IMG/VR virus record: IMGVR_UViG_2778261122_000001
Span: 1-61,573 of that record
DNA from: a virus
Taxonomy: Duplodnaviria; Heunggongvirae; Uroviricota; Caudoviricetes
Length of the DNA: 61,573 nucleotides
Direction: 5' to 3' (one strand)
In this document: positions 1 to 61,573 of the stretch, piece by piece
Numbering within the stretch: position 1 is the stretch's first letter
Layout of the letters: every line of letters begins with the position of its first letter
Made by a program: the position numbers and the translations under genes
Notes under the pieces: model-generated
What the model was told of the DNA's origin: nothing
What the model saw: the letters and a program-made list of their open reading frames with translations, nothing else
The model's database searches: none

Positions 1-1028
1 CAGAAATCACTGAGAACATCCCACGCCTTACGCTGTGTGGTCAGCCAGGCATTACAGGTGATGCGCGGCTCCGTGCCGCCAAAACCATTCGGTACCAACT
101 GGTCGCAGTACTGGCCGATAACGTACAGCGCCCATTTGTCCACATCTGCCGCACCAAGACGTTTCCCCATGCCGTAGCGCGGGTGGGTCAGCATATCCCA
201 CAGACACCAGGCCATGTTGTTGCTGTATGCTGGCTTTAACGTTCCGTCCCAGATACCGCTGTATTGCCGCGTCTGCGGGTTATAGTTCGACGGCACCTGC
301 AGAATACGCCCGCGAAGATGATAATTACGGCTCACCTGCTGGCTGCCGAACTGCTCCGAATCCACCTGTACGCCGACCAGTGCCGTGTTCGGGTAGCACT
401 GTTTCACATCGATGATTTCGGTGTATGACGACCAGAGCGTTTTGTTCTGCAGCTGGTCTGTGGTGCTGTCCGGCGTCATCCTGCGCATCCGGATGTTGAA
501 CGGGCGCGGCGGCAGATTATCCACCACTACCGAGGCCAGATACTGCGAGGTGGTTTTGCCCTTAATGGTGATGTCTTTTTCCGTCACCCAGCCACCGTTA
601 CGCTGTATCTGAACCAGCAGGCGAACTTCCGACGGATTCCTGTCACCCTTTGAGGTGGTTTCCACCAGTGCCTGTACACCGAAGGTAAAGCGCAGACGGT
701 CGATGTTTGCAGACGTAATGGTGCGGGTGATCGGCGTGTCATATTTCACTTCCGTACCCAGCACCGTCTCGGAGCCGGAGGATTCAAACCCCTCCGGCGG
801 TGTCTGCTCCTGCTCACCGGCACGGAACACCACCGTGACACCGGAGATGTTGGTATTCCCCTCAGTGTCCAGCACCGGCGTACTGTTCAGCAGCACGCTT
901 TTTAATCCATCCACCGGACCTTCAATCGGCCCTTCGCTGATGGCATCGATCACACTCAGCAGCTGCGTGGATTTCAGGTTATCCTTCGCTTCGCGCGGGG
1001 TATGCCCCTTACTGCTGCCTTTACCCAT
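1..1028 (-). CDS. J: Tail tip host-specificity protein J, N-terminal part (3' end lies beyond window edge)
   Basis: Minus-strand ATG at 1026..1028 preceded by GGAG; translation MGKGSSKGHTPREAKDNLKS matches remembered lambda J N-terminus; not in ORF track because it runs off the edge. Confidence 0.85.
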   Translation of the reverse strand, partial: MGKGSSKGHTPREAKDNLKSTQLLSVIDAISEGPIEGPVDGLKSVLLNSTPVLDTEGNTNISGVTVVFRAGEQEQTPPEGFESSGSETVLGTEVKYDTPITRTITSANIDRLRFTFGVQALVETTSKGDRNPSEVRLLVQIQRNGGWVTEKDITIKGKTTSQYLASVVVDNLPPRPFNIRMRRMTPDSTTDQLQNKTLWSSYTEIIDVKQCYPNTALVGVQVDSEQFGSQQVSRNYHLRGRILQVPSNYNPQTRQYSGIWDGTLKPAYSNNMAWCLWDMLTHPRYGMGKRLGAADVDKWALYVIGQYCDQLVPNGFGGTEPRITCNAWLTTQRKAWDVLSDF

Positions 1029-1088
1029 TCGTCATGCTCCATAAACGACAAAACCGCCCGGAGGCGGTTTCACATAAAACATTTTGCA

Positions 1089-1760
1089 TCAGCGACCAAT
1101 CACCACAACCTGACCACCGTCCCCTTCGTCTGCCGTGCTGATCTCCTGAAAAACCACCCGCGACCCCACACGCATTTCACCGTACAGAACAGGCAAAACA
1201 TTGCCCTGAGCAACCATGTTATCCAGTGAGGAAAAATAGGTGTTCTGTTTGCCGTTATCCGTTGTCTGTGTACGGGGAGTTCTGGCTTTCGGTGCCAGCA
1301 TCTGCGCCACACCACCGAGCACCATACTGGCACCAAGAGAAAACAGGATGCCGGTCATACCACCGGCCCCAATGGCTGCCCCCCATGCTGCAAGGGTGGC
1401 TCCGGCAGTAAAGAATGATCCGGCAATGGCGGCAGCTCCCAGGACAATCTGGAATACGCCACCTGACTTGGCCCCGGCGACTCTGGGAACAATATGAATC
1501 ACAGCGCCATCAGGCAGAGTCTCATGTAACTGCGCCGTTAATCCGGACGTGCTGACATCCCGTCCGGCAATCCGTACCTGATACCAGCCGTCGCTCAGTT
1601 TCTGACGAAACGCCGGGAGCTGTGTGGCCAGCGCCCGGATAGCTTCAGCCCCCGTTTTCACACGAAGATCGATGCGGCGGCCAAATCGTTGCAAATCCCC
1701 GTAAAGGCAGATGCGTGCCATGCCCGGTGACGCCAGAGGGAGTGTGTGCGTCGCTGCCAT
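1089..1760 (-). CDS. I: Tail assembly protein I
   Basis: 223 aa, same length and near-identical to remembered lambda gpI; position between K and J. Confidence 0.9.
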   Translation of the reverse strand: MAATHTLPLASPGMARICLYGDLQRFGRRIDLRVKTGAEAIRALATQLPAFRQKLSDGWYQVRIAGRDVSTSGLTAQLHETLPDGAVIHIVPRVAGAKSGGVFQIVLGAAAIAGSFFTAGATLAAWGAAIGAGGMTGILFSLGASMVLGGVAQMLAPKARTPRTQTTDNGKQNTYFSSLDNMVAQGNVLPVLYGEMRVGSRVVFQEISTADEGDGGQVVVIGR

Positions 1761-2401
1761 TTGTCGGTATACCTCTCTCGTTTGCTCAGTTGTTCAGGAA
1801 TATGGTGCAGCAGCTCGCCATCACCACAGTAAATGGCGGCATGATTCGGCACCGATGAACCAAAACAGCACAGCAGCACATCGCCCGGTTGTGCTGATGA
1901 CAACGCCACCTGATACAGCCCTGTGGCCTCCAGATTATCCAGATAGAGATTCTGACCTGATTTCCACCAGTCATCATGTCGGTAAAAATCCGGCAAATCG
2001 ATACCTGCAAGATGATAGGCATCGCGGAACAGCGTATAACAGTCTGTCACCCCGTGCTCAAAACGCCGCCCGGTGAGATGCGGCACACAGCGGAACTTAT
2101 GAATCACTCCCCGGCAGACCAGCCACCACGGCAAATCACTCTGCACCTGCAGCCGCCTGTCGGCCTCACTCAGCCAGGGCAGACCACCGGGGTGGCTGTG
2201 GACCAGCGCCACAATCTCACCCTGCATTTCTGCCTGCAGCCAGTCTTCCGGCGACATACGGAAATACGCCTCCGGCTCACCGGAGATATTCACGCAGGGA
2301 AAATATCTTTCCCCCTCCGGCGTTCTCGCCACGAAGCCGCACGACTCCGCTGGCGCGCATCGCCGGGCGTGCGCCAGAATCGCTGATTCTGTCTCTGTCA
2401 T
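1658..2401 (-). CDS. K: Tail assembly protein K (peptidase-like)
   Basis: 247-aa ORF overlapping I as in lambda; HSHP and Cys/His motifs of lambda gpK. Confidence 0.85.
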   Translation of the reverse strand: MTETESAILAHARRCAPAESCGFVARTPEGERYFPCVNISGEPEAYFRMSPEDWLQAEMQGEIVALVHSHPGGLPWLSEADRRLQVQSDLPWWLVCRGVIHKFRCVPHLTGRRFEHGVTDCYTLFRDAYHLAGIDLPDFYRHDDWWKSGQNLYLDNLEATGLYQVALSSAQPGDVLLCCFGSSVPNHAAIYCGDGELLHHIPEQLSKRERYTDKWQRRTHSLWRHRAWHASAFTGICNDLAAASIFV

Positions 2402-2406
2402 GGGAT

Positions 2407-3105
2407 TTACTGCGAAAGTTTGTTAATGGAAAGGAAGCCGCCAAAGTTGCCGACGTTATTGCGGAACTTACAGCCACTCAGGCATTTGCTGCATTTATCC
2501 TTCGTGATATCGGACGTCGGCTGATCATATTCATCCGCGACCGCCGGACCGCTATAACCGCACTCATCGCCGCGATAGGTCCAGGTGCAGGTGTTGGCCA
2601 GCATGATACGTCCCGGAAAAACAGCGCCGTCCGTTTCCGTCGGCGTGGACAGTACAAAAGAGGCACTCACCGCGCTCAGTTCGCTGCACTGCTCAATGCG
2701 CCAACGGCTGATCACCTCCTGCTCCGGATCGGCGTCACTGTTTCCGTTGACGAAGTTCACCGCATCCAGAAAACGGGCGTAAACCTTACGCCGGACCACC
2801 GTTCCGCCGACCAGACTCTGCAGATCTTCCGCCATCCCGGTGACCATACCGTACAGGTTAGAAACCGTCAGCGTGGGGCGCGTACTGGTGCCTTTGCCAT
2901 TCAGTTCAAAACCACTCCCCTGAATGGGATACGGCTGATACTGTCGCCCCTGCCAGGTGACCGGCTCACCTTTTTCGTTCTGCTCATTACAGAAAAAATA
3001 ATGTTCTCCACCGACCTCTGTCAGGTCGATTTCCCAGAGCACCACGCTGGCCGACTGCTCCGCACGGGTGCATTCATTCAGTGTTTCCTGCCGGATATCC
3101 TGCAT
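2407..3105 (-). CDS. L: Minor tail protein L
   Basis: 232 aa, lambda gpL length and sequence; C-terminal Cys cluster. Confidence 0.9.
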   Translation of the reverse strand: MQDIRQETLNECTRAEQSASVVLWEIDLTEVGGEHYFFCNEQNEKGEPVTWQGRQYQPYPIQGSGFELNGKGTSTRPTLTVSNLYGMVTGMAEDLQSLVGGTVVRRKVYARFLDAVNFVNGNSDADPEQEVISRWRIEQCSELSAVSASFVLSTPTETDGAVFPGRIMLANTCTWTYRGDECGYSGPAVADEYDQPTSDITKDKCSKCLSGCKFRNNVGNFGGFLSINKLSQ

Positions 3106-3434
3106 CAGTTCACCACCTGTTCAAACTCTGCGCTGAACTCAACACGCAGCATACTGACCCGCGACGACCATTTTGCGCAGGTCACCTTTATCTGCCGCCA
3201 CTCATAAGGCGGCGTCCACAGGAAGGCTTTCCAGCCCCCGTGCTCAGCCAGAAACGACTCCAGCGCCGTGGCCTCCCAACGGGGAACAGAAAGCGTCACG
3301 CTGTACGTTTTCAGGTCGGCATTCAGCCCGGCAGGCGCTCGCTGGGAATAGCCATCACCAAAGCGCACTTTCCTGACGGAAGGGGCCGAAGCCACATCCA
3401 TACCGGGTTTCACTTTCCAGCGGAAGGTCTTCAT
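3105..3434 (-). CDS. M: Minor tail protein M
   Basis: 109 aa, lambda gpM size and position. Confidence 0.9.
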   Translation of the reverse strand: MKTFRWKVKPGMDVASAPSVRKVRFGDGYSQRAPAGLNADLKTYSVTLSVPRWEATALESFLAEHGGWKAFLWTPPYEWRQIKVTCAKWSSRVSMLRVEFSAEFEQVVN

Positions 3435-5992
3435 CGCCCACCTCCGGAGAACAGACCACCATCACGCATCTGCCCGGTCACAACATCCATTGCCGCCTTA
3501 CGGGCTACGTCATAAACAGCCTTCAGCGCCTGTGGCCCTATCTGACCGTTCGTGCCGTCGTTGTTAATCACCACATGGTTATTCTGCTCAAACGTCCCGG
3601 ACGCCTGCGACCGACTGTCCGCCATGCTGCCCGGTGTACCGACATAACCGCCGGTGGCATAGCCGCGCATCAGCCGGTAAAGATTCCCCACGCCAATCCG
3701 GCTGGTTGCCTCCTTCGTGAAGACAAATTCACCACGGTGAACAATCCCCGCTGGCTCATATTTGCCGCCGGTTCCCGTAAATCCTCCGGTCGCAAAATGG
3801 AGTTTCGCCGCAGCTGCCTGAATGGCTGTACCGCCTGACGCTGATGCGCCACCACTGGCAGCACCGCCAATGGCGCTGCCGATACTCCCGACAATCCCCA
3901 CCATTGCCTGCTTAAGCAGAATTTCTGTCATCATGGACAGCACGGAACGGGTGAAGCTGCGCCAGTTCTGTTCACTGCCGGTCAGCATCGCCGCCATATT
4001 CTGTGCAATACCATCAAAGGTCTGCGTGGCTGCACTTTTAACCTGCGACATACTGTCCGTGGCGCTCTCTTCCCACTCACTCCAGCCTGACCTGAGGCCT
4101 GCCATCCAGCTCCCGCGAAGCAGGTCTTCAGCCGCCCAGGTCTTTTTCTGCTCTGACATGACGTTATTCAGCGCCAGAGGATTATCGCCATACTGTTCCT
4201 TCAGGCGCTGTTCTGTGGCTTCCCGCGCTGCCTGCCGGTCAGTCAGCCCCCGGCTTTTCGCATCAATGGCGGCCCGTTTTGCCCGTTGCTGCTGTGCGAA
4301 TTTATCCGCCTGCTGCGCCAGCGCATTCAGGCGCTCCTGATACGTGACCTTATCGCCAAGTGCAGCCAGCTGGCGTTTGTACTCCAGCGTCTCATCTTTA
4401 TGCGCCAGCAGGGATTTCTCCTGTGCGGACAGCTGGCGACGTTGTGCCGCCTCCTCCAGTACCGCGAACTGACTCTCCGCCTTCCACAAATCCCGGCGCT
4501 GCTGGCTGATTTTCTCATTCGCTCCGGCATGCTTCTCCAGCGTCCGGAGTTCTGCCTGAAGCGTCAGCAGGGCAGCATGAGCACTGTCTTCCTGACGATC
4601 GCCCGCAGACACCTTCACGCCGGACTGTTTCGGCTTTTTCAGCGTCGCTTCATAGTCCTTTTTCGCCGCCGCCATCAGCGTGTTGTAATCTGCCTGCAGG
4701 ATTTTCCCGTCTTTCAGTGCCTTATTCAGTTCTTCCTGACGGGCGGTATATTTCTCCAGCGGCGTCTGCAGGCGTTCGTAAGCCTTCTGCGCCTCTTCGG
4801 TATATTTCAGCCGTGACGCTTCGGTATCGCTCTGCTGCTGCGCATTTTTGTCCTGTTGAGTCTGCTGCTCAGCCTTCTTTCTCGCGGCTTCAAGCGCAAG
4901 ACGGGCCTTTTCACGATCATCCCAGTAACGCGCCCGCGCTTCATCGTTAACAAAATAATCATCCTTGCGCAGACTCCAGATGTCGTCCGCTTTCTTAAAC
5001 GCAGCCTCTGCCTTAATCAGCATCTCCTGCGTGGTATCAGGACGACCAATATCCAGCACCGCATCCCACATGGATTTGAATGCCCGCGCTGTCCTGTCTG
5101 CCCAGGTCTCCAGCGTACCCATGTTCTCTTTCAGGCGGCGGGTCTGGTCATCAAACCCTTTCGTCGCGGCCTCGTTCGCCGCCTGCAATGCCCCGGCTTC
5201 ATCGCCGGAACGCTGCAACTGAGCAACATACGCAATCTGCTCCGCCGTCACGTTATGGAACTGACGTGCCATCGCTGTCAGTCCCGACGTCGGGTCTGTG
5301 GTCAGCTTCCCGAAGGCTTCAGCGACCTTGTCCACCTCCACGCCGGATGCAGAGGAGAAACGCGCCACACTCTGGCTGATCGCCTCAAACTGCTCACCAC
5401 CACGCACACCTGCATTCACCAGCGCCGTCAGTGACTCGCTGGTCTGGTTAAACGTCAGCCCTGCCGCCTGCCCGGCTCTGGACAGGACCAGCATACGATC
5501 TGCCGTCAGACCCGACTGATTGCCGGAAAGGACCAGCGTTTTGTTGAAATCGGACAGGGTTGAGTTGCCCTGATACCAGGCATACGCCAGCGCACCGGTC
5601 GCCACCGCCAGCGAGGTGGCCCCGACCATCGGCAGGGTGATCGCACCGGCAAGCCCTCTGAACATGGGGATCATCCCGCCGAAGGAGTCCTTCACCTGAC
5701 CACCCTGTTGCAGCAGGATCAGCCACGGACTTTGCCCGCCTGCAAGCTGCGTGGCCACGTCGGTGAACTGCGCAGGCAGCATACGCATGGCGGCTTTATA
5801 CTGCCCGACGGAAATCCCCGCTTTCTGTGCAGCCAGTGCCTGTCGGCTCAGCGACTGTTCAACGACTGCCGCTGTTTTTTTCGCATCACTTTCCGTACCG
5901 GAAAAATGACGCCTGACTCTGGCCATCTGCTCGTCAAATCTGGCCGCATCCAGACTTAAATCAACGACCAGATCGCCTACCGGTTCAGCCAT
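3431..5992 (-). CDS. H: Tail tape measure protein H
   Basis: 853 aa, same length as lambda gpH; long coiled-coil middle, Gly-rich C-terminus. Confidence 0.9.
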   Translation of the reverse strand: MAEPVGDLVVDLSLDAARFDEQMARVRRHFSGTESDAKKTAAVVEQSLSRQALAAQKAGISVGQYKAAMRMLPAQFTDVATQLAGGQSPWLILLQQGGQVKDSFGGMIPMFRGLAGAITLPMVGATSLAVATGALAYAWYQGNSTLSDFNKTLVLSGNQSGLTADRMLVLSRAGQAAGLTFNQTSESLTALVNAGVRGGEQFEAISQSVARFSSASGVEVDKVAEAFGKLTTDPTSGLTAMARQFHNVTAEQIAYVAQLQRSGDEAGALQAANEAATKGFDDQTRRLKENMGTLETWADRTARAFKSMWDAVLDIGRPDTTQEMLIKAEAAFKKADDIWSLRKDDYFVNDEARARYWDDREKARLALEAARKKAEQQTQQDKNAQQQSDTEASRLKYTEEAQKAYERLQTPLEKYTARQEELNKALKDGKILQADYNTLMAAAKKDYEATLKKPKQSGVKVSAGDRQEDSAHAALLTLQAELRTLEKHAGANEKISQQRRDLWKAESQFAVLEEAAQRRQLSAQEKSLLAHKDETLEYKRQLAALGDKVTYQERLNALAQQADKFAQQQRAKRAAIDAKSRGLTDRQAAREATEQRLKEQYGDNPLALNNVMSEQKKTWAAEDLLRGSWMAGLRSGWSEWEESATDSMSQVKSAATQTFDGIAQNMAAMLTGSEQNWRSFTRSVLSMMTEILLKQAMVGIVGSIGSAIGGAASGGASASGGTAIQAAAAKLHFATGGFTGTGGKYEPAGIVHRGEFVFTKEATSRIGVGNLYRLMRGYATGGYVGTPGSMADSRSQASGTFEQNNHVVINNDGTNGQIGPQALKAVYDVARKAAMDVVTGQMRDGGLFSGGGR

Positions 5993-6419
5993 ACCGGACT
6001 CCTCCTGCGATCCCTTCTGATACTGTCATCAGCATTACGTCATCCTCCGTCATGTCCGCCACATCCGGGGAAGCGGGGATAACTTCATTCCCGTCCGGGC
6101 CAAAACGAACGCCTCCGGCAAGCCCTGCCGCTTTCTGCATCAGCACATCATCTTCAGGCTCTTCGTCAGCCTCGCGCCGGTTCAGCAGACTGAAATCCAG
6201 CGGATGCATATCCGGATCGCTGAAAAACAGGCTGAGCACGGTGTACGTCAGCCCGGAAAAGTGCATATCCAGCAGAACATCATGAAAATAATGGGTACTG
6301 TAAAAGCGGTGCCAGTCGGCATACTCCGTGGATGACATCCCGGCAAGCATGGCGCGCCAGTCGGGTCGCCCCATCTCACGCGCCAGTTTCAGGGCAAAAC
6401 TCAGCTCACCGTCGAACAC
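5985..6419 (-). CDS. T: Tail assembly chaperone T segment, expressed as G-T fusion by -1 frameshift
   Basis: ORF opens at the slippery site in the -1 frame relative to G; overlaps H start. Confidence 0.8.
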   Translation of the reverse strand: MFDGELSFALKLAREMGRPDWRAMLAGMSSTEYADWHRFYSTHYFHDVLLDMHFSGLTYTVLSLFFSDPDMHPLDFSLLNRREADEEPEDDVLMQKAAGLAGGVRFGPDGNEVIPASPDVADMTEDDVMLMTVSEGIAGGVRYG

Positions 6420-6823
6420 TTTCCCGCAGAAACAGGCTCTGCGGGCCCGGCGTCCTCTGCCTGTTCAGGTGCATCATTCACAACAAACTCAGACATACCG
6501 GACAGACGCATTACCACATTTTCAGCCTGAGCAATTGCCTCTGTGGGCCAGGTGGTAAGCACTTCCTGCTCAATCTGTTTAACGGCTTCATTCATGGACG
6601 GCATCTTTGTCTTCTGCGGATGGCTATGCCACAGGGACATCGCCACCAGAAAAGCACCGGTTCTGACGAGATCTTCCACGCTCACCTGTCGATTGAGACT
6701 GGATCCCGCCTGTTCTGCCTGTCGTTTCAGCAGGGCGAGATGCTCAATACGCTGCAGGGCTGACAGTTCAGAAAGCGTGACGCTCACACCGTTATATTCA
6801 AATGATTCGGTTTTCAGGAACAT
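6401..6823 (-). CDS. G: Tail assembly chaperone G
   Basis: 140 aa, lambda gpG length; slippery site near 3' end. Confidence 0.9.
   Translation of the reverse strand: MFLKTESFEYNGVSVTLSELSALQRIEHLALLKRQAEQAGSSLNRQVSVEDLVRTGAFLVAMSLWHSHPQKTKMPSMNEAVKQIEQEVLTTWPTEAIAQAENVVMRLSGMSEFVVNDAPEQAEDAGPAEPVSAGKCSTVS
6419..6425 (-). other. Programmed -1 ribosomal frameshift slippery heptamer GGGAAAG (G to G-T)
   Basis: Plus strand reads ctttccc, i.e. G_GGA_AAG on the coding strand six codons before the G stop; T frame begins exactly here. Confidence 0.75.
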
Positions 6824-6838
6824 CGCTGACTCTCCGGA

Positions 6839-7579
6839 TTAACTGTCGGTGACGGTGATTTCTGCAACCGCAGCAAGTTCACCATTACCGGATACGACCG
6901 GAATGTTGACCTTGCCTGCAGCAACACCTTTCACGGTGATGGTCATACCACTGACCGACACGGTGGCTTTTGTTTTATCCGCAGACACCGCACGGAAGCT
7001 CTTGTCGGTTGCGCCTTCCGGCTGGAATGCCACGGTCAGCGTGGTGCTCTGCCCTTTCACCACCGAGGTGCTGGCAGGCGTCACGGTCATGCCGGTTGCC
7101 GCTGTTACCGTGCTGCGATCTTCTGCCATCGACGGACGTCCCACGTTGGTGACTTTCACCGTGCGGGTGATCACTTCCTTCGCCGTCACCGCCTTACCGA
7201 TACTGCTGACCCAGCCGCGGAACACATCGACCGTGCCGTTCGGGAAGCGGATTTTATAGGCACGGGTATCACCTTCATTAAACCACGCCAGCAGCGCCTG
7301 CTGCCCCTGCTCTCCGGGCATCCACGCCAGCGTGAAGCTGGTATCTCCGGCGGATTTCTGCCCCTGTCCGGTCGAGGTCCAGTCCGCATCTTCATCATCG
7401 AGATAACTGTCGTCATAGGACTCAGCGGTCAGTTCGCCGGGCGTCAGGTCTTTAACTTTTGCCAGACGCGACCAGTCATTGTCTGAAAGCGGGTTTGCAT
7501 AAGGGTCGCCGCTCCCGTTATAAACCCACAGGGTGGTCCCGGCCCCTTTCACCGGTGCCAGAGGATTTGGTGTTGGCAT
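6839..7579 (-). CDS. V: Major tail tube protein V
   Basis: Start trimmed to MPTPNP; matches remembered lambda gpV including C-terminal Ig-like domain. Confidence 0.9.
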
Positions 7580-7586
7580 ATCGTCC

Positions 7587-7982
7587 TCACATTTCATAGG
7601 TAATGACATAAGTCAGATCGGCTGAACTCCACAGGCCCGCATCATCGTCGCGCCGGTAGTCATAGCCACTGGCCACCATACTGGTGATCAAATCTGACAG
7701 TGCCGGGATATCGCTCATTACCGGATAAATCCGGGACTCCATCCACGAATCCAGCTCTGAATCCGGCACCTGAGCAGGCAGGAAAACTTCAATATGCAGC
7801 TCCGCCTGCCAGGTATCGCTGTCCAGCTCTTCGCCCGTGTATTCAGCGCCGGTGAGATAAACGGCAATTGCCGGAAAATCCGCCTCATCAAAAACAGCGG
7901 GGCGACCATCAAAAAGCGTCGCCCCGGTGTCATGCTTCTCCAGTGCATCCAGTACGGCTGCTCGGAGTTCAGTATGTTTCAT
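7587..7982 (-). CDS. U: Tail terminator protein U
   Basis: 131 aa, lambda gpU size and position. Confidence 0.9.
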
Positions 7983-8557
7983 CGCTTTATTACCATCCTC
8001 AGTTGATGCTGCAGCGCATAGCCCAGCTCTTTCGGAAGACGCTCACGCCGTATCCGCTCAATATTCTGTTTAAACGCCGTGGTCAGCGGCACCGCCATCG
8101 GAATTTTCACCACATCAATGGGGTAACGGTTTTTCCCGGCCACACGCTGCATGACATGCCAGCGGCCATTTTTCAGTTGCTGAATAAACGCGCCGGGAAT
8201 ACGACGGTTTCCCACCACAAGCACACTGCCGCCACCTTTCAGGGCTGAACGCTGCCCCTTTTTACGACGCCTGCGTCGGGACAGGACAACCCGCGCGTTA
8301 CCCAGCCTGATTACGGGCAAATCCCCCCGGTTAACCTTGATTCTGGCCTGCGGATTTTTGACCGTGGCCCTTTTCAGCCTGGCCCTTTCCTTTACCAGTT
8401 TCCGGCGTACCTTTGTCTCACGGGCAACCTGTGACGCCGACTGCGATATCGCGGATGAAGCAACGCGGTTAATGGCCATTGCTGCGGCACCAGGCACCGC
8501 CGTTTTGCTGATACGGCTGAGGTTTTCAACGGCCTGCTCAAGACCTTTTATGGCCAT
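7979..8557 (-). CDS. Z: Tail completion protein Z
   Basis: 192 aa, lambda gpZ size and position. Confidence 0.9.
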   Translation of the reverse strand: MAIKGLEQAVENLSRISKTAVPGAAAMAINRVASSAISQSASQVARETKVRRKLVKERARLKRATVKNPQARIKVNRGDLPVIRLGNARVVLSRRRRRKKGQRSALKGGGSVLVVGNRRIPGAFIQQLKNGRWHVMQRVAGKNRYPIDVVKIPMAVPLTTAFKQNIERIRRERLPKELGYALQHQLRMVIKR

Positions 8558-8632
8558 ACCTCCTCCTTTCAGCGACGACGGTTAACGGCAGGCGGTACGC
8601 CCCGTCCAAGCCAGAGATGACAGCTTCCGCCA

Positions 8633-8923
8633 TCATCCGGCGAAACCCGGTCTATCCAGATAGTTTTCCTCACCGATGGTCAGCGTGTCTCCACGCCGCA
8701 GCTGCCGCACATCATCAGTCCGGACAAACAGGGACGGGCTGGAGCCTTCAACGCGCACACCCTGTCCGGCATAGCTGATATTTTCAGGGTCATCAAAAAC
8801 ACCACGTATCACAGCACCGGACTGCTCACCGGATGTCATGGTGGCTGACGTTCCCATATACCCGCGTATCGTTTCATCAGCGCGGGCAATGGCAGCATCG
8901 AACAGGTTATCGAAATCAGCCAC
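8633..8923 (-). CDS. FII: Head-tail joining protein FII, apparently truncated by a frameshift (possible pseudogene)
   Basis: N-terminal 90 aa match lambda FII; ORF stops at 96 aa while another frame continues with WIDRVSPDDGGSCHLWLGRGVPPAVNRRR to a stop at 8569..8571 next to the Z start. Confidence 0.7.
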   Translation of the reverse strand: MADFDNLFDAAIARADETIRGYMGTSATMTSGEQSGAVIRGVFDDPENISYAGQGVRVEGSSPSLFVRTDDVRQLRRGDTLTIGEENYLDRPGFAG

Positions 8924-8934
8924 AGCGCCTCCCG

Positions 8935-9333
8935 TTATTGCATTCTGGCCAGGCCACGCTCTGTCATTTCGGCTGCCACACCGGCAGAGACACGAAACGC
9001 CGTTCCCGGCAGCACAAATGCCACAGGTTTATCCCTCGTGGCGTGAAGTGCATCAGTATGCAGCGTCACCAGTGCCACGACCGTGACCAGTTCAGCCGTA
9101 TCCTGAATCACGGTATCCGGCTGCGCTGATACCACCTCATTTTCATGCCCGGTCAGCACATTTTCCGGGCTGAGAGGGGTGTCCTGACCGGCAGTGTCAT
9201 CCGTGTCATCAAGCTCCTCTTCCAGCTCTGCCACACGGAGCGCCAGTTCTTCTTTCGTCCCCGTCAGGCTGACATCACGGTTCAGTTGCTCACCCAGCGA
9301 GCGGAGACGGGCAATCAGTTCATCTTTCGTCAT
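8935..9333 (-). CDS. FI: DNA packaging/head assembly protein FI
   Basis: Start trimmed to MTKDELIARLRSLGEQ, matching remembered lambda FI. Confidence 0.85.
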   Translation of the reverse strand: MTKDELIARLRSLGEQLNRDVSLTGTKEELALRVAELEEELDDTDDTAGQDTPLSPENVLTGHENEVVSAQPDTVIQDTAELVTVVALVTLHTDALHATRDKPVAFVLPGTAFRVSAGVAAEMTERGLARMQ

Positions 9334-9374
9334 GGACTCCTCCACAGAGAGAAAATGGCCCCGAAGGGCCATGA

Positions 9375-10400
9375 TTACGCCAGTTGTACGGACACGAATT
9401 CATCAGGGTCAGCCAGCAGCATCAGCGGTGCTGACTGAATCATGGTGAACTCACGCGCCGGATCGCCGGTAGTCACCCAGTTTTTCGGGTAACGGGCAGA
9501 GGCGTTAATGCCTTCGCGCTGTGCGTCCGCATCCTGAATACAGCCATAGGTACGCAGACCGCGTGCCTGAGTGTTCCCCAGCACCATCGTGTTGTCCGGC
9601 AGGAAGTTCTTTTTGACGCCGTTTTCCACGTACTGTCCGGAATACACGACGATGGCCACATCGCCATACATTCCCTTATAAGACACCGCTTTGCCCAGGT
9701 CTTTTACCGCTGTCTCCAGCTCGGAATGAGAGCCGCGACGGGTATCCAGCTTATCCTTGACGGCCTTGAAGGAACGGAACAGCGCCCATCCTTTCGGATC
9801 AAACACGATGATATTCACCACGCCGCTGGCGTTCAGCGCGTAGGCTTCGATATCGTCGGTCGGGTCATACGTGGACTTGTCGCGCTTGCTCCACTCCGTG
9901 CCACCGGACTGTGTGATGTTGTTTGCCGCACTGCGCCCCATATCCACCTCAACCGGATCAAAGGCTTCACCGGTCATGGTGTATTTGCCCTTAAGCACGG
10001 CAGAAACTGCCTGCATCTCTTCGACCTGGGCAATGGCCAGCTCTTCGTCACGCATGTTCTGCATGATGATGCGACGGCGGCGGTAAGCCGGGTCCGCCAG
10101 ATTCTGCGGATCTTCATCCGGCAGGCGACGCAGGGTCATCTGCGGATTCACCTCATGCTTCGGCTTGACATATCCCGGCGTAAATTCAGAGGTGGAGCCG
10201 CCACGGGAACGGATAACCTCACCGGAAACAATCGGCGAAACGTACAGCGCCATGTTTACCAGTCCCGGAATTTGTGAGAGATAGACTTTCTCCGTGGTGA
10301 AGGGATAGCTCTCACGGAAAAAGAGACGCAGAAACAGCGGATCAAACTTAAATTTCTGCTCATTTGCCGCCAGCAGCTGGGCGGTTGTGTACATCGACAT
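9375..10400 (-). CDS. E: Major capsid protein E
   Basis: Start trimmed to MSMYTTAQLLAANEQ, lambda gpE N-terminus; 341 aa. Confidence 0.9.
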   Translation of the reverse strand: MSMYTTAQLLAANEQKFKFDPLFLRLFFRESYPFTTEKVYLSQIPGLVNMALYVSPIVSGEVIRSRGGSTSEFTPGYVKPKHEVNPQMTLRRLPDEDPQNLADPAYRRRRIIMQNMRDEELAIAQVEEMQAVSAVLKGKYTMTGEAFDPVEVDMGRSAANNITQSGGTEWSKRDKSTYDPTDDIEAYALNASGVVNIIVFDPKGWALFRSFKAVKDKLDTRRGSHSELETAVKDLGKAVSYKGMYGDVAIVVYSGQYVENGVKKNFLPDNTMVLGNTQARGLRTYGCIQDADAQREGINASARYPKNWVTTGDPAREFTMIQSAPLMLLADPDEFVSVQLA

Positions 10401-10455
10401 AAAAAAATCCCGTAAAAAAAGCCGCACAGGCGGCCTTTAGTGATGAAGGGTAAAG

Positions 10456-10788
10456 TTAAACGATGCTGATTGCCGTTCCGGCAAACGCGGTCCGTTTTTT
10501 CGTCTCGTCGCTGGCAGCCTCCGGCCAGAGCACATCCTCATAACGGAACGTGCCGGACTTGTAGAACGTCAGCGTGGTGCTGGTCTGGTCAGCAGCAACC
10601 GCAAGAATGCCAACGGCAGCACCGTCGGTGGTGCCATCCCACGCAACCAGCTTACGGGTGGAGGTGTCCAGCATCAGCGGAGTCATTGCAGGCGCTTTCG
10701 CACTCAATCCGCCGGGCGCGGTTGCGGTATGAGCCGGGTCACTGTTGCCCAGCGGCTGGTAATGGGTAAAGGTTTCTTTGCTCGTCAT
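10456..10788 (-). CDS. D: Head decoration protein D
   Basis: Start trimmed to [12 protein letters not shown], lambda gpD; 110 aa. Confidence 0.9.
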
Positions 10789-10797
10789 AAACATCCC

Positions 10798-12097
10798 TTA
10801 CACTGGTGTGTTCAGCAAATCGTTAACGGCATCAGATGCCGGGTTACCTGCAGCCAGTGGTGCCGGTGCACCCTGCATCAGACGATCCAGCGCAGTGTCA
10901 CTGCGCGCCTGTGCACTCTGTGGTGCTGCGGCCAGAATGCGGCGGGCCGTTTCCACGGTCATTCCGGGGGTTTCTGCCAGAACGCGCGCCTGTTCTTCGC
11001 GTCCGTGAGCCTCCTCACAGTTGAGGATCCCCATAATGCGGCTGTTTTCTGCCGCAACCGCTGCGGTGATCTGCGCGTTCACGTCCGGCTGCGCCGCGCT
11101 GGCGTTTTCGCCCTCCGTCGCTTGCACCACGTCAGTAACGTCAGCCTGCGAAGCGGTGGCTGAAACAGTTGTTGATTGAGTCTCTTTGGTCATTCGCCCT
11201 CCTGAGAGACGGGATTTACGTGCATCCAGTGCATCACGCATGACGGTGATCGCATCGGTGCTGTTAACAAGTTCATCAGCCAGTCCGGCATCAATGGCCT
11301 CCTGACCGCTGTACACTGCAGCCTCGGTATCCAGCACAGCCTGCACGGACAGGCCGGTATATGCCGACACCTTCTGCGCAAACATCTGGCGGGTTGCATC
11401 CATCCGGGACTGCAGTGTCTCCCGGACGTCATCCGGAAGATGGCTGTAGGGGTTGCCATCCACCTTATGGCTGCCGCTGTAAATCAGCGTGATTTCCACG
11501 CCCTGTTTCTCCAGCGCAGCACCGTAATTACTGTGAGCCATCATGACGCCGATGGAGCCTGTCCGGGCGGTCTGCGTGACCAGACGCCGGGAGGCGGCGC
11601 TGGCAAGCAGCTGACCTGCACTGCAGTTCATGTCGTTGGCCAGCGCCCATACAGGTTTTATGTCACGCACACGGGCGATGATGTCAGCGCAGTCAAATGC
11701 CCCTGCCACCATTCCACCGGGCGTGTCCATATCGAGCAGAATGCCGTCCACCATCGGGTCACTGGCAGCCTGTTGCAGACGGGCGATAATGCCGTTGTAA
11801 CCGGTCATCCCCGAATAAGGCTGCAGCGCCCGCGTCCGGCTGACCAGCGTACCGGACACCGGCAGCACGGCGATGCCGTTCATGACCTGATAACTGCGGG
11901 CCTGTCGTGGTCCGTCACCATCACCGGCTAACGCCAGCGTCGCGGGTGCCTCCTGGGCAGTCAGGCTGTCGCCGGACACCGCATCCGTCAGGCGGCTGAT
12001 CCCTGGCTGGCCTGCAAGCGCACAAAAGAAAACCCGCGCATAGGCGGGTTCAAGCATCAGCGGCTCATTAAAGGCCATGCTGGCAATATGCGGGAGA

Positions 12098-12117
<20 letters not shown>
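10798..12117 (-). CDS. C: Capsid assembly protease C with in-frame nested scaffold Nu3
   Basis: GTG start after GAGGAGGAG; translation TAELRNLPHIASMAFNEP matches lambda gpC. Confidence 0.85.
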
Positions 12118-15798
<3,681 letters not shown>

Positions 15799-15824
<26 letters not shown>

Positions 15825-16344
15825 TCAGCAACCCCGGTATCAGTTCATCCAGCGCGGCTGCTTTGTTCATGGCTTTGATGATATCCCGTTTCAGGAAATC
15901 AACATGTCGGTTTTCCAGTTCCGGAAAACGCCGCTGCACCGACAGGGGGATCCCGTCGAGAATACTGGCAATTTCACCTGCGATCCGCGACAGCACGAAA
16001 GTACAGAATGCGGTTTCCACCACTTCAGCGGAGTCTCTGGCATTTTTCAGCTCCTGTGCGTCGGCCTGCGCACGCGTAAGTCGATGGCGTTCGTACTCAA
16101 TAGTCCCTGGCTGGAGATCTGTCTCGCTGGCCTGTCGCAGTTCTTCAACCTCCCGGCGCAGCTTTTCGTTCTCAATTTCAGCATCCCTTTCGGCATACCA
16201 TTTTATGACGTCGGCAGAGTCATAAAGCACCTCATTACCCTTCCCACCGCCTCGCAGAACGGGCATTCCCTGCTCCTGCCAGTTCTGAATAGTACGGATA
16301 CTCGCGCCGAAAATGTCAGCCAGCTGCTTTTTGTTGACTTCCAT
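15799..16344 (-). CDS. Nu1: Terminase small subunit Nu1
   Basis: 181 aa; MEVNKKQLADIFGASIRTIQNWQEQG HTH matches lambda Nu1. Confidence 0.9.
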
Positions 16345-16521
16345 TGTTCATTCCACGGACAAAAACAGAGAAAGGAAACGACAGAGGCCAAAAAGCCCGT
16401 TTTCAGCACCTGTCGTTTCCTTTCTTTTCAGGGAGTGTTTTAAATAAAAACATTAAGTTACGGCGAAGAAGAACGGAAACGCCTTAAACCGGAAAATTTT
16501 CATAAATAGCGAAAACCCGCG

Positions 16522-16533
16522 AGGTCGCCGCCC
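16522..16533. other. cosN cohesive-end site (cosB between it and Nu1, cosQ on the other side)
   Basis: Plus strand aggtcgccgccc is the reverse complement of the lambda 12-nt cohesive end GGGCGGCGACCT; flanks match lambda left and right ends. Confidence 0.8.
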
Positions 16534-16681
16534 CGTAACCTGTTGGATCGACGGAAAGGACCCAAAAACGAGAATGATTATCACTTACAGCAAGAATCGA
16601 ATCTGATCTATTATGGTGCTTGCTATTATGTGCCGGCACAAGTGCGTCGTTTACCGTCATTTCACACAGAGGCATCATCAA

Positions 16682-16933
16682 ATGAAAATCAGAAATATTC
16701 TCGCTATCTCCCTTGCAACATCATCCTTCAGTTGCCTGGCATTTAAATCCTCGCCCAATGTGCTACCAGGACCAACGAATCAACTAACTGCGGTAGAAAG
16801 TAAAATTATCGGACATTTTTATGCCCCACACAGTGCATTACCCGGAACAACCATCACAGGGACATGTGACGCCTCCCCCGTCCCGGGATGCACCTGTCCG
16901 TTTTGTACTATGCTGCGTAGCCAAAACCGATAA
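16682..16933 (+). CDS. Hypothetical small secreted protein
   Basis: Start trimmed to MKIRNILAISLATSSFSCLA signal-peptide-like N-terminus; no recognised family. Confidence 0.3.
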   Translation: MKIRNILAISLATSSFSCLAFKSSPNVLPGPTNQLTAVESKIIGHFYAPHSALPGTTITGTCDASPVPGCTCPFCTMLRSQNR

Positions 16934-17296
16934 CATCCGCATTTACCTGGTATTCCATGATGAGTTCACGCAGCGACTGATAGAGGAAGGAAAGATGGTT
17001 AGTAAAAACAAGGCGCATTGCCGCCGCATGCTGCAGGCATTGCAACAGACGAGAGCAGGTATTTTTGAGCAGTTGGAAAACTGCCAGCATACTTTGCCCG
17101 AGTATATCGCCATCTCATCGGAAACCAGTGCAACTCTTATTCATCGGGTTCCACCAGAGAAAAAGAAGAAATGAACAGTGAGGCGTTGTGTGGCATACAA
17201 CGCCTTCTTCCATCATTCCTCGTCAGCCATGACAAAAATATAACCGCTGGCTCTTTCATTTTTCTCCTGCTTCCAGCCCCTCTCTACCTGGAAGCA

Positions 17297-17623
17297 TCAG
17301 GGACGTGACGGCGTAAAGATAAATTGTCTCTTCACTCCCTGACAGGGACGATTCTTTTCAAATCGCCATTTCGCCATGGCCTTCACCACTTCATCACGAA
17401 ACAAATTATGAGGCTCTGAGCGGAGAAAAACGATCCGTGTCACAGTCCCATCAGCACCAATATCGAACTTAACCTCAACCAGTCCCTTGATATAATTTGC
17501 TGCAGCATATTCCGGATATCGTGGATACACCGTCACTAATTGCCGGGGCTCATCAGCTTTTTGCTGCGAGCATCCCACTGCCAGGACAGATAACAGAAAA
17601 AGTAGTAAAAGGCGTCTTTTCAT
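17297..17623 (-). CDS. Lipoprotein with TonB C-terminal-like domain (lambda right-end envelope protein type)
   Basis: Start trimmed to MKRRLLLLFLLSVLAVGCSQQ lipobox; position between bor and cos. Confidence 0.5.
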   Translation of the reverse strand: MKRRLLLLFLLSVLAVGCSQQKADEPRQLVTVYPRYPEYAAANYIKGLVEVKFDIGADGTVTRIVFLRSEPHNLFRDEVVKAMAKWRFEKNRPCQGVKRQFIFTPSRP

Positions 17624-18105
17624 TTTTATTCCTACGGGTCTTATTCTGACAATATATCCTGTGTTCCAGACTGCCACATCACCACATCCTGTGCCATTAT
17701 CTGACTCACATTACATACATCGCATCGGGATACAGTAGTAGCACTTTCTGTAATACAGCTTCCGGTTTCTTCCACCATCGCACCGGGATAAACCCGCGAA
17801 TCATTAACGCGGTAAAAACTCGGTGTGCATCGTTTTTGATTATTCCCGCACACTCACGCAGAAGGAATTCCCCGTCGGGCTACGGTCATGGTTAATGCGG
17901 GAATACGGCGACGATACAGCGCAGCTAAAAGGGTAATGGACGGATAGACCGGTTTATTTCATTCCACAGGATTCTGAGTGTCCCCAACTTCCTCCAATAG
18001 TCTGAGCGTACACCTATATAGTTTTAATTTTCATCAATCCATTTAACTATCGTTTAATTGTTGTCACATAGGATTCTGCCGTTTTTAACAATGCAGGATA
18101 ATAAG

Positions 18106-18399
18106 ATGAAAAAAATGTTGTTTTCTGCCGCTCTGGCAATGCTTATTACAGGATGTGCTCAACAGACGTTTACTGTTGGAAACAAACCGACAGCAGTAAC
18201 ACCAAAGGAAACCATCACCCATCACTTCTTCGTTTCGGGAATTGGACAGGAGAAAACTGTTGATGCAGCCAAAATTTGTGGCAGCGCAGAAAATGTTGTT
18301 AAAACAGAAACCCAGCAAACATTCGTAAATGGATTGCTCGGTTTTATTACTTTAGGCATTTATACTCCGCTGGAAGCGCGTGTGTATTGCTCACAATAA
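18106..18399 (+). CDS. bor: Bor lipoprotein (serum-resistance lysogenic conversion protein)
   Basis: Start trimmed to MKKMLFSAALAMLITGCAQQTFTV; matches remembered lambda Bor; opposite strand to late genes as in lambda. Confidence 0.85.
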   Translation: MKKMLFSAALAMLITGCAQQTFTVGNKPTAVTPKETITHHFFVSGIGQEKTVDAAKICGSAENVVKTETQQTFVNGLLGFITLGIYTPLEARVYCSQ

Positions 18400-18430
18400 T
18401 TGCATGAGTTGCCCATCGATATGGGCAGCT

Positions 18431-18907
18431 CTATCTGCACTGCTCATTAATATACTTCTGGGTTCCTTCCAGTTGTTTTTGCATAGTGATCAGCCTCTCT
18501 CTGAGGGTGAAATAATCCCGTTCAGCGGTGTCTGCCAGTCGGGGGGAGGCTGCATTATCCACGCCGGAGGCGGTGGTGGCTTCACGCACTGACTGACAGA
18601 CTGCTTTGATGTGCAACCGACGACGACCAGCGGCAACATCATCACGCAGAGCATCATTTTCAGCTTTCGCATCAGCTAACTCCTTCGTGTATTTAGCATC
18701 GAGTGCATCAGCAGCACGCTGGCGCTGCTGCATGTCAGTAATGGTGGCGGTCGCCTGCTTCAGCTCACTGACTTTTTTATCACGCTGTTCTTTATAGGCG
18801 ATGGCGTTATCACGGTAATGATTGACCGCCCACGACAGGCAGACGATGATGCAGATAACCAGAGCATAAATAATCGCGGCGACTCTGCTCACTGATCTAT
18901 CCCCCAA
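18431..18907 (-). CDS. Rz: Spanin inner-membrane subunit Rz
   Basis: N-terminal TM segment, coiled coil, C-terminus matches lambda Rz. Confidence 0.85.
18490..18672 (-). CDS. Rz1: Spanin outer-membrane lipoprotein Rz1, embedded in Rz
   Basis: 60 aa, lipobox VVVGC, proline-rich, embedded +1 frame. Confidence 0.8.
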
Positions 18908-19422
18908 CAGGCTAATGCGCTTTCCTGGTCACGACGAATAACCTGCCCATAGCAGTTATTTGAACGTATGCGGCAATCGCGCCCACCATCTTTTATCCAC
19001 CAACGAATCGCCTCGCATGCACCCTTACGATCACCGGCATTCAGCCGCTTATAAAACGTCGACGGGAAACACTTACCGGGGCCAATGTTATAGGGACAAA
19101 ATGACGCTATACCCGCTTTCTGTGGTTCGGTCAGAGGTACTTTAATATTGCGCTCCACCCATGCCAGCGCCTTATCACGTTCAATAGCGTTAACCTGGTC
19201 GCATTTTTCCTTCGACAGCTTCATTCCCGGTATGACGGGCTTACCATCCACCATTGTGGCACCACGACAGATGGTCCATATACCGGAACCATCGCGGTAT
19301 GCCGTAGTGTGGTTACCCTCTTTTTCATCCAGAAACTGGTCAAGTATTTGAGGAGCAGACGCGCCTGCAGCAATCAGCGCCAGAACAGCAGCTGACAGGC
19401 CGTATTTGATTTTTGCGCTCAT
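18889..19422 (-). CDS. R: Endolysin, T4-lysozyme-type with N-terminal signal-anchor (SAR-like)
   Basis: 177 aa; hydrophobic N-terminal segment then lysozyme domain; resembles Qin RrrQ. Confidence 0.8.
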
Positions 19423-19477
19423 GGATATTTATCAGGATGCTACCAATGAAAGATACTGGAAAGCCAACTGCAAAAAG

Positions 19478-19792
19478 CTAACAACCCGTAATCGAGTTAT
19501 CAGAACTGTTAATTTTTATGGTATACCGCACCTTTGAACAGGGGCGCGTTTCTGGCAACAGCTCGTCCCCTTCACATAACCCGGCAGCAACATCCAGGAA
19601 GACCTGTCTGATGCTCCTTCTGGCTGCTGCCTCATAAAACTCCAGCGCGGCACCTTCAACACGGTCCAGCGAGATGTCCAGGTCAAAAATTTCACCGTCA
19701 AAGCGTTTTTTGTCCCGTAACGCTAAAGTTACCGTAACTTTATTCTCAAAATTGCGGATCCCTTTCACAATCAGTTCATAGTTTTGAGTCAT
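19478..19792 (-). CDS. Hypothetical protein between holin and endolysin
   Basis: 104-aa ORF tightly packed between S and R; family not confidently recognised. Confidence 0.5.
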   Translation of the reverse strand: MTQNYELIVKGIRNFENKVTVTLALRDKKRFDGEIFDLDISLDRVEGAALEFYEAAARRSIRQVFLDVAAGLCEGDELLPETRPCSKVRYTIKINSSDNSITGC

Positions 19793-19796
19793 TGAA

Positions 19797-20012
19797 TTAC
19801 TCTTCCCGTGCAGCCTTACGCTTGTCTTCTTTAATCTTGAAATAAAGGTTTGTCAGATACGTCAGCAAGCCAAATACCAGACTACCCAGCACACCTATTG
19901 CCGCCCACTGTGAGGGCGTGACTTTATCGAGCAACTGTAAAAACCAGTACCCGGCACTACCTGCTGAGGTGCCATAGGCGACACCCGTTGTTAACTTATC
20001 CATGGATTTCAT
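19797..20012 (-). CDS. S: Class II holin (phage 21 S-type pinholin)
   Basis: 71 aa, two TM segments, MKSMDK dual-start motif, charged C-terminus. Confidence 0.85.
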
Positions 20013-20078
20013 AACCCCACCTCGCAGATGCGGGTGCTGTGTAATGGAAATAAAAAGGCCACCTGCGTGGCCACCAGA

Positions 20079-21131
20079 TTATTTCCCCACCAGCTCGTTT
20101 ATCTCTTTCACTGTCTGGTTAAACCGCTCTGACTCAAGCTCAACACCTAAGGCCCGACGCCCCAGCGCCATTGCTGCTTTTATTGTGGAACCGGATCCCA
20201 TAAAAAAATCAGCAACCAGATCACCAGGTCGACTACTGGCATTGATTATTTGCCTGAGCATATCCGCCGGTTTCTCACACGGATGTTTACCCGGGTAGAA
20301 CTGAACGGGTTTATGCATCCAGACATCGGTATAAGGCACGGAGACTGATACGGAGAAATAGCGCCGGAGAGATTTAAACTCATCCAGCAATTCAGAATAT
20401 TTGCGATTCAGTGAATCATAAGATGCCACCAGCTGGTGGTGTGGTTGTTCCAGTTGTTGTTCCTGAAACTTCTCTGCCGCTATACGGGAAAACAGTGCCT
20501 GTAACTTCCGATAGTCAGCCTCATTCGGCAACTGCCACTGACTGGCACCAAACCAGTGGGAAACCATATTTTTCTTACCTGTGGCTTCGGCAATTTGTTT
20601 TGCCGTTATACCCAGTTCGGCACGAGCATCCCTGAAATACGATATCAGCGGTGCCATTATGTGCTGTTTGAGTTCCCTTTCTTTTGCCGCATAGCTGTCA
20701 CTTTTGCCGCGATATGGCCCCTGGTAATGTTCAGCAAACAGAACGCGCTCTGTGGCAGGAAAATATGCGCGCAGACTTTCTTTATTACACCCATTCCAAC
20801 GTCCGGACGGCTTCGCCCAGATGATATGGTTAAGCACGTTGAAACGTTCACGCATCATAATCTCAATATCAGATGCCAGGCGATGCCCACAGAACAGGTA
20901 AAGGCTTCCGGCAGGTTTCAATACCCGCCAGAACTGGGCCAGACAGTGGTCCAGCCACTTAAGGTAATCTTCGTCCCCTTTCCACTGATTGTCCCAACCG
21001 TTGGGTTTCACCTTGAAGTAAGGCGGATCGGTAACAATCAGGTCAATGGAATCATCAGGCAGGGACTGAATAAAATGCAGGCAATCAGCGTTGATTAAAT
21101 CAACACTGTTTATTTTTACAGTATTTTTCAT
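20079..21131 (-). CDS. DNA methyltransferase (amino-MTase, DPPY motif)
   Basis: DLIVTDPPY near N-terminus and FFMGSGST AdoMet motif near C-terminus (motif IV before motif I). Confidence 0.8.
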   Translation of the reverse strand: MKNTVKINSVDLINADCLHFIQSLPDDSIDLIVTDPPYFKVKPNGWDNQWKGDEDYLKWLDHCLAQFWRVLKPAGSLYLFCGHRLASDIEIMMRERFNVLNHIIWAKPSGRWNGCNKESLRAYFPATERVLFAEHYQGPYRGKSDSYAAKERELKQHIMAPLISYFRDARAELGITAKQIAEATGKKNMVSHWFGASQWQLPNEADYRKLQALFSRIAAEKFQEQQLEQPHHQLVASYDSLNRKYSELLDEFKSLRRYFSVSVSVPYTDVWMHKPVQFYPGKHPCEKPADMLRQIINASSRPGDLVADFFMGSGSTIKAAMALGRRALGVELESERFNQTVKEINELVGK

Positions 21132-21281
21132 GGATCAGTAAGCGTAACTCTGGTAGGCTCACTCTGCTTTTGCGCTAAAGCAGTGGGCCGTGGTTCGCTT
21201 GTGACCAGTAAGCATGAGCGAATGGCTGGCAGGTGCTACCAACACCCACCAGCCGCCCATTTTCACAGCAGGAAACCGCCA

Positions 21282-21509
21282 TTACTGGCAGCGTCTGAAT
21301 TTATTCCCGTACCCGCCGTTATCCTTCGCCAGACCCGCCAGAACTAACTGAGTCAGTATTAACTGGCACCGGGCTTCGCTTACTCCGGTAGTTCTCGTCA
21401 TCATGCGTGGCGTTACCCACTTGTCAGCAGGTAAGAAATGAAGGACTGCGGCGGCGGTTTCTGTCATATCTTGCTGTTTTAGCATGTCTTTTTCCCTTCT
21501 GGTTAACAT
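21282..21509 (-). CDS. Hypothetical small protein
   Basis: 75-aa ORF upstream of the MTase; no recognised family. Confidence 0.3.
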   Translation of the reverse strand: MLTRREKDMLKQQDMTETAAAVLHFLPADKWVTPRMMTRTTGVSEARCQLILTQLVLAGLAKDNGGYGNKFRRCQ

Positions 21510-21755
21510 GACATACCAATAACTCTTGTCTAAAAAGCCAGCAAGATAAAAAGTCAGTATTCACGACCACCAGCGTGTTTACTGTACTGCACCAAGTTTA
21601 CAGGTACAAAAAAACCGCTCAGCGGCGGGTTTAAGTTGTGTGGCGAAGTAACCATTCTTAACAGCATATTTGATTTTTTACGATTGTAAACGGTTGATTA
21701 TTCATCTCCAATAAAAATAATTGTGTGGGTATGCCCTTAACAATGGATAAGAAAC

Positions 21756-22202
21756 ATGAATAAAATGACTGTACTATTACTTAGCGCAACTATCATTTCA
21801 GGTTGTACTTCTTCCGTACCATTGATAAAGAAAACTCAATCAGGAAAACCTGAGGGGGTTTATCAAAATACGACAAAAGATAAAGTCAAAGATGCCCTTG
21901 TGAATTACTGCAATAGTAGAGGGTTGATAATTTACAACGCGGATAACAGCAGTGTTATATGTGGTAAAGAACTGGAAGGCGGCTCTGCTGTTTTCGGACA
22001 AATGTTAATCGGCAATGCCTATTCAACAACCCCGGTATCAAAAGTCAGATTTACTATCGCTCAAGTTAATAACGATACAAAAGTGTGGGCCGATATGTGG
22101 ATGGAAACTCAAATGGCAATGGGGCAAGTACAACAAATGGCTATAACAGACAACGCAAGCAAAAACACTATCCAACAACGTCTTGATGAGTTAAAACCTT
22201 AA
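21756..22202 (+). CDS. Lipoprotein of unknown function (insertion gene)
   Basis: MNKMTVLLLSATIISGCTSS signal peptide with lipobox; lies in AT-rich insertion. Confidence 0.6.
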   Translation: MNKMTVLLLSATIISGCTSSVPLIKKTQSGKPEGVYQNTTKDKVKDALVNYCNSRGLIIYNADNSSVICGKELEGGSAVFGQMLIGNAYSTTPVSKVRFTIAQVNNDTKVWADMWMETQMAMGQVQQMAITDNASKNTIQQRLDELKP

Positions 22203-22429
22203 GTCAATTAATTACATAAAATGGGGAGAGAAAATCGACTCCCCACACATTAAACTGATTTAATTACCTGTACTAGCTATAACTCCAACTGACAATTTGA
22301 GTAACCAGAACGAAATCAAGTTTGACAGCCCGCTTTGAGAGAAAAGCAAAAAATACGCTGCTGTACGGCTGATAAAAGAAACTAAGAATGCAAATTACCA
22401 GCCTGAAGACCATCGTTATGCCAGTACCA

Positions 22430-23692
22430 CTATATATCCCAGATCTCGCCATTATAAAGATGCTCGCTAATCTTTGGTGGATTTTTCTTAACATTAGGGT
22501 GACTCGCCAAAATGAGTCTTAATGTCCTGATAGCAACATAGGCCTTTATAACAATATCCCTTTGTTGTTTGAAATACTCCTGATTGAAGTTATTGTTATC
22601 GATGGCATGTGCTGGTTTTTGTCTAAGTTGCCTTACCTTTCTAAAGGTGTCAATCATATCTTTAACTGGCGCAGGATCTGTTGGCTGGAAATATTTATCA
22701 AGCCATGACTCAAGTATTTGTATAGTGCCTTTAGGCCTTACGACTATTTTCCCATCCTCGCGCTCCTCTTCAATTTCAAGCTCCACATCATCCTCGAAGA
22801 ATTTCTTATTAAGATTGTCGGACATCATTTTATCCAACAAAAGCATGAAATTATTAAATTCTGAACGAGTTGGTCGCAAAAGAAACCCGAACTCTTTAGG
22901 CATGTCATCGCTGTAATCTTTTCTAAAAAGTTCAGCCTTTCCTATTAACACGCTCATTTTATTAATTATTTTAAGTTCTTCCGTAAATGCACTAAAAATA
23001 GAAATTTTAGTCCCCCAAGCTCCTAATATGCTTGCAGCATAGTAATCGGGATGCAACTTTATATCTCCTTTTACTTCTTTCGCTGCCCAAACATTTTGGT
23101 GTTCAGGACTGAGATCACTCAGGTATCTCAAGAAAACTGCAACATATCTATTTAGACTGTCATCATAAGCAAACCCAAATGTTTTAAGCAATATTTGATC
23201 GTGTTCAGGAATATTGTCTGATTCATAATACTCATCCGTAATAGATATTTCCCCATGTATAAAGTCTGTAAAGTATGAATAACGTGGATCATTTCGGTAG
23301 TATTCCAAAACAGACAAATCAAAAGTTCTATAGTCAAATTGTCCCGCACCTCTTGCTAGCTCCATTTCATATGGTGACTTACTATAAGCAGAAAGCTTAC
23401 TAGATTTGGCTAGCATATTTTCATGGGGATATAAGCATATGTAATCTAAACTCTCTGAATCATCGAAATTCTTAAGGATATTATCCTTGGGGATTTTTGA
23501 AAACGCTTTAATATGAGGGTTATCCCCAAAACAAGCAGTTAAAATATCATCTTCGATTCCTTTTCTAACCAAAACTTTGAAAGTTTCGCTTTTGATATCG
23601 AAAAGACCATCTAACTTATAAATAGGCAATCCATTAAAATCACCTGATGAAAAATATTGTTCCTCGACTATTTCATATATTTCTTTAATCAT
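22430..23692 (-). CDS. Hypothetical 420-aa protein in AT-rich insertion downstream of Q
   Basis: Long uninterrupted ORF with AT-rich codon usage unlike flanking genes; no motif recognised. Confidence 0.6.
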   Translation of the reverse strand: MIKEIYEIVEEQYFSSGDFNGLPIYKLDGLFDIKSETFKVLVRKGIEDDILTACFGDNPHIKAFSKIPKDNILKNFDDSESLDYICLYPHENMLAKSSKLSAYSKSPYEMELARGAGQFDYRTFDLSVLEYYRNDPRYSYFTDFIHGEISITDEYYESDNIPEHDQILLKTFGFAYDDSLNRYVAVFLRYLSDLSPEHQNVWAAKEVKGDIKLHPDYYAASILGAWGTKISIFSAFTEELKIINKMSVLIGKAELFRKDYSDDMPKEFGFLLRPTRSEFNNFMLLLDKMMSDNLNKKFFEDDVELEIEEEREDGKIVVRPKGTIQILESWLDKYFQPTDPAPVKDMIDTFRKVRQLRQKPAHAIDNNNFNQEYFKQQRDIVIKAYVAIRTLRLILASHPNVKKNPPKISEHLYNGEIWDI

Positions 23693-24093
23693 CTCACAAT
23701 CCCAATATATGGTTGTTTACAATTTGTTTAAATAGTCACCAGCCAAGCTAAGCGATTGTATATTCATTACGTTCGAAACTATTTATTGTGTAACAATATC
23801 AGCTAAGTTACTGGCTATAGTATATGAGTTTAAAATTCTGCGCTCTCATAAGCATACTATATATAGTTATACCCCGAGTGATTGTGCTAAGCAACTGATT
23901 GCGCCCTACTAGATTTTATTTTTATGGTAAAATGTAGACCTCACTTCTAGCTTGGAGTTATTCCCTATTTATTAAGTACTACGTCCATATATGGCATAGT
24001 GCTACCTGTCAGCTCAGGTTTGGCACTGTGCCATAATAGCTGTTTCAGCTCACGTCTGAACAAATATAAATAACCCCCTCACTTAGAAGTGTT

Positions 24094-24459
24094 CTAACGG
24101 TCCATTTCTAGCTCAATTTCTAACATCATTAACATGCCATCAACTACACCTTCAGCCTTTTGCAATAAACGCCCAACCCAGCAATCAGAACGCCCATGTT
24201 TACGGGCAAGCGCCATAAACGTCATACCACCTACATAATAATCCACTAATAAATCGTGCAAATCGCTGTTGTTCTTTTTCAGGCGAGCCATGCACCCACA
24301 AATGATCATCGCGTCATCGTCACAACATTGCGGGCGGGATTTTACTTTTGAAGGGATTAGTCCTTTAAATCCTGCAGCAATAGACGACCAGGTGACATCC
24401 TCGTGATTATTTGCCACCCATGCACCCCAACGTTCAAGAACCATTTGAATATCACGCAT
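24094..24459 (-). CDS. Q: Late-gene antiterminator Q, phage 82/QuuD type
   Basis: Start trimmed to [14 protein letters not shown]; Cys-rich core as in remembered DLP12 QuuD. Confidence 0.8.
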
Positions 24460-24476
24460 CAACTTTCTCCACAAAA

Positions 24477-25472
24477 TCAGGCCAGCACGCCAATTGCCAG
24501 CGCACGATCGATAAAACGAAATATCAGCTCCAGCTGGGAGCCATACATCTCTTCAAATGCCACGGTATCCGCATGCAGCTCGTCGTGATGCTTTCTGCAC
24601 AAAGGCAACACAAAGAGGTCATGCGCTTTTGTACCCATTCCACCCTGACCGTGACCTATCAGGTGGTGGGGATCATCAGCAGGCTTTCCACAACATGCAC
24701 ACGGCTGTGTCTTAACCCAGCGCGTGTACTTTTCATTAACCCAGCGGCGACGTTTTGGGCGTAACATAAAAGACTCCGGCGACTCTGGATCCACTTTCAG
24801 CGCCAGCACCTTTTTCGCTTTATCCTGGATAATGCTGGTGGCAGGAACCGAAGGAACAAGGTCACTCTCCCGGGTGACAGACGGCACAACAGGCTTCGGT
24901 AATCTCAGTGCCTTACGGGCTGCACTTTCCGGTAAGGCATCCGCCAGGTCATTACGAACCAGCCACCAGCACAGTTCCGGCATTGTCACAACGTGACTAT
25001 CATCAAAACCGAGATCACGGCGCACAACAGATAACACCCAGCGGGCACAGCTATCCGTTGCCATTGATTCCAGCCGTTCCGTGAACTGATCGCGCAGCTG
25101 GTTATCGCAGTGCCAGCACAGACGGATTGCGCCCGGCGCGTGTCGCATTGTGGTCATGTTCTCGCTGTGCCAGTCGGAATGAGGCCACTGGCAGCCTTTT
25201 TCACGAAGTAACCAGCTTTCAAGACATTCCACGCCACCAGCACGACGGATCACTGCCTCATTGCGGAACACGGCCCGAACGGCAGGATCATCCGCCAGCG
25301 GTTGTGATGCCGCCGGAACGGCACCACTGGCGAAAGATGAATAACGTTCCGGCTCAGGCTCCAGCAGGACACGCCCCTGCATAAACAGGGGCATCAGCTC
25401 TGAACCTGGCCTGAACAATACGATCCCCATACGCGGGGCAATTTCAGGGGTCAGTAGTGCTCTCACGGTCAC
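24477..25472 (-). CDS. nin-region protein with C-terminal Cys/His-rich HNH-like motif
   Basis: 331 aa; C-terminal [28 protein letters not shown]...CRKHHDELH. Confidence 0.55.
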
Positions 25473-25473
25473 C

Positions 25474-26271
25474 TCAATGAACGGTATCGAGCAGCTTTAA
25501 CAGCTCAGGGAATCGGGATTCGAAGAAATGCGGCTGCGTCTCGCGCGGATTTGCGGGACTGGTGATATTCTTGCCGAACATGCAGCCTTTCGCTGTCAGC
25601 GACCAGAATTTTTTGATGTTGTTAATCGCGGTACGGCTGTATCGTTCGCGCTGCTCGACGATCCCCAGCTTCACCATCTGGTGATATGCCTGATTAGCTG
25701 TCAGGCGGATACCATACTGCTTCAGCAGTGCACTCAGTGACAGCGTGGGGCGGCTTGAGCCATCAGGCGCGTCAGCAGGAGCATCAATGGCATAGCGCGG
25801 TGCCAGATTCGGTAAGCCAACAGCCTCCTGGAGTTTCTGACAGGCACCAAGCACTGAAGAGTTAGACAGGTTTAATTCCCGGTGCATAAAGTCCAGCAGA
25901 ATCACACCAGCCTGCATCTTGTCAGCAGCCTGTCCGGATAATTTTTCCGGTGCGCTGGTTACCATGTCGAAAGTACGGATCACCTTCAGATGGAATGACG
26001 GGCTGATCCACATTGCATAGGCATACACCAGTTCTTTGCAGACATACGTCCCCTGGTTATTTCCGCCACGAATAACGTTAACTGGCTCTATATTGACCGA
26101 GTTGCAAATCTGCAACTCGCTTATTAAACGCTCAGTTTGCTCATTGCGGAGCCAGAATGCAGGCTTATGCTTATCCAGAGAACCAGCAGCCCTGTGCAGA
26201 TCGTTCAGGCTGTAACGCCCATAAGCATCACGACGAACTTCAATACCATCAATGACCATCAGATTATTCAT
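25474..26271 (-). CDS. KilA-N domain protein
   Basis: N-terminal KilA-N-like pattern (YSLNDLHRAAG...KPAFWLRNEQT). Confidence 0.65.
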   Translation of the reverse strand: MNNLMVIDGIEVRRDAYGRYSLNDLHRAAGSLDKHKPAFWLRNEQTERLISELQICNSVNIEPVNVIRGGNNQGTYVCKELVYAYAMWISPSFHLKVIRTFDMVTSAPEKLSGQAADKMQAGVILLDFMHRELNLSNSSVLGACQKLQEAVGLPNLAPRYAIDAPADAPDGSSRPTLSLSALLKQYGIRLTANQAYHQMVKLGIVEQRERYSRTAINNIKKFWSLTAKGCMFGKNITSPANPRETQPHFFESRFPELLKLLDTVH

Positions 26272-26290
26272 ACTTCGTTTCTCCTCTTAA

Positions 26291-26671
26291 TCAGGCGGCT
26301 GCACCCGCCGTTTTCTCGTACTTACTGATAGTTATCTCGACCTTCCCTTCCGGGATAACCGGTCCCCACTCCACCAGCATTCTTTTCACCTGGCTGTCGT
26401 CTTCCCACACACCCGCGTGGGTCAGGGCGTCAAACAGCGCCTTGTTATAGTTGTCCAGATCGCGGATCCGGTTATCCGGAGGAAACAACACGATCTCCAC
26501 TGAAGCAGGTGCCGACGTTGGTTTCGGCAGACGATGTAACTGCTCAACTATTGCTGTGCACGCCGCACTCTGGAATTTTCGCCCCGCCGCGCTTATCAGG
26601 CTCTTACCAGCAAATGCCCCTTTGTTGGGGTAGGTGTTCACGCTGGGTGGAAAAGGCAGAATCAGCGTCAT
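26291..26671 (-). CDS. rusA: RusA-family Holliday junction resolvase
   Basis: 126 aa with the RDLDN catalytic motif and RusA-like size. Confidence 0.75.
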   Translation of the reverse strand: MTLILPFPPSVNTYPNKGAFAGKSLISAAGRKFQSAACTAIVEQLHRLPKPTSAPASVEIVLFPPDNRIRDLDNYNKALFDALTHAGVWEDDSQVKRMLVEWGPVIPEGKVEITISKYEKTAGAAA

Positions 26672-26994
26672 ACTTTCAGCCCCCTCTCATGTAACCAGTG
26701 GGCTGCACGCAGCCTGGCGTTTTCCTCACCAGCAAGCAGTGCGCGGATAATCCCGGCCGCCTCGCTGTCGTCGTCCTTCACCGCGGTATGAAGCGTGATG
26801 CCCCGGGCCACGCCACGCTTTATCGTGATGACGCCTTTTTTCTCCAGTGCGCGAAGATGCTCCACCGCTGCATTCACTGAACGGTATCCCAGCATGGTAG
26901 CCACCTCCTGATTGGTTGGCGGGAAGCCACGTTCTTTCTGGTAAGAAATCAGCATATCCAGCACCTGCTGCTGGCATTGAGTTAACGTCGTCAT
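26668..26994 (-). CDS. LexA N-terminal-type DNA-binding domain protein without peptidase domain
   Basis: Start trimmed to MTTLTQCQQQVLDML; GFPPTNQEVATMLGYRSVNAAVEHLRALEKKGVITI follows the LexA winged-helix pattern; ends at ~108 aa. Confidence 0.65.
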   Translation of the reverse strand: MTTLTQCQQQVLDMLISYQKERGFPPTNQEVATMLGYRSVNAAVEHLRALEKKGVITIKRGVARGITLHTAVKDDDSEAAGIIRALLAGEENARLRAAHWLHERGLKV

Positions 26995-27245
26995 TAAGCC
27001 CCCACGTAATTCCCTGACAGATACCACTCTTCACCCGATGCAGCGCGCTTGCTGCTTTTCCGTAAGCACCGCTCACGATGCGCCAGAAAATTGTTTCGTT
27101 CTGGCTGGGAGTGGCTTTCACGGAATGCCTCCATCCACACCGTTGCAGCACGACGGTATAAACCCCTGGACTCCAGTTCTTCAGCATGGCGGGTCAGGCA
27201 CAAAATCACCCGGGGGTCGTTAGTGCCGACATAGAAATTGCGCAC
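26994..27245 (-). CDS. Hypothetical protein
   Basis: 83-aa ORF, stop/start overlap with neighbours. Confidence 0.35.
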   Translation of the reverse strand: MRNFYVGTNDPRVILCLTRHAEELESRGLYRRAATVWMEAFRESHSQPERNNFLAHRERCLRKSSKRAASGEEWYLSGNYVGA

Positions 27246-27481
27246 AGGTCTGGTTTCACAAACTGGTTCCGCTCCTGCGATATCTCAGCCTGGCGCGGGA
27301 AATGTCTGCGTGTATCCTCTTCACAACGGTGAGCCACACGCCCACTCTGACGTAACTTGCTTGCTGACTGCAGAACTCGCTGCCGTGAGTAACCTGCAAA
27401 AGCATCCGCAATGTCTCCGGAAGTACACCCCGGATGGGCTTCAATGAATTTCTGAACGTCATTCAAAAGGCTCATGATCAC
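27206..27481 (-). CDS. Hypothetical protein
   Basis: 91-aa ORF in operon context. Confidence 0.35.
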   Translation of the reverse strand: MIMSLLNDVQKFIEAHPGCTSGDIADAFAGYSRQRVLQSASKLRQSGRVAHRCEEDTRRHFPRQAEISQERNQFVKPDLCAISMSALTTPG

Positions 27482-28419
27482 CCCCTGAATCCTGCCGGGA
27501 TCTGGCTGTAGTCCACATTGTCGTAACTGGCTTTGAAGTACGGGTCTTCGCGTTTTTCTGTGTACGTGCTGACGGACGGCGATAAGCGCAGGGAAAGTTC
27601 ATCCCATTTTTCCCGCAGCTTCGACGGGCTGAACACGTTACGGCACCAGAACGGGTCGCGGCTGACGCGGCTGTACATCTCGCAGATTTGTTTGTGGGTA
27701 CGACCGTCCTGTACACACATCAGGCGAATTTCATTTGCCCAGGCTGTCCAGTTCGGTTCTTTGGGACGAACCACCTCGCCGTCACATTCGGCGGCCTGCT
27801 CGTACAGGGCGATGATTTTTTTCCAGAGCCACTGTGCGCAGGTCAAATCATCCTGCGTTCCCCACTGGCGCTTTTTAGGGCTGAATACAACCGCATCAGG
27901 ATGGCGAGTTAAAAAATCCTGTTCAGCCTTCTGCATGTCCGGTTGCGAAGCGTCCGGACGAGAAGGTTTTTTATCTGACGGATCATGTTTTGATTTTACT
28001 GACGGATCCCCGCCAGATTCTGACGGGTGAAAACCCGCTTTTTTGCCAGATTTCGACGCATCAAATTTTGACGGGTCAGATTTTGATGCGTCAGATTTTG
28101 ACGGGTCAGAATCTGACAGTTGAGAAAATGCCGCTGCCTGAAGCTTCGCAACGTTAAGCTGATAAACATTCGACGCATTGCGGTTACCCTGGCGACGCGC
28201 CTTACGCGTTAACCAGCCTTCTGCTTCCAGCCGTGCGATAGCCGTTCTGACGGTGCTCATCCCCGCGCCAATCTGGCGGGCAATGGTTTCAATTGATGGC
28301 CAGCACACACCTTCGTCATTACTGAAATCAGCCAGGCGGGCCATAATTGCCACGCTGGATAACTTCATGCCTGACGCAGCGCAACCATCCCATACATAGC
28401 CGGTTAATTTAGTGCTCAT
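27478..28419 (-). CDS. Replication initiator protein (origin iterons inside the gene)
   Basis: 313 aa; N-terminal HTH-like region, linker SDPSKSDASKSDPSKFDASKSG encoded by the DNA iterons; lambda-O-like architecture. Confidence 0.65.
   Translation of the reverse strand: MSTKLTGYVWDGCAASGMKLSSVAIMARLADFSNDEGVCWPSIETIARQIGAGMSTVRTAIARLEAEGWLTRKARRQGNRNASNVYQLNVAKLQAAAFSQLSDSDPSKSDASKSDPSKFDASKSGKKAGFHPSESGGDPSVKSKHDPSDKKPSRPDASQPDMQKAEQDFLTRHPDAVVFSPKKRQWGTQDDLTCAQWLWKKIIALYEQAAECDGEVVRPKEPNWTAWANEIRLMCVQDGRTHKQICEMYSRVSRDPFWCRNVFSPSKLREKWDELSLRLSPSVSTYTEKREDPYFKASYDNVDYSQIPAGFRG
27970..28130. repeat. Origin iterons: about eight direct repeats of a ~15-16-bp unit (ATTTTGACGGGTCAG-like)
   Basis: Visible tandem units gattttgacgggtcag, attttgatgcgtcag, attttgacgggtcag, aatctgacag inside the replication gene. 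Confidence 0.7.
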
Positions 28420-28428
28420 GACCGACCT

Positions 28429-28767
28429 CTATTTCCCTGAATTTACGACGAAACTGTTCGAGCGGGCTGAAGCACTCATGCTCATAGCCTTCGCGGAGGT
28501 AGATAACCCGTTGTGTTTCCGGCTCCCAACGAATGACTCTGACGGGCACTCCGTAGTGATCTTTGAACCAGCGGTTAACTTGTCGCAAAGGACTGTCTCC
28601 TTTTGCCGGTTGAAATCGCCCACAGCCCACTCTGCAAAGCTGTGGGTTACAATTTCCCTGTCACCTGGTACATTCACTGCATAGCAATACTCCACCTTCG
28701 CTTTTCCACCCGGTACAGGAAGTGCAATCAGTTGCGAGCGACGGTAGTGTGTTGTTAAACTGTTCAT
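28429..28767 (-). CDS. Hypothetical early protein
   Basis: 112-aa ORF with ATGA overlap to upstream gene; alternative 73-aa ORF 28409..28630 cannot be excluded. Confidence 0.3.
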
Positions 28768-29315
28768 GCGTTAGTTTCTCCACAGTCACGACACGCCACG
28801 GCGCCCGGAGCTGCACACTCGCGGGCGTCATTACTTTCTGAAATGCAAAAAATTTTGTAGACCAGTGCTGCATGCTCCTGCAGCTTCGAAATTGAGAGGT
28901 ACAGCTCGTCATTAATTGCTGTCTTCTCATGCGGTTCCACTACACCGTCTTCGATTGCTGAACGAATCTGTTTTGAATAACTGCCGATCTGTTCAATGAC
29001 TTCCAGCAGACGCTGGTTAATATCGGCGTTGTCCACATCCTCGACGTCAGGAAGAGACACAAAGACGCCATTTGCAGACTGCGCCACAGCATCAGCAATG
29101 AAGTGAGTTCCACCAGCACGTTGCAAAATCATTGCCCATCCCAGCGGGAAAATCTGATCGCCATCGGCACGAAGGCGGTTAAATAATGCGTTCTCTGTTA
29201 CATCCAGCCAGTCAGCAGCTTCAGCGTAACCCCCCGGCAACGCTGCGATAGTTTTTCTGACAGCTTTCACGTACCACTCAGGCTGTTTGTCTACTTTCCA
29301 GTGATGCTTACCCAC
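28764..29315 (-). CDS. Hypothetical early regulatory protein at the cII position
   Basis: 183-aa ORF directly downstream of cro; positional inference only. Confidence 0.4.
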
Positions 29316-29568
29316 GGTTCACCTCCTGTTCCTGTGGTTTAAACCCATTCTGGTTTTGGCTAGATTGAAAACGTGCCGGATAAAGAATCTGCATTTCGCT
29401 GATTTCACCCTTAAAAAAATTGGCTAAACGTTCTGCAAGCTCGATAGATGGAATCTGTTCCAGCCTCTCAATACGACTCAACGTCGCTGGATTGACTTGA
29501 ACACCCGCAGCAACATGCTGCAAAGTGAAACCATGCGCCTTACGCACATTTCGTAATGGTGATTGCAT
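29308..29568 (-). CDS. cro: Cro-like HTH repressor
   Basis: 86 aa, HTH pattern, divergent from cI. Confidence 0.65.
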   Translation of the reverse strand: MQSPLRNVRKAHGFTLQHVAAGVQVNPATLSRIERLEQIPSIELAERLANFFKGEISEMQILYPARFQSSQNQNGFKPQEQEVNRG

Positions 29569-29665
29569 ATAACCTCCAAATATTGCGCGTTATGCATGTT
29601 ATTTCACGCAAGTATTTTGCGCAAGTTGATTTGCTTATCACGCAATAAAGAAATGTAATAAACGC
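29569..29665. promoter_or_regulatory. Divergent immunity promoter/operator region (PR/PRM-like)
   Basis: 97-bp gap between divergent cro and cI with repeated TTGCGC / CACGCAA half-site motifs. Confidence 0.6.
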
Positions 29666-30358
29666 ATGAACATAGGAAACCGAGTCAGACAACTTCGCCA
29701 AGCGAAGAACATGAAAATCGCCGATCTCGCTGAAGCAATAGGAGTAGATGCGGCGAACATCTCGCGCTTAGAAACGGGTAAGCAGAAACAATTTACCGAA
29801 CAAACACTGAGTAATATTGCCAAGAGCTTAGGTGTTGATATTGCTGATCTCTTTACCTCTGCCCTCAAAAGCAATACTGTATATAAAAACAGTAATGATG
29901 AGGATGTTGCGCAGGTGAAGGATGTGTTCCGTATTGAAATGCTGGATATCAGTGCCAGTGCGGGAAATGGCCTTATCCAGGGCGGTGATGTCATTGATGT
30001 GATTCATGCCATCGAATACAGAACTGATAATGCTGTATCAATGTTCGGCGGACGACCAGCCAATCACATCAAAGTTATCAACGTTCGTGGGGACAGTATG
30101 TGTCCAACCATTGAGCCAGGAGATCTCATCTTCGTTGATGTCAGCATCAATCAGTTTGATGGTGATGGTATATATGTCTTTGGTTTTGATGACAAAATAT
30201 ACGTTAAAAGACTTCAAATGATTCCTGACAAACTGCTGGTGATTTCTGATAACCAGATTTACCGTGAATGGGGAATTACTAGCGAAAACGAACACCGATT
30301 CATGGTCTTTGGAAAGGTCTTAATCAGTCAGTCGCAAACCCTTAAGAGACATAATTAA
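29666..30358 (+). CDS. cI: CI-type prophage repressor (HTH plus S24 LexA-like autopeptidase)
   Basis: N-terminal HTH; C-terminal GDSM Ser and VKRL Lys of the S24 dyad. Confidence 0.85.
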   Translation: MNIGNRVRQLRQAKNMKIADLAEAIGVDAANISRLETGKQKQFTEQTLSNIAKSLGVDIADLFTSALKSNTVYKNSNDEDVAQVKDVFRIEMLDISASAGNGLIQGGDVIDVIHAIEYRTDNAVSMFGGRPANHIKVINVRGDSMCPTIEPGDLIFVDVSINQFDGDGIYVFGFDDKIYVKRLQMIPDKLLVISDNQIYREWGITSENEHRFMVFGKVLISQSQTLKRHN

Positions 30359-30377
30359 CTTCAATATCCCATCCATC

Positions 30378-30399
30378 GGCCACCGAAAGGTGGCTTTTT
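30378..30399 (+). terminator. Intrinsic terminator downstream of cI
   Basis: GGCCACC-gaaa-GGTGGC hairpin followed by TTTTT. Confidence 0.6.
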
Positions 30400-30685
30400 A
30401 TCACCCATCATTTTGCACATCTCGCAAAATATTACTTGCGCATTTCGCATTTTAATTTTATCTTTTGTTCCAGACCAACTACAGGATTACAACAAAATCT
30501 GGTTGCAACACGGTGCATGGTGCATGTGTCGTAAGCGGTCAGTAAATGTCAAAAACGAACAGTCAGGACGACCAAGAAGTAGCCGCCTTGGGCATATGAA
30601 GTCCAAGATGATTCGTTAGCAACAAAAAAGCGCCCTATAGGACGCTTCGCTCTTTAACAATCTGGATATCCACAACAGTAGCAAT

Positions 30686-31167
30686 CTACAGATTGCCGTT
30701 AAGTTTTCTGGCCAACTCCTCAATGGATGGAGGCGATACGTAATCCGGATTTTTATTCATCAGAAACTTATTTTCACAGTGGAGGCACCTGCTTTTATGA
30801 AAAAGCTCATCTTCGCTAACCGGGAATGGTTGAAGTATCGATACTATCTTTTGTCCAAAACATTTTGGGCAAAGATGCATGGTTATGCTGCCACCGTTCA
30901 CGATTACCTCCTTCGAGTATACAAAAGTACCCGACTCAAGTTGGTTAAGGATATAGCCTTCCGTCTGAGCCTCAAAGTTTTCGAATTCTGCAATTTTAGC
31001 TTTGAGAGAAGCATTTATTTCTTGATAAGAGCCCACCAGTTCAACGAGAGACACGCATTCGCGCTGAATAGACGCAAGCTTTGAGTTCAGCTCACCAATA
31101 GCCGCATTTACTTCAGCTTGAGTTTTTGCCTCGTTCATTAGTTTTGCAATCTGGGCTGTTTCACGAA
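30686..31167 (-). CDS. Hypothetical coiled-coil protein with C-terminal CPKC...CLHC zinc-ribbon-like motif
   Basis: Start trimmed to MTAIRETAQ; upstream in-frame extension crosses hairpin-rich GC-rich DNA and is probably non-coding. Confidence 0.45.
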
Positions 31168-31214
31168 TAGCCGTCATTGCTGCCGTTAATTCAGCGATCA
31201 CATTGAATACTCTT

Positions 31215-31268
31215 ATTGTTGTTGGGGATATCCAGATTAACCGAATCCTTGTTGTTGGGGAATAACCA
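31215..31268. repeat. Two direct repeats of TTGTTGTTGGGGA(T/A)ATA(T/A)CCAG, 33 bp apart
   Basis: 31215..31234 and 31248..31268 share 18 of 20 positions; lie 50-100 bp upstream of the 30686..31167 gene. Confidence 0.5.
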
Positions 31269-31486
31269 GGTCCACCTCGCCTGATGTGGCTAAAAGCAGG
31301 CACATAACAGCTAAGTATTTTCAACCAGAGAGAATCCTTAGCGTTGTGGTGAATGCGGCTCAGCGCACGCGGGTTAAGGTTGAGGCTGACAGTCGACCTT
31401 CTGTGGATACCCACCCGCCTGGTGTGCAACCTTCGCCAGGCACCGGGAGGCACCCGGCACCACAACTTTATGCTGTGTGTAGTCCT

Positions 31487-31621
31487 GGCGGTACCAGTTT
31501 GTACCCTTGCTTCCGGCTGGTACCGTCCTTTTTACAAAACAGAGAAGAGCCTCACCGGACGACGGGCTCATAACCCAATCCATCCGGGCGGCTGCCACCG
31601 CAGGTGTTCTTCTCTGTTTTG
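31487..31621 (+). other. Hairpin-dense GC-rich noncoding element (candidate structured RNA)
   Basis: GGCGGTACCAG/CTGGTACCG stem followed by TTTTT (31487..31533), then a perfect 14-bp inverted repeat CAAAACAGAGAAGA/TCTTCTCTGTTTTG around a 59-nt loop (31535..31621); strand unknown. Confidence 0.35.
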
Positions 31622-31746
31622 TGGAGAAACTAACCGCCCCTACGGGGGCATTTATGGAAATGTAATTGACTCAATAATCGCCGGACGGTGAGGGCTTCCT
31701 TTTACCCGAATTCAGCGCGGTGCAGCGCATATACGTGGAGAACAAA

Positions 31747-32283
31747 ATGTCATTTATTAAAACTTTTTCCGGGAAGCATTTTTATTATGACAGGATAAAT
31801 AAAGACGACATCGTTATTAACGATATCGCGGTTTCCCTTTCAAATATCTGTCGCTTTGCAGGACATCTTTCACACTTCTACAGTGTCGCCCAACATGCGG
31901 TGCTTTGCAGCCAGCTGGTGCCGCAGGAATTTGCTTTTGAAGCTTTAATGCATGATGCAACAGAAGCATATTGCCAGGACATCCCCGCACCACTGAAACG
32001 ACTTCTTCCTGACTATAAACGGATGGAAGAAAAAATAGACGCCGTAATCCGTGAGAAATACGGGTTACCTCCTGTTATGAGCACGCCAGTGAAATATGCC
32101 GATCTCATTATGCTGGCAACCGAACGCCGCGATCTCGGGCTTGATGATGGCTCTTTCTGGCCTGTGCTGGAAGGTATCCCGGCAACAGAGATGTTCAACG
32201 TGATTCCACTGGCTCCAGGCCATGCCTACGGGATGTTTATGGAACGCTTTAACGAATTATCGGAGTTACGCAAATGCGCATGA
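31747..32283 (+). CDS. HD-domain phosphohydrolase
   Basis: Start trimmed to MSFIKTF after GGAGAA; H...HD metal-binding pattern (FAGHLSHFYSVAQHAV...LMHDATEAY). Confidence 0.75.
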   Translation: MSFIKTFSGKHFYYDRINKDDIVINDIAVSLSNICRFAGHLSHFYSVAQHAVLCSQLVPQEFAFEALMHDATEAYCQDIPAPLKRLLPDYKRMEEKIDAVIREKYGLPPVMSTPVKYADLIMLATERRDLGLDDGSFWPVLEGIPATEMFNVIPLAPGHAYGMFMERFNELSELRKCA

Positions 32284-32636
32284 ATGTTTTCGAAATGGAA
32301 GGGTTTCTTCGTGGGAGATGTGTACCGCGAGATCTGAAAGTGAATGAAACGGATGCTGAATACCTGGTGCGTAAATTCGATGCGCTTGAAGCTAAATGTG
32401 CAGCACAGGAAAACAAAGTAATACCAGTGTCAACTGAACTGCCACCAGCAAATGAAAGTGTTTTGTTATTCGATGCTAACGGAGAAGGCTGGCTAATTGG
32501 CTGGCGTTCTCTCTGGTACACCTGGGGACAAAAAGAAACCGGAGAATGGCAGTGGACATTTCAGGTCGGGGACCTTGAAAACGTCAATATCACTCACTGG
32601 GCAGTAATGCCAAAAGCACCGGAGGCTGGAGCATAA
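32274..32636 (+). CDS. Hypothetical early protein
   Basis: 120-aa ORF overlapping upstream stop. Confidence 0.45.
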   Translation: MRMNVFEMEGFLRGRCVPRDLKVNETDAEYLVRKFDALEAKCAAQENKVIPVSTELPPANESVLLFDANGEGWLIGWRSLWYTWGQKETGEWQWTFQVGDLENVNITHWAVMPKAPEAGA

Positions 32637-32941
32637 TGACCACTTTTACCGACAAAGAACTGATTAAAGAAATTAAAGAGCGTATCAGCAGCCTTGACGT
32701 GCGAGACGATATTGAGCGCCGTGCTTATGAAATCGCACTCCTATCTCTGGAAGTAGAACCAGATGAACGCGAAGCTTATGAATTATTCATGGAAAAGCGT
32801 TTTGGTGACTTAGTAGATCGTCGGAGAGCAAAAAACGGCGATAACGAATACATGGCATGGGATATGACTCTCGGTTGGATCGTCTGGCAGCAACGAGCTG
32901 GTATCCATTTCTCAACAATGTCACAGCAAGAGGTGAAATAA
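32636..32941 (+). CDS. Hypothetical early protein
   Basis: 101-aa ORF, ATGA overlap with neighbours. Confidence 0.45.
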   Translation: MTTFTDKELIKEIKERISSLDVRDDIERRAYEIALLSLEVEPDEREAYELFMEKRFGDLVDRRRAKNGDNEYMAWDMTLGWIVWQQRAGIHFSTMSQQEVK

Positions 32942-33291
32942 TGGAGCCATACAGCCTCACACTCGATGAGGCCTGTCATTTTCTCAAGATATCCAGACCG
33001 ACTGCCATTAACTGGATACGCACAGGGCGTCTTCAGGCAACACGCAAAGATCCCACTAAGAATAAATCTCCTTACCTCACAACACGACAAGCCTGCATTG
33101 CGGCTCTTCAGTCTCCGCTGCATACTGTCCAGGTGAGCGCGGGTGATGGCATAACAGAGGAAAGAAAATGTCACTCTTCCGCAGAGGTGAAATATGGTAC
33201 GCCAGTTTCACATTGCCGAACGGTAAAAGATTTAAACAGTCTCTTGGAACAAAGGACAAAAGGCAGGCGACAGAACTCCATGACAAGCTAA
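32941..33291 (+). CDS. xis: Excisionase-like DNA-binding protein
   Basis: [36 protein letters not shown] pattern directly upstream of int; 3' extent uncertain. Confidence 0.45.
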
Positions 33292-34331
33292 AGGCTGAAG
33301 CATGGCGGGTCAGCAAACTTGGTGAAATACCTGATATAACGTTCGAGGAAGCGTGTGTCAGGTGGCTTGAAGAGAAAGCACATAAAAAATCACTGGACGA
33401 TGACAAAAGCCGGATCGGATTCTGGCTTCAACATTTCGCAGGAATGCAACTAAGAGACATTACTGAATCAAAAATTTATTCAGCAATGCAGAAAATGACG
33501 AACCGGCGTCATGAGGAAAACTGGAAACTCAGGGCAGAAGCATGCAGAAAAAAAGGGAAACCTGTTCCAGAATACACGCCAAAACCAGCGTCCGTTGCAA
33601 CGAAGGCTACGCATCTTTCATTTATAAAGGCCCTACTAAGAGCCGCAGAGCGTGAATGGAAAATGCTGGATAAGGCACCAATTATTAAAGTGCCTCAACC
33701 AAAGAATAAACGGATCCGCTGGCTGGAGCCCCATGAAGCACAAAGGCTGATTGATGAATGTCCGGAGCCATTAAAGTCTGTTGTTGAATTTGCACTGGCA
33801 ACAGGCTTAAGACGCTCGAACATCATCAACCTTGAATGGCAACAAATAGATATGCAGCGCCGGGTGGCATGGATAAACCCGGAAGAGAGTAAATCAAACC
33901 GCGCAATTGGCGTTGCGCTGAATGATACTGCATGTCGCGTATTGAAAAAACAAATCGGGAATCATCACCGTTGGGTATTTGTGTACAAGGAAAGCTGTAC
34001 CAAACCAGACGGAACGAAAGCGCCAACAGTAAGGAAGATGCGGTATGACGCAAACACAGCCTGGAAAGCGGCGCTGAGACGGGCTGGTATTGATGATTTC
34101 AGATTTCACGACTTGAGACACACCTGGGCAAGTTGGCTGGTTCAAGCCGGAGTCCCGTTGTCAGTGTTACAGGAAATGGGAGGCTGGGAGTCTATCGAAA
34201 TGGTTCGTCGATATGCTCACCTTGCACCTAATCACCTTACCGAACACGCACAGCAAATAGACTCGATCCTGAACCCATCGGTCCCAAATTTGTCCCAGTC
34301 AAAAAATAAGGAAGGTACTAATGATGTGTAA
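33168..34331 (+). CDS. int: Tyrosine integrase, P22 Int type (thrW-targeting)
   Basis: [33 protein letters not shown] matches remembered P22 Int; C-terminal R...HxxR...Y catalytic pattern. Confidence 0.9.
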
Positions 34332-34345
34332 CTTATTGATTTAAA

Positions 34346-34392
34346 TGGTGCCGATAATAGGAGTCGAACCTACGACCTTCGCATTACGAATC
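34346..34392 (-). other. Partial tRNA-Thr(CGU) 3' end, 47 nt: attachment-site core between the two prophages
   Basis: Reverse complement GATTCGTAATGCGAAGGTCGTAGGTTCGACTCCTATTATCGGCACCA equals the 3' portion of E. coli thrW from the anticodon loop to CCA; 5' half absent. Confidence 0.8.
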
Positions 34393-34727
34393 TGTAGCAC
34401 CAATCATAACTATCTGTTTTAGCAAGCATTAACCGCATTCACTAACCTATAGTTGATGGCACAAACAGAAAGTTGATGCATGATGTTGCCATGTGTATGT
34501 CACAAATACGGCACAACGATCTTCAAACATGTAGCCACACATCCACAGAAGAGCACAAAGCCTTGCAATCCAGTGCAAAGCTTTGTGTGTTTAAATTTTG
34601 TCTAAGCATTCTAGTGAAAACATAGTAAAATCAGTAACGGCTGGAAATCATTCAATACTCGCACTATCGAAAGTTAACCAGCCAGCCGCAGTATCCTATC
34701 ATGACAAGTTACTGCGGCTTTTTATAT

Positions 34728-35024
34728 TTAACGGATCAACAGCCAGACCAGCAGACACACCACCACTGGCACAGCAAAATCCAACAAACTTCCCACATCC
34801 CACACGCGTGGATCAAAACCGCCCCACCACGGCATATTCATACGCTTGCCATGCCCGAACATTTCTATCCAGCGATATTCTGCCTGGGTGTGTTCTCGGG
34901 ATATAAAAAACACACACCCTATTACAGCCCCAGTTATCGGATCATTAAATAAACTCAAAAACAGAAACTGTAGCGATAATGATATTAGCACATGAATGAA
35001 ATGAGATATGTCCATACTTACCAA
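34728..35024 (-). CDS. Hypothetical small membrane protein downstream of tailspike
   Basis: 98-aa ORF with about three hydrophobic segments. Confidence 0.35.
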
Positions 35025-36676
35025 CTCAAAAGAATATTTACATCACCTACGCTAATAGGATTTGGAGTGACATTTTGAAATGTTACCCTGACGATATTAT
35101 CGGAAACAGCAATAGCATCTGAAATTATACCTATTGGGAGATCATTCAACACTGTCATTTGTAGAGGAACTTCATTAGATATGATATATCCGGTCAATGT
35201 TCTTTGCATTGAGAACCTGCCACTTGCTGAAATCGTGCCAACATTCAACGTTGATTTTACTTTCTTTCCTGAATATGTAACACCATTCAAATCTATATGT
35301 GAGTTATTTATTAATGTCAACGCAGAATATCCTGAAAAATCACTATTAGCCCCGGCCTGCCTTACTACAGAGAATTTATCAGCTCGTATTGCAAAGTCAC
35401 CAGTTGCTTCCGATGCATTAATGTTATTGGTAACAACAACACCTCCATCAACACAGTTAATAGCATATGTTGCATTTCCTTTTATCGTTATGTTTCTTAA
35501 ACTTAAATAAGATGCAAACTGGCATGTGGCAAAAGCAATTGCTCCATCTGATAGATACCCATCTGAAAATTCAACAGACGAAGAATACCTTGATCCTATA
35601 CACGATTGAGTTCTCGGTTTAAAAATAGATCCGCCTTTAATATAACAATCCGCCGCATGCTCAACCTTAAGAGAGTCTTCCCCTGAATTGTAAGAAGTGA
35701 ATTCTGTGCCCCTCACGCTTGCACTGTACACACATTCAAGGGAAATATTAGCATTTGATATATGAACCCCATTAACCCCAAACTGAGATCCAGAGCCAGA
35801 AACAAGAACTCCACAAACAGAGCCTCCATTTACAATCAAATTGTTTGCATCCCAAACTACGCAACTACCACATTGTGAATCAGGGTAGTATCCACCTCCG
35901 ATAATGAGTCCGTAATCACCATCTGTTTCAACAGCAACATTTTTTATGCTGTATATATTTGATCTAAATTGTATTCCTTTTGTTGTTTTTATTATGGAAT
36001 TTATTGGTTTTGCCACAACCCCGTTAACTGGGCCTGAAATTATACCATTGTGACTCATATCCAATGTTAAAACATTTCCATCCTTGGAAATTATCATCGC
36101 TCCACATGAAATGTCTCTCCTGCCAGAAAGTATACAATATTTACCAACATGAAAATTATCTGCATTCTGAACAGAAACTTTAAATATACCAGTCAACACA
36201 TCATAAGAAACATCATATACATTAACAGGACTATAATCCACACCCAATATATTCAGAGGAATATTATCAAACTCATCATAATGTGAATAACCATCAGGAA
36301 TGTGAATATACTGCCCGTATTCTATCTGTGATCTAAGCTGATCGGGATCGTACTTCAGCACATTAGGAAAATAGAACTGCTGTGATCCATATGCATCGTA
36401 CACAGCCATAGAATGCCCTTGTACAGTAACGAACTTAGCAATCTGTCCGTTATATACTGGATACCCTGCGGCATTGATGACGATTGGCTGTGCAACAGGA
36501 ACGTGAGAACCATCTTCGTTTTCTACATAAACCTGAATCTGGTTTTCTGGATTTACCGGGTCAGTATCAATTTTACCGATATAAATTTTGCCATTGGCTA
36601 CGGCTTTAAAAGAACGCGCCATAGTGAAGAGTTGCGATGGCATCGATACGATCACATTGGCTGTAATGTCTGTCAT
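35018..36676 (-). CDS. Tailspike protein with P22 gp9-type N-terminal head-binding domain
   Basis: First ~110 aa ([43 protein letters not shown]) match remembered P22 gp9; remainder divergent. Confidence 0.85.
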
Positions 36677-36813
36677 TTAATTTGCTCCAGATACAAGGAA
36701 TCGCCGCAGCGTGGCTACGGTTGGTATTTGTTTGGTTTTTGAACTACGAAAATTTCGTAGTGCTATCCATCAAGGCCATCGCCGCTGAGTTGCTGCGGTG
36801 AATTTTGGGCATA

Positions 36814-36836
36814 AAAAAACCCAGCCGAAGCTGGGT
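36814..36836 (-). terminator. Intrinsic terminator after ant
   Basis: On minus strand CCCAGC-ttcg-GCTGGG followed by TTTTTTT. Confidence 0.55.
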
Positions 36837-36876
36837 CGTTGCGTTGGTTATTGACCTACACTTTTCGTGCAGGTAG

Positions 36877-37755
36877 TTAAAGTTTAATTGAGTGGCACGC
36901 TCTATCACGTATCGCTGCGAATGAAGCTATCTCTTTAAGTGCCCAGCTTTGCTCAGCCATTAAATGGCGAAGTGCTTTTAGTTCAGCTCTTACTGCTGAA
37001 ACGTCATACCCCGCTTTTGTCAGAATATTGATTAGTTTATACGCCGGGCTGCATTCAACGAGTGCGCTTCGGTCAAGAGCAACAGTATCACCGCATTGCT
37101 GCCTGATAATGGCGTAAGGTGCATTTTCAGCAAACCATGAAATCGGGAAGTTAATATCCAGTTTTGGCGCTGGTAACTCTTCTTGTTTGCCGATGAACTC
37201 GCCTTCAAGCACTACCCTGTGGATGTACTCTACGGCCAGCGGGATTTGTTCAATTGAAAGTTCATCAATGCTGTCAATACCAAAACGCTGATGAACCATA
37301 TTGTATGCATCGTCATAGCGAAGTCCTTTCTTTCCTACCAGCATGTTTACTGCATCGCGTAGCGGTGTTCTTTCCTCAACAGTGGTTTTCTTTCCTTTTA
37401 CATACTCGTCATGTTTGCGAATTGAAGGCAGAACTTCTGCTGTTACCCACTTGCGGAATTTGTGCGGGACTGAACCTTTATTGACTGCATCGCGGCAGCG
37501 CAGAACCAATGTATACATACCTGATTCGCTCACAATGCTTATATTCTGCTCACCACCAAGGGTGTAACTTAAAGTTACTCCCTTTTCATCGTCATCAAGT
37601 GCAGTAAGCGCCTTGCGTGAGTTAGTCAAAGCTAAAGCATCACAAACATCTTTAGCTACAAACCACGGCTCGCCGCACTTGTTAATGACGCGAATTTCAC
37701 TGTCGCCAAATTTGAAGATGGTGAAATCGTTTTGTGCCTTTGCTATACTTTTCAT
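36877..37755 (-). CDS. ant: Antirepressor Ant
   Basis: 292 aa, antirepressor-like N-terminal domain; arc-ant-tailspike order as in P22. Confidence 0.8.
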
Positions 37756-37817
37756 GTCAATATTTCCTAATCCGATTTGTTGATACCGAAGCCCTGACTG
37801 TTACCGCAGTTGGGGCT

Positions 37818-38042
37818 TCAACTTTTCACTTCTTTAAAGTGCCTACCTTCTACAGTTGCTCTGAGATAAAAATTCTTATCTTTACCGTTTAGTGCTTCCC
37901 AAGCATCAACAATGCACTTATTACAGATGTGGACTTCTCGATAACCAATAGCTTTCCTGTCAATATTAGTGAACATAACAGTTTCTTTATCTGTCAATGT
38001 GGATGCATGACAGAAGTCGCAATCTATATAAGATACCTTCAT
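37818..38042 (-). CDS. Hypothetical Cys-rich protein inserted between arc and ant
   Basis: 74 aa with CDFC...CNKC spacing. Confidence 0.35.
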   Translation of the reverse strand: MKVSYIDCDFCHASTLTDKETVMFTNIDRKAIGYREVHICNKCIVDAWEALNGKDKNFYLRATVEGRHFKEVKS

Positions 38043-38197
38043 ACCGTTATCCCCTCTCTCTTCAGGCTGTCCATCACTCGCTTGTAAATCTCAGAGTTAA
38101 CAGATCGCCCGTTCTCTTCCGCCACCTTACGCACCAAATCCAATACTTCTTTAGGCCACCGCAAATTGAACTGCGGCATTTTGCTCATTCCTTTCAT
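38039..38197 (-). CDS. arc: Arc repressor
   Basis: Start trimmed to MKGMSKMPQFNLRWPKEVLDLVRKVAEENGRSVNSEIYKRVM; matches P22 Arc, 52 aa. Confidence 0.9.
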   Translation of the reverse strand: MKGMSKMPQFNLRWPKEVLDLVRKVAEENGRSVNSEIYKRVMDSLKREGITV

Positions 38198-38287
38198 ATT
38201 CACCTCACAATATAGGTCCACCGTGGACCTATTGAGAATATAGTAGAGTGCTTCTATCATGTCAATACACTAACTTGGGGTGATGGC

Positions 38288-38536
38288 ATGGCTAGAGACG
38301 ATCCGCACTTTAACTTCCGTATGCCTTTGGAAGTAAGAGAAAAATTGAAATTAAGAGCAGAGGCTAACGGAAGGTCAATGAACTCTGAGTTATTACAAAT
38401 CGTTCAGGATGCTCTCTCAAAGCCATCACCGATTGCAGGCTATCGAGACGAAGCTGAACGCTTGGCTGATCAGCAAGCAGAAATTGTTAAGAAGATGGTG
38501 TTTGAAACCCTGAAAAAAATGTACGAGACCAGATAG
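38288..38536 (+). CDS. mnt: Mnt repressor
   Basis: MARDDPHFNFRMPLEVREKLKLRAEANGRSMNSELLQIVQDALSKPSP matches P22 Mnt; divergent from arc. Confidence 0.9.
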   Translation: MARDDPHFNFRMPLEVREKLKLRAEANGRSMNSELLQIVQDALSKPSPIAGYRDEAERLADQQAEIVKKMVFETLKKMYETR

Positions 38537-38578
38537 GTCAATGTTTGTTCGTTGATATAAAATAACAAGGTATACATT

Positions 38579-39178
38579 GTGATTGAGATAGGCGTTATGG
38601 CCATCCTGAATCAAGAGCCAGGAAAAATTGAAAACGTTTTTTCTGACATATCAACATCTATCGAGCGTTCAATTTCAGACTTTGATCGCAGTCATAGCGG
38701 CTCTTTGTCTAAAAAACAGGCTTCTGAAGCTCTTAGCAAGATCTACTGCGTTATGTCACCTGTAGAGGAAGTTTGCAAAAAGTACATTACATTCATTGAC
38801 ATATTAAGTAATGGTACGGAAGAAGATATTTCCTCACTTGATATTCAACATGACGATGTAGATATGTTGAACGATCAGATATCTAAGCTTGATTATGGTA
38901 TCGCGAAACTGTTGTATACCTTCTTCATCGCTGAGAACAGCGATGCGTGGAAGCCCCATATGTCAACTCTTACAACAATGAAAAACCACTCAATAAATAC
39001 TTTTATAGAATACAAAAGGCTAACTATGGGGCTTGTGACGCTAGCAATGCAGCACATACCACTATCATATGCTGAACCTGAAGAGTTCACTGAAGAAGAG
39101 TTGGCTTCATTCAAGAAATCAGTTGAAGATTCACATAAAAGATTTGGCATGGAAGCACCAAAATGGAAAACCGCATAA
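38579..39178 (+). CDS. Hypothetical protein X1 (first gene of cluster downstream of mnt)
   Basis: 199-aa ORF, GTG start, AT-rich, no TM segment, no recognised motif. Confidence 0.55.
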   Translation: MIEIGVMAILNQEPGKIENVFSDISTSIERSISDFDRSHSGSLSKKQASEALSKIYCVMSPVEEVCKKYITFIDILSNGTEEDISSLDIQHDDVDMLNDQISKLDYGIAKLLYTFFIAENSDAWKPHMSTLTTMKNHSINTFIEYKRLTMGLVTLAMQHIPLSYAEPEEFTEEELASFKKSVEDSHKRFGMEAPKWKTA

Positions 39179-39582
39179 GCATTGTTGTAGATGCAGCGGC
39201 TGGACCATTAGAACAATACTTTGCGAAGGCTCTTGCAAACTACAAAAACAGAGGCACCGTTTCAGCTTATCTTGGTAAAATTGGTGGGTTTGAGAGAAAC
39301 CATCACGCCGTCTTATCGGGAATTTACAAGTCGCACATCAGGATCCCTGGAGTAGATGATCCTTGGTTAAAAACAACGCCAATACATCGTAGAGTTAGCG
39401 ATAACTTTTTGATATTTGCGGTACACAACACATATCCAATTCATATCCAGATCATTGCTATCATTAAACCTGATGGTCATGAGAAGGTAAAAAAACTATT
39501 GCCAGCCATCATTGATATAACTGAAAAAAGATTCCAATCTCTAAATGAGAGGGAGCTTAACTCGTTGATTTCATACAAATAA
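39163..39582 (+). CDS. Hypothetical protein X2
   Basis: 139-aa ORF overlapping X1 by 16 nt; no recognised family. Confidence 0.55.
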   Translation: MENRISIVVDAAAGPLEQYFAKALANYKNRGTVSAYLGKIGGFERNHHAVLSGIYKSHIRIPGVDDPWLKTTPIHRRVSDNFLIFAVHNTYPIHIQIIAIIKPDGHEKVKKLLPAIIDITEKRFQSLNERELNSLISYK

Positions 39583-39604
39583 AATATCAACTAAGGAGGT
39601 TGGC

Positions 39605-40027
39605 GTGTTTGGCATATTAACGAGAAGCAAGATAAAAAAATTAAGGGCGGAACTTGTCGAAACACAAAAATTAGCTTCACATTTTTACAAAATGAAACAC
39701 GACGCTGAAGAGCGTGCATTCGTTGAGTTATGCGACCTATCTATTCGTATGGGGGTAGAGCCAGATGTAGCGGCAAAAACTCAAGAAGGCGTTAATATAC
39801 TTGCAGATGTTGTTTTAAACAGACAATATGCGTTTTATCTAAACGAAAAAGCCATTCAAATTTACTCGCAAATTTTCCTCTTGGAAAAAAGGAGAGGAAC
39901 TCGCGATAGAGAAGAGTGGCTAAATGAAGTTGTTAAAAAATCTGGCTGGGAAGTTGTTTCATCAGAGCTACCTTTTATTTGTGCTGATTTAATCGAAGAG
40001 GCAAAAGAGCGCCTATCCGATGGTTAG
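39605..40027 (+). CDS. Hypothetical protein X3
   Basis: 140-aa ORF after GGAGG; no recognised family. Confidence 0.55.
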   Translation: MFGILTRSKIKKLRAELVETQKLASHFYKMKHDAEERAFVELCDLSIRMGVEPDVAAKTQEGVNILADVVLNRQYAFYLNEKAIQIYSQIFLLEKRRGTRDREEWLNEVVKKSGWEVVSSELPFICADLIEEAKERLSDG

Positions 40028-40059
40028 CCAAAGCCATCCTTGGCTTTATGGAGATTAAC

Positions 40060-40125
40060 ATGGTAACAGTTGGTTGGATTATCGCGTTCCTTATTGCATT
40101 TTGGGTTGGTCGTCACTGGCTGTAG
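40060..40125 (+). CDS. Candidate 21-aa hydrophobic peptide (MVTVGWIIAFLIAFWVGRHWL)
   Basis: ATG six nt after GGAG, following hairpin 40030..40047; overlaps 3' end of gene 16 on the opposite strand; below ORF-track cutoff. Confidence 0.3.
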   Translation: MVTVGWIIAFLIAFWVGRHWL

Positions 40126-42247
40126 TATCTTGCTGAGATAACCATGTGATAAACCCCGTGCGAGCAATGGTTTTTGCTTCATCTGTTGACAGGGTTTTCT
40201 CCCATCTCTTAAATGCATTAGATCGCATCAGCTTCCTTTCTATTACGCGTCTCACTTCTGCTCTGTCTACTGGTGCGTTTTGCAGACGAAATAGCATTGA
40301 TTTAAACTCAGGAGAGGACAGTAGAGCATCAGCAGCCTTTATCCTGCTTGTTTTCCCTGACATCAATGCAGCCGATATTACCCCTGAAGCACCTGCTCCC
40401 AAAAGGCCAAATGAGCTTGTAATTCCTTCCGCCGCAATAGCTTTTGATGCTATTCCATAAATTTTTGCGAGACTACCCTTTTCTTTCAGAAAGTTATTAA
40501 CTTGCTGATCCACAAGGCTACTAGCATACTGCTTACCAGTATTGAGTCTATTCATAGCCTTAGCTGCTTGATAAATCGTATCAAGGCGCTTTGATGCATC
40601 TGTGCCAATAGCATCACGGAGAGCCTTCATATTGGCCCCATTGCGTGACATTCCGTTATACCATTTTACAAATCCATCAACTCCTAATTGCTGACCAGGT
40701 GATTTGGCATAGCTGGTAAATGCTTTATTCATTGAGGTGAGCGCAACTTCCTGCCGCATATCCTTTGGAATCGACTTCATTAATTGCCTAAAGTCGCCAC
40801 CGTTTCCTTTTGCCATATTAACAACAGCACTTTCAACTTTTGGAATTGCTGATTGCTGAAGTTTTCTACCCAAGACGGTTACAGCATCATCTTCAATGGA
40901 TTTTCGTTTTTTTACCAACTCCTTACCAAGCGTCCATAATTCCCCTGCGCCATATTTTTCTGCGACAGCCTGTTGGTCATCTGTTATGGCTGCATATAAC
41001 TTTTTAAGAACACCTGTTTCTTCATCCTTGAATGGACCAGAGCCTTTGCCAATAGCTTGTCCAACCTGCTTTCTAGCGAGATCTAAACGCCCATACGTTG
41101 GCAAGGTGTTTGGATCAAGTCGGTTCAATGTCCGCTTCATTATTGGAGATAATTCATCAATTCCACCTATGTCATCAGCAAAATCCTCTAAAAAATTCAA
41201 TGTATTAGTTGCCTCAATCCGGTCTCTTACAGGTACCTTTTCGGCAATTTTGTTGTAGATGTTATCTGACTGATTTTGTAATGATGAAATGGTTTTATCA
41301 AAATTATCTGCAAGCCTGTCAGAAACCAGTTGCTTATCAAGGTTTCCCCCAAATGAAGTTATCATTTCATCAGCTTTTCTTCCTAATTCAGTAATAAAAC
41401 GCTTATGCGCCTCACTAATCTCTGTTCCAGGGAGACTTGCCACTGCATTATCAAGAGCCCTGACAGCAGGATTATTAGAGATCATGCCTGGAGTGGCATA
41501 ATTTTCCAGTTCTAGCTCACGAATAGCATTTATCGCGTTAAAATCAGGATTAACTTCATCGGCGAAATCTTGAATAGCTCGTTGCCCACCAATAAATTTA
41601 TTATCCATTGCACCAGCAGCTTTCTTTAACGTTGCTTTAGATGATTTACTGCCCATCCCTACGGATGAGCGATAAATATCTCCGGCACTATTTTTAATTT
41701 TTCCTGCAATCTTCCCAAGCGCTGGACCAACAATCTCGGCTACAGGGCCAGCCACAGCGCCAATAGCAGCGCCGGAAGCAACATCGCTATTTGTTCCATT
41801 GGCTACAATAGCCCCTTCTCCAGCACCAAGCCCTGCGGCGGCAGCCAGCCTTGCCGCCCCTTTGGGAACCTGAGAAATAATCCCACCACCACTAACAAAT
41901 GGCGCTGCTTGTCCAACAAACTCACCAACATCTTGTGCGGTTGATGGTTTTGCCGCTAACTTCTGCTGTAGAGACTGAATTGCGGCTTGCTCTTCTGGTG
42001 TCATATCCTGAAACAGGCCAACACCTTTACCAACATCCATCAATCCACTGAGAACGCCATACATAAAACGGTCGAAACCGTTAGCATTATTAACAACATT
42101 TTCCTGTCTGGAATTTTCCTCTGGCGAAACCAAAGGTGATTGCTGCTGTTCTGGTTGGGAATCAAGCACAAAGCCATCAGGAAGTTGTGAGTTATCAGGC
42201 TGTTCATCCAGAACAAACCCCTCTGGTAAACCTACATTGGTTGCCAT
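40091..42247 (-). CDS. Ejection (DNA transfer) protein, P22 gp16 type
   Basis: 718 aa, Gly/Ala-rich; position before gp20/gp7/gp14 as in P22. Confidence 0.75.
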   Translation of the reverse strand: MATNVGLPEGFVLDEQPDNSQLPDGFVLDSQPEQQQSPLVSPEENSRQENVVNNANGFDRFMYGVLSGLMDVGKGVGLFQDMTPEEQAAIQSLQQKLAAKPSTAQDVGEFVGQAAPFVSGGGIISQVPKGAARLAAAAGLGAGEGAIVANGTNSDVASGAAIGAVAGPVAEIVGPALGKIAGKIKNSAGDIYRSSVGMGSKSSKATLKKAAGAMDNKFIGGQRAIQDFADEVNPDFNAINAIRELELENYATPGMISNNPAVRALDNAVASLPGTEISEAHKRFITELGRKADEMITSFGGNLDKQLVSDRLADNFDKTISSLQNQSDNIYNKIAEKVPVRDRIEATNTLNFLEDFADDIGGIDELSPIMKRTLNRLDPNTLPTYGRLDLARKQVGQAIGKGSGPFKDEETGVLKKLYAAITDDQQAVAEKYGAGELWTLGKELVKKRKSIEDDAVTVLGRKLQQSAIPKVESAVVNMAKGNGGDFRQLMKSIPKDMRQEVALTSMNKAFTSYAKSPGQQLGVDGFVKWYNGMSRNGANMKALRDAIGTDASKRLDTIYQAAKAMNRLNTGKQYASSLVDQQVNNFLKEKGSLAKIYGIASKAIAAEGITSSFGLLGAGASGVISAALMSGKTSRIKAADALLSSPEFKSMLFRLQNAPVDRAEVRRVIERKLMRSNAFKRWEKTLSTDEAKTIARTGFITWLSQQDTTASDDQPKMQ

Positions 42248-43581
42248 TGTCCGTTCCTGTAAATAATTTTCTGACCAGTTTTAGGATTTTTCGCGGTCAT
42301 ACCTTCTCGAAATGTTTGACCGCCAGATGTTGCTTGTTGTGTCTGTTGTTGCGCAGGCTGCTGAATATCTTCATACAGCTTGGCTTTTCTGGATTGCAAT
42401 TGCTTAGTTAGTCCGCTGGGGAGAGAATCTCCATAAGTTGAAAGATAATCATCCATTTGCTGATTAAACTTTTCGCCTTCAGTATTTGCCATCAGTTTTG
42501 AGGTGTTGATTAAGTCTTGGACTTGCTCATTATTCAGCATCTTGCCGTTAGATAATTGGCTAACATAGTTACCAAGTGTGCCGAATATTCCATCAGTGCG
42601 TTTTACCTGCACTTGCTCACCTTCGCGTACCACAGATTGCGGATCCAGCGATTTCATATAGTTGAAAATCATTCCCAACTGCGCGGCTGGAGTGTTGCGC
42701 TTCCCAAGGGCTTGTAGGTTGTCAGAAGCACTGCGCATTGCAGAATAATTCTTTGAGAACCCATTAATATCACTATTCAGATCTCGAACAAGTTTTGGGT
42801 CAATCTTTCCGCTTTCCTGTTGTTTCATCCCTAATTCCTGCAACTTCAGGGCGACGTTATCATTATGCATTTGTGCCCGCTGAGCCCTGTCTAGTTGAGC
42901 GTTCTGGATATTTGCCCATCCTCTCGCATTCTCCATATCAGCCTGACGGATGCTTTCATCCAATCGCCCTTTCTCAAGTTGGCGACCAACCATCTTGTCC
43001 TGTAAATCCCAATACTTTTCATGGCCTAATGCAAACTGACCATATTGTCCGATAAGTTGTGATGTTGCTTGTGGGTCTTTTTGATACATGCTGAGGAGTT
43101 GTTGTGGGTCTACCCCCTGATTAGACAATCTGGTTGCATTGTTTCCAATCCACTTGCTAAATGCATCACCACCCATCATGGAGGCAATTTGACCGCCTGC
43201 CGCTAGATTGCCAATTTCATCACGCTGGTCTTCGTCAGCCCACTTCATACCAGACTGAATCTTCTCTAATTGACCAGGATATTTGGTCATCAGATCTCGA
43301 ACCTGCTGTCGATCACCGGACTGGATGGCTGCCGCATATTCTTTTTGGAATGCAGCATCCGCTTCCTGTTGCTTTGCGGCTTGATATGTTTGAGCGACAC
43401 TACCAAGTCCCTGCAACGCCTGAAGGCCGATGTTATTGCGACCTGAACGCTCCATTTCGTTGTTCTGGCGAATATAGGCCAACGCCTCACTTACATCACT
43501 TGCCTTTGGCGCATTTGAGTTTTGCCCACCGATACCAGCAAGAAAACCGCCTGAGTTGATTCCTTGTTGCCAAGTAGCCAT
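42232..43581 (-). CDS. Ejection protein, P22 gp20 type
   Basis: 449 aa; position and size. Confidence 0.75.
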   Translation of the reverse strand: MATWQQGINSGGFLAGIGGQNSNAPKASDVSEALAYIRQNNEMERSGRNNIGLQALQGLGSVAQTYQAAKQQEADAAFQKEYAAAIQSGDRQQVRDLMTKYPGQLEKIQSGMKWADEDQRDEIGNLAAGGQIASMMGGDAFSKWIGNNATRLSNQGVDPQQLLSMYQKDPQATSQLIGQYGQFALGHEKYWDLQDKMVGRQLEKGRLDESIRQADMENARGWANIQNAQLDRAQRAQMHNDNVALKLQELGMKQQESGKIDPKLVRDLNSDINGFSKNYSAMRSASDNLQALGKRNTPAAQLGMIFNYMKSLDPQSVVREGEQVQVKRTDGIFGTLGNYVSQLSNGKMLNNEQVQDLINTSKLMANTEGEKFNQQMDDYLSTYGDSLPSGLTKQLQSRKAKLYEDIQQPAQQQTQQATSGGQTFREGMTAKNPKTGQKIIYRNGQWQPM

Positions 43582-43590
43582 ATTCCCACC

Positions 43591-44265
43591 TTAAAACAAT
43601 GATCCAAGACCACCGATAATACCGCCACCAATAGCGCCAACAGCTGTACCTATTCCAGGCACCACAGAGCCAATCATCGCCCCTGATGCCGCACCGCTCA
43701 TGGCACCGCCCAAAGCTGATTGCAATCCTGATGGTCGGTTAGCATTCGCCGCAGATGCTGCCGCCTGCTGTTGATACAATTGGCTGACGTTGTTAGCGTA
43801 GTTCTGTCCGGCGTTTGCCTGACCTGTAAGAGCACCAAGGCCGATATTTGCCAGATTGTTGTAGTTGTTCATCTGACCTGACAGCCAGTTTTGACCGAGT
43901 GTAGGTGCGATTGCTGCTAACTGGTTTCCTGTTGCTGTAGAGCCTAATCCACCCGTTGCCTCTGCTGCTGCCAGACTCTGGTAACGCGCCTGCCCTGCAA
44001 GGTCTTTATACTGCTGGGAGTTGTAATACTGGTTAAGCGCCTGACCTTGCCCCTGAAGAGAGGAAAGATTCTGCAACTGTGATACGTACTGCTGAGCGAG
44101 TGGCGTGAACGGTGCAAGGTTTTGCATGTTCGTCTGCCACATTTCACGCTGCAGTTCGATGCCCTTTTCAGTTGCGCGTGCCTGGGCTTTTGAACCGCCA
44201 TCACTGCCACCTTTGCAGTAAACAGTTTTGCTGAGGTGCTTATTGGCAATCTGGAAAATTAACAT
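43591..44265 (-). CDS. Ejection protein, P22 gp7 type
   Basis: 224 aa, Gly-rich C-terminus; position and size. Confidence 0.75.
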   Translation of the reverse strand: MLIFQIANKHLSKTVYCKGGSDGGSKAQARATEKGIELQREMWQTNMQNLAPFTPLAQQYVSQLQNLSSLQGQGQALNQYYNSQQYKDLAGQARYQSLAAAEATGGLGSTATGNQLAAIAPTLGQNWLSGQMNNYNNLANIGLGALTGQANAGQNYANNVSQLYQQQAAASAANANRPSGLQSALGGAMSGAASGAMIGSVVPGIGTAVGAIGGGIIGGLGSLF

Positions 44266-44722
44266 TCTTTAGCTCCTCGTATTTTGAGCGCGGTAACTGA
44301 TAAATCGTGATGCCTACAGGCTTTCCATTGCTGGTATAAGCATCATCAAGGTGACCAACACGGGTAGCGCCAAGCAAACGGATAATTGCCCGTCCGTATT
44401 TCGTTGTGTCAGGAACCATGGTGATGCTGTTAAGGAATGGTGAGTTTTCGAGAAGCCATTTGCAGAATAATCGATGCCCTTGCAGTGCATATTCACCACG
44501 GAATCCGGGGTCGTACACCGCATGGCATTCAACAACGCTATGCCAGAAGTTACGCACTTCATGAACGCCAGCCAGCACTAATCCTTCGTAGATGCCGAGG
44601 TATACCGCATCAGGCTTGATGTAGTATTTATCTCCACTGTCTACGATATTTCCCGTGTTTGCCGGGTTGTTAAGGAATTCTGCAAGCTTCACCGGGTTAT
44701 CGATGAGCTTTATTTCCATCAC
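44240..44722 (-). CDS. Head-completion/ejection-associated protein, P22 gp14 type
   Basis: 160 aa; position and size. Confidence 0.7.
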
Positions 44723-45672
44723 TGCTCCGCAATGATTTTGATTGTTGTGGCAGTAAACGCCGCACCATTTGACTGAATGGTTAACGTGCTGCCATTTGTG
44801 GCAAGAAAGCCGTCTTTATCCACGCTGAAGAACGTAGCTAACAAGATGTTATCGGTTGTTGTCGCCGAGTTGCGACTGCTTACCAGTGTGTCAGGAACAG
44901 AGCCGGAAAAGGTTAGCTGCATTGACCTGTTGGTGGTTCCGCTGGGCCACGTCCCGACAATAGACAGCTTGAAGAACAAGGTTTTGTTCTCGTTGAACAC
45001 AACCATCTTGTTGTTAACGGTGTCGAAGAATGGTGCCAACGTGCCGGATGACGGCGTGAGCGTTTTCAGCAGGCTAACAAGGTTGGTCGGCGCTGTTGGA
45101 ATGGTTACCGATACTCCTGAGTAAACAACCTCTGACTTCTTGCGAGTAGTGGCATACTCAAGCGCAGATATTCTTGTTGAGTGATCACCAACTGTGCTTT
45201 GAAGCGTCGAAATGCTTCCTTCAGCCGCTGTTAGCCTGGTATCCAGTGCGTCGATATCTGTTGCATTCTGAGTTATGCGCGCATTATGGTTTGCTAACTC
45301 AGATTCATTGGCAGCAATTCGCGTCTCGTGATCAGCCAGCTCTGTTTCAGCAGCCGTAATCCTTGTTTCATGATCTGCAAGAGTGCTTTCCGCTGCTGAA
45401 ATTCTATGTTCATGATTGGTGAGAGTTGCTTCAGCAGCTTCAATTCTGGATTCATGGTCTGCAAGGGTGACATCCTGCTCATCATTCTTCACCTGTGCAT
45501 CATAAGCCCCCTTCCCTGCTTCGTTGGCCTTGTTTGCCACGTTACCAACATCAGCACCCTGTGCAATAACGTACAACAGATATGACTGCGAGAAGATATC
45601 GCGTGGAAGGACTGATGTGTCGAGTCGTGTAGCCTGAATGATTACCGGCTCATTGAGATTCGAATCAGCCAT
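44719..45672 (-). CDS. Tail needle protein (gp26 type) with heptad-repeat coiled coil and C-terminal knob
   Basis: Tandem [11 protein letters not shown] heptads mirrored as DNA repeats; 317 aa. Confidence 0.75.
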
Positions 45673-47090
45673 TACTCAATCCTTATCTGGCAACCAGACA
45701 GAGTGACAGGTGACTTCGTGATAACGCGCAATTTGAAGCCAACATTTTTCCTGATGCGCCCTACTCGCTTCCACAAAACGCGCTTGTCGTAAACGAACGG
45801 TTCATTCTGCTCAATCATCTGCTCACGCCCGTAATTGATGCCGTCAGTGGTTGCAGAGAGAAAAAGGCGGTCAGCATACTGCGCAACTCCAGTTGACGAT
45901 TCAACTTCAAGGTCGAAAACTCTGGTGTTATCCGCTTTGAACAACGGAGTAAACAGCAGGTGTTCCTGTTGCTTGTCGTACTGACTGCTGATGTCGAACT
46001 GCAATTTCCCGGTCACGGACTCCAGCTTATCGCCGCACGTTATCTGATTGCCTTCGTAAATGAAGTCGATAGCGCGGTACACATCGTTATACAGGCCTGT
46101 TTTCAGCACACACCATTGCGGACCATTGGCGCTTGAAGATGCGTCGTACACCAGAACATGGCGCGGAAGATGGATAATCAGCAGCTCATGCGCATCAAAT
46201 CGCAGAGACTCCATCACGCCATCAGCCAGTTCATCAGCAGTGTAGGAGCGTAGTATTTTCTCAATGCTCGCGCTGGCGATTGGTGATACCTGACCGGAGC
46301 CGATGATATACACAGACGGCGCACCTGTTGCCGGATTGCTGATAAACGCATAGGAATCAGCGAATGGCGTTTTGCAGTAAGTCCCGGCGATACCTTTTTG
46401 CACCATCAGTGATGGCTGTGCGACATACAAAGCAGCACCAACTGTGGTTGCGCCAGTCAGGGAGAAATATTCAATAGTCGATGTACCAAAGCAGACGATG
46501 AAGTCTCGCCATGTTCCGATTCCGATGATGCCGTCAGGCTGTGATTCTGCGCGATATTGTGCGCTGTATCGGTCAGGATGCGATTCGTCTCCAAGGTCAG
46601 TGATAAACCATGAATCAGTACCGTCTTTTGACCACGCATAACGCCCACGTAAGCGCGTAATATCACGAACCGAACCTAACTCATACTGCGTAAACCCGCT
46701 GTCTGCAGGCCAGTTTGAGACGGTTTTAACCGTGCCATCATAGCGATACTCGACCAGTTGACCGTTAACGCCTACCGCCTGTGATGTCCGACCATGCGCC
46801 ATTGATACACGACCACTTCCGGCGACGTCACCGACTTCGCTTTCGCCTTTGTAGAGCTTGCCGCCACACACACGATAAACAGCATTCTGCGCCATGTTGT
46901 ACTCGACGCCGCGCGATACGCCGTTTACATCAGAGCGTTTGGCAATGCCCGGGAATGAGCGAAGATATCCGCTGCTGTTCAGGATTTCTTTGGGTGTAGC
47001 CAACATATTCACTGGCAGATAGTCGATATAGTCGGCGTTTCGAAAGTCTTTGCCGACACCTTTCATAAGCGGAAGTTGCTGAATCGGCAT
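45672..47090 (-). CDS. Tail hub protein, P22 gp10 type
   Basis: 472 aa, same length as P22 gp10; position. Confidence 0.8.
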
Positions 47091-47099
47091 TTATTCACC

Positions 47100-47561
47100 T
47101 CACGTACTCGGATCATCTTTCTCGATGTAAAACCGATTCCACGTAAACGCGCTTTTGTTACCACTACCGCGAGGCATGTCATTTCGCCGCTCAAGTGGTG
47201 GTATTTTGGTTAAAGCGATACAGATTGTCTGATATGCACTGTCAGCAGCGGTAAGGAGAACGTCTGACGGCTGAATGACGTTATCCATGCACACTTGCAC
47301 AGCGAGTTTCAAAGCGACGCCATCATTTGCCCATGCAGGGATACCTGAATCATCGTCAGGTAACGGCATGATGCCGTTTTCTGTATCCGCAAACTGATAT
47401 CCAAGCTCGATACCTTTCGCCTGCCATGCTGCCATCATGTCTTCGAGGTCATTAATGGCATCTTCAATTGCCTGAGGGTCGGCATCTGTCAACGTGGCAT
47501 TGGAATACAGCCCGGCTTTTCGTAAAGCCTTAAGAACGAGATCACCCTTCGTTTTCGCCAT
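47100..47561 (-). CDS. Head-completion/tail adaptor protein, P22 gp4 type
   Basis: 153 aa; position between coat and gp10. Confidence 0.6.
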   Translation of the reverse strand: MAKTKGDLVLKALRKAGLYSNATLTDADPQAIEDAINDLEDMMAAWQAKGIELGYQFADTENGIMPLPDDDSGIPAWANDGVALKLAVQVCMDNVIQPSDVLLTAADSAYQTICIALTKIPPLERRNDMPRGSGNKSAFTWNRFYIEKDDPST

Positions 47562-47769
47562 CTTCTTCCGCCTTAGCCACTTTTTGCTTCGTTGCGGTTT
47601 CTTCAGGAGTTTTTACCCAGCCTTTTTTCAGGTGAGATTTAACTTCTTCGTCATCAACAATGATGTAATCGACAGTAAACTGACCACAGGTGATCATGTT
47701 GCCCGGCTTATAGAGCATTGTTCGTGCCATTGTCTTCTCCCAATAAAAATGGGGCCGAAGCCCCACCAA
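47542..47769 (-). CDS. Hypothetical small protein between coat and gp4
   Basis: 75-aa ORF in operon. Confidence 0.4.
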   Translation of the reverse strand: MVGLRPHFYWEKTMARTMLYKPGNMITCGQFTVDYIIVDDEEVKSHLKKGWVKTPEETATKQKVAKAEEDGENEG

Positions 47770-47771
47770 AA

Positions 47772-49025
47772 TTACTGCCCGGCAATAACGATGCCCGTAT
47801 ATTCAGGAACAAGTACAGAGCAACCGTACAGAGTGGTGAAACGAGCAGTGGTTACGCCTTTGATGTGGTCGAAGGCGTAAGACATGATCAGCGTAGCGCC
47901 CTGCTCGGTGGTTGCTGTCATTACCTGTGGACCCTGACCAGTCGGGAACGCCAGTTTGCCGTACATCAGCTCAACAGAACCATCAGCCCAGAACAGGTTA
48001 GCCGGTGCAGCATTCTTGTTGAGAATGGTGATTGCTGCGCTATTTGCCGCGTTAGCATCAACGTTTGCATATGGTCGGCTGGCGACATCCGCGTTGTCAG
48101 GCGGCAGAATTTTCGGGGAGATAGTTACTGTCGTTCCGCTTACTGCCAGAACGCGGAATACCTGCGGCTGCCCGGTGGTATCTTTGGTGATCTGGTGTAC
48201 GGAATTCACCCCTGCAATGGTAAACGCATCGCCAACCTGCAAACCTTCAGCAGATACCGTAATGGTCCCCTGTCGGTTATCAACTGGCATATCGTTAGCA
48301 TCTTTCGCGTCAACTTTGTGCGCAGGTGCTGCTGCCAGCGTCAGGGAAGTTGCTGTACCCTTCGGAACACGACCAGAAATATCGGTCTTGTAGCTATCGA
48401 AGGACGCAACCGGAGGGATCTGCGCTTTTTCGTATGCTGTCAGGGTTGCGCCCTGAGCATAAGCACGGTGACCAAGCTCGCCAGCAAGGTCTTTATAGTT
48501 GAAGGGGTTCCAGAAAGAGCGACGGTTGATACCTTGAGGTACACCAATCGCCGTCATGGTGGCATCAATACCTGCCGCACAGTTCCACAAATCACGGCCC
48601 TGTGAACCTGTGGTTGAGTCAGCCATCGTGATCACGTTAGTAGCACGCTGCGTGACCATGGAAATCAGGTCAGAGTCAATCTGTGCAGCAAGGCGCATAC
48701 CTGCGGCTCGACCAGCTTCAGTTTTATGTTCCGGGTCACGCATTTCACGCGCATCCAGAGTGTACAGAATGTTTTTCGGCTCCTTGAACACAGAAGGAAC
48801 AAGGCGCTGAACCAGTGCTGTTGGCGTTTTGCTGCTGAGATCGAGGCCTTCTTCAATGTTCATGTGGTAATGCTGCGGACGATACAGAACATCACCTGCT
48901 CGCTGCATTGCTGTATCACCGGGACGGAATTTTTTAGCGTTACGGGAAACTACGCAGGCGGCCTCAAAGCCTTCAACGTAGTTTTCGAACATGATTTCAA
49001 GGTCTTTTGCTAATTGGTTAGCCAT
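47772..49025 (-). CDS. Major coat protein (P22-like)
   Basis: 417 aa; position between scaffold and gp4. Confidence 0.8.
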   Translation of the reverse strand: MANQLAKDLEIMFENYVEGFEAACVVSRNAKKFRPGDTAMQRAGDVLYRPQHYHMNIEEGLDLSSKTPTALVQRLVPSVFKEPKNILYTLDAREMRDPEHKTEAGRAAGMRLAAQIDSDLISMVTQRATNVITMADSTTGSQGRDLWNCAAGIDATMTAIGVPQGINRRSFWNPFNYKDLAGELGHRAYAQGATLTAYEKAQIPPVASFDSYKTDISGRVPKGTATSLTLAAAPAHKVDAKDANDMPVDNRQGTITVSAEGLQVGDAFTIAGVNSVHQITKDTTGQPQVFRVLAVSGTTVTISPKILPPDNADVASRPYANVDANAANSAAITILNKNAAPANLFWADGSVELMYGKLAFPTGQGPQVMTATTEQGATLIMSYAFDHIKGVTTARFTTLYGCSVLVPEYTGIVIAGQ

Positions 49026-49043
49026 GCTTAATGCTCCGATAGG

Positions 49044-49937
49044 TTATTTTTTTGCCTTTTTAGCGGCGAAATACGGCGTCCAGTCACCAGTTTCCAGCGC
49101 CTTGGCTTTCAATTTGTCGAGGTTGTTGATTACTGCGCCGTTGCTCCCCTTAACTGTCGGGGTTGTGGCTGCCGTGGTTTTTGCTTTTGGCATGATTCTG
49201 GCCTTAGATTCGATACGTTCCAGCAGACGACCAATTGCTACGGGGTTGGTAGCTTCTGCCAGTTGCTTGCGCAGTTCAGCGTTGCGACCAAGCGCCAGAA
49301 CAACGATTTCCGGCTTCTCTGACTCAAACAGGATCGCGTTTTGTGTCTCGATGGGGATTTCCTCGAGTACGGCCTGTTCTGCTTCCTGATAGCCAGGAAC
49401 CTTGAGAGCCTTAACACGTTGCTGATATTTGGATAATCGCTCTTGATAAGCAGCCTGAAGCTCCTGCTCCTTCTGCTTGCGAACCATCTCCTGTTGCTGG
49501 TACTTTCCGTTATCCTCTGCCCACTTAGCCATGCGTTGCTGATAGATTTCTTCATCGAAACCGATGTCCTCATCATCCAGTTTTGGCATTCGCGGTGGTT
49601 GAGTTATTACCGGCTGCTGCTCGACGGGTTTCTGAGACTGACGCATCAGCTCTTTCAGCTCGCGGTCTTTCTCTTTAATCGTCTTGCGCAGGTGTTTTAC
49701 CAGTCCATGCTCTGCGCCATCTTCGCTGGTTGGCGAATCCAGCTTTTCGTCACCAAAGTAGAATTCCTGTTCTGATTCGTCGTCATCAGTTTCAGTAGCT
49801 TCCTCTGCATCATTGCCGGAGGACTCACTGCCATCTTCTGTTTCGACTTCTTCAGCCAGTTCGACATCATCAGGAATCTGCTCTGACGCGTCGGTTTCGA
49901 TTTCAACTTCTGGTGTGTTTTCTGCCATCTGGTCCAT
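49044..49937 (-). CDS. Scaffolding protein
   Basis: 297 aa, acidic N-terminus, helical, basic C-terminus; between portal and coat. Confidence 0.8.
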   Translation of the reverse strand: MDQMAENTPEVEIETDASEQIPDDVELAEEVETEDGSESSGNDAEEATETDDDESEQEFYFGDEKLDSPTSEDGAEHGLVKHLRKTIKEKDRELKELMRQSQKPVEQQPVITQPPRMPKLDDEDIGFDEEIYQQRMAKWAEDNGKYQQQEMVRKQKEQELQAAYQERLSKYQQRVKALKVPGYQEAEQAVLEEIPIETQNAILFESEKPEIVVLALGRNAELRKQLAEATNPVAIGRLLERIESKARIMPKAKTTAATTPTVKGSNGAVINNLDKLKAKALETGDWTPYFAAKKAKK

Positions 49938-50027
49938 TTGTTACCCCTGTTTACTCGATGTTCAGCCCATCGGAAGGCAATAGGGTGCCAGGCCTCATAA
50001 AGACAGCCATTGCACGTTATGGGTTAA

Positions 50028-52226
50028 TTACTGCTGTGGTTGTTGCTGAGTTGATTTTTGCAGGATGCTGCTGATGTCCATGCGCTGCGCATGACCCTGT
50101 GCCTGACTTTTCAGGACAAGCTCTGCATCAGCACGGGCATTGTCTCCTTGCTGTTGCTGGAACTGTCCGAGCAGTTTCAGAGCCTCGCGGATATCAGATT
50201 TCTGCTGACTATCGGCAGATGCGAGTATTTTCACAACATTTGCCGCTGCAACCTGAGCATCAGTCTGTGCCTGGAATGCTTTAACCTGAATGGCTGCCTG
50301 TTCGTTCTGCGCTTTCTGCAATTCAGCCTGACCAGCAAGAAGCTGACCTTGCGCAGCAACCATAGCCGGATCTGGCTGACTGGCCTGTTGTTGTTTCGCC
50401 TGCTCAACCATCTGCTGTTCTTCTGGTGTTCTCGGCTTGATAACTCCAGACAGAAGCAACTGATTGCGGTTGTATTCTTTAAGGTCGTCCATCCCTTCAC
50501 CGTCCATATTGTCGAGAATCATCGACGATACAAGGTCGTGCTTCGGCGTTCCTGGTGGGATAAGTGCCAGCATGGAAAGTAACGACTTAACCGTTGCATC
50601 ACGGCGAGTAGCGAACGACTGACCAACATCGACAGTCACTTCATAGTTACCCTGCGAAAGGTCGTTAAGCGCGATAACCTGCCCTGTCTGACGGTCAACC
50701 ACTTCACCAGTCATCAGCGCCACGTCATCGCTGCCGTCCTCATTAACGATACGCATCGGCGTATCACTGCCATAGACCTCACGCGCCATAGAAAGCCACA
50801 CGACGCCAGCGCGGCGCATGGATTTAGCCATGTTGTCCATGTAGATATAGGACTGCGTGTCCATCCGGTTAAAGATGCTATCAACGGTATCGGTGGCGAC
50901 GTTGCTCGGCATGTTCTCAAGCTGCGACGCACCTGTAATTTGCTGAATAGCCGTTCCGGTGTACTGCAATAGCCCGGCAAGAGCAGGAGGCATTTGTGTC
51001 GGAGGTGTATAACTGCTGACCTGAGCCTGCGCAGTAATATCTCCGTTTTTGTTTTTCAGACTTACCATCGGCAGGAACGCCGGGCGCTTTTTGTTGCGCT
51101 CCGCCCAATTATTGGCGAGAGGACCAGGAATCATGTCAACATCAACTACAGGAATGCCATCACCGCCAGCCTGAGTAGCGTTATCTGCAATCATGGAAAC
51201 CATCAGGTTCTCAAGACGCTGTGCATCCATCGCTTTTGCTGCGTGGCCTTCGATTCGCTCCTGATTATCAACAAATGAGCGACGCCCATATACCGGGATG
51301 AGAGGAATATGTTCGCCCGGAATACGCTTCGGTTCTTCCAGCCATTCAGCGCCAGACAGAAGACCGCAATAAACGCGGCGTTTCTTCACCGTTCGCTCGC
51401 CAATCAGTTCGAATGCACCATCGGTCAGCTCGTCGACAATATCTTTGATTTGCTCTTCATCATAGATTGCTGTTTCTCCGCTGACAGGATTGCGCCACGC
51501 CGTGAGCTTCACCTTCTCTATGCGAACTTCGTAGTAGCGTCCAACATAGATGGCATCGGGCGTTGACCAGTCATACTGAGCACCAGTGTCATCACGAGAA
51601 AGGCTTGCCGCGATGGAATCAGGATATTCAGTCTCGAACGCTTTAGGCGTCATGGAGAACATTTCCATAGCCCACATAGCATCAGAGCGGTCATATTGCT
51701 TGCTGTCCTGATCGAAGAAGACGCATGTCGCTGGGTCGTAAACCGGGAGAAGGCTGATGCGGCGCTGCTCGTTACTCGGATCCATTTCATCTTCGTAATC
51801 GGCACACATGCGGAAACAACCGAATCCGCCCGTTACGGCATCATCAAATGCGTTATCACACGCTTCGCCACCGGATGTTTCCTGATAGTCAGCGCGGAAT
51901 TTGCCGTTCATCTTTTCGGCTAACGCTTCCGATGCCTTGTCGTCCTTCGGCCTGAATTTAACGCTGATGCGATTCTGTCGATACTCGCCAATGATGCGAT
52001 CACATTCACGGGCAATCTTATTCAGTTCAAAGCGCGGGTAATGCTCAAACCTGCCTTCATCAAATGAGTAACCAGCGTTTGTGCTGCCTTCCCACTGTGC
52101 GCCGGATACCCGGACGAAACGTTGAGCCTCAATAATCTGCTCACGCATATCCTGCGTTGCTGACCAGGCATTATCAAAGTTGCACAGCACCTTGCGATGC
52201 CAGTCAGTCATCTTTTTTTCTTCCAT
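50028..52226 (-). CDS. Portal protein (P22 gp1 type)
   Basis: 732 aa; C-terminal Gln-rich helical barrel region. Confidence 0.85.
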   Translation of the reverse strand: MEEKKMTDWHRKVLCNFDNAWSATQDMREQIIEAQRFVRVSGAQWEGSTNAGYSFDEGRFEHYPRFELNKIARECDRIIGEYRQNRISVKFRPKDDKASEALAEKMNGKFRADYQETSGGEACDNAFDDAVTGGFGCFRMCADYEDEMDPSNEQRRISLLPVYDPATCVFFDQDSKQYDRSDAMWAMEMFSMTPKAFETEYPDSIAASLSRDDTGAQYDWSTPDAIYVGRYYEVRIEKVKLTAWRNPVSGETAIYDEEQIKDIVDELTDGAFELIGERTVKKRRVYCGLLSGAEWLEEPKRIPGEHIPLIPVYGRRSFVDNQERIEGHAAKAMDAQRLENLMVSMIADNATQAGGDGIPVVDVDMIPGPLANNWAERNKKRPAFLPMVSLKNKNGDITAQAQVSSYTPPTQMPPALAGLLQYTGTAIQQITGASQLENMPSNVATDTVDSIFNRMDTQSYIYMDNMAKSMRRAGVVWLSMAREVYGSDTPMRIVNEDGSDDVALMTGEVVDRQTGQVIALNDLSQGNYEVTVDVGQSFATRRDATVKSLLSMLALIPPGTPKHDLVSSMILDNMDGEGMDDLKEYNRNQLLLSGVIKPRTPEEQQMVEQAKQQQASQPDPAMVAAQGQLLAGQAELQKAQNEQAAIQVKAFQAQTDAQVAAANVVKILASADSQQKSDIREALKLLGQFQQQQGDNARADAELVLKSQAQGHAQRMDISSILQKSTQQQPQQ

Positions 52227-52227
52227 A

Positions 52228-53643
52228 TCAACCTACACCACAAGGAATTGAGTAACTGTAATAGTCGGGTTGCGCAGCCGACTCCGGGCAATGCATACAC
52301 ATCATCAGCGCATCAGCCAGGTTAGGAGATGGAATACCGAGCTTCTGCTTCATTTCGACCTTAGTCATAAGCTCCAGCTTCCCGTTGTTATTGAATTTGC
52401 GCTGAATCTGCGTCAGTTCTGCAAACAGCTTCTCCAGCATCTTCTCGCCTATTGCTTCTTTGTCGAAACTCAGCATGTCGTCGGGGTCTGCATACTCACC
52501 GTGGACAACCGCCCGATATGTCAGATAAAGCCTGTCAGCCAGCGCGTAATAGAATTGCGCTCGCTTATTGCGGAACACATCACCAATAGTGCGAACGTTG
52601 TCACCCTGTACGACTTCATCAGCCCATGCTCCGGCCTGATACGGAGCATCTTCATCGAATGGCGATTCGCTGCCCTTGAACATCGTGGCGGTGATTTTCT
52701 TGCCGGAGAACGCTTCCGTTGTCTGTCTGCGTAGCCCGGCACCAACACCATCACCATCCCACAGGTAATGGTCAGCGCCGTCTTCAATCGCCAGCGAAGT
52801 AGCCCAGTCAGCACCCTCGTTGATGTCCATCAGCAGACCTTCGGCAATGCGCTTAACTACCGAACCGTGGCGCGATGCATAACCTTTGGCATCCGGCCCT
52901 GTATCTGATGGGTCATGCGCAGAAACAACCGCGCCTTTCGCTTTCCATCCGAGTTTCTTGTGCGCATCGGTTGCGGCTTCAAGCCATTCACGTTTGATGA
53001 TTGCCATATCACTTGCGCTTACCGGCTCACCAAGCCAGATGTGACGATACAGTGTCGGATTTCTGCGTTTACACTCTTCCATCTCCAGACGGAGAACTTC
53101 AGGAAAGTGCGGATTGTCGGTGTAGTTCACCGTCAGCAGGCAAATATCATCGGGAGGATTTACAACGAATCGCTGATAGGTATCGTCGAGGATGTTCTTC
53201 GGGTTAAAGCTCACCCATATTTCGGAAAACGGCTTGCGGATGGTTGGTATCAGGATATCCCATGATTCCTTCGTTACCGCTTCCGCTTCTTCCACCCAGC
53301 AGATATCAATACCTTCGAGCGATTTAATCTTCGTCGGGTTGTTTTTGATGCCGTAGAACATGAACTCAGCATTCGTTCCGAGATGACGAATCATGGAACG
53401 CTGAATTTCAAACTCAGCCGAATACCCTTCACGCTCGATGGTATCTTCAAGCAACCGGATTACCGAATCGCTGATACTGTTTTGCAGTTCACGAGCGCAG
53501 AGAATACGCACTGGCTGACGACGCGCCGCTTCAACAAGCAGTCTCGCAATTGCCCATGACTTACCGCTACCTCGACCGCCTTTGGCGACTTTGTAGCGAT
53601 GCGCCTCAATGAACGGTTCAAAGATAGGATTAATCGAGGTCAT
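52228..53643 (-). CDS. Terminase large subunit
   Basis: 471 aa; Walker A-like VAKGGRGSGKS near N-terminus. Confidence 0.85.
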   Translation of the reverse strand: MTSINPIFEPFIEAHRYKVAKGGRGSGKSWAIARLLVEAARRQPVRILCARELQNSISDSVIRLLEDTIEREGYSAEFEIQRSMIRHLGTNAEFMFYGIKNNPTKIKSLEGIDICWVEEAEAVTKESWDILIPTIRKPFSEIWVSFNPKNILDDTYQRFVVNPPDDICLLTVNYTDNPHFPEVLRLEMEECKRRNPTLYRHIWLGEPVSASDMAIIKREWLEAATDAHKKLGWKAKGAVVSAHDPSDTGPDAKGYASRHGSVVKRIAEGLLMDINEGADWATSLAIEDGADHYLWDGDGVGAGLRRQTTEAFSGKKITATMFKGSESPFDEDAPYQAGAWADEVVQGDNVRTIGDVFRNKRAQFYYALADRLYLTYRAVVHGEYADPDDMLSFDKEAIGEKMLEKLFAELTQIQRKFNNNGKLELMTKVEMKQKLGIPSPNLADALMMCMHCPESAAQPDYYSYSIPCGVG

Positions 53644-54065
53644 TTTCCGAACAGAGTGCTCATCGGTGATGTTTCAATCTGGATTGCGCCGCCGTCTTTG
53701 CCGACAAGCTCGTTAGTTACCTTGTCGCCATACTTACGGGGATTCATTCGGGCCAACGCCCATTTGCGGGTATCAACGCGAAGTCTTGCCTTTGCCACCT
53801 CAGCAGCATCTGGAATCGCAGTGTCAGCAATTTCGAATATCTCTTCGAAAATAGAATCAGCTCGCGCCTCAGTTGCCTTCGCGTACTTGTCTCTAAATTC
53901 TTCATGCTCTGACAGCCAGCGAAATACAGTAGCCTTTGCTGGCATGCCTGGGCGCTTGCAAACCTTAACCAGACTTTCCCCGGAGGCAAGCAGCGCACAG
54001 ATATCATCAGCCACCTCCGGCAGGTAATCCGAAGGGCGACCGACATTCTTTTTCTCAGTCGCCAT
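53640..54065 (-). CDS. Terminase small subunit
   Basis: 141 aa, N-terminal HTH-like; 4-nt overlap with TerL. Confidence 0.75.
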   Translation of the reverse strand: MATEKKNVGRPSDYLPEVADDICALLASGESLVKVCKRPGMPAKATVFRWLSEHEEFRDKYAKATEARADSIFEEIFEIADTAIPDAAEVAKARLRVDTRKWALARMNPRKYGDKVTNELVGKDGGAIQIETSPMSTLFGK

Positions 54066-54144
54066 ATTGATTATTTCCCTTCTGCTTGCTTATCCCATTC
54101 ATCGCGGAATTTGGATGGGTTGTCGAAACCTTGAGTTGCCATGT

Positions 54145-54387
54145 TTACGCTCCGGTGGTGAACAGGTCTAACGCTTCCTTCGATTTACGCACCGCTTCGA
54201 TAGTGCGGGTCGTGATATCTGAATTAGCGCCGCCTGACTGGAAGTGAATTTTAAATAGCTCAAGCTTCAGCTCGTCAGTACCAATGAATTGAAATGCTTC
54301 TTCTGCGGCTGCGTTCTGGTTCATGACCAGTTTGTAAATCTCTAACTGGAATTTCTGTTCTTCAGTCATGGGAATAATCTCTGCCAT
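54145..54387 (-). CDS. Hypothetical small protein upstream of terS
   Basis: 80-aa ORF. Confidence 0.4.
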   Translation of the reverse strand: MAEIIPMTEEQKFQLEIYKLVMNQNAAAEEAFQFIGTDELKLELFKIHFQSGGANSDITTRTIEAVRKSKEALDLFTTGA

Positions 54388-54549
54388 TGTTGGCTCCGTT
54401 TATCCGTTAAAAGGGATATCAGTTAAGTTATCCCGTGCAGGGTATAAGCCATTATCAAGCCCACCCGTAGATAGGCTTTGTAATGGATAGCCGTTGCTCA
54501 GTTCTAGTAATGCTTTGATTTTTTCGATAACGCAGTTTTGCGTTTGCCA

Positions 54550-55071
54550 TCAGCACGCGATATCGAGAGTCAACTGCAGTTGCTCACGCCAGTACTCGAC
54601 ATTTGCTTCAATAACCGGCTTATCCCATCGCCAGCGAGCCATCTCTCTTGCCCCATTGCTGGCTTTTGATTTCCGGTCATCGCGAATGCGACATGCTTGC
54701 TCATATTTCTGCTGCTCAGTCAGTTCACCGCGAAGCAGACTATCAATGTGCAGGTCGCACCATACGGAGAATTTCGGATCGCACCATCTTGCAAAGGCAA
54801 CTGATAACTTTGGATGCAGCCATGTTCCGCCGCCCCTGTCCTTTCGTGCCTTGCTTGTTTTTACATACCCGGAATCACGGGTATGTAGAATTTTCGATGG
54901 TTCACCTGAATAAACCTCATCCAGAGCTCTAACGTATTCGAGAGTTTCAGCGTTGGACAACCAGTGATCCAGACGCTTCCCGAAACGTTTTGCAATATCA
55001 GTGGCATTAATCCAGCCATCAGTATTGAAGCGGATAGGTTCGCCTTTGTAATTTAGTGGAACGATATTCAT
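54550..55071 (-). CDS. KilA-N domain protein
   Basis: 173 aa; WINATDIAKRFGK...GGGTWLHPKLSVAFARW pattern. Confidence 0.65.
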   Translation of the reverse strand: MNIVPLNYKGEPIRFNTDGWINATDIAKRFGKRLDHWLSNAETLEYVRALDEVYSGEPSKILHTRDSGYVKTSKARKDRGGGTWLHPKLSVAFARWCDPKFSVWCDLHIDSLLRGELTEQQKYEQACRIRDDRKSKASNGAREMARWRWDKPVIEANVEYWREQLQLTLDIAC

Positions 55072-55415
55072 AGCGTCTTACCTTTTAGAAAGATGAGCCT
55101 GTTCGCACAGAAAAGCCGCCCCGAGATGGTCGCCACCATATACGGCAGTTCTCAGGCTCAGCTTTCTGAAAGACTCGGGATTGTTACGCGCTGCGATGCG
55201 CGGTTTACTGCAGATGTAAAAAAGCCCCGCTACTGCGAGGCTAAATCCTGGTGTTTGTGATGACTGGCCCTTATCTCAACGCAGCCCCTTACCGCGCGCC
55301 AGATGCTCAATATCAAGCATCAGCAATGAGATGTTTAATCTGGATTCACTCCAGAAGTGATCACCACCCTGTCTACAGAGCCAGATGTGAAGGATGATGA
55401 GTAAAATTATCGCTA

Positions 55416-55895
55416 TCATCGAAGGCATTGCGTCCCGATGTATTCCTGAAGCGTTCTCAGTGCTGTTTGGTCGCGGATAATTCCGTCCCGGATACCGAGA
55501 ACGTTTCGTCCAGCAACTGGAGAGAGTTCGACGGTGGCATCATTGCCCATGCCGGAGGCGCTGGAGGTTTCGGCTGAGGATGGCACAGGGCATTTTCCTT
55601 TGACGAGCACCCTGCCACCATTATCAAGCTTGCGCCGAAGAGCATCATTTTCAGCTTTCGCATCAGCTAACTCCTTCGTGTATTTAGCATCGAGTGCATC
55701 AGCAGAACGCTGGCGCTGCTGCATGTCAGTAATGGTGGCGGTCGCCTGCTTCAGCTCACTGACTTTTTTATCTCGCTGTTCTTTATAGGTAATGGCGTTA
55801 TCACGGTAATGATTAACAGCCCATGACAGGCAGACGATGACGCAGATAATCAGAGCGGAAATAATCGCGGTTAACCTGCTCATTGCTGCCCCCAC
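55416..55895 (-). CDS. Rz: Spanin inner-membrane subunit Rz
   Basis: N-terminal ~80 aa almost identical to prophage A Rz; C-terminus differs. Confidence 0.85.
55457..55663 (-). CDS. Rz1: Spanin outer-membrane lipoprotein Rz1 (embedded)
   Basis: MRKLKMML...AGCSS lipobox, proline-rich. Confidence 0.75.
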
Positions 55896-56377
55896 AAACA
55901 GACTTCACGCTCAATATCACGACGGGTCATCAGCCCTTTCCATTGCTTACCGCCAGCGTATGTCCAGCGACGTAGCTGGTCACATGCGCCTTTGATATCG
56001 CCCTGGTTTATTTTGCGAAGAAGCGTCGATGTTCTGAAATTGCCTGCACCCACGTTGTAAACGAACGAGTAAAGAGCGCCGCGCGTTGTTTCCGGTATAT
56101 CGACTTTGATGTACGGGTTAATTTGTCTGGCGACCGTGGCAAGGTCTTTATTCAGGAGGGCTTTGCATTCTGCTTCGGTATACGTTTTACCGGGAATGAT
56201 GTCTTTTCCTGTATGCCCGTAACATACAGTCCATACACCAACTATGTCTTTGTAAGGATTATGTCTCACACCTTCCAGACCATCGTTACCACTTGGGCCA
56301 GTGATTAACACAGATGCTATGGCAATAGCCCCGCCACCAATAGCAGCAGCAACGGCTTTTCGTAATGATGGAGGCAT
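55880..56377 (-). CDS. R: SAR-endolysin (phage 21 R / RrrD type lysozyme)
   Basis: 165 aa; matches remembered E. coli RrrD/R21. Confidence 0.85.
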
Positions 56378-56592
56378 TATTCACCTCTCGCAGCCTTTCG
56401 TCTGTCTTCTCTGATTTTGAAATACAGATTTGTCAGATAAGTGAGAAAACCCAACACAAGGCTTCCAAGCACTCCAATCGCAGCCCACTGTGACGGACTG
56501 ACCTGATCCAACCACTGCAAAAACCAGTATCCTGCACTACCAGCAGATGTTCCGTAGGCAATGCCAGTTGAGATTTTGTCCATTGATTTCAT
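56377..56592 (-). CDS. S: Pinholin S (phage 21 S21 type)
   Basis: 71 aa, close to remembered S21. Confidence 0.85.
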
Positions 56593-56862
56593 AGCAACGC
56601 CTCCGCCAGTAACGGATTGCGTAGTTCTTATATTGGGAAGGGGAAAAAAGAAGGCCGCAGCGTAACTATCACTGATGAATTCAGGATAGCCAGTGGCTAC
56701 GGCTCAGTTTTGGTTGTGCTGTTGCTGGGCGGCGATGACGCCTGTACGCATTTGGTGATCCGGTTCTGCTTCCGGCATTCGCTTAATTCAGCACAACGGA
56801 AAGAGCACTCGTGCATTTAAGCCAAGCCCCATAAGGGAGAATGCTCTTACCTGTTACACAGA

Positions 56863-56924
56863 TATAAAAAATCCCGAAACCGTTATGCAGGCTCTAACTA
56901 TTACCTGCGAACTGTTTCGGGATT
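56863..56924 (-). terminator. tR'-like terminator at the end of a lambda-type 6S leader
   Basis: Minus strand AATCCCGAAAC...GTTTCGGGATT hairpin followed by TTTTTTAT, as in the remembered lambda 6S RNA 3' end. Confidence 0.7.
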
Positions 56925-57054
56925 GCATTTTGCAGACCTCTCAGCCTGCGATGGTTGGAGTTCCAGACGATGCGTCGAAGTGACCAACTAGGCGGAATCG
57001 GTAGTAAGCGCCGCCTCTTTTTATCTTACTACCACAACGAGCGAATTAACCCAT

Positions 57055-57546
57055 CTATCCCATACTGGAGAATTCACCATGATATTTTATCCTGGCATTT
57101 TCCATTGCCTTTCTAGCCTCCTCGATATCGTCAAAACACCCTACATGAATCCTTTTACCATTAACTCTAATTCTTCCAACCCACTTGTTTGCAGCAGAAT
57201 TAAAAGTCACCCCCTTCACACCAGATGAATTGTTTTTCCTCATCTTGCTGTTCCATGAGTTTTGAGTGTTAGTAACAACACGAAGATTGGCTATCCGGTT
57301 ATCAGACCTATCACCATTAATATGGTCAATAACATCGGTTGGCCAATCATTGTAAACCATCAGCCATGCAATTCTATGGACATATAGCCGCATTCCATAA
57401 AGTTTTACCTGCAGATATCCATTTGTTTTATAGCCAACAACAGCGCCATAGATAAATCTAGAGGACCGAGGTGGATTCTTCCATGTAAGAATTCCAGTAT
57501 CTGGATTGTAATTAAAAAGTCTCAATGCATCTTCACGTTTTAACAT
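57055..57546 (-). CDS. HNH homing endonuclease with AP2-like C-terminal DNA-binding domain
   Basis: YVHRIAW...DHINGDRSDNRIANLR HNH motif; C-terminal GVTFNSAANKWVGRIRVNGKRIHVGCF AP2-like. Confidence 0.8.
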   Translation of the reverse strand: MLKREDALRLFNYNPDTGILTWKNPPRSSRFIYGAVVGYKTNGYLQVKLYGMRLYVHRIAWLMVYNDWPTDVIDHINGDRSDNRIANLRVVTNTQNSWNSKMRKNNSSGVKGVTFNSAANKWVGRIRVNGKRIHVGCFDDIEEARKAMENARIKYHGEFSSMG

Positions 57547-57739
57547 AGGCGAACCACATAGATATTAGAGCCTGCTGACATAGAAATATCACCACGAGAG
57601 AAGTCGCCAAAAGCGATATTTCTCAGGCTCTATTCCTATGTGCTCTCGAGTTTATGATGCGCATGTCAGTGCGCTTAGAACTTAAAGATGAGGTGGGTAA
57701 AAGCTGAAAGAATGTGAACGGATATAAATCTGCCATTCT

Positions 57740-57780
57740 TGGGTCAAATTTACCCAACTTTATTCAAAAAGTCAATATCA
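57740..57780 (-). promoter_or_regulatory. Late promoter pR' with Q-utilisation region (lambda type)
   Basis: Minus strand TTGACTTTTTGAATAAAGTTGGGTAAATTTGACCCAAGAATGG closely matches remembered lambda pR'. Confidence 0.65.
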
Positions 57781-57817
57781 TGCCGTCAATATGTTGCCAT
57801 CCGTGGCAATCATGCTG

Positions 57818-58441
57818 CTAACGTGTGACTGCATTCAAAATATTGTCTGCAATTGACTCTTCCTTGTGGCATTGCACCACCAGAGCGTCATACAGCGGCT
57901 TAACAGTGCGTGACCAGGTGGGTTGGGTAAGGTTTGGGATTAGCATCGTTACAGCGCGATATGCGGCGCTTGCTGGCATTCTTGAATAGCCGACACCTTT
58001 GCATCTTCCGCACTCTTTCTCAACAACTCTCCCCCACTGCTCTGTTTTGGCTATATCAACCGCACGGCCTGTACCGTGGCAATCTCTGCATCTTGCGCCC
58101 GGCGTCGCGGCACTACGGCAATAATCCGCATAAGCGAATGTTGCGAGCACTTGCAGTACCTTTGCCTTAGTATTTCCTTCAAGCTTTGCCACACCACGGT
58201 ATTTCCCCGATACATTGTGTGCAAATTGCATCAGATAGTTGATAGCCTTTTGTTTGTCGTTCTGGCTGAGTTCGTGCTTACCACAGAATGCAGCCATTCC
58301 GAATCCGGCTTGTGATTGCGCCATCCCCATAGCAGCCATCACATCAGTACCGGAAAGAGAGTCAGAAGCCGTAGCCCGTGGTGAGTCGCTCATCATCGGG
58401 CTTTTTGGCGAGTGAAATTTAGCTACGCTTTCGAGTCTCAT
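57818..58441 (-). CDS. Q: Late antiterminator Q (lambda type)
   Basis: 207 aa, near-identical to remembered lambda Q. Confidence 0.9.
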   Translation of the reverse strand: MRLESVAKFHSPKSPMMSDSPRATASDSLSGTDVMAAMGMAQSQAGFGMAAFCGKHELSQNDKQKAINYLMQFAHNVSGKYRGVAKLEGNTKAKVLQVLATFAYADYCRSAATPGARCRDCHGTGRAVDIAKTEQWGRVVEKECGRCKGVGYSRMPASAAYRAVTMLIPNLTQPTWSRTVKPLYDALVVQCHKEESIADNILNAVTR

Positions 58442-58626
58442 CGTCTTCCCTTTTTGCCTGGCGTGACCATCAGGACGCCGTTAACTATTACGTGACGCTC
58501 GCCTTTGCTGTCTCGGTTGTACTTGAGCACTGTTCCTCTTGCGCAGGAAAGCATCCTCGCCACTTCGGTCTGATTGCCTCGTGTCTGGATAAGAAGCTCT
58601 GGTATCGTTTGAATTGTGGCGTTCAT
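58438..58626 (-). CDS. NinH-like small DNA-binding protein
   Basis: 62 aa; GNQTEVARMLSCARGTVLKY resembles lambda NinH. Confidence 0.6.
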   Translation of the reverse strand: MNATIQTIPELLIQTRGNQTEVARMLSCARGTVLKYNRDSKGERHVIVNGVLMVTPGKKGRR

Positions 58627-58985
58627 ACGTTCTCCAGTTCGGTGATTTTTATTCCAAGCCTTCCGCCTGGTACTTTCACGCCACGAATTACGCGAATGTC
58701 ATCGAATTGCTCGTCGTCTTCCGCAAATCCGGCGTGGATAAGGGAGTCGAGTAAACCCTTCAGGATGTTATCGAGGTCGCGGCGGCGGGAGTCTGGAACG
58801 TCTGCGATGACTTTGATGCGGAGTCGTGATTTGGTGAAAATGTCTAACTTAAGTTGGCGGATGATTTGCTGAACATCTTTTCGGTATTTCTGGCCTTTAT
58901 CGCTGATGTAGTATTGACTTCCCCTTCTTCGCCAGTAGGTATTCAGCGACGGTGGGTATGGAAGCACAAACTGATATTCGTTCAT
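58623..58985 (-). CDS. rusA: RusA-family Holliday junction resolvase
   Basis: 120 aa with RRRDLDN motif. Confidence 0.8.
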   Translation of the reverse strand: MNEYQFVLPYPPSLNTYWRRRGSQYYISDKGQKYRKDVQQIIRQLKLDIFTKSRLRIKVIADVPDSRRRDLDNILKGLLDSLIHAGFAEDDEQFDDIRVIRGVKVPGGRLGIKITELENV

Positions 58986-59272
58986 GGCTTAATCTTCCCC
59001 TCCTTCAGCAGTATCGCCTGCGTCCTGATCACGCCTTCGAGGTGGTAAAGTCTGGCGTCTTTGTTGTCGAGATTATGGGTGCGTCGGTCGATTTCATCGT
59101 GACACGCGCTACAAGCCCATGCGCCGATCAGGTCGTCAGGCTTCATCCCCGTTCCACAAATTCCAGCCATTCTGTAATGTGCCAGAACTGTAGTTTCAGG
59201 ATTTCCATTACATACGCCGTAAATACGTACCTGGCATTCTCTGCCGCGCGCTTCTTTGCGTAGGTTAGCCAT
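58982..59272 (-). CDS. nin-region Cys-rich protein (YbcO-like)
   Basis: 96 aa with CxxRxxGVC...CSACH pattern. Confidence 0.55.
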   Translation of the reverse strand: MANLRKEARGRECQVRIYGVCNGNPETTVLAHYRMAGICGTGMKPDDLIGAWACSACHDEIDRRTHNLDNKDARLYHLEGVIRTQAILLKEGKIKP

Positions 59273-59477
59273 TTACCTTCCCTCGCAATTGAAGAATTGA
59301 CTGAAGGTCTTTTTTAATAAATATGCGAGTGCGAATTGAGCAGTAGTTTTCCTTCATTCTGGCGTAGTAATAGTCCTTTCGTTGTTTAAGCTTGTTGGCA
59401 TCCGCTGTCATCCAGTCTTTTACAGCAAACTTAATTAACCAGCGGTGGCAGAGATACCATTTCAGGTAATCACTCAT
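59265..59477 (-). CDS. Hypothetical nin-region protein
   Basis: 70-aa ORF. Confidence 0.35.
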   Translation of the reverse strand: MSDYLKWYLCHRWLIKFAVKDWMTADANKLKQRKDYYYARMKENYCSIRTRIFIKKDLQSILQLRGKVNG

Positions 59478-59646
59478 CGTCTTCTTCCTCGTACATTGAG
59501 CTATTCGGATCGCTCATCAGTTCTGCGCAGCAGTGCTCACACACGTGAACTTCCAGCACATGCAGCTTCTGACCGCAGTTAGCGCACGTTAAAGCTCGCT
59601 CGACGCTTTCTTTCTGGTATTGAAGGGATTGGGATGGGCTAAGCAT
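59470..59646 (-). CDS. ninF: NinF-like protein (coordinates approximate)
   Basis: Hand translation [46 protein letters not shown] matches remembered lambda NinF; below ORF-track cutoff. Confidence 0.55.
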   Translation of the reverse strand: MLSPSQSLQYQKESVERALTCANCGQKLHVLEVHVCEHCCAELMSDPNSSMYEEEDDE

Positions 59647-60047
59647 TATTGGATTCTCTGCATCATGAGAAAGACAATCATGGCGGCGCGGAGGGGATTT
59701 TCATGTATAGCTCGCTTAGATTTACAGTAGGCCACACCGCGTGCCCCCCACTCGTCTTCATCGAGATTGATAATGCTAATCCTGTATTTTTCAATAATCG
59801 GCCATGCGTCTGCTGGGTTTGCGCATGGGTTAAAGGATCCGCGCTCAACTTCTACTTCAACTGCGTCTCCGTTTACAATGTCTCCCTCAAATGAGACAAA
59901 CACCATATCGCCATTCTCACCTTCTTTGTAATCCGGTGATCCGTTATGAATGGCTTCGAATACCGCCACGTTAATTTCAAAATCACTTAACTGTGAATAA
60001 TCCATTGTCATTTCCTCGCACGATGTCTTAGCCACCGGATATCCCAC
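59646..60047 (-). CDS. Hypothetical nin-region protein (true start probably internal MTMDY near 60005)
   Basis: 133-aa ORF; TAATG overlap with NinF-like start. Confidence 0.45.
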
Positions 60048-60184
60048 AGGTGAGCCGTGTAGTTGAAGGTTTTTACGTCAGATTCTTTTGGGATTGGCTT
60101 GGGTTTATTTCTGGTGCGTTTCGTTGGAAGGTATTTGCAGTTTTCGCAGATGATGTCGGTGATACTTCGTCGCTGTCGTCTCAT
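60008..60184 (-). CDS. ninE: NinE-like protein (coordinates approximate to within a few nt)
   Basis: Hand translation [34 protein letters not shown] matches remembered lambda NinE; below ORF-track cutoff. Confidence 0.5.
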
Positions 60185-60591
60185 TCGTACCTCCTGTCGG
60201 TAAACCTGACACCCTGACCAATAGCCCAGGCTGTTGTGTACTCGATCAGACTTGCCATACGCTTCACGCTCATCTGCGCGCTGCTTTCGCGAATGTTGAC
60301 GAATTCGCCTTCAAGGCCGCGCAAAACATCAGCTTCCTGTTTTGTTGCCACTGCATGACCGCTAATCAACAAAACCTTCCATTGTTCTGGTTTTAACCAT
60401 TTGCCGCACCATTGAACCTGACGAGCGATATCCGCCAGCATCGCGTGAAATTTTGCGTTCTGGTCAAGGTTGCGCTTGTAGTCAGTAATGCGGATGGTAA
60501 CTGGCTTGTCTTTATCGAGTGGTGTTGCGAGGATGGCGTTGATTGCGGCTTGCTGTTGTTGCTTACTTCGGAGGAAGATTGTTTGCTTCAT
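60181..60591 (-). CDS. ninB: NinB recombination protein
   Basis: 136 aa, NinB-like pattern and position. Confidence 0.7.
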
Positions 60592-60593
60592 CG

Positions 60594-60860
60594 TTACTCC
60601 TTCACTTTGACTCCAGCGGCGCTTAGCTCTTTTCTCATGTCATCTCTGCGGTGGTAAGTCCCGCCAGAAGCGTCTATTCCATGAGATGGCCATTTAATTT
60701 CGATAGCTGCGCGAGACTTAACCCATGACTGCCAAGCAATCATCTTGATGGCCTGAACGTGAAGTTCTTCGCTGTTGTTAATAGACTCGAACTCTTCACC
60801 AAACCACTCCAAAAACTGCTTTCTTGATTCGTCCATATCAATCCCCGTTAGTCGTTTCAC
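60594..60860 (-). CDS. Hypothetical nin-region protein
   Basis: 88-aa ORF upstream of ninB. Confidence 0.35.
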   Translation of the reverse strand: MKRLTGIDMDESRKQFLEWFGEEFESINNSEELHVQAIKMIAWQSWVKSRAAIEIKWPSHGIDASGGTYHRRDDMRKELSAAGVKVKE

Positions 60861-61239
60861 TCACGAATATGACAAAACCAGCCATGTTAATTTGCATGAG
60901 TTTTTTCAACACTTTGTCTCGCCGGCTACGTTTTGGTTTTGGCCTGTGGTTGAATCTTTCACAAACTGGAAGGCTTGATGATTTCCAGTACCTATTACGC
61001 CTTGCTCCATCTTCCGCCATATCGGCATGAATAAGGTCTGCTAGTGTGCTCATATTCACCTCTCCAGTTACATTGGTTTTGTAATGTTGCTAGTCATCTT
61101 GCGAATAAAAAGATGCGTACGTAGCTTTGCTTCCCACATGTAAATCTCCTCAAGGCGAGATAAATCTACGAATACCGGACCTTTGTAATCTGGTCTTGAT
61201 GCCCTTATGTATGAGCTAATAGTTTGTGCATCTTGCTCG

Positions 61240-61443
61240 TCAAGATTCATGACTTCCCTCTCTAACAGATTTCAGGCTATTCCACTCCGTTACCGCACTG
61301 CGATAATTCGCGGCCGCCACAGCAGCGTGGTTAGCGCAGTAGATTTGGCACCCGTTCTCCATATCGAATATTGTCGGTGATTTTCCGCATTTACATTTTT
61401 TGGCACGCGGTGCGTCTGAACACATTCCGTTAACGGTGTCCAT
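61240..61443 (-). CDS. Hypothetical Cys-rich small protein
   Basis: 67 aa with CKCG...C...C pattern. Confidence 0.3.
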   Translation of the reverse strand: MDTVNGMCSDAPRAKKCKCGKSPTIFDMENGCQIYCANHAAVAAANYRSAVTEWNSLKSVREGSHES

Positions 61444-61573
61444 CAGGATCCCCCTCGTTCTTAATCCAATAAAAAAGGGCTACTGTGTAAATAGCCCCTG
61501 TTATTAGCTCAGTGATGTAGATGGTCATACGTCAGCCCCTTGTGCATATCGTCTGCCACGCGCAGCAGGTGCA

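Follow-up and report, generated by a model that had tools for sequence, protein, structure and literature searches.

A probable G/GT programmed -1 ribosomal frameshift site in a lambda-type prophage and its conservation among relatives

Close to the 3' end of the tail assembly chaperone gene G of a lambda-type siphovirus prophage lies the heptamer GGGAAAG, and a second reading frame, T, continues past it. The question raised by this locus is whether the heptamer is a programmed frameshift signal that would join T to G in part of the translation products, or whether G and T are two independent genes, as they are listed in many public records. The locus is part of a stretch of 61,573 nucleotides of tailed-phage DNA (IMG/VR record IMGVR_UViG_2778261122_000001), hereafter the window, to which all coordinates refer unless lambda is named. 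Judging from its sequence and from that of its relatives, we are highly confident that the site is the G/GT programmed -1 ribosomal frameshift signal of the lambda-type prophage. Such a signal is already known and ordinary biology, the textbook case of phage lambda, as a preliminary description of the locus had itself stated.

Position and frame geometry of the slip site

Gene G (6823..6401, minus strand; stop TGA 6403..6401) encodes a tail assembly chaperone of 140 aa, recognised by PF06894 (E 2.5e-55) and by the equivalog TIGR01674 (201.7 bits, cut-off 74.45). The slippery heptamer GGGAAAG occupies 6425..6419 on the minus strand, covers the Gly134-Lys135 codons of G and is identical in lambda. 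The minus-strand letters at 6440..6401 read GAG CCT GTT TCT GCG GGA AAG TGT TCG ACG GTG AGC TGA. Because the heptamer begins at the third base of a codon (offset 398 in the G ORF; 398 mod 3 is computed as 2), the zero frame at this place is GCG GGA AAG and the heptamer stands in the slippery register X XXY YYZ; following a -1 slip the codons would be GGG AAA, which is the register of tandem slippage. The slip codon AAG is codon 135 of G and the TGA stop is codon 141, and the heptamer therefore lies six codons ahead of the G stop. The preliminary description had reported a canonical heptamer at exactly this distance and had named a heptamer outside the zero frame of G as the result that would speak against it; our recount bears out the distance and finds the heptamer in frame as G GGA AAG. 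The span given there, 6401-6425, runs exactly from the G stop through the first heptamer base, on the minus strand, which had been left unstated.

From the slip point, the -1 frame (GGG AAA GTG ...) comprises 146 codons (6425..5985, minus strand; stop TGA 5987..5985), ends 8 nt inside the start of gene H and is matched by PF06223 and the equivalog TIGR01715 (189.1 bits, cut-off 77.35). The conventional T ORF spans 6419..5985 on the same strand. Its GTG (6419..6417), of which the first G is shared with the heptamer, is the first start-type codon in the T frame, and to this extent the earlier claim that the T frame opens exactly at the heptamer is correct. The open stretch of the frame as such, however, begins at 6464, 13 codons ahead of the heptamer, and is bounded on its upstream side by a TGA at 6467..6465 (minus strand). 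The slip site is so near the 3' end of G that the predicted G-T fusion of 279 aa keeps 135 of the 140 G residues, with the junction reading ...PVSAGK-VFDGELSF.... The two NCBIfam equivalogs, which are specific to lambda, match not only G and T but also this predicted fusion. Within the PHROG profile phrog_32165 (290 positions), G matches positions 1-142 and T matches positions 140-285; as the two cover successive parts of it, the profile was evidently built from deposited fusion proteins. No solved structures related by sequence to G-T were found.

The G/T pair is placed between the major tail gene V and the tape measure gene H, all on the minus strand and in the order U-V-G-T-H-M-L-K-I-J. Gene V (7579..6842, minus strand) encodes the major tail tube protein, of 246 aa by homology (PF16461, Big_2), which is 95.9% identical to lambda V over residues 1-246; the mechanical ORF reaches 7609. 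Gene H (5992..3431, minus strand) encodes the tape measure protein of 853 aa (PF06791, PF09718), 96.6% identical to lambda H. Its start codon ATG (5992..5990) and the stop of T overlap within ATGGCTGA, and the 3' end of T contains the Shine-Dalgarno sequence of H, AGGAGG (6006..6001). The same part of T encodes a repeated protein motif: T proteins of the lambda type, in the window (5988..6110, minus strand) and in Stx phages, have two C-terminal copies of G(L/I)xGGVR(F/Y)G about 35 residues apart, and those of N15, phi80 and the HK97-like phages end after a single copy. The last copy in the window T overlaps the AGGAGG of gene H.

The motif GGGAAAG alone is insignificant, with five bare occurrences in the window vs 7.6 expected, and it is the context of the heptamer that is significant. 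We defined this architecture by 100 or more open codons on the upstream side, a zero-frame stop no further than 30 codons away and a -1 frame that stays open for at least 100 codons. Only 2 of the 345 XXX(AAA|TTT)Z heptamers on both strands of the window have it, one being the G/T site, and triplet-shuffled windows contain a mean of 0.04 sites with a G/T-like architecture. The other match, TTTAAAC at 33231..33237 (plus strand), falls in the overlap of an excisionase-type HTH_17 ORF (32857..33291) and the integrase ORF. Since the integrase ORF has its own start codon, we consider this match a coincidental one in an ordinary xis/int overlap and reject it as a second site of the G/GT type.

Likeness to lambda and conservation among relatives

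The window is collinear with the left arm of lambda (window 1..16533 with lambda 16532..1) at 96.8% identity. An alignment with lambda G-T had been proposed earlier as a check on the signal: it gives 100% identity for T, only 86% for the G protein and nucleotide identity over about 100 nt at the junction, a stretch in which the window, lambda, 434 and PhiR11_1 do not differ. The window and lambda have the same heptamer in the same register and at the same distance from the stop, and they agree in these flanks, in the T sequence, in the 279-aa fusion, in the overlap of T stop and H start and in the order V-G-T-H. They differ in G, in the 5' half of which a mosaic patch lowers the nucleotide identity to 77% (lambda 9801-9900), and in the state of the element, lambda being a free phage whereas the element in the window is a prophage that adjoins a P22-like prophage. 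The mosaic pattern (window 6404..6823, minus strand, against lambda 9711..10133) includes a further patch in G, with 86% identity at lambda 10001-10100, and identity climbs to 99-100% from the slip site through T. Two other patches diverge as well: within H, identity is 81% at lambda 11101-11200, and at the H/M boundary it is 72% (lambda 13001-13100).

In lambda, where the frameshift is established by experiment, approximately 96% of the ribosomes keep the zero frame and approximately 4% slip back by one base, the heptamer encoding Gly-Lys in both frames (PMC3296357). The same tRNA-Lys(UUU) decodes AAG and AAA, and when it is under-thiolated, lambda frameshifting rises and phage yield falls (PMC3296357). 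The heptamer G_GGA_AAG is among the highly shift-prone ones in E. coli (PMC5009743). Lambda gpG and gpGT are produced at a ratio of about 30:1, experimentally shown to be essential, and both products are needed (PMC5009743, citing Levin 1993, Xu 2004/2013/2014); both bind the tape measure via the G part, the T part binds and recruits gpV, and neither is found in virions (PMC5009743).

With the site and its context of about 100 nt identical to lambda, we infer the same mechanism and a similar efficiency for the prophage in the window, by analogy; the efficiency could differ from that of lambda if distant context matters. Ribosomes translating G (6823..6401) would reach G GGA AAG at 6425..6419, where most of them (about 96% in lambda) would remain in frame, stop five codons on and release gpG, the chaperone of 140 aa. 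On a few per cent of the ribosomes, the P-site tRNA-Gly and the A-site tRNA-Lys(mnm5s2UUU) would re-pair one base back on GGG AAA, leaving Gly-Lys unchanged, and the slipped ribosomes would translate the -1 frame into the 279-aa gpG-T fusion (...SAGK-VFDGELSF...). Many gpG and few gpGT would subsequently coat the tape-measure protein gpH through their common G part, the T part would recruit the tube protein gpV, and both chaperones would leave the finished tail. The frameshift signal would apparently consist of the heptamer alone. The low-frequency G-T fusion that the preliminary description had expected thus appears well supported by the analogy with lambda, as every sequence-level feature required of the lambda G/GT site is present and nothing in the letters speaks against it.

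In a panel of 14 phages, whose G proteins are 32-100% identical to that of the window, all 14 have an A-site A AAG near the end of G, at 6 or 2 codons from the stop, and behind it a -1 ORF of 115-154 codons. A wider scan, in which each species was represented by one genome, brought in about 60 further loci, spread over about 40 genera of enterobacteria, and the slip site is found at the homologous position in all of them, 1, 2 or 6 codons before the G stop. Throughout the panel and the genomic loci an A-site A AAG or A AAA is retained, followed by a -1 ORF of 112-154 codons. Since this A-site codon is the conserved core while the P-site codons vary, the alignments suggest that slippage of the A-site tRNA-Lys may dominate in the G/T family. 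The rest of the heptamer varies among the relatives.

Within the panel, G GGA AAG is present in phages of the lambda type, in Stx2a and in PhiR12_5, A AAA AAG in an Stx1 phage, and G GAA AAG in N15, phi80, mEp237, mEp460, Fels-1 and Gifsy-1. The genomic loci contribute further variants: Pantoea has G GTA AAG, Ewingella and Kluyvera have G GCA AAA, Providencia has G GGA AAA and Morganella has A GAA AAG. We note at eight of these loci (at about 1198..1207 in locus coordinates) that the P-site codon re-pairs poorly after a -1 shift, the heptamers being G GTA AAG, G GCA AAA and A GAA AAG, and the same holds for the common G GAA AAG. N15, phi80, the HK97-like mEp460, Fels-1, Gifsy-1 and Stx phages share with the window homologous G and T, a homologous slip position and the same gene order. 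This group differs from the window in its heptamer, which is G GAA AAG or A AAA AAG where the window has G GGA AAG, in a slip site that is 2 codons from the G stop in the HK97-like phages instead of 6, and in T proteins whose GGVR(F/Y)G motif is not repeated at the C-terminus as it is in lambda-type T.

Among close copies of the locus the heptamer does not vary at all. In the IMG/VR set, defined by a T at least 99% identical to that of the window, GGGAAAG is invariant in 79 of 79 copies, and the G proteins of the same set fall into 36 variants that differ at 47 of the 140 positions, among them residues 133, 136 and 138, which flank the slip codons. The scan of viral contigs returned only T copies of 99-100% identity, so these numbers inform about invariance and not about diversity.

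A T sequence 100% identical to that of lambda was furthermore encountered on low-coverage contigs, several of about 48.4 kb, in assemblies of unrelated taxa (eighteen loci). These taxa include Neobacillus, Oceanobacillus, Kitasatospora, Shewanella, Pseudomonas, Chromatium and Enterococcus, and the pattern looks like contamination of the assemblies with lambda DNA.

Prophage integrity and alternative explanations

The first alternative accepts the signal and concerns its present use: the heptamer may be an intact relic in a defective prophage, where the G/GT frameshift has no current function. Such a reading derives from gene FII (8572..8923, minus strand), the head-tail joining gene, into which a single nucleotide is inserted at about 8661 (ACT[A]TCT). 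The insertion splits FII into two frames, with residues 1-88 and 85-117, and the ORF stops at 96 aa vs 117. It lies outside any homopolymer and is absent in lambda and in the closest E. coli relative, where FII is annotated as intact. FII is needed for head-tail joining in lambda, and virion production by the prophage is therefore not assured. If the insertion is real, the prophage could build tails and not join them to heads; if the prophage no longer makes virions, its slip signal is intact but free of selection here.

The remainder of the late region argues against such decay. The lambda late genes from nu1 through the N-terminal part of J, 21 in number, are all found in their proper order, FII is the sole one below full length, and the other 20 have 86-100% protein identity to lambda, with G, T and H intact. 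The earlier statement that the tail module is organised for assembly is in agreement with this for Z, U, V, G, T, H, M, L, K and I, which are full length, and for J, which is intact to the window edge, whereas it does not extend to the nearby FII. The insertion is either a real inactivating mutation or a sequence or assembly error. Tail assembly would moreover proceed without FII, and the G/GT mechanism itself would not be affected. We accordingly regard a relic without function as an improbable interpretation, and favour an intact signal that the prophage would use in tail assembly.

The lambda-type prophage is followed in the window by a second one. The integrase of the lambda-like prophage (33168..34331, plus strand) and a P22-like tailspike (35018..36676, minus strand; PF09008) of the neighbour have their ends about 690 bp apart, and the two prophages hence abut within 33168..36676. 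This suggests tandem integration at one att site. No tRNA genes were found anywhere in the window. None of the complete E. coli genomes covers at least 80% of the prophage junction, and a few have this integrase and a tailspike at most about 4 kb apart. The second element (35000..61573) is a P22-like podovirus prophage of the Kapi1/CUS-3/Sf101 type that carries P22-type virion genes and is about 96% identical, over 52-62% of the query, to Kapi1, EC.P3 and CUS-3. It contains an ORF for a Bro-N antirepressor (36877..37755, minus strand), adjoined by a sar RNA (37757..37823, plus strand; Rfam match of 72.7 bits). Patches of its lysis, Q and nin region (55.6-60.2 kb) are 87-99% identical to lambda. 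In the part of the first prophage that is not lambda-like, an N6/N4 DNA methylase (PF01555; 20079..21131, minus strand) and a 420-aa ORF without Pfam match (22430..23692, minus strand) are both located between the lysis and the replication genes.

A second alternative concerns the extent of the signal, namely whether an RNA structure behind the heptamer contributes to it. A stem is predicted at 6341..6411 (minus strand), beginning 7 nt after the heptamer, in which 6411..6404 would pair with 6348..6341 and enclose further hairpins. The 99 nt after the heptamer have a minimum free energy of -40.6 kcal/mol (z = -2.16 against dinucleotide shuffles, equalled by 9 of 200 shuffles), and the first 49 nt alone have no excess stability (z = +1.6). 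In a 12-sequence panel the outer helix is paired in 88% of the cells, with compensatory changes at two positions, and 11 of the 12 sequences are more stable than synonymous recodings of the same peptide, the excess being mild (z -1.0 to -2.8). On 50 diverse sequences this support is gone: 68% of the cells are paired, two robust covariation measures are reached by 206 and 133 of 500 shuffles, pairs changed on both sides number 14 vs a shuffle mean of 13.2, and the RNAalifold consensus of -1.44 kcal/mol amounts to essentially no structure. A downstream stimulatory stem is therefore not supported as a feature of the family. Protein coding confounds any sign of conservation after the heptamer and would explain it, because the region encodes T's most conserved motif and, in its opening 18 nt, the end of G as well.

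It could still be that in the sub-lineage of lambda, N15 and phi80, to which the prophage in the window belongs, a lineage-specific long-range stem (6411..6404 with 6348..6341) tunes the efficiency of frameshifting and hence the gpG:gpGT ratio, but we consider this unlikely. A search of the accessible literature found no reference to a stimulatory stem for lambda G/GT. Levin and co-workers reportedly observed in 1993 that downstream sequence influences efficiency, and are said to have identified no clear structure. On the upstream side, no Shine-Dalgarno-like stimulator was seen when 6426..6470 was read by eye. A well-known system with such elements is the tau/gamma frameshift of E. coli dnaX, likewise of the -1 type (reviewed in PMC5009743), at the heptamer A AAA AAG, where about 50% of the ribosomes shift, an upstream Shine-Dalgarno-like element and a downstream stem-loop are needed, and the product is truncated. 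By contrast, the G/GT site of the window has the heptamer G GGA AAG, would by analogy with lambda shift at a low level, has no stimulator found family-wide and would lead to an extended product. A signal formed by the heptamer alone thus remains our preferred reading for the family.

A third alternative dispenses with frameshifting altogether: T would be an independent gene, translated from its own GTG at 6419..6417. This codon stands in the T frame directly after the heptamer in both the window and lambda, and many records, among them RefSeq lambda and PGAP-annotated E. coli genomes, list G and T as separate CDSs with T starting at that GTG. The wider family does not conform to this arrangement. 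Of 50 family members, only 2 begin T with a start-type codon, the other 48 having GCC, GTC, GTA, GCT, GCA, GTT or ATA in its place, and in 21 of the 50 the first start-type codon of the T frame occurs 22-23 codons in, past the most conserved motif of T, LAREFGRPDWRxM. By our reading of the window sequence, moreover, the only purine-rich stretch upstream of the GTG (GGGA) ends 2 nt before it, which is too near for a Shine-Dalgarno sequence. The record of N15 gene 15 is 5'-incomplete and has an explicit slippery site, and reviews treat T only as the C-terminal domain of gpGT (PMC5009743). With start codons so rare at the head of T and no suitably spaced Shine-Dalgarno sequence before the GTG, we reject a free-standing T gene as very improbable; T would therefore not be made on its own, and the ribosomal frameshift is retained as its route of expression.

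The weakest alternative, a fusion by transcriptional slippage, in which RNA polymerase drops or adds a base in the A run and the ribosome does not shift, has in its favour a short homopolymer at the site (AAA in the window, AAAA in the G GAA AAG variants, AAAAAA in the Stx1 phage) and the fact that this route to fusions is known from other systems (PMC5009743), but can be practically dismissed, as three A's are far below the run lengths generally known for productive polymerase slippage, the codon register (zero-frame A AAG or A AAA) and not the run length is conserved, and the frequency of frameshifting in lambda tracks the thiolation of tRNA-Lys(UUU), a ribosomal signature (PMC3296357).

Annotation of G and T

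A joined GT CDS is annotated at the same site in the records of phages 434 and phi80, and a "slippery sequence for -1 translational frameshift" in those of N15 and phi80. Of 5,426 complete E. coli genomes, 3,712 contain the G/T locus, and those that do carry a median of two copies; being so widespread, and usually present in more than one copy, it is among the commonest recoding sites in the species. Our analysis adds no new biology on the G/GT site, and its main value lies in annotation. Instead of independent genes G and T, we recommend annotating G together with a joined G-T fusion, join(6823..6419, 6419..5988) on the minus strand.

Follow-up and report, generated by a model that had tools for sequence, protein, structure and literature searches.

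The head-tail joining gene FII of the lambda-like prophage in the window (the whole stretch of 61,573 nucleotides analyzed here, whose source record is contig NNWE01000030.1 of assembly GCA_002486805.1) is likely to carry a genuine, vertically inherited +1 insertion of an A, with FII being most likely non-functional as it stands. FII lies on the minus strand and starts with the GTG at position 8923. One extra A on the coding strand (a T on the plus strand) at position 8661 changes AACT-TCTGG into AACTATCTGG, and this base is the single gap column in an alignment that also contains lambda and the prophages of E. coli 95-3322 and 09A19CPO009, the two closest ones. Aside from it, FII of the window is 100% identical across the gene to FII of 95-3322 and 09A19CPO009. 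The inserted A has a T on either side, so that no homopolymer is extended. According to the list of open reading frames (ORFs), the resulting frame (8633..8923, minus strand) runs from the GTG through 88 native residues, up to ...TIGEEN, continues with 8 out-of-frame residues (the YLDRPGFAG tail), and stops at a TGA; its 96-amino-acid product ends in ...TIGEENYLDRPGFAG. The remainder of the gene (8569..8660, minus strand) comprises the codons for residues 89-117 (WIDRVSPDDGGSCHLWLGRGVPPAVNRRR) and the native TGA at 8569-8571. This out-of-frame part was recovered in the ORF 8569..8673, whose translation ends with the FII C terminus, and by tblastn, in which lambda FII was matched with residues 1-88 in one frame and residues 85-117 in a second frame. 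The second-frame stop is located 11 nt before the ATG of gene Z (8557), a spacing as in lambda. Between the premature stop and the start of Z, an untranslated stretch of 75 nt is left (8558..8632, minus strand), at whose end the ribosome-binding site of Z, AAGGAGGAGG, is intact. Removal of the A yields a 117-amino-acid protein that aligned over residues 1-117 to lambda gpFII (PDB 1K0H) with 3 substitutions (E=6.7e-76); the intact protein of the relatives is WP_000752996.1, which is common in E. coli prophages.

A preliminary description of this DNA had reported that FII stops at 96 amino acids and leaves a 75-nt gap before Z, that another frame carries the lambda FII C terminus with a stop at 8569-8571, and that a one-base insertion switches the frame within 8655..8668. 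The sequence and its comparison with lambda bear out these statements, and the alignment with lambda FII, which had been named there as a check, contains exactly one extra base. The observation of the frameshift is thus confirmed in position, nature, and consequence. The uninserted string that had been expected there, GAAAACTTCTGG, needs a qualification, since it matches the closest relatives whereas lambda itself has GAAAATTTCTGG.

Single-base indels are a classic assembly artifact, and we therefore weighed the reading that FII of this strain is intact and the extra A an artifact of the window assembly. Other members of the same clone were found by exact look-up of the tape-measure protein of the prophage. 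An identical prophage with the same insertion is present in the separately deposited assemblies GCA_002510785.1 and GCA_014967805.1 as well as in the Logan re-assembly of the raw reads of SRR6727437, on a contig common to four samples. These clone members are 100% identical to the window, with 0 mismatches over 7 to 10 kb, and the insertion is found in all four of the clone's contigs that reach FII. An error would hence have to have produced the same base in at least three separately deposited assemblies and in the Logan re-assembly, in a sequence context that is no homopolymer; furthermore, a rare stochastic artifact would not hit every member of the clone yet appear in 0 of the 3,614 FII copies inspected elsewhere (see below). 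In favor of an error are the facts that the support comes from assemblies, not reads, and that no gene is called at the FII position in GCA_014967805.1 (PGAP-style annotation), which shows only that the annotators saw a broken frame. As judged from the assemblies, it is very likely that the extra A is a real mutation, and a sequencing or assembly error is highly improbable. Of the two options that the preliminary description had left side by side, a defective prophage or a sequencing error, the presence of the same insertion in separate assemblies and in Logan favors a real mutation.

The state of the surrounding morphogenesis module was assessed by tblastn with 21 lambda products, from nu1 to J. 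All products from nu1 to I except FII were retrieved at full length and ungapped with 86 to 100% identity, in agreement with the earlier remark that the other lambda-type structural ORFs have their canonical length, and FII was the sole one that was split over two frames; the J homologue runs off the contig end. Both neighbors of FII are intact. The upstream gene FI, encoding the DNA packaging chaperone (8935..9333, minus strand, 132 amino acids), aligned over residues 1-132 with 94% identity to lambda FI and matches Pfam Packaging_FI, and the downstream tail completion gene Z (7979..8557, minus strand, 192 amino acids) aligned over residues 1-192 with 99% identity to lambda Z and matches Pfam Minor_tail_Z. 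The longest frame of the K homologue (1661-2401) has 247 codons and is called in this way in related contigs, and lambda K is annotated at 199 amino acids; since residues 1-199 of lambda K align to 2257..1661, this difference reflects the choice of an upstream start and no lesion. The sequence of the early/lysis half of the prophage (16400-34331) is not lambda-like. It encodes a DNA methylase (20079-21131), an S24-type repressor (29666-30358), and the integrase (33168-34331), and CII-like, O-like, KilA-N, and DUF968 proteins, a lysozyme, Rz (90% to lambda), and bor (91%) are also encoded there. No tRNA genes were found in the whole window. Apart from FII, the lambda-like prophage looks complete, and its morphogenesis module appears to be without any further lesion.

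A second, P22-like prophage (35018-61573) adjoins the integrase of the lambda-like prophage. It encodes a tailspike with a P22 head-binding domain (35018-36676), the P22 coat protein (47772-49025), the portal (50028-52226), the terminase (52228-53643), and a Q protein that is 99% identical to lambda Q (57821-58441), together with a Bro-N protein, an injectosome protein, a stabilization protein, and nin genes. The closest uninserted relatives of the lambda-like prophage, those of E. coli 95-3322 and 09A19CPO009 (locus 138-2626), are themselves remnants: the gene for the terminase small subunit is followed by an opposite-strand DUF2971 gene and by a major capsid gene without its N terminus, so that the head genes from A to C or D are missing, and FII is intact.

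The consequence of the frameshift was deduced from the structure of the lambda neck. In the cryo-electron microscopy model, gpFII consists of an N-terminal helix (residues 4-24), a beta-sandwich (25-41 and 63-107), and a beta-hairpin (46-62), and its C-terminal loop (108-117) contacts the O-loop of the tail terminator gpU (PMC10721106). The truncation removes residues 89-117, i.e., the segment 89-107 of the beta-sandwich and the entire gpU-contacting loop. In accordance, Pfam family PF05354 (Phage_attach) matches the 96-amino-acid product (E=5.8e-16) at residues 8-88 only, corresponding to profile positions 4-81 of 99. Compared with lambda gpFII (the "stopper," Hc1; PF05354; PDB 1K0H; cryo-electron microscopy entries 8K37 and 8XOW), we are dealing with the same gene at the same FI-FII-Z position: homology to PF05354 and 1K0H is evident, and the genes from nu1 to I are collinear with those of lambda. 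In contrast to lambda, the frame breaks after residue 88 and residues 89-117 are not made in frame, so that no single frame of about 117 codons spans the complete beta-sandwich together with the C-terminal loop. Because the frame ends at 96 amino acids and the native sequence at residue 88, FII of the window is a pseudogene of the gpFII family rather than a working member, and because part of the beta-sandwich and the gpU contact loop are removed, the truncated protein is most likely non-functional.

Lambda FII amber mutants are defective in head-tail joining; they accumulate filled heads and free tails that do not join and that are rescued by added gpFII. By analogy, the same phenotype would be expected of the window prophage, with the difference that the amber mutants are laboratory nonsense mutants, whereas the lesion described here is a natural frameshift in a resident prophage. 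Upon induction, the prophage would probably produce DNA-filled heads and tails unable to join, as suggested by the parts of gpFII that the truncation removes, unless another prophage supplies gpFII. The complete E. coli genomes contain up to 5 copies of FII each, and an intact FII of another lambdoid prophage in the same cell, of whose genome a single contig is visible here, could bypass the defect. The P22-like prophage alongside encodes no FII homologue and hence cannot complement the defect. The earlier statement that the prophage cannot make infectious particles is therefore sound as far as it follows from the lost residues and has to be qualified by a possible bypass through another FII. 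Genes downstream of FII would be little affected, as Z retains its own strong ribosome-binding site (AGGAGG). Late lambda transcription is antiterminated. A large polar effect on Z was considered and is unlikely, given the untranslated gap of 75 nt and the intact Z ribosome-binding site. We also discarded the idea that the C-terminal piece is translated by itself, starting at the GTG at 8673, which has no Shine-Dalgarno sequence, opens only 34 codons, and gives a product with no Pfam match.

To determine how frequent the insertion is, a 60-nt probe centered on it was compared with 2,783 complete E. coli genomes, in which it had 3,614 matches. The insertion was present in none of these 3,614 FII copies: every match had a one-base gap, and the best identity was 98.3%. 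The insertion-bearing 36-mer was likewise absent in exact-pattern scans from GTDB (one genome per species), IMG/VR, and the JGI metagenomes, where the scans of the viral and metagenome sets allowed three degenerate positions; the uninserted 36-mer, used as a control, was retrieved from more than 120 IMG/VR viral contigs. The preliminary description had named a conserved natural variant as the finding that would speak against a lesion; as none of the 3,614 copies from complete E. coli genomes has the insertion, the shorter FII is no such variant. In the population, the insertion is a rarity, not a feature by design.

The same insertion was nevertheless found on two other prophage haplotypes, each represented by one assembly. 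The exact 96-amino-acid product is also encoded in Logan SRR23524060, whose prophage has 229 mismatches to the window in 6.3 kb (96.2% identity); compared over 6,291 nt with its uninserted twin, that of E. coli Z0117EC0098, this prophage has 1 single nucleotide polymorphism (SNP) and the same A as the only differences. In addition, we predicted the insertion products on other FII protein backgrounds and looked them up in the protein collection. The product on the E71 background was found in Logan SRR30192802, with the same DNA at the site and on a haplotype with 35 differences over 1,355 positions with respect to the window and 54 with respect to SRR23524060; the products on the V13 and C14 backgrounds were not found by exact look-up. 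For each of the three alleles, the 354 nt that are left without the A match perfectly those of uninserted alleles, which were seen in 3, 8, and 6 other fetched loci, respectively. As controls, 17 other frameshift products were looked up, namely, +/-1 changes in the T5, A4, and G4 runs (7 products), other palindrome-perfecting insertions with 6-bp arms (4 products), G, C, or T at the same site (3 products), and random insertions (3 products). None of the 17 was found in these look-ups, which cover exact sequences on a single protein background, that of the window, and to which assemblies that annotate pseudogenes contribute no protein. Other frameshift forms of FII occur on other backgrounds. 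An example is the 127-amino-acid form P0039, which results from the loss of one G in a GGGG run (G4 to G3) and represents a cluster of 76 sequences. Since such natural forms exist, FII pseudogenes are not rare in E. coli prophages. Proteins P0056, P0057, and P0063 are among the further forms, some -1 events are located near CGGGTTTCG, and one IMG/VR locus contains an 84-amino-acid allele with a different, early FII frameshift.

As judged from these sequences, recurrent mutation at one site would be the most economical reading of the three haplotypes. Alternatively, the insertion may have arisen once and spread by short-patch homologous recombination between co-resident lambdoid prophages, with no hotspot involved. 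Lambdoid prophages often recombine, as many as 5 FII copies may share an E. coli genome, and the three inserted haplotypes have in common an identical tract of 72 to 106 nt around the insertion, which fits a patch of that size. However, this route requires two conversion tracts, both with ends within about 41 and 32 nt of the insertion; a single SNP separates SRR23524060 from its uninserted twin in 6.3 kb, nothing else having been imported; and for each inserted allele, the entire gene is, but for the A, the same as in an existing uninserted allele. A single origin followed by spread is consequently regarded as unlikely.

The occurrence on three haplotypes, while the 17 other frameshift products were not found, could also be read as survival of a tolerable frameshift, i.e., full-length gpFII would be made by programmed or leaky +1 frameshifting, or the 96-amino-acid form would itself work, and the prophage would be infectious. 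Two further observations are compatible with this: a rare Arg codon, AGA, follows just after the insertion in the new frame, and only 6 copies of gpFII are needed per virion (PMC10721106), so that a low level of recoding might suffice. Several findings oppose it. (i) The form is not conserved, as it is absent from the 3,614 copies, the IMG/VR viral contigs, and the phage records listed. (ii) The two frames overlap by about 48 nt, and none of the codons there would permit re-pairing of the P-site tRNA in the +1 frame. (iii) There is just one slippery heptamer, G GGT TTC, and its phase suits a -1 shift, by which ribosomes would enter the third frame and not that of FII. (iv) The run of A's is only 4 long, which is too short for transcriptional slippage. 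(v) The product made is devoid of about a third of the beta-sandwich and of the gpU-contacting loop. As neither conservation among relatives nor a correctly phased slippery sequence in the overlap was detected, the FII shift is not programmed. In the lambda tail assembly chaperone G/G-T, a conserved programmed -1 shift takes place at a slippery heptamer in the right phase and yields a needed fusion protein. The window resembles this system in having two overlapping frames in a lambda morphogenesis gene but differs from it in that the shift is rare, would have to be +1, and has no slippery site. A functional variant is thus very improbable, and there is equally little reason to believe that the phage stays viable through low-level +1 recoding and that the allele persists for this reason.

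As to the origin of the inserted allele, simple slippage does not explain the A, because there is a T on both sides of the inserted base. A script-based scan revealed that the insertion perfects a quasipalindrome: wild-type CT-TC-tg-GATAG becomes CTATCtgGATAG, a 12-nt perfect inverted repeat (CTATC-tg-GATAG; 8652..8663, minus strand) with two 5-bp arms and a 2-nt loop. It is the best inverted repeat through the inserted base, and none passes through the site in the restored sequence. Approximately 3.9% of random non-homopolymer insertions in FII would likewise perfect a repeat. In E. coli, template switching at quasipalindromes is well established as a cause of mutational hotspots (PMC7202029). 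In FII, a replication template switch within CT-TC tg GATAG may have copied the extra A opposite the T of GATAG, which would give the perfect repeat. This candidate mechanism, which we propose tentatively on the basis of the sequence, agrees with a gain in inverted-repeat complementarity that slippage does not explain and with recurrence at the same site, the latter allowing for short gene conversion as well. All three events occurred in I91-type alleles, which carry GATAG and make up about half of the sampled alleles, whereas V91 alleles have GGGTAG and thus no partner arm; the restriction to I91 is weak backing for a template switch. The general quasipalindrome explanation is weakened by the fact that four other palindrome-perfecting FII insertions, with arms of 6 bp, are absent from the protein collection. 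The DNA hairpin predicted for either strand, with and without the A, has an energy of -1 to -2 kcal/mol and a z score of about 0 and is no better than that of shuffled sequences; an intermolecular switch would need no loop. No second copy of the mutated 17-mer that might have served as ectopic donor was found in the window, and GAAAATATCAG, a direct quasi-repeat farther upstream, was dismissed as the target of a template switch, since the product would have the wrong length.

Template-switch mutations associated with quasipalindromes were reportedly described by Ripley in 1982 and are said to account for a hotspot in E. coli thyA. The FII change is similar to such mutations in that it is not due to slippage, perfects an imperfect inverted repeat, and recurs at one site. 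It differs from the known hotspots in that no stable hairpin is predicted and other candidate sites in the gene are not hit, and its arms measure only 5 bp, compared to the 18-bp quasipalindrome of the lacZ QP reporters (PMC7202029). Whether the insertion reflects a natural, sequence-programmed mutational hotspot that repeatedly and specifically knocks out head-tail joining in I91 lambdoid prophages is accordingly doubtful, although possible. If such a hotspot exists, a single short motif within a structural gene would influence which of the prophages of wild E. coli turn defective. A simple experimental system for this question would be the I91 allele of FII, in a form that has the GATAG arm and in one that lacks it.

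The FII lesion is a case of ordinary prophage decay by pseudogenization, with a modestly interesting mutational twist. No new biological system is revealed; what is added is the observation of the same non-slippage insertion on three prophage haplotypes, which provides a natural example, small but testable, of a mutational bias toward one site during prophage decay. For annotation, FII should be called a frameshifted pseudogene here, and the lambda-like prophage, whose head/tail module is otherwise complete, should be rated as one that probably cannot form infectious virions; tools that consider a prophage "intact" on the basis of gene content would misjudge it. Lastly, lambda-type FII sequences were also encountered in records filed under unrelated organisms, namely, MW057783.1 ("Campylobacter phage CJLB-4"), P0005 (Listeria monocytogenes), and P0017 (Bacillus thuringiensis Sbt003). 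MW057783.1 has a length of 48.4 kb, its FI-FII-Z segment is 96.8% identical to the query, the same value as for lambda, and its coordinates are about 80 bases off those of lambda. These misfiled records look like contamination of the source data with lambda DNA.

Follow-up and report, generated by a model that had tools for sequence, protein, structure and literature searches.

Introduction

The closest described counterpart of the locus reported here is the cos site of phage lambda. Packaging of lambda DNA is initiated at cosN and cosB and is terminated at cosQ and cosN (PMC4669245, PMC9026076). TerS bound at cosB anchors TerL, leading to nicks 12 bp apart in cosN, and the bend that IHF makes in the DNA at I1 lets a TerS dimer dock on R3 and R2 (PMC4669245, PMC9026076). 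Conserved CG pairs flank cosN, and cosQ is a 7-bp, highly conserved site (PMC4669245). R3 has been delimited and its bp 55-63 have been found important, and the distance between cosN and R3 is critical, even a 3-bp deletion being severely defective (PMC9026076). Packaging specificity is determined by R3 together with the recognition helix (PMC4669245, PMC9026076).

Two further types of cos system are relevant. Phage N15 (NC_001901) has a simple cosB with a single R3 and without an IHF site, its TerS gene starts at bp 89, and bp 9 and 12 of its cohesive end differ from those of lambda, as published (PMC4669245). The phage-inducible islands of the EcCICFT073 type (PICIs) carry cosQ and cosN at a lambda-like spacing, without the R sites of cosB and with rppA instead of terS (PMC9026076). 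Here, the whole stretch of DNA that was analysed, 61,573 bp long and termed the window, is compared with these systems. The cos site that it contains very probably belongs to a lambda-like (Lambdavirus-type) prophage with the packaging specificity of lambda, as judged from sequence identity. The site is real and is probably a working substrate.

The cos Site and Its Flanks

The site as a whole spans about 16345-16563, is oriented on the minus strand, and is made up of the following features.

16557..16563, minus strand: cosQ, heptamer GGGTCCT, the packaging-termination signal, identical to lambda 48473-48479
16536..16556, minus strand: cosQ-cosN spacer (I2 region), of lambda's length, with three substitutions
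16520..16535, minus strand: cosN, formed by GGGCGGCGACCT at 16533..16522 and the conserved CG pairs on both sides
16469..16484, minus strand: R3 of cosB, the critical TerS (Nu1) binding site, identical to lambda 50-65 at 16 of 16 positions
16443..16460, minus strand: I1, IHF-consensus stretch flanked by R3 and R2, base for base lambda 74-91
16411..16426, plus strand: R2 of cosB, inverted relative to R3 and R1, identical to lambda 108-123 with its orientation kept
16368..16383, minus strand: R1 of cosB, an accessory TerS site, identical to lambda 152-167

A preliminary description had placed the lambda cohesive-end sequence in this region, a claim that hung on the 12-nt core. The core was found to align with zero mismatches: the exact lambda 12-mer GGGCGGCGACCT occurs in a single copy in the 61,573 bp, on the minus strand. 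In phage DE3 this sequence carries the annotation "cos site", and in phi80 it is annotated as a single-stranded 5' extension. CG dinucleotides occupy both cosN nick positions (16535-16534 and 16521-16520, minus strand). With positions taken from lambda, the minus strand is predicted to be nicked between 16534 and 16533 and the plus strand between 16521 and 16522, and the left virion end would start at 16533. The range given in the description, 16345-16540, takes in cosB and cosN and misses cosQ.

Alignment with the lambda ends, proposed in that description as a check, bore it out. A reconstructed lambda cos junction (48446..48502 joined to 1..255) was identical to window 16589..16280 at 293 of 312 positions (93.9%). 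Lambda bp 1-16532 aligned without rearrangement to window 16533..1, from Nu1 to J, at 96.8% identity. The first base of this collinear left arm of 16.5 kb is bp 1 of the cohesive end.

These alignments also bear on the idea that the 12-mer is a chance match without a packaging role, which has the shortness of the motif and nothing else in its favour. An exact 12-mer is expected by chance at a mean of 0.03 copies per window, and at least one copy was found in 3 of 100 dinucleotide-preserving shuffles. Matches with two mismatches, at 7503 and 32564, are at chance level (3 found versus 3.64 expected). Against the expectation of 0.03 stand 312 bp at 94% and 16.5 kb at 96.8% identity, by which a chance match is refuted; its probability is practically nil. 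The site is thus read below as a lambda-type cos.

On the bor side, the flank consists of the following features.

16564..16589, minus strand: final stretch before cosQ that resembles the lambda right end, aligned to lambda 48446-48472 and altered at several positions
16590..18102: interval from cos to bor, made up of non-lambda DNA; phage PhiR47_2 is 98% identical here
17297-17677, minus strand: putative lipoprotein gene with a TonB_C domain (Pfam TonB_C, E=1.1e-12)
18103..18399, plus strand: bor (Pfam Lambda_Bor, E=1.7e-30)

Lambda-like ends had been described on both sides of cos. The left side holds for 16.5 kb; the right end is present as well, with a similarity that spans just 56 bp, and alignments to lambda-like phages end at 16589. 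Likewise, Nu1 and bor do flank cos, with about 1.5 kb of non-lambda DNA before bor is reached. This interval (16590-18102) gave no match to lambda and bears no relation to the p78/p79 region of that phage. It also encodes small ORFs that matched no family, among them one at 16683-16933 that is signal-peptide-like. Beyond it, lambda 45967-46809 aligns to window 18891-18052, the bor region.

Subsites of cos and Comparison with Known Systems

Compared with lambda (J02459: 48473-48502 plus 1-190), cosQ, the 12-nt end, the CG pairs, R3, the I1 core, R2 and R1 are identical, and the order, the orientation, the spacing from cosN to R3 and the recognition helix and wing of Nu1 are all the same. Nearly every difference from lambda lies in a spacer, outside the defined subsites. 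Upstream of cosN there are 10 substitutions or indels, three in the cosQ-cosN spacer and seven upstream of cosQ, and the cosB spacers carry seven changes, including a 1-bp deletion between R2 and R1. That deletion and another one upstream of cosQ are the only two indels. Across lambda 48463-137, none of the 14 substitutions or indels lies inside a defined subsite, and 12 of them were found in at least one of PhiR47_2, Stx1_9793, phi80 and N15; the changes at lambda 48472 and 100 are the only ones absent from the other aligned phages.

The heptamer cosQ, whose location in lambda we take to be 48473-48479, sits upstream of the top-strand nick at lambda's distance of 23 bp, and the stretch from it to cosN is free of indels. 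The heptamer is invariant in a six-phage alignment of lambda, the window, PhiR47_2, Stx1_9793, phi80 and N15. The three spacer substitutions (48485 G>T, 48486 T>C and 48492 G>A) are all shared with PhiR47_2. As a side observation, 48492 G>A leaves 16548-16536 (minus strand) only two mismatches from the IHF consensus, and PhiR47_2 likewise has G>A; an IHF-consensus scan with a cut-off of two mismatches gave no lambda site at the I2 position matching 16536-16548.

Within cosB, the order R3-I1-R2-R1 with R2 inverted is the lambda layout. Counted from the left end, R3 falls at 50-65, R2 at 108-123 (inverted) and R1 at 151-166. Both overlapping IHF-consensus matches of lambda (74-91) are kept in I1, and the substitutions at lambda 71 and 73, just beyond it, are common to PhiR47_2 and the Stx1 phage. 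R1 is 1 bp closer to R2 owing to the 1-bp deletion at lambda 137, which is common to PhiR47_2, Stx1_9793 and phi80. The distance between cosN and R3 is that of lambda, with zero indels across lambda 1-133, and the whole run from cosQ through R2 is free of indels. This matters because the cosN-R3 distance is critical (PMC9026076).

A close relative is PhiR47_2 (PV340567.1), whose record describes a complete phage genome and names E. coli C as host. This phage is 98.3% identical to the window over 601 bp comprising cos and the bor side, carries almost all of the window's differences from lambda, and is 95.5-96.6% identical from Rz via cos into J. It differs in its early region, its immunity region and its integrase, which are unrelated to those of the window, and its FII is intact. 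Its status as a phage is taken solely from the GenBank record, since a literature search for a paper on the PhiR phage series found none. Phi80 (JX871397) has the same 12-nt end and cosQ, a cosB with three R sites and the same 1-bp deletion between R2 and R1, but many positions near R3 and within the R2/R1 spacers are changed, and at these the window follows lambda.

Unlike N15, the window has the complex lambda layout. A simple cos of the N15 type was therefore rejected, as three R sites, I1 and the lambda cohesive end are present.

Terminase Genes and Packaging Specificity

Two terminase genes adjoin the site.

15799..16344, minus strand: Nu1, terminase small subunit, 181 aa (Pfam Phage_Nu1, E=2.9e-100)
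13899..15824, minus strand: A (gpA), terminase large subunit, 641 aa, ATPase and cosN-nicking endonuclease (Pfam GpA_ATPase and GpA_nuclease)

Nu1 and then A lie directly downstream of cos and both are intact. The ATG of Nu1, at window 16344, is position 190 from the left end. The Nu1 product is 98.4% identical to lambda Nu1, the differences being A45D, A75T and L132I, and matches the lambda TerS structures PDB 6hn7 and 1j9i. Its recognition helix (residues 17-24, RTIQNWQE, including E24) and wing (residues 31-39, RGGGKGNEV) are the same as in lambda. The gpA product is 99.5% identical to that of lambda over its full length, with three conservative substitutions. As R3 and the recognition helix are identical to those of lambda, the predicted specificity is that of lambda, rather than that of N15; by the same identity to lambda, it is predicted not to be that of phage 21 either.

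The terminase genes also bear on whether the site could belong to a PICI or another cos-bearing satellite that uses a helper terminase. The cosQ and cosN of PICIs are nearly identical to those of lambda (PMC9026076), and their spacing is as in the window. However, the window has R3, R2 and R1, and Nu1, A and a full head and tail module lie next to them. The satellite explanation was rejected and is considered extremely improbable.

Prophage Map and Attachment Site

The remaining landmarks of the element that carries cos are as follows.

34345-34390: att core, equal to the 3' 46 nt of E. coli thrW tRNA-Thr
33168-34331, plus strand: integrase (Pfam Phage_integrase)
29666-30358: cI-like repressor
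28764-29315: cII-like activator
27478-28419: O-like replication protein
26291-26671: RusA
24094-24474: Q-like antiterminator
about 21400-24100: low-GC island
22430-23692: unclassified 420-aa ORF within the low-GC island, with Q on one side and the lysis genes on the other
20079-21131, minus strand: N6/N4 DNA methyltransferase, 350 aa, between the Q region and the lysis cassette
18431-20012: holin, endolysin and Rz
base 1: J, of which the first 342 codons are present, cut by the window start

The genes are arranged as in an integrated lambda prophage: int-xis, cI, cII, O, RusA, Q, lysis genes, bor, cos, Nu1, A and onward to J. With int and att at 33.2-34.4 kb and J cut at base 1, cos is internal to the prophage map. 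The circularly permuted prophage arrangement that had been proposed was thus upheld by gene order and by the position of int and att, the distal att site being outside the window. The site lies about 17.8 kb inside the element, as in integrated lambda, and one prophage end is within the window. From W to I, every lambda head and tail gene except FII has its full length; the morphogenetic and terminase genes other than FII are 94-100% identical to those of lambda, except G at 86.5%.

The int-xis-att module (32900-34391) is 99.7% identical to that of Shigella phage SfIV, and the prophage end was placed at 34391 since the similarity to SfIV stops there. The 99.7% match was also seen to cover the serotype-converting Shigella phages SfV and SfII. 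The thrW fragment was found by direct alignment to K-12 thrW, and the 5' half of the tRNA is absent, so that the boundary to the neighbouring prophage resembles a hybrid site of the attP type. ARAGORN reported no tRNA over the window, a permissive Rfam scan of 34250-34500 returned nothing, and E. coli genomes searched with the att junction gave no informative annotation.

The 420-aa ORF in the low-GC island is a side observation. It gave no match in PHROGs, Pfam, PADLOC or NCBIfam, and a confident structural model of it (pLDDT 83.6) gave no Foldseek match in PDB. Homologues number 1,196; the best 120 of these 1,196 are mostly about 420 aa long, are 55-88% identical, and come from Escherichia, Klebsiella, Vibrio, Pseudomonas, Nitrosomonas, cyanobacteria and others. 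An invariant R357-x4-H362 motif is present, which fits the HEPN signature, and the Pseudomonas aeruginosa homologue adjoins a TIR-domain protein. The ORF is a candidate defence gene.

The FII Frameshift and Viability of the Prophage

One morphogenetic gene is interrupted.

8569-8923, minus strand: FII, head-tail joining gene, split by a +1 frameshift with an extra A at about 8663

The insertion lies in the context ...GAAAACT[A]TCTGG... and shortens the product to 96 aa, versus 117 aa. The extra A is missing in lambda, in PhiR47_2 and in the closest complete E. coli genome (E. coli 95-3322), and a search for the FII region at 100% identity gave no match among complete E. coli genomes. The window is one whole contig of a draft assembly, so that single-base errors are possible; the insertion is either an inactivating mutation or a draft-assembly error. 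If the frameshift is real, this copy is probably unable to attach tails and may yield no infectious particles. FII acts after DNA packaging, so the use of cos need not suffer.

An intact cos may then sit in a defective prophage that makes no infectious virions alone, as a fossil or as a site used with a lambdoid helper or through complementation between prophages. A 1-nt insertion found in none of the compared sequences is in keeping with such a history. Copies of lambda-type cos are very common, many of them under genes annotated nohA or nohD, which we take to be Nu1 homologues of K-12 cryptic prophages. Defective prophages of O157 have been packaged and transferred via complementation (PMC2669165). 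However, the terminase genes and all morphogenetic genes except FII are intact and close to lambda, and the frameshift is one base in a draft contig that could be a sequencing error. A defective prophage is hence regarded as unlikely, and it bears on the viability of the phage, leaving the identity of the site as a lambda-type cos unchanged.

The Neighbouring Prophage

The remainder of the window, 34391-61573, was observed to be a second prophage, of the headful-packaging P22/Sf6 type, in the same orientation as the lambda-like one and in tandem with it. The following features were assigned to it.

35018-36676: tailspike
36877-37755: Bro-N antirepressor (ant)
37757-37823: sar antisense RNA
50028-52226: portal
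52228-53643: Terminase_3 large subunit
53640-54065: Sf6-type small subunit
57818-58441: Q

DNA-transfer proteins, coat, lysis genes and nin genes matching those of lambda were also seen in this prophage. A reading of 35-54 kb as host genes was rejected, the region being P22/Sf6-like prophage; the window is prophage DNA throughout, without ordinary host genes, and ends inside J and inside the second prophage. In its immI-like region (38579-40027, plus strand), an ORF of the YafO toxin family at 39163-39582 has on either side an ORF that matched no family, and one of these two neighbours gave a very weak PtuB-like match (E=0.005).

The prophage that carries cos lies directly downstream of the P22/Sf6-like one and is joined to it at the hybrid thrW att core (34345-34390), and the two appear to sit in tandem at thrW. 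As a speculation, to which little probability is given, the cos prophage may be moved by in situ headfuls, as in lateral transduction, that run from the pac of its neighbour (about 54 kb) through the att junction into the lambda-like prophage, or it may be packaged through its lambda-specific cos by other lambdoid prophages in the same cell. If the neighbour does start packaging in situ, in situ headfuls would move the cos prophage even with a real FII defect.

Discussion

The reading favoured here is that of a lambda-type cos working within its own prophage, and its use can be outlined from the identity to lambda. Once induced, the prophage would be excised at the thrW att sites and replicated by the rolling-circle mode into concatemers. 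Terminase would cleave at cosN, with IHF binding at I1, to give virion termini with 12-nt 5' overhangs. It would stay on the cosB-bearing end, and DNA would be translocated from Nu1 through A and onward to J, toward lower coordinates. Packaging would end at the next cos, where cosQ and cosN would be needed. For lambda, the length of DNA that can be packaged is roughly 38-51 kb.

How common is such a site? Among 5,426 complete E. coli genomes, 4,591 have matches to the 271-bp cos region, at 8,737 places in total and up to 8 per genome, and the region also matches 88 phage records, including lambda and DE3. An identical 271-bp cos, base for base, is present in a second draft assembly. About 85% of complete E. 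coli genomes carry this cos type, so that finding it here is to be expected and is no surprise. It is a known element in a known arrangement, and nothing about it is novel. Its value lies in annotation, namely in the predicted virion ends, the direction of packaging and the lambda-type specificity of one prophage on a draft E. coli contig. In the cell, this cos could serve, or compete for, any terminase of lambda specificity.

Follow-up and report, generated by a model that had tools for sequence, protein, structure and literature searches.

A probable lambdoid mosaic patch in the Rz genes of two prophages arranged in tandem at thrW

We analysed a window of 61,573 bp, which is the whole of contig NNWE01000030.1 of the draft assembly GCA_002486805.1, and found that its two lysis cassettes share a short block of closely similar DNA at the 5′ end of their Rz genes. 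Judged from the sequence, this repeat is one allele of the Rz 5′ half carried by two otherwise different lambdoid prophages (hereafter A and B). The reading that we favour, with a probability of approximately 0.85, is that of a mosaic patch, that is, an Rz 5′ allele which is present in two tandem prophages at thrW, is reassorted in the phage population and confers a potential for deletion. A feature of this type is a well-known kind of lambdoid mosaic joint, lying in a very common repeat, and as such is already known.

The shared block and the two lysis cassettes

Self-BLASTN of the window revealed that positions 18645-18879 match 55636-55870 with 94.9% identity over 235 bp (12 mismatches, 0 gaps, E=4e-102). 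A second pair was obtained at 19810-20013 and 56390-56593, in the holin genes, with 76.5% identity over 204 bp (E=8e-25), and no internal repeats besides these two pairs were detected in the window. Both pairs are in direct orientation with their genes on the minus strand, and the two copies of the Rz block are spaced 36,991 bp apart. These results agreed with an earlier note on this DNA, which had placed a nearly identical segment of ~250 bp at the Rz 5′ ends of A and B, at coordinates that proved right, and had described direct repeats ~37 kb apart in two prophages. The block and the spanin genes that contain it are as follows:

18645..18879, minus strand: shared block, copy A (BLAST limits; by eye, the homology runs on to the Rz start at 18892)
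55636..55870, minus strand: shared block, copy B (BLAST limits; the homology runs on to the Rz start at 55883)
18648..18781, minus strand: near-perfect core of copy A, 134 bp with a single mismatch at 18715; its counterpart in B is 55639-55772
18431..18892, minus strand: Rz (i-spanin) of A, 153 aa, with a GTG start overlapping the R stop; PF03245, E=2e-51
55416..55883, minus strand: Rz of B, 155 aa, with a C-terminal half that differs from that of A; PF03245, E=1e-28
18490..18672, minus strand: Rz1 (o-spanin lipoprotein) of A, 60 aa, embedded in the +1 frame; PF06085, E=3e-20
55457..55663, minus strand: Rz1 of B, 68 aa; PF06085

In both cassettes the block corresponds to Rz nucleotides 1-245 (codons 1-82), and its identity is graded, with one mismatch in the 3′ 134 bp and ~88% identity in the 5′ 110 bp. 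The core of A is thus divided by its mismatch into two perfect tracts, 18648-18714 (67 bp) and 18716-18781 (66 bp). At both flanks the similarity drops abruptly: upstream, the lysozyme genes have no detectable nucleotide similarity (32.6% amino acid identity), and downstream the Rz 3′ parts of A and B are only 52% identical, with 26 of 74 residues identical from residue 83 to the end, indicating different alleles. The earlier note had included the embedded Rz1 in the near-identity. Rz1 starts at Rz nucleotide 221 in both A and B, and the overlap of the block with Rz1 is limited to 25 nt, its first 8 codons (MRKLKMML); over their lengths of 60 and 68 aa the two Rz1 proteins are 40% identical and again represent different alleles, and this part of the claim had to be dropped. 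The Rz 5′ half in the patch covers the transmembrane anchor and most of the first helical domain.

Rz1 lies wholly within Rz in another frame in both A and B, with lipoboxes VVVGC and MVAGC and the proline-rich stretches PPPPPAW and PPAPPAW, and a hydrophobic N-terminus is visible in the translations of both Rz genes. Both cassettes are therefore predicted to carry an embedded two-component spanin pair of the lambda Rz/Rz1 type. In a search of a phage collection, lambda Rz DNA was 93% identical to the Rz of A over the entire gene, and in a five-sequence alignment the C-terminal half of A's Rz clustered with the allele present in E. coli TUM12368 and A28. This C-terminal half, together with A's Rz1, is probably lambda-type.

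The other genes of the two cassettes are:

19797..20012, minus strand: S holin of A, P21 class II type, 71 aa; PF04971
19478..19792, minus strand: DUF1327 (YdfR-family) gene of A, between S and R; PF07041, E=1e-38
18889..19422, minus strand: R endolysin of A, 177 aa, rrrQ-type; PF00959
18106..18399, plus strand: bor/iss-like lipoprotein gene of A, downstream of Rz; PF06291, with a bor annotation in the A28 relative
56377..56592, minus strand: S holin of B, P21 type, 71 aa; PF04971
55880..56377, minus strand: R endolysin of B, 165 aa, rrrD type; PF00959, E=6e-48

The rrrQ type of A's R was taken from the annotation in a 99%-identical prophage of E. coli E2. The cassette of B has the P21-type arrangement of a 71-aa class II holin directly upstream of the lysozyme, and in A the DUF1327 gene, which is missing from cassette B as seen from the alignment gap, is interposed. 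Judged by eye, the endolysin N-termini of both A and B are Gly/Ala-rich and weakly hydrophobic. The holins had also been called close, which is correct for the proteins (84.5% amino acid identity) and not for the DNA (75% identity). Perfect runs in the holin DNA reach 11 bp at most, and for this reason the holin pair was ruled out as a further site of recombination. Orphan genes near the cassettes were searched with PADLOC and PHROG, which gave nothing relevant to the shared patch.

Two prophages in tandem at thrW

The genes around the two cassettes show that they belong to two distinct phages, A being a lambda-like siphovirus and B a P22-like podovirus, arranged head-to-tail at thrW. The features that define the border between them are:

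33168..34331, plus strand: tyrosine integrase of A; PF00589, 98.7% identical to the integrase beside thrW in E. coli A28
34346..34391, minus strand: hybrid att site at the A/B border, the 3′-terminal 46 nt of tRNA-Thr (thrW)
35018..36676, minus strand: P22-type tailspike of B, the last gene of B, adjoining att; PF09008 Head_binding, E=1e-66

Lambda-like packaging and virion genes are located to the left of cassette A, and to its right are a DNA methylase, Q, RusA, a replication protein, a repressor pair and the tyrosine integrase; this early region of A is CPS-53-like. In E. coli A28, a related prophage adjoins tRNA-Thr and proA, and the homology to the window ends at position 34391, 46 nt into the annotated tRNA. 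After the tailspike, B continues with an antirepressor, Arc/Mnt, ejection proteins, needle, gp10, gp4, coat, scaffold and portal, then the large terminase, an Sf6-type small terminase and cassette B; the neighbourhood of the tailspike includes the P22 gp7, gp26 and gp10 families. Beyond the cassette of B there are an HNH endonuclease gene, located just upstream of the holin, and Q, RusA, NinX and NinB. The sequence between the two repeats is thus phage DNA only, consisting of the early genes and integrase of A, the hybrid att site and the virion genes of B.

The same layout was found in the complete genome of E. coli GF66.2, in which an A-like prophage remnant with the same integrase is followed by att and a P22-like prophage that ends with Erf, anti-RecBCD and integrase, and then by tRNA-Thr and proA. 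The gtr genes that lie between the prophages in GF66.2 were looked for and are absent here, the ORFs at this place being the tailspike and a Bro-N antirepressor. The adjacency of A's integrase, att and B's tailspike recurs in several independent assemblies, and the arm at 34392-34590 also follows the same integrase in GF66.2 and in a Shigella flexneri genome. An exact-match scan for the integrase-att-arm junction gave two matches among species-representative genomes, and the Shigella flexneri genome shares just 33033-34590. No intact tRNA was detected in the whole window; by analogy with GF66.2 only, an intact thrW and the integrase and recombinase of B would be expected beyond the contig ends.

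The direct orientation of the two cassettes is explained by this arrangement, because both phages integrated in tandem at thrW, a cause that the earlier note had missed. Since the interval contains phage DNA only, a deletion between the repeats would cost the host none of its own genes. Its product would be a hybrid prophage, as the note had proposed. No record among the complete E. coli genomes covers at least 80% of 17000-41000 or of 33000-57500, and hence there was no sister strain in which a deletion derivative could be sought.

Spread, reassortment and origin of the patch

The 235-bp block is present in 4,979 of 5,426 complete E. coli genomes (92%), at a median of 2 and a maximum of 8 places per genome, so that the repeat, which the earlier note had singled out as notable, is an ordinary one that typically occurs twice. 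Copies in unrelated strains are 99.1-99.6% identical to that of A, compared with 94.9% for the copy of B. When A's Rz and R were compared with the phage collection, the matches fell into classes with recurring ends at query positions 218 (window 18648), 346 and 464. One class matched over the entire Rz only (e.g. lambda, 93%), another over R only (many Stx phages), a third over the shared block only (query 218-464, e.g. the P22-like SPN9CC, 93.5%) and a fourth over a shorter block (query 346-464). Query position 464 is the R/Rz junction. The recurrence of these match ends among phages shows that the boundary at window position 18648 is a recurrent mosaic joint.

Both recombinant junctions that a crossover in the block would produce were then built in silico and searched for in E. 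coli genomes. E. coli E2 has the junction with B on the left and A on the right as a single uninterrupted match of 98.4%, and 69 genomes match this junction at a coverage of at least 80%. Over 55219-55870 the E2 prophage resembles B (96.3% identity), and over 18645-21631 it resembles A (99.1%). Its diagnostic SNPs are all B-like up to A position 18715 and all A-like from 18782, showing that the switch point lies inside the 66-bp tract 18716-18781. E2 is therefore a natural B-left/A-right recombinant, which speaks for the earlier note's reading of the repeats as recombination substrates, and its recombinant region is joined to another virion module, of the ClpP-capsid fusion type.

The reciprocal arrangement, with A on the left (bor/iss and A's Rz 3′ allele) and B on the right (rrrD and a P21-type holin), was present in 1,286 genomes. 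The one example inspected, E. coli TUM12368, is flanked by lambda-like virion genes and a P22-like nin region, an architecture identical with that predicted for the deletion product. It was rejected as an exact A-left/B-right recombinant, since its Rz 5′ part is a different allele, and for the same reason its joint cannot be mapped to the patch.

Alignment of five Rz alleles revealed three independently affiliated segments (~1-100, 101-197 and 246 to the end), and all four pairings of first and last segments were present. Constant co-inheritance of the Rz 5′ and 3′ halves is thus contradicted both by E2 and by the five-allele alignment. The last ~46 bp of the patch, which contain the Rz1 ribosome-binding site, start codon and first codons, are invariant in all five alleles, probably owing to a dual-coding constraint. 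With its abrupt flanks, and with flank combinations that are reassorted elsewhere, the patch has the appearance of a lambdoid mosaic homology patch.

Recent gene conversion, by which the two resident prophages would have homogenised their Rz 5′ ends after they met in the cell, might account for a 134-bp core with a single mismatch in copies that lie on one chromosome 37 kb apart. We consider it very improbable, because closer alleles are found elsewhere: copies in unrelated genomes reach 99.6% identity to A's copy, well above B's 94.9%, and E2 has A's allele almost unchanged in a different prophage, and the first 100 nt of B group with the alleles of TUM12368 and A28. In addition, P22-like phages such as SPN9CC already carry the patch alone. 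Both alleles were thus in circulation before the prophages met, and with foreign copies nearer to A than B is, there is no sign of conversion between the residents.

Selection alone, with the Rz N-terminal domain and the Rz1 start held constant without any horizontal exchange, would account for the invariant ~46 bp at the Rz1 ribosome-binding site and start, and for these bases only. Outside this stretch, however, functional alleles (TUM12368 and A28) differ by ~20% at the same positions, and the Rz alleles of lambdoid phages do not all share the block sequence, as shown by the phage search and the five alleles. A and B match at synonymous sites too, the fall to 52% identity is abrupt and different flank combinations exist, all of which make it most unlikely that constraint by itself produced the repeat.

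Least credible of all is an assembly artefact, in which a mis-phased or chimeric contig would stand for a single hybrid prophage and a separate 37-kb element: the window is an entire draft contig and its 66-67-bp perfect tracts could be shared nodes in a short-k de Bruijn graph, but diagnostic SNPs occur at least every 67 bp and so allow ordinary reads to phase the copies, the adjacency of A's integrase, att and B's tailspike occurs in other assemblies and the tandem layout in a complete genome, and close relatives of each assembled cassette, over its full length, exist elsewhere.

Recombination potential and comparison with known systems

For the mosaic patch, we asked what a crossover between the two resident copies would require and yield. 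Efficient pairing requires at least 31-34 bp with RecA and 23-27 bp with Red-beta (PMC3945230). The 67- and 66-bp tracts exceed the minima of RecA and of phage recombinases, and in direct orientation they would make a candidate substrate for deletion. A recombination reading of the repeat is thus plausible, as a potential and not as an event. The earlier note had attributed such a deletion to RecA, and the length of the tracts is compatible with this; nothing in the published comparison singles out RecA, as phage Rad52-like recombinases outdo it on short or diverged homology, and a homology of 300 bp with 96% identity gave 6e-7 recombinants per phage (PMC3945230). With 5% divergence and a spacing of 37 kb, a RecA-dependent event should be rare. 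NinB and RusA are encoded in B and RusA in A, and an Erf-type recombinase was found only in the GF66.2 analogue.

We propose that a crossover would take place in the 66- or the 67-bp tract. RecA could carry it out, but a single-strand-annealing recombinase of a phage, acting during induction, is the likelier agent. The crossover would delete 36,991 bp, and the chromosome would keep the early genes of B, with its immunity and replication functions, and its lysis genes, fused to the virion genes of A. The excised 37-kb circle would carry S, R, Q, replication, immunity and integrase genes of A, the hybrid att site and all of the P22-like virion genes; the length of a P22-like genome is near 37 kb. 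By their predicted content, both products look like complete phage genomes. In each prophage the patch marks the exact border between the early and lysis genes on one side and the virion genes on the other. The further proposal that one crossover yields two complete chimeric phages, with the Rz 5′ patch as a de facto universal crossover point for virion modules, seems to us doubtful. That the HNH endonuclease upstream of B's holin might add break-stimulated exchange is pure speculation.

The position of the joint may also be considered in terms of spanin anatomy. Rz consists of two helical domains and a linker, and Rz and Rz1 bind via their C-terminal regions; in lambda, a single stretch of DNA codes both for the flexible linker of Rz and for the periplasmic domain of Rz1, and sensitivity to mutation in the first Rz helix extends to about residue 88 (PMC6139136). 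With the joint located at Rz codon 82 and Rz1 codon 8, Rz1 and the C-terminus of Rz with which it interacts would be exchanged as a unit, and the membrane-anchor and first-helix part of Rz would be exchanged independently. As the patch ends 8 codons into Rz1, the C-terminal half of Rz and Rz1 are expected to travel together.

Taken together, the locus illustrates how lambdoid phages reassort their halves at a short patch in the lysis cassette, how the C-terminal half of Rz is linked with Rz1 and how tandem integration at a tRNA site leads to direct orientation, and it has little import beyond this genome. As a common intra-genomic repeat, the ~240-bp patch can cause prophage rearrangements or ambiguity in assembly. 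If junction reads were found, the pair would provide a simple natural system in which to measure module exchange between prophages.

In comparison with known systems, the repeat resembles the lambdoid mosaic joints described by De Paepe et al. (2014), in which a short patch of high identity has unrelated flanks and is reassorted in the population (PMC3945230). Exchange of the lysis genes R and Rz has been documented for lambda and Dlp12, and lambda recombinants that take R and Rz from Dlp12 are viable (PMC3945230). The partners in that study were an infecting phage and a remnant (PMC3945230), whereas here they are two resident tandem prophages and the event is predicted only. Our literature search on hybrid formation by tandem prophages found nothing specific.

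In tandem lysogens and polylysogens at one attB, two integrase-bearing prophages likewise follow each other head-to-tail in the same orientation, and the attP-like hybrid site between them contains a 3′ fragment of the tRNA. Unlike in the usual tandem lysogens, the two virion types differ here, one being that of a lambda-like siphovirus and the other that of a P22-like podovirus, and the contig does not reach the outer att sites. Lambda-P22 hybrids were reportedly described by Botstein and Herskowitz in 1974, the early and late halves of lambda-like and P22-like phages being said to swap through homologous crossover where segments are shared; laboratory selection produced those hybrids, whereas in the present window it is the substrate that is seen.

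The spanin genes themselves belong with lambda Rz/Rz1 and with the copies RzpD/RzoD and RzpQ/RzoQ of the E. coli defective prophages DLP12 and Qin, which have the same Pfam families and an embedded +1-frame Rz1 downstream of the endolysin, and related prophages are annotated rzpD, rrrD, essD and rrrQ. Compared with the lambda, DLP12 and Qin spanins no functional difference is expected, and what characterises this pair is that A and B share the 5′ allele and differ in the 3′/Rz1 allele.

Contig and thrW junction

The window corresponds in full (1-61573) to contig NNWE01000030.1 of the draft assembly GCA_002486805.1, a contig of 61,573 bp that consists solely of prophage DNA and whose ends truncate both prophages A and B. 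Window positions 25018-46676 were 100% identical to the matching sequence L008. Two elements follow the integrase gene of prophage A:

34346-34391, 46-nt 3' fragment of tRNA-Thr (thrW), directly after the integrase gene
34392-34590, arm of ~200 bp, directly after the thrW fragment

Together, the fragment and the arm mark a hybrid attP-like junction between the tandem prophages, and the unit of integrase, thrW fragment and arm was also present in E. coli GF66.2 and in one Shigella flexneri genome.

Decay of the tandem arrangement in GF66.2

The tandem arrangement of the window recurs in a decayed state in the complete genome of E. coli GF66.2 (L004 1-17609). Only the yfdP-to-integrase end of its A-like prophage is left, and many IS1 copies occur throughout this remnant. 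The adjoining P22-like prophage carries gtrABC, and one of its ejection-protein genes is interrupted by IS3.

Further genes of prophage B

Genes were noted at two positions in prophage B:

38579-40027, plus strand, three genes flanked by the Arc/Mnt region and the ejection-protein genes
57055-57546, minus strand, HNH (homing-type) endonuclease gene between Q and the holin gene

The middle gene of the trio (39163-39582) contains a YafO toxin domain, the first matched an uncharacterised PHROG only and the third was without any match; the trio may represent toxin-antitoxin-like cargo. The HNH endonuclease gene was assigned to phrog_99 (E=5e-76) and gave an additional weak PADLOC 'HEase' match. 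By introducing breaks, the predicted enzyme could promote exchange in the vicinity of the lysis cassette.

Further genes of prophage A

Three genes were noted in prophage A:

17297-17677, minus strand, predicted 126-aa lipoprotein with lipobox LAVGC and a TonB C-terminal domain (Pfam PF03544)
22430-23692, minus strand, 420-aa ORF between the DNA methylase gene and Q
19478-19792, minus strand, DUF1327/YdfR-family gene

The lipoprotein gene has bor on one side and the terminase genes on the other, and its PHROGs family, phrog_1267, is labelled 'Rz-like spanin', an annotation that looks questionable. The 420-aa ORF, which had no match in Pfam, PHROG or PADLOC, sits within an island of 35.6% GC, and in relatives of prophage A another gene occupies the corresponding place; the ORF may encode a cargo or defence function. 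Of the two lysis cassettes, only A has the DUF1327/YdfR-family gene, which separates the holin and endolysin genes there as it does in the Qin-type cassettes annotated in relatives.

Follow-up and report, generated by a model that had tools for sequence, protein, structure and literature searches.

An intact M.EcoGII-family adenine methyltransferase gene ahead of the lysis genes in a lambdoid prophage of Escherichia coli

M.EcoGII is a prophage-encoded enzyme that methylates adenine in any context; DNA is its substrate in both double- and single-stranded form, and RNA is modified more weakly (PMC5778455). Murray et al. (2018, PMC5778455) described it together with M.EcoGI from E. coli O104:H4 C227-11. 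According to published data, neither these two enzymes nor their O111 homologues give a methylation signal in lysogens, expression of M.EcoGI or M.EcoGII slows growth, and the methylation blocks many restriction enzymes in vitro. Two further members of the clade, the reconstructed ancestor Anc291 and SUPREM, are reported to modify RNA with little sequence specificity and to act on DNA as well. A role in the protection of progeny phage DNA has been put forward for the M.EcoGII family (Murray et al.; EcoSal review; PMC5778455, PMC12707154), and the EcoSal review groups M.EcoGI and M.EcoGII with Mom as protective modifiers that are silent in the lysogen. Although M.EcoGII is a widely used reagent, our search of the literature on induction, phage DNA methylation and protection turned up neither a study that demonstrates directly what it does in the phage life cycle nor an in-phage demonstration of restriction protection by the family. 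Here, we describe a gene of this family in a 61,573-nucleotide stretch of E. coli prophage DNA, which we refer to as the window.

The methyltransferase and its place in the M.EcoGII clade

The gene under study is the following.

20079..21131, minus strand: methyltransferase gene, 350 aa, M.EcoGII-family beta-class N6-adenine methyltransferase

The open reading frame begins at the first ATG after an in-frame TGA that lies two codons 5' of it, and residue 1 of M.EcoGII aligns with this N-terminus. The DPPY motif occupies residues 35-38 and FMGSGST residues 310-316, giving the beta-class order of motif IV, target recognition domain and motif I. The Pfam family PF01555 (N6_N4_Mtase) matched residues 29-341 with an E-value of 2e-42, and MTase_II, the best-scoring Type II methyltransferase model of PADLOC, matched at 2.7e-151. 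The closest solved structures were beta-class adenine methyltransferases such as M.RsrI, M1.MboII and CcrM, with homology only in the two halves of the catalytic domain. These results bear out the initial annotation, which had described from the letters alone a 350-aa amino-methyltransferase with DPPY before FxGxGST, located just upstream of the holin on the late strand; the holin indeed starts 66 bp downstream, on the minus strand like Q. No other frame in the whole window carries this pair of amino-methyltransferase motifs. Compared with the homologues of SfV, mEp460 and Stx2a_WGPS2, the gene shows a dN/dS of 0.08-0.09, indicating purifying selection and hence that the gene is being maintained.

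Next, the protein was compared with the characterised members of the clade. It shows 79.8% identity to M.EcoGII over the full length with one or two single-residue gaps, a figure with a possible error of less than 1%, as the M.EcoGII reference was read by OCR from Supplementary Table S1 of the SUPREM paper (PMC11551740). The N-terminal catalytic half shares 89% of its residues with M.EcoGII and the helical target recognition domain 77% (residues 160-237, 18 of the 78 differing); for the two linker segments, both of which align without indels, the figure is 68-70%. The protein is also 88% identical to Anc291 and 69% identical to SUPREM. Because M.EcoGII and SUPREM themselves share only 69% identity, the window protein lies inside the experimentally sampled envelope, and pairwise identity places it within the span of enzymes tested as non-specific. 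Motif order, full-length similarity and clade placement, all taken from sequence, agree in assigning it to the M.EcoGII family. The window carries an intact prophage member of this characterised family in its usual place before the lysis genes, and this allele probably methylates adenine non-specifically.

The gene is common, with a match in 1254 of 5426 complete E. coli genomes. Its nucleotide sequence is 97-99.5% identical to the genes of phages SfV (orf48), cdtI, mEp460 (gp53) and Ayreon, and its product is 98-99% identical to those of SfV orf48 and mEp460 gp53. Stx2a_WGPS2 carries a copy with 93% identity ahead of its tRNA-stx2 genes, whose location downstream of pR' is established. Many lambdoid phages have no such gene, and in 434 and PA-2 the holin directly follows the terminator. 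We also observed that 933W-like Stx2a phages keep an approximately 50-codon 3' remnant of the gene (residues 315-348, 82-85% identity) between Q and the tRNA-stx2 genes, seen for example at 2462-2614 of the locus from phage PA30 and in more than 100 Stx2a phage records, and that Stx2c and some Stx2a phages (e.g. WGPS2) carry the full gene in the same slot.

The probable late transcription unit and its inserted cargo

The methyltransferase lies between the antiterminator gene Q and the lysis genes, and Q, methyltransferase and holin are all on the minus strand. The features of this region, listed in the direction of late transcription, are as follows.

24094..24474, minus strand: antiterminator Q gene, 126 aa (PF06530, E=2.1e-51), distant relative of Q21
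22269..24068, minus strand: low-GC insertion of 1800 bp between Q and the late promoter, carrying the 420-aa ORF
22430..23692, minus strand: 420-aa ORF inside the 1800-bp insertion, 1.3 kb upstream of the methyltransferase
21756..22202, plus strand: 148-aa antisense ORF between Q and the late promoter (phrog_3152, E=1e-104)
21609..21691, minus strand: candidate late promoter cassette, 83 bp, from promoter scan and conservation
21690-21685 and 21668-21663, minus strand: putative promoter hexamers of the cassette, -35 TTTACA and -10 TATGCT, with a 16-nt spacer
within 21609..21691, minus strand: cassette leader with the conserved GTTAAGA(A/G)TGGTTACTTCGCCACACAACTTAAA
21626-21614, minus strand: short tR'-like hairpin and U-run of the cassette
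21282..21485, minus strand: 67-aa ORF (phrog_331, PHROG E=4.6e-26), first gene past the terminator
20057..20072, minus strand: terminator-like hairpin GGCCAC-GCAG-GUGGCC followed by UUUUUAUUU, between methyltransferase and holin
18431..20012, minus strand: lysis cassette (Pfam PF04971, PF07041, PF00959, PF03245, PF06085)
19797-20012, minus strand: S21-type holin (PF04971)
19478-19792, minus strand: DUF1327/YdfR gene of the lysis cassette
18889-19422, minus strand: lysozyme gene of the lysis cassette
18431-18907, minus strand: Rz gene of the lysis cassette, with Rz1 embedded at 18490-18672

The Q protein matched the Q21 structures 6P18/6JNX with an E-value of 7e-9, and a copy with 98.3% identity is found in E. 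coli AR436, as are copies in many other genomes. The 83-bp element occurs at 84% identity in about 40 lambdoid phages; in 434 and PA-2 it has an antisense porin gene on one side and the S holin on the other, and the alignment with these two phages keeps both hexamers, the leader and the hairpin column for column. This conserved position suggests that the element is the pR'/Q-loading/tR' cassette for the Q type of the window, a reading that fits the general Q21 architecture of pR', pause/Q-loading region and terminator (bioRxiv 10.1101/651190). The cassette hairpin is weak, folding like shuffled sequence (z=0.16), and the consensus promoter scan over the region returned 13 sites against 11.8 expected, which is chance level; it is therefore on positional conservation that the pR'/tR' assignment rests.

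A pR' directly after Q was considered and rejected for this Q type: homology among genomes with the same Q allele ends 25 bp past the stop codon, and in AR436 the gap between Q and the antisense gene is only 85 bp and ends in a hairpin. In SfV and mEp460, a 250-aa Q is directly followed by TTGCAT-17-TAAGAT, then by AACGAT and then by the same terminator as in the window; this AACGAT resembles the lambda pause element.

Downstream of the cassette, the 67-aa ORF precedes the methyltransferase not only in the window but also in SfV (orf47), mEp460 (gp52), AR436, E3 and Stx2a_WGPS2 (gp28). It was found in 55 phage records, one of which annotates it as a TrmB-family regulator, and a search for an informative PDB or Pfam match returned none. 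The scan found no consensus promoter between this ORF and the methyltransferase. The hairpin at 20072-20057 is stronger than that of the cassette (fold of -15.7 kcal/mol, z=-1.9), and in the SfV record its counterpart carries the depositors' annotation of a putative rho-independent terminator. Comparison with SfV, mEp460, E3, AR436 and Stx2a_WGPS2 delimits a conserved module consisting of hairpin and U-run, 67-aa ORF, methyltransferase, second terminator and holin, while the flanking Q genes differ among the phages that bear it, as do some of the holins. If the cassette is read as above, the 67-aa ORF and the methyltransferase are probably the first two genes of a Q-dependent late transcript and, relative to 434, would represent an insertion between tR' and S. 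Silence in the lysogen would fit this arrangement, in which the methyltransferase follows a terminator and lacks a separate consensus promoter.

The separation between Q and the candidate late promoter is due to approximately 2.4 kb of inserted cargo, which the initial annotation had missed. The 1800-bp insertion has a GC content of 0.34-0.37, is bounded by an imperfect 7-bp direct repeat, GGT(T/A)ATT, and is absent from AR436, which is otherwise collinear. Its 420-aa gene had no match in the 5426 complete E. coli genomes (megablast) or in phages (tblastn); homologues occur in Pseudomonas and Psychromonas with no methyltransferase neighbour, and the protein gave a confident predicted model with no nuclease-fold match. 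The 148-aa antisense ORF occupies the same position in AR436 and was found in 186 genomes. By eye, its N-terminus resembles a signal peptide or lipoprotein, with a Cys; 434 and PA-2 have the porin gene nmpC/lc in this slot, and E3 and Stx2a_WGPS2 have antisense genes of other kinds there. Cargo in this phage group thus enters at two sites, one from Q to the late promoter (148-aa antisense ORF and 420-aa gene) and the other from the late terminator to the holin (the methyltransferase module and, in Stx phages, the tRNA-stx genes). A separate observation concerns mEp460, in which two copies of the AACCCGCCNCTGAGCGGGTTTTTT terminator (~2325-2350 and 3001-3030 of the locus) flank an inserted gene, gp51; this duplication suggests that cargo of the Q-S region is exchanged by recombination with the terminator sequence as the joint. 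Beyond the lysis genes lie a Bor/Iss-family lipoprotein gene (18058-18399, plus strand) and a gene for a TonB_C-domain protein (17297-17677, minus strand), both of which are typical lysogenic-conversion cargo of this prophage group.

Search for an endonuclease partner in the window

The window was surveyed for restriction endonucleases by means of precomputed Pfam matches for the called genes of 16.4-46.7 kb (contig NNWE01000030.1, E. coli assembly GCA_002486805.1) and, for 1-16 kb and 46.7-61.5 kb, of related loci with matching gene order and ORF lengths. No restriction endonuclease was found among the called genes of 16.4-46.7 kb or in the loci standing in for the two flanks. The nuclease-related domains that did appear were RusA, DUF968/HNHc_6, the terminase nuclease and an HNH_3/AP2 gene of the other prophage in the window, none of which is a restriction enzyme. 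The statement of the initial annotation that the window holds no restriction endonuclease partner was thereby upheld, and the gene, lacking an adjacent cognate endonuclease, is not part of a Type II restriction-modification system. Its description as an orphan stands in this respect, but not in the sense of a typical site-specific orphan, as the enzyme belongs to the M.EcoGII clade (~80% identity). The discovery of a cognate endonuclease gene nearby had been named as an observation that would overturn the orphan reading; since an adenine methyltransferase without sequence specificity has no defined site that an endonuclease could share, the term has no meaning here as a test.

The rest of the window comprises lambda-type structural genes (1-16 kb) and a lambdoid early region with integrase up to ~34.3 kb, and the lambdoid prophage retains Q, lysis, repressor, integrase and lambda-type structural genes. 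In tandem with it, at ~35000-61573, we observed a second, P22-like prophage, with a tailspike head-binding domain protein (35018-36676), a portal gene (50028-52226) and a lambda-type Q (57818-58441), whose Q-holin slot is occupied by an HNH_3/AP2 homing-endonuclease-like gene (57055-57546). A YafO-toxin-family gene lies at 39163-39582, near Arc/Mnt-like genes. E3, AR436 and SfV carry in their early regions, between PerC-like and LexA-like genes, a Dam-like gene annotated as phage N-6-adenine-methyltransferase. Such a second methyltransferase was looked for in the window and is absent, the region at 27028-27480 holding an 89-aa ORF in its place, which leaves the M.EcoGII-type gene as the only DNA methyltransferase in the window.

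Proposed role, alternatives and comparison with known systems

Taking the enzyme and its location together, we favour, with a probability of roughly 0.7, the reading that this M.EcoGII-type methyltransferase is off in the lysogen, is made late under Q and protects progeny DNA through broad m6A. The enzyme is a beta-class, S-adenosylmethionine-dependent N6-adenine methyltransferase that would act on adenine in any context. In the lysogen, transcription from the candidate late promoter (21690-21663) would stop at 21626-21614, and the toxic enzyme would not be made. Upon induction, Q would load onto RNA polymerase at the late promoter, and the Q-modified polymerase would pass the terminators at 21626-21614 and 20072-20057, producing one transcript that covers the 67-aa ORF, the methyltransferase and the lysis genes as well as, on the excised circular genome, the structural genes. 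The enzyme would then place m6A broadly on replicating phage DNA before packaging, so that progeny DNA would be partly protected in the next host from many Type I, II and III restriction systems that are blocked by adenine methylation. Q-dependent expression is suggested by the placement of the gene on the late strand behind the candidate cassette, and the protective function is the one proposed for the family. Such modification has a documented price: transformation of non-restricting E. coli drops 10^4-10^5-fold when the plasmid DNA carries 80% m6dA (PMC5778455), and some Type IV enzymes depend on m6A. Dense methylation could on both counts be harmful, and methylation in vivo must be incomplete.

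Several other explanations were weighed against this one. The enzyme might be active with a relaxed or specific recognition sequence and protect from a subset of restriction systems only, which we consider unlikely. About 20% of its residues differ from M.EcoGII, including the 18 in the target recognition domain, and M.PflMI, the closest characterised outgroup, is site-specific and has a similar predicted overall fold; against this, both linkers align with M.EcoGII without indels, and the charged linker is reported to be absent from M.PflMI. It is somewhat less probable still that the main role is not anti-restriction, with broad late m6A on host and phage DNA, or on RNA, acting in the shut-off of the host, in controlling phage gene expression or packaging, or in the timing of lysis. 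In vitro, M.EcoGII does methylate single-stranded DNA, RNA and DNA:RNA hybrids; cells that express it grow more slowly, and heavily methylated DNA establishes poorly in new cells (PMC5778455). In lambdoid, Serratia and VHML-type phages, gene and lysis cassette are tightly linked. However, the RNA activity of M.EcoGII is ~100-fold below its DNA activity (Table S3, PMC11551740), and the gene is absent from many lambdoid phages (434, PA-2) and reduced to a remnant in 933W-like phages, so that it is dispensable for the lytic programme. A related idea, which we hold to be doubtful, is that the 67-aa ORF and the methyltransferase form a regulated late module in which the small protein, possibly a winged-helix protein, restrains or directs the enzyme, and m6A on host DNA or late RNAs aids host shut-off or lysis timing; what speaks for it is the co-conservation of the pair and the published in vitro promiscuity of the enzyme.

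We regard it as very unlikely that the window copy is decaying and never expressed, as a relic of a cryptic prophage would be. M.EcoGII itself was described on a cryptic prophage and as not expressed (PMC5778455), and 933W-like phages have only the 3' remnant; the window copy, in contrast, is a full-length ORF with intact catalytic and SAM-binding motifs and a dN/dS of ~0.08, near-identical copies are present in the sequenced phages SfV, mEp460, cdtI and Ayreon, and the prophage around it still has its Q, lysis, repressor, integrase and lambda-type structural genes. Least credible of all is a two-gene restriction-modification or defence system with the 420-aa protein as effector. In favour of it, this ORF shares the strand of the methyltransferase, is 1.3 kb upstream of it and is without an assigned function. 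However, it is part of a discrete, low-GC insertion of 1.8 kb that precedes the late promoter, the methyltransferase module is found without any 420-aa gene in 1254 E. coli genomes and in many phages, and the Pseudomonas and Psychromonas homologues have no methyltransferase neighbour. Together with a model that matches no nuclease fold and a methyltransferase whose probable lack of specificity leaves no cognate site to define, the separate insertion and independent distribution effectively refute the 420-aa protein as a cognate partner. Progeny protection by a late, non-specific methyltransferase hence remains our preferred reading. The protection of progeny DNA is also what the initial annotation gave and what has already been published for the family, of which the window gene is a real but ordinary member in a canonical location; the value of the locus is that an apparently intact lambdoid prophage, with a single M.EcoGII-type gene behind a definable late promoter, would offer a clean system in which protection could be tested.

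Among known systems, the closest are M.EcoGII and M.EcoGI, which share with the window enzyme the beta-class order of DPPY, target recognition domain and FxGxG, a length of 349-350 aa and ~80% identity that extends through the target recognition domain and both linkers; they are likewise prophage-borne and have no endonuclease partner. A 93%-identical relative occupies the same place, after Q and a small ORF. The window allele differs from M.EcoGII by ~70 substitutions, belonging to the SfV/mEp460/cdtI sub-lineage that is closer to Anc291 (88%). SfV orf48, mEp460 gp53 and the cdtI DNA methylase, whose products are annotated by homology only, have the same flanking terminator, small ORF and downstream terminator as the window, but these phages use another Q (250 aa) with its own promoter, and in SfV the holin also differs. 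More distant homologues, ORF17 of Vibrio phage VHML and gp58 of vB_VpaM_MAR (50% identity) and p25 of Serratia phage OS31 (63%), likewise stand directly upstream of holin/endolysin genes, although they belong to other phage types (VHML-like myovirus; Hendrixvirinae) and have no 67-aa partner ORF. M.PflMI (CCANNNNNTGG), the nearest site-specific relative of the clade, has a similar predicted fold including a helical target recognition domain, whereas it is only 27% identical to M.EcoGII, is reported to have no charged interdomain linker and works in a restriction-modification context. Mom of phage Mu is a functional analogue only: it too is a late adenine modifier, silent in the lysogen, toxic when expressed and broadly anti-restriction, but it is an unrelated protein with other chemistry, its modification being acetamido and not methylation. 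Overall, earlier publications already cover the M.EcoGII family together with its occurrence in prophages, its silence in the lysogen and the idea of an anti-restriction role, and near-identical genes have been deposited with SfV and other phages; what this locus adds is modest, namely the assignment of the allele to the non-specific clade, the boundaries of the module and a probable late promoter cassette split from Q by cargo.

Follow-up and report, generated by a model that had tools for sequence, protein, structure and literature searches.

A rare single-gene cassette behind antiterminator Q of a lambda-like prophage encodes a member of a pan-prokaryotic protein family with a putative HEPN-type domain

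Gene order and insertion boundaries behind antiterminator Q

The window, i.e. the whole stretch of 61,573 nucleotides analysed in this work, carries a lambda-like prophage in which the gene for antiterminator Q (minus strand, 24094..24459, or to 24474) belonged to the Q21 family (PF06530, E 2e-51; PDB 6p18 Q21, E 7.5e-9). Two genes lay between Q and the DNA methyltransferase, holin and lysozyme genes located further downstream: a 420-aa ORF belonging to an unnamed pan-prokaryotic family (22430..23692, stop included) on the minus strand, which is the strand of Q and of the late genes; and, convergent to it on the plus strand, a gene encoding a 148-aa lipoprotein (21756..22202; phrog_3152) with the signal/lipobox ...LLSATIISGC. 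GC content was 0.31-0.40 across ~21500-24050 and ~0.47-0.56 on both flanks. This dip, together with a segment that was extra with respect to the UTI89 prophage, supported the proposal of the first-pass annotation that the interval between Q and the lysis genes holds AT-rich accessory cargo.

The same annotation had treated the block as a single two-gene insert. Its three components (the drop in GC, the 420-aa ORF and the lipoprotein gene convergent to it) were confirmed, but the alignment with the UTI89 prophage (blastn of the window) placed the lipoprotein gene in the backbone, which was colinear at 19810-22268 and 24069-26994. Only 22269..24075 (1,807 bp, no strand) was extra, and its junctions were read directly against the otherwise colinear backbones of UTI89 and PhiR40_1. 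Comparison with related prophages hence upheld the accessory nature of the insert, which was absent from them, but not its two-gene composition, the lipoprotein gene being present in them. The insertion started 18 bp past the Q stop codon, had an imperfect 7-bp direct repeat on its flanks (22262-22268, AATTACC; 24069-24075, AATAACC) and contained the 420-aa gene alone, preceded by ~300 bp of DNA belonging to the cassette. The surroundings of the insert showed neither terminal inverted repeats nor tandem repeats nor a transposase, and no attC-like repeat was found at the E. coli copy. Extra DNA of deviating GC content that separates genes adjoining each other in close relatives corresponds to a moron in the sense of Hendrix and Juhala.

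Of 5,426 complete E. coli genomes, 185 carried the lipoprotein gene, always adjoining Q with an uninterrupted junction, as did two phage records (PhiR40_1 and PhiR55_1) with the same junction. The gene is a separate, earlier-acquired AT-rich moron that has become fixed in this Q module of the Q21 type. The neighbouring segment 21400-21631 was common to 1,344 genomes, a much wider spread than that of the lipoprotein gene. The region from Q to the late/lysis genes is best explained by two independent AT-rich morons: a recent and rare 1.8-kb cassette, and the older lipoprotein gene.

Two hairpins, said to bracket the insert, did exist a few to 10 nt away from where they had been placed, but they flanked the lipoprotein gene only. 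One was an intrinsic-terminator hairpin on the minus strand (22223..22244; GGGGAG..CUCCCC then AUUUUAU; RNA fold z = -3.3), which pre-exists in the empty site and is predicted to stop transcription of the inserted gene now. The other was a short minus-strand terminator hairpin (21614..21628; GC stem and U7), which carries a terminator annotation in the phages Ayreon and SfV. Together with a candidate late promoter it formed an element at 21605..21690 on the minus strand (TTTACA-16-TATGCT at 21690-21663, terminator at 21626-21614 followed by a T-run), which may represent pR'/tR'; a second pR' candidate was located inside the 3' end of Q (24262-24235), and a mosaic boundary common to phages with other Q types lay at ~21631. 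As the candidate promoter/terminator at 21690-21605 is downstream of both genes, both would fall outside the late operon. The suggested equivalence with the position of stx was not borne out either: in a related Stx2k phage, stx was distal to a small HTH gene, at the methyltransferase position of this prophage, i.e. further downstream and not directly behind Q. The interval from Q to the lysis genes is better read as two independent acquisitions, neither of them at the stx position. A search of Rfam over 21200-24500 gave only a sub-threshold STnc130 match (E 0.6), which was rejected.

The non-coding DNA upstream of the 420-aa gene (~300 bp; 23693..23996, minus strand) travels with the gene and presumably contains its own promoter and leader. 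It was 85% identical to the corresponding region of a Klebsiella cassette, as against 79% for the third codon positions of the gene. This region contained no ORF of 40 aa or more, no Rfam family and no tandem or multi-copy repeats, and promoter-like matches (13 vs. 10.8 ± 3.5 in shuffled sequence) were not in excess. Its own upstream DNA and the pre-existing minus-strand terminator behind the gene are consistent with an autonomously expressed moron, a mode of expression suggested by the arrangement of these elements.

Distribution of the cassette and of its protein family

The insertion 22269..24075 was present in none of the 5,426 complete E. coli genomes and none of 50,697 phage records, and the empty site was found in all 185 complete genomes carrying the Q-lipoprotein module. 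Approximately 22 E. coli draft contigs did contain it, each time in the same context as here. The 420-aa protein was encoded by 2 of 2.9 million IMG/VR contigs and had no match at E <= 0.001 in a fold search of viral proteins (BFVD). These figures were at odds with a routine structural or replication protein of phages, and the empty sites with a conserved core gene of this phage group, the two outcomes which would have spoken against a cargo gene. The site after Q was also rejected as a general cargo hotspot, as it was empty in the complete genomes carrying the module. The E. coli copy represents a clean natural gain of a gene for which isogenic relatives with an empty site exist (PhiR40_1, PhiR55_1, UTI89), making it possible to measure directly what a single moron costs and yields.

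The family comprised ~1,100 clusters at 50% identity, with members nearly always ~420 aa long, in many bacterial phyla and in archaea. Its spread was sporadic (139 confirmed relative stretches among 185,579 species, one genome each), and bacterial and archaeal copies were at least 43% identical with a fixed length. All copies were AT-rich (GC 0.35-0.41) regardless of the host. The coding sequence was under purifying selection (dN/dS of 0.15 with respect to the Klebsiella copy, and 0.05-0.10 with respect to distant copies). The Klebsiella locus held the same cassette, including the ~300 bp upstream (~88% nucleotide identity), in an unrelated context and without the lipoprotein gene. At one Vibrio locus (L028), the gene (4231-5493) was a single integron cassette bounded by VCR-type repeats (4073-4196 and 5502-5613), the whole array comprising at least 12 attC/VCR repeats; the Vibrio homologue was the only one identified as an integron cassette.

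No conserved neighbour was found in 84 loci, and no neighbour cluster was common to more than 4 of them. A partner gene conserved across loci was therefore rejected, as was an invariant effector gene downstream, the downstream genes being heterogeneous, and so was a two-gene or type III toxin-antitoxin system, which was further disfavoured by the lack of upstream tandem repeats. Outside Vibrio, the gene was often located beside defence genes, and its immediate neighbours included bSEFIR/TIR, CAP12-TIR, KAP NTPase/PifA, CHAT, CBASS cyclase, ApeA-HEPN, PDC-S19/S20/S58/S66, RelE, integrases and transposases; many neighbours were housekeeping genes (AraC, ADH, M20 peptidase). About 1 in 6 immediate neighbours matched a defence model (an estimated 10-11 of 62, as a raw share).

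Domain layout and conserved motif of the 420-aa protein

The AlphaFold2 model of the 420-aa protein was confident (mean pLDDT 88.4, pTM 0.82) and showed three domains, all encoded on the minus strand. The N-terminal domain was a winged helix (wHTH; 23498..23692, codons ~1-65). The alpha/beta middle domain (23003..23347, codons ~116-230) was the most conserved block of the protein (ExYRNDPRY, FGF, EHQxxW), with the densest conservation including D135, R137, D165, H198 and Q199, and had no detectable structural relative in the fold search. The C-terminal helical domain (22433..23002, codons 231-420) had a HEPN-like topology, and its fold-search matches included several bona fide HEPN proteins, a similarity that may go beyond that of generic helical bundles. 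Its model helices were H1 (232-249), H2 (276-290, with D287), H3 (341-357) and H4 (371-396), and residues 291-340 formed an insert made of a short helix, a beta-hairpin and a helix.

An R-x4-H motif (R357-Q-K-P-A-H362; 22607..22624) spanned the last residue of helix 341-357 and the first part of the loop 358-370 leading to helix 371-396. R357 and H362 were conserved in at least 95% of members down to 31% identity, and 259 of the 270 members carried the motif as R[QNS]xxAH, the residue following R being Q, N or S. The other C-terminal positions conserved at this level were R354, Q377, R392, E239, N244, D287 and N293. The HEPN superfamily is defined by an Rx4-6H motif with a polar residue directly after R, and by a further conserved acidic residue, located in helix 2 and typically part of Ex3[KR] (Anantharaman et al. 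2013, PMC3710099). The motif described above, with the polar Q after R357, corresponds to this definition, and its placement agrees with it on the secondary structure of the AlphaFold2 model. Two conserved acidic residues, E239 in helix 1 and D287 in helix 276-290 (within LLDKxxSDN), were not of the Ex3[KR] form. No member or family consensus matched any HEPN model significantly; PF18730 (HEPN_Cthe2314) was the top recurrent weak Pfam match (5 of 113 members, best E 0.0067, sub-threshold). Taken together, motif and modelled fold are suggestive of membership in the HEPN superfamily.

Other searches identified no established family. The protein had no match in Pfam or NCBIfam and only noise-level matches in PHROGs (E 0.046), and the sole match in PADLOC-DB v2.0.0, to AbiEii (E 0.017, residues 18-103, the wHTH region), was not convincing. 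Pfam gave nothing for the family with 10 distant members, and only weak wHTH matches, and no HEPN, with the family consensus and the single domains. Sequence searches of PDB, run with a single sequence and with two profiles, returned nothing relevant, and literature searches by locus tag and database name returned no paper on the family. The NCBI/UniRef name "AAA family ATPase" was unfounded, since neither Walker A (GxxxxGK[ST]) nor Walker B motifs nor a P-loop NTPase fold were present.

Proposed function and comparison with known systems

Among the roles proposed earlier for the 420-aa gene (abortive infection, exclusion or virulence), abortive infection or exclusion is the best-supported reading. 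More precisely, the gene may be a stand-alone HEPN-type abortive-infection moron, to which we assign a probability of roughly 45%. The 1.8-kb cassette landed 18 bp past the Q stop codon, ahead of a pre-existing terminator, and brought one self-sufficient gene, whose three-domain product would act as a single-chain system. The middle domain, with a fold for which no match was found, would be the sensor or regulatory part, and R357-x4-H362 would form a metal-independent RNase site, probably within a homodimer as in other HEPN enzymes. In the lysogen, the protein would be made from its own upstream region and held inactive; upon infection by another phage, the N-terminal domains might recognise a nucleic acid or protein of the incoming phage and set the RNase free, which would cut cellular or phage RNA and abort the infection. 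Integron single-gene HEPN cassettes of the AbiU2 and AbiV types, which confer phage resistance, provide a precedent.

Some observations count against a HEPN abortive-infection protein: the cross-domain identity of at least 43% and the fixed length are unusually high for an immune gene, no HEPN model matched significantly, the acidic residue departs from the usual Ex3[KR] pattern, there was no convincing PADLOC match and many neighbours are housekeeping genes. A broader proposal, less likely than not, is that the family constitutes a new pan-prokaryotic class of single-chain immune sensor-effectors, in which the wHTH and the middle domain, whose fold is not found in PDB, gate a divergent HEPN RNase. 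The cassette would move as a single gene via integrons, islands and prophages, and the high conservation would reflect a universal trigger or target (tRNA, rRNA or a translation factor). If true, a family of ~1,100 clusters, now mislabelled as "AAA ATPase" and without a Pfam, NCBIfam, PHROG or PADLOC model, would be a new single-gene anti-phage system with an uncharacterised sensor domain.

The least unlikely of the alternatives is a selfish toxin/addiction cassette or stress RNase, in which a HEPN-type RNase with an intramolecular inhibitor stabilises its carrier element (integron array, island or prophage) or answers stress, without a specific anti-phage role. The single-gene integron cassette of Vibrio, the sporadic spread by horizontal transfer under strong purifying selection, the RelE, integrase and transposase neighbours and the many loci without any defence neighbour all speak for it; the lack of a partner antitoxin gene and of type III-like upstream tandem repeats, the share of defence-related neighbours and a prophage moron position typical for superinfection-exclusion genes speak against it. 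Rated below it, and unlikely, is a non-catalytic winged-helix transcription factor with middle and C-terminal domains for ligand binding or dimerization, a structural R-x4-H and an effect on host or prophage expression. A lone regulator moving between bacteria and archaea without a fixed target gene is hard to rationalise, the genes downstream are unrelated between loci, and the residue set conserved in at least 95% of members in the C-terminal domain resembles an active site. Improbable, and the lowest-ranked of these three, is a DNA-targeting, restriction-like or nuclease effector with a catalytic middle domain (~116-230) and a winged helix recognising foreign DNA. The dense conservation of the middle domain, its lack of a fold match and the frequency of wHTH-nuclease fusions in defence would suit such an effector, but no nuclease family or fold was detected, no PD-(D/E)xK, HNH or GIY-YIG pattern was evident among the conserved residues and no methyltransferase partner recurred across the loci.

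Two further explanations fared worse. The island proposed by the first-pass annotation, i.e. two genes acquired together, bracketed by hairpins and carried on the Q-antiterminated late transcript like stx, is very improbable: both genes are AT-rich and adjacent, and the 420-aa gene has the same orientation as Q and the late genes, but the lipoprotein gene occurs without it in all 185 complete genomes and the two phages, the Klebsiella cassette is the reverse case, the hairpins flank the lipoprotein gene only and stx has a different position. Co-acquisition was already refuted by this separate occurrence. The other explanation, a function in structure, replication or lysis that is routine for phages, or else a true AAA+ ATPase, was effectively refuted; the database label and the prophage location might be cited in its favour.

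Among known systems, the wHTH-WYL-WCX regulators (BrxR/CapW), which are found upstream of defence operons, share the N-terminal winged helix, and the 420-aa gene was sometimes located in a similar way, preceding TIR, SEFIR or KAP genes and reading in the same direction. It differed from them in having no WYL match and no Sm-like fold; downstream genes were often housekeeping or absent, the E. coli and Vibrio copies stood alone, and the combination of a WYL domain with a conserved placement before a defence operon, characteristic of these regulators, was not found in the family. In Csm6/Csx1, an N-terminal sensor controls a C-terminal HEPN RNase in one polypeptide (cf. PMC3710099), the same single-chain logic as proposed here, but no CARF or Rossmann domain was detected in the 420-aa protein and there was no CRISPR/cyclic-oligonucleotide partner (a CBASS-type cyclase was found in 1 of 62 scanned neighbours). 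The HepT/MntA (type VII) toxins, such as SO_3166 (5yep) and 7ae2/8xdj, are ~130 aa long and are accompanied by a separate MNT antitoxin gene, whereas the 420-aa gene has no partner and its HEPN-like domain is embedded in a longer chain.

The insertion itself resembles the lambdoid morons in or near the interval between Q and the lysis genes (stx, bor, lom and nmpC of DLP12). Like them, it adds an AT-rich gene to a conserved backbone, is carried by some prophages and missing from others that are otherwise nearly identical, and has its own upstream region and a terminator. It differs from them in a cargo family absent from sequenced phage records, and from stx, which is distal to a small HTH gene, in its location directly behind the Q stop codon.

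The closest functional parallels are the single-gene HEPN abortive-infection proteins: AbiD/AbiF (Abi_2), AbiJ, AbiU2, AbiV, ApeA and BxaP (DUF4145), the last a single-gene defence of the HEPN superfamily. The 420-aa protein had no significant match to their Pfam/PADLOC models and a different N-terminus (wHTH and a middle domain without PDB relative), and its family has a fixed length and a much higher cross-phylum conservation; papers on integrons and defence screens described other HEPN cassettes, not this family. The likenesses are the stand-alone occurrence on mobile elements, the N-terminal non-catalytic domains with a presumed sensing or regulatory role, and the conserved R-x4-H in a C-terminal helical domain, whose form in the 420-aa family, R[QNS]xxAH, we take to be close to the RNxxAH of Abi_2-type families.

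The insertion downstream of Q

The window corresponds to E. coli draft contig NNWE01000030.1, and GC content along it was low between ~21500 and ~24050 (0.31-0.40 vs. ~0.47-0.56 in the flanks). As the first-pass annotation had described, this low-GC block holds a 420-aa ORF (22430..23692, minus strand) and a convergent 148-aa lipoprotein ORF (21756..22202, plus strand, containing ...LLSATIISGC). On one side lies Q (24094..24459; PF06530, E 2e-51; Q21 family, PDB 6p18, E 7.5e-9), and on the other a small 75-aa TrmB/MarR-like winged-helix (HTH) ORF (phrog_331; 21282..21509, minus strand), a DNA methyltransferase gene (20079..21131) and, beyond it, the holin, lysozyme and Rz genes. Past this lysis cassette, two moron-like genes, a Bor lipoprotein homologue (PF06291) and a small TonB_C-domain ORF (17297-17623 and 18106-18399), occupy a separate GC dip (~0.40).

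The two genes of the block, previously taken as one insertion, had different histories. The backbone was colinear with the UTI89 prophage at 19810-22268 and 24069-26994 (97-99% identity), and the only extra DNA was 22269..24075 (1,807 bp), which starts 18 bp past the Q stop codon and carries the 420-aa gene alone. An imperfect 7-bp direct repeat was present at its junctions (AATTACC, 22262-22268; AATAACC, 24069-24075), with neither a transposase nor inverted repeats at the insertion; the repeat could be micro-homology exploited by illegitimate recombination, or a degenerate duplication of the target. The lipoprotein gene belongs to the backbone: phages PhiR40_1 and PhiR55_1 have it, as do 185 of the 5,426 complete E. 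coli genomes, and in all 185 the Q-lipoprotein junction is uninterrupted. The 1.8-kb segment was much rarer: no complete genome of this set had it, and it recurred in ~22 E. coli draft contigs, in the same context every time.

The reading as a two-gene island on the late transcript is thereby refuted as to co-acquisition; the observation was real but mis-delimited, and the original interpretation was partly right. Both hairpins proposed to bracket the insert exist: one at 22223-22244 (minus strand; a good terminator, z = -3.3, followed by AUUUUAU) and one at 21614-21628, where a short GC stem is followed by U7 and which carries a terminator annotation in phages Ayreon and SfV. From the genome comparisons, they enclose the lipoprotein moron only, and the 420-aa gene entered later, as a rare insertion, between Q and an already-existing terminator.

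The insertion had also been assigned to the position of stx. Phages whose Q is of another type (Ayreon, mEp460, cdtI, SfV, Stx2c, Stx2k) shared DNA with the window only up to ~21631, a mosaic boundary, the common stretch taking in both the terminator and the small HTH ORF. This HTH ORF (21282-21509), the first gene past the shared terminator, was kept across lambdoid phages of differing Q type, including the Stx2c and Stx2k phages. The order in the Stx2k phage was Q, small ORFs, that terminator, the small HTH gene, an HTH gene, tRNAs and stx2AB, with the HTH gene, three tRNAs and stx2AB (L103:2376-4699) filling the slot of the methyltransferase (20079-21131). Therefore stx sits distally, in the methyltransferase's place and not directly after Q, and gene order points to that slot, rather than the site next to Q, as the stx-equivalent cargo position. 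A promoter-like TTTACA-16-TATGCT (21690-21663, minus strand), followed by a -10-like AAGAAT and, ~35 nt on, by the terminator at 21626-21614 (GC stem and U7), looks like a candidate pR'/tR' pair, which would place both morons upstream of the late promoter; we only infer this pair, because promoter-like matches in the region were not above shuffled expectation.

Autonomy and distribution of the 420-aa gene

A Klebsiella locus carries the gene at 87.6% nucleotide identity (window 23996 to 22330), the match extending 304 bp ahead of the gene and 100 bp past it, in surroundings unrelated to the window. There (L009:2917-5049, L098:2442-4586) the cassette is preceded by a SRAP gene and convergent with a 710-aa protein with a weak CHAT-protease match, with an rve integrase nearby; one such contig is listed as viral by IMG/VR. 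The non-coding upstream part was 85% identical between window and Klebsiella, vs. 79% for third codon positions, so this DNA probably has a function, that of a promoter or leader. Neither an ORF of 40 aa or more nor an Rfam family was detected in it. Part of it (23838-23996) resembled (~71% identity, E 1e-8) intergenic DNA present in 437 E. coli chromosomes; in E24377A this DNA occupies the span 240-400 bp ahead of an LprI-family gene, within an island that also has HNH and GIY-YIG genes. The resemblance could reflect a regulatory leader common to both, or chance similarity between AT-rich sequences.

When all ORFs of 84 loci were clustered, no neighbouring family was common to more than 4 loci, and the co-directional downstream genes varied (AraC, ADH, M20 peptidase, bSEFIR/TIR, DUFs). 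In Vibrio sp. JPW-9-11-11 (L028:4073-5613) the gene forms a single cassette of a chromosomal (super)integron, between VCR-type attC repeats at 4073-4196 and 5502-5613, in an array of at least 12 such repeats (~90-124 nt) separating small co-directional ORFs. The lack of a shared neighbour and this single cassette indicate a unit that is self-sufficient and moves horizontally. Single-gene defences, HEPN types included, have been documented in integron cassettes, which serve as a reservoir for them. Among 62 immediate neighbours scanned, together with locus look-ups, there were defence-type genes (bSEFIR/TIR, CBASS cyclase, ApeA-HEPN, KAP NTPase/PifA, CAP12-TIR, CHAT), PDC-S19, S20, S58 and S66, and also RelE, integrases and transposases; by a rough, uncontrolled estimate, defence models matched about 1 in 6 neighbours. 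The next gene encodes a CAP12-PCTIR TIR protein in P. aeruginosa (L011) and a KAP NTPase in another locus (L015).

A search of 5.8 billion proteins gave 1,196 matches, the best 120 being nearly all ~420 aa long (55-100% identity), and an exhaustive profile search gave 1,116 family clusters at 50% identity. Relatives of 43-75% identity occurred in bacteria (Gamma-/Betaproteobacteria, Cyanobacteria, Lentisphaerae, Bacteroidia, Chloroflexi, Acidobacteria, Planctomycetes, CPR, Atribacteria, Bacillota) and archaea (Thermoplasmatota, Halobacteria, Methanomicrobiales, Nanoarchaeota, Woesearchaeota, an Asgard MAG); only 139 stretches were confirmed as relatives in a scan of 185,579 species, one genome each. 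The gene was AT-rich in every copy, regardless of host, and under purifying selection (dN/dS 0.15 vs. Klebsiella, 0.05-0.10 vs. distant copies). Collections of mobile elements contain almost no members (2 of 2.9 million IMG/VR contigs, 3 of 72,556 plasmids). A routine phage protein is refuted by its absence from all 50,697 phage records and the lack of a BFVD fold match, and so is an AAA ATPase, the database name: Walker A was present in 1 of 270 members and no search gave a P-loop match. The label likely originated as an annotation error with Psychromonas ingrahamii Ping_0120; its variants (“AAA family ATPase”, “diverged AAA-family ATPase containing protein”) have spread family-wide (e.g. ABM01994.1, WP_109868231.1).

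Domain layout and predicted function

The AlphaFold2 model was confident (pLDDT 88.4, pTM 0.82), and the predicted architecture comprises a winged helix (~1-65), a middle domain of unknown fold (~116-230) and a HEPN-like helical domain (231-420). C-terminal residues conserved in at least 95% of members, down to 31% identity, include E239, N244, D287, N293, R354, R357, H362, Q377 and R392. R357-Q-K-P-A-H362 forms an R-x4-H motif with a polar residue after R (259 of 270 members). In the model it begins where helix 341-357 ends and runs into the loop that leads to helix 371-396; the two helices before that loop are parted by an insert (291-340), and D287 lies in helix 2 (276-290). Such motif placement, with an insert, is the topology defining HEPN domains (PMC3710099), whose helix-2 acidic residue typically stands in an Ex3[KR] form that D287 lacks. 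HEPN_Cthe2314 was the most frequent sub-threshold Pfam match, in 5 of 113 members and with E 0.0067 at best, and the family consensus did not match it, so that at sequence level the case is weak. We put the probability of homology to HEPN at roughly 60%.

The protein would then be a single-chain, probably dimeric, HEPN-type RNase, held off by the winged-helix and middle domains and turned on by an infection cue, whose RNA cleavage would halt growth and abort infection, protecting the lysogen population. In the prophage state, transcription of the gene would probably start in its own upstream region and end at 22244-22223, with additional read-through from the Q transcript during induction. Less probably, the same winged helix could belong to a non-catalytic regulator, or the middle domain could serve a DNA nuclease. 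A selfish toxin or stress RNase lacking a phage role would share the predicted catalysis, and both RelE and defence-type genes occur among the neighbours.

The object of interest is thus the 420-aa gene alone, a rare moron from a large, unannotated and unusually conserved pan-prokaryotic family. With HEPN membership suggestive and function predicted, it is best filed among known systems as a “single-gene HEPN abortive-infection or toxin effector”.
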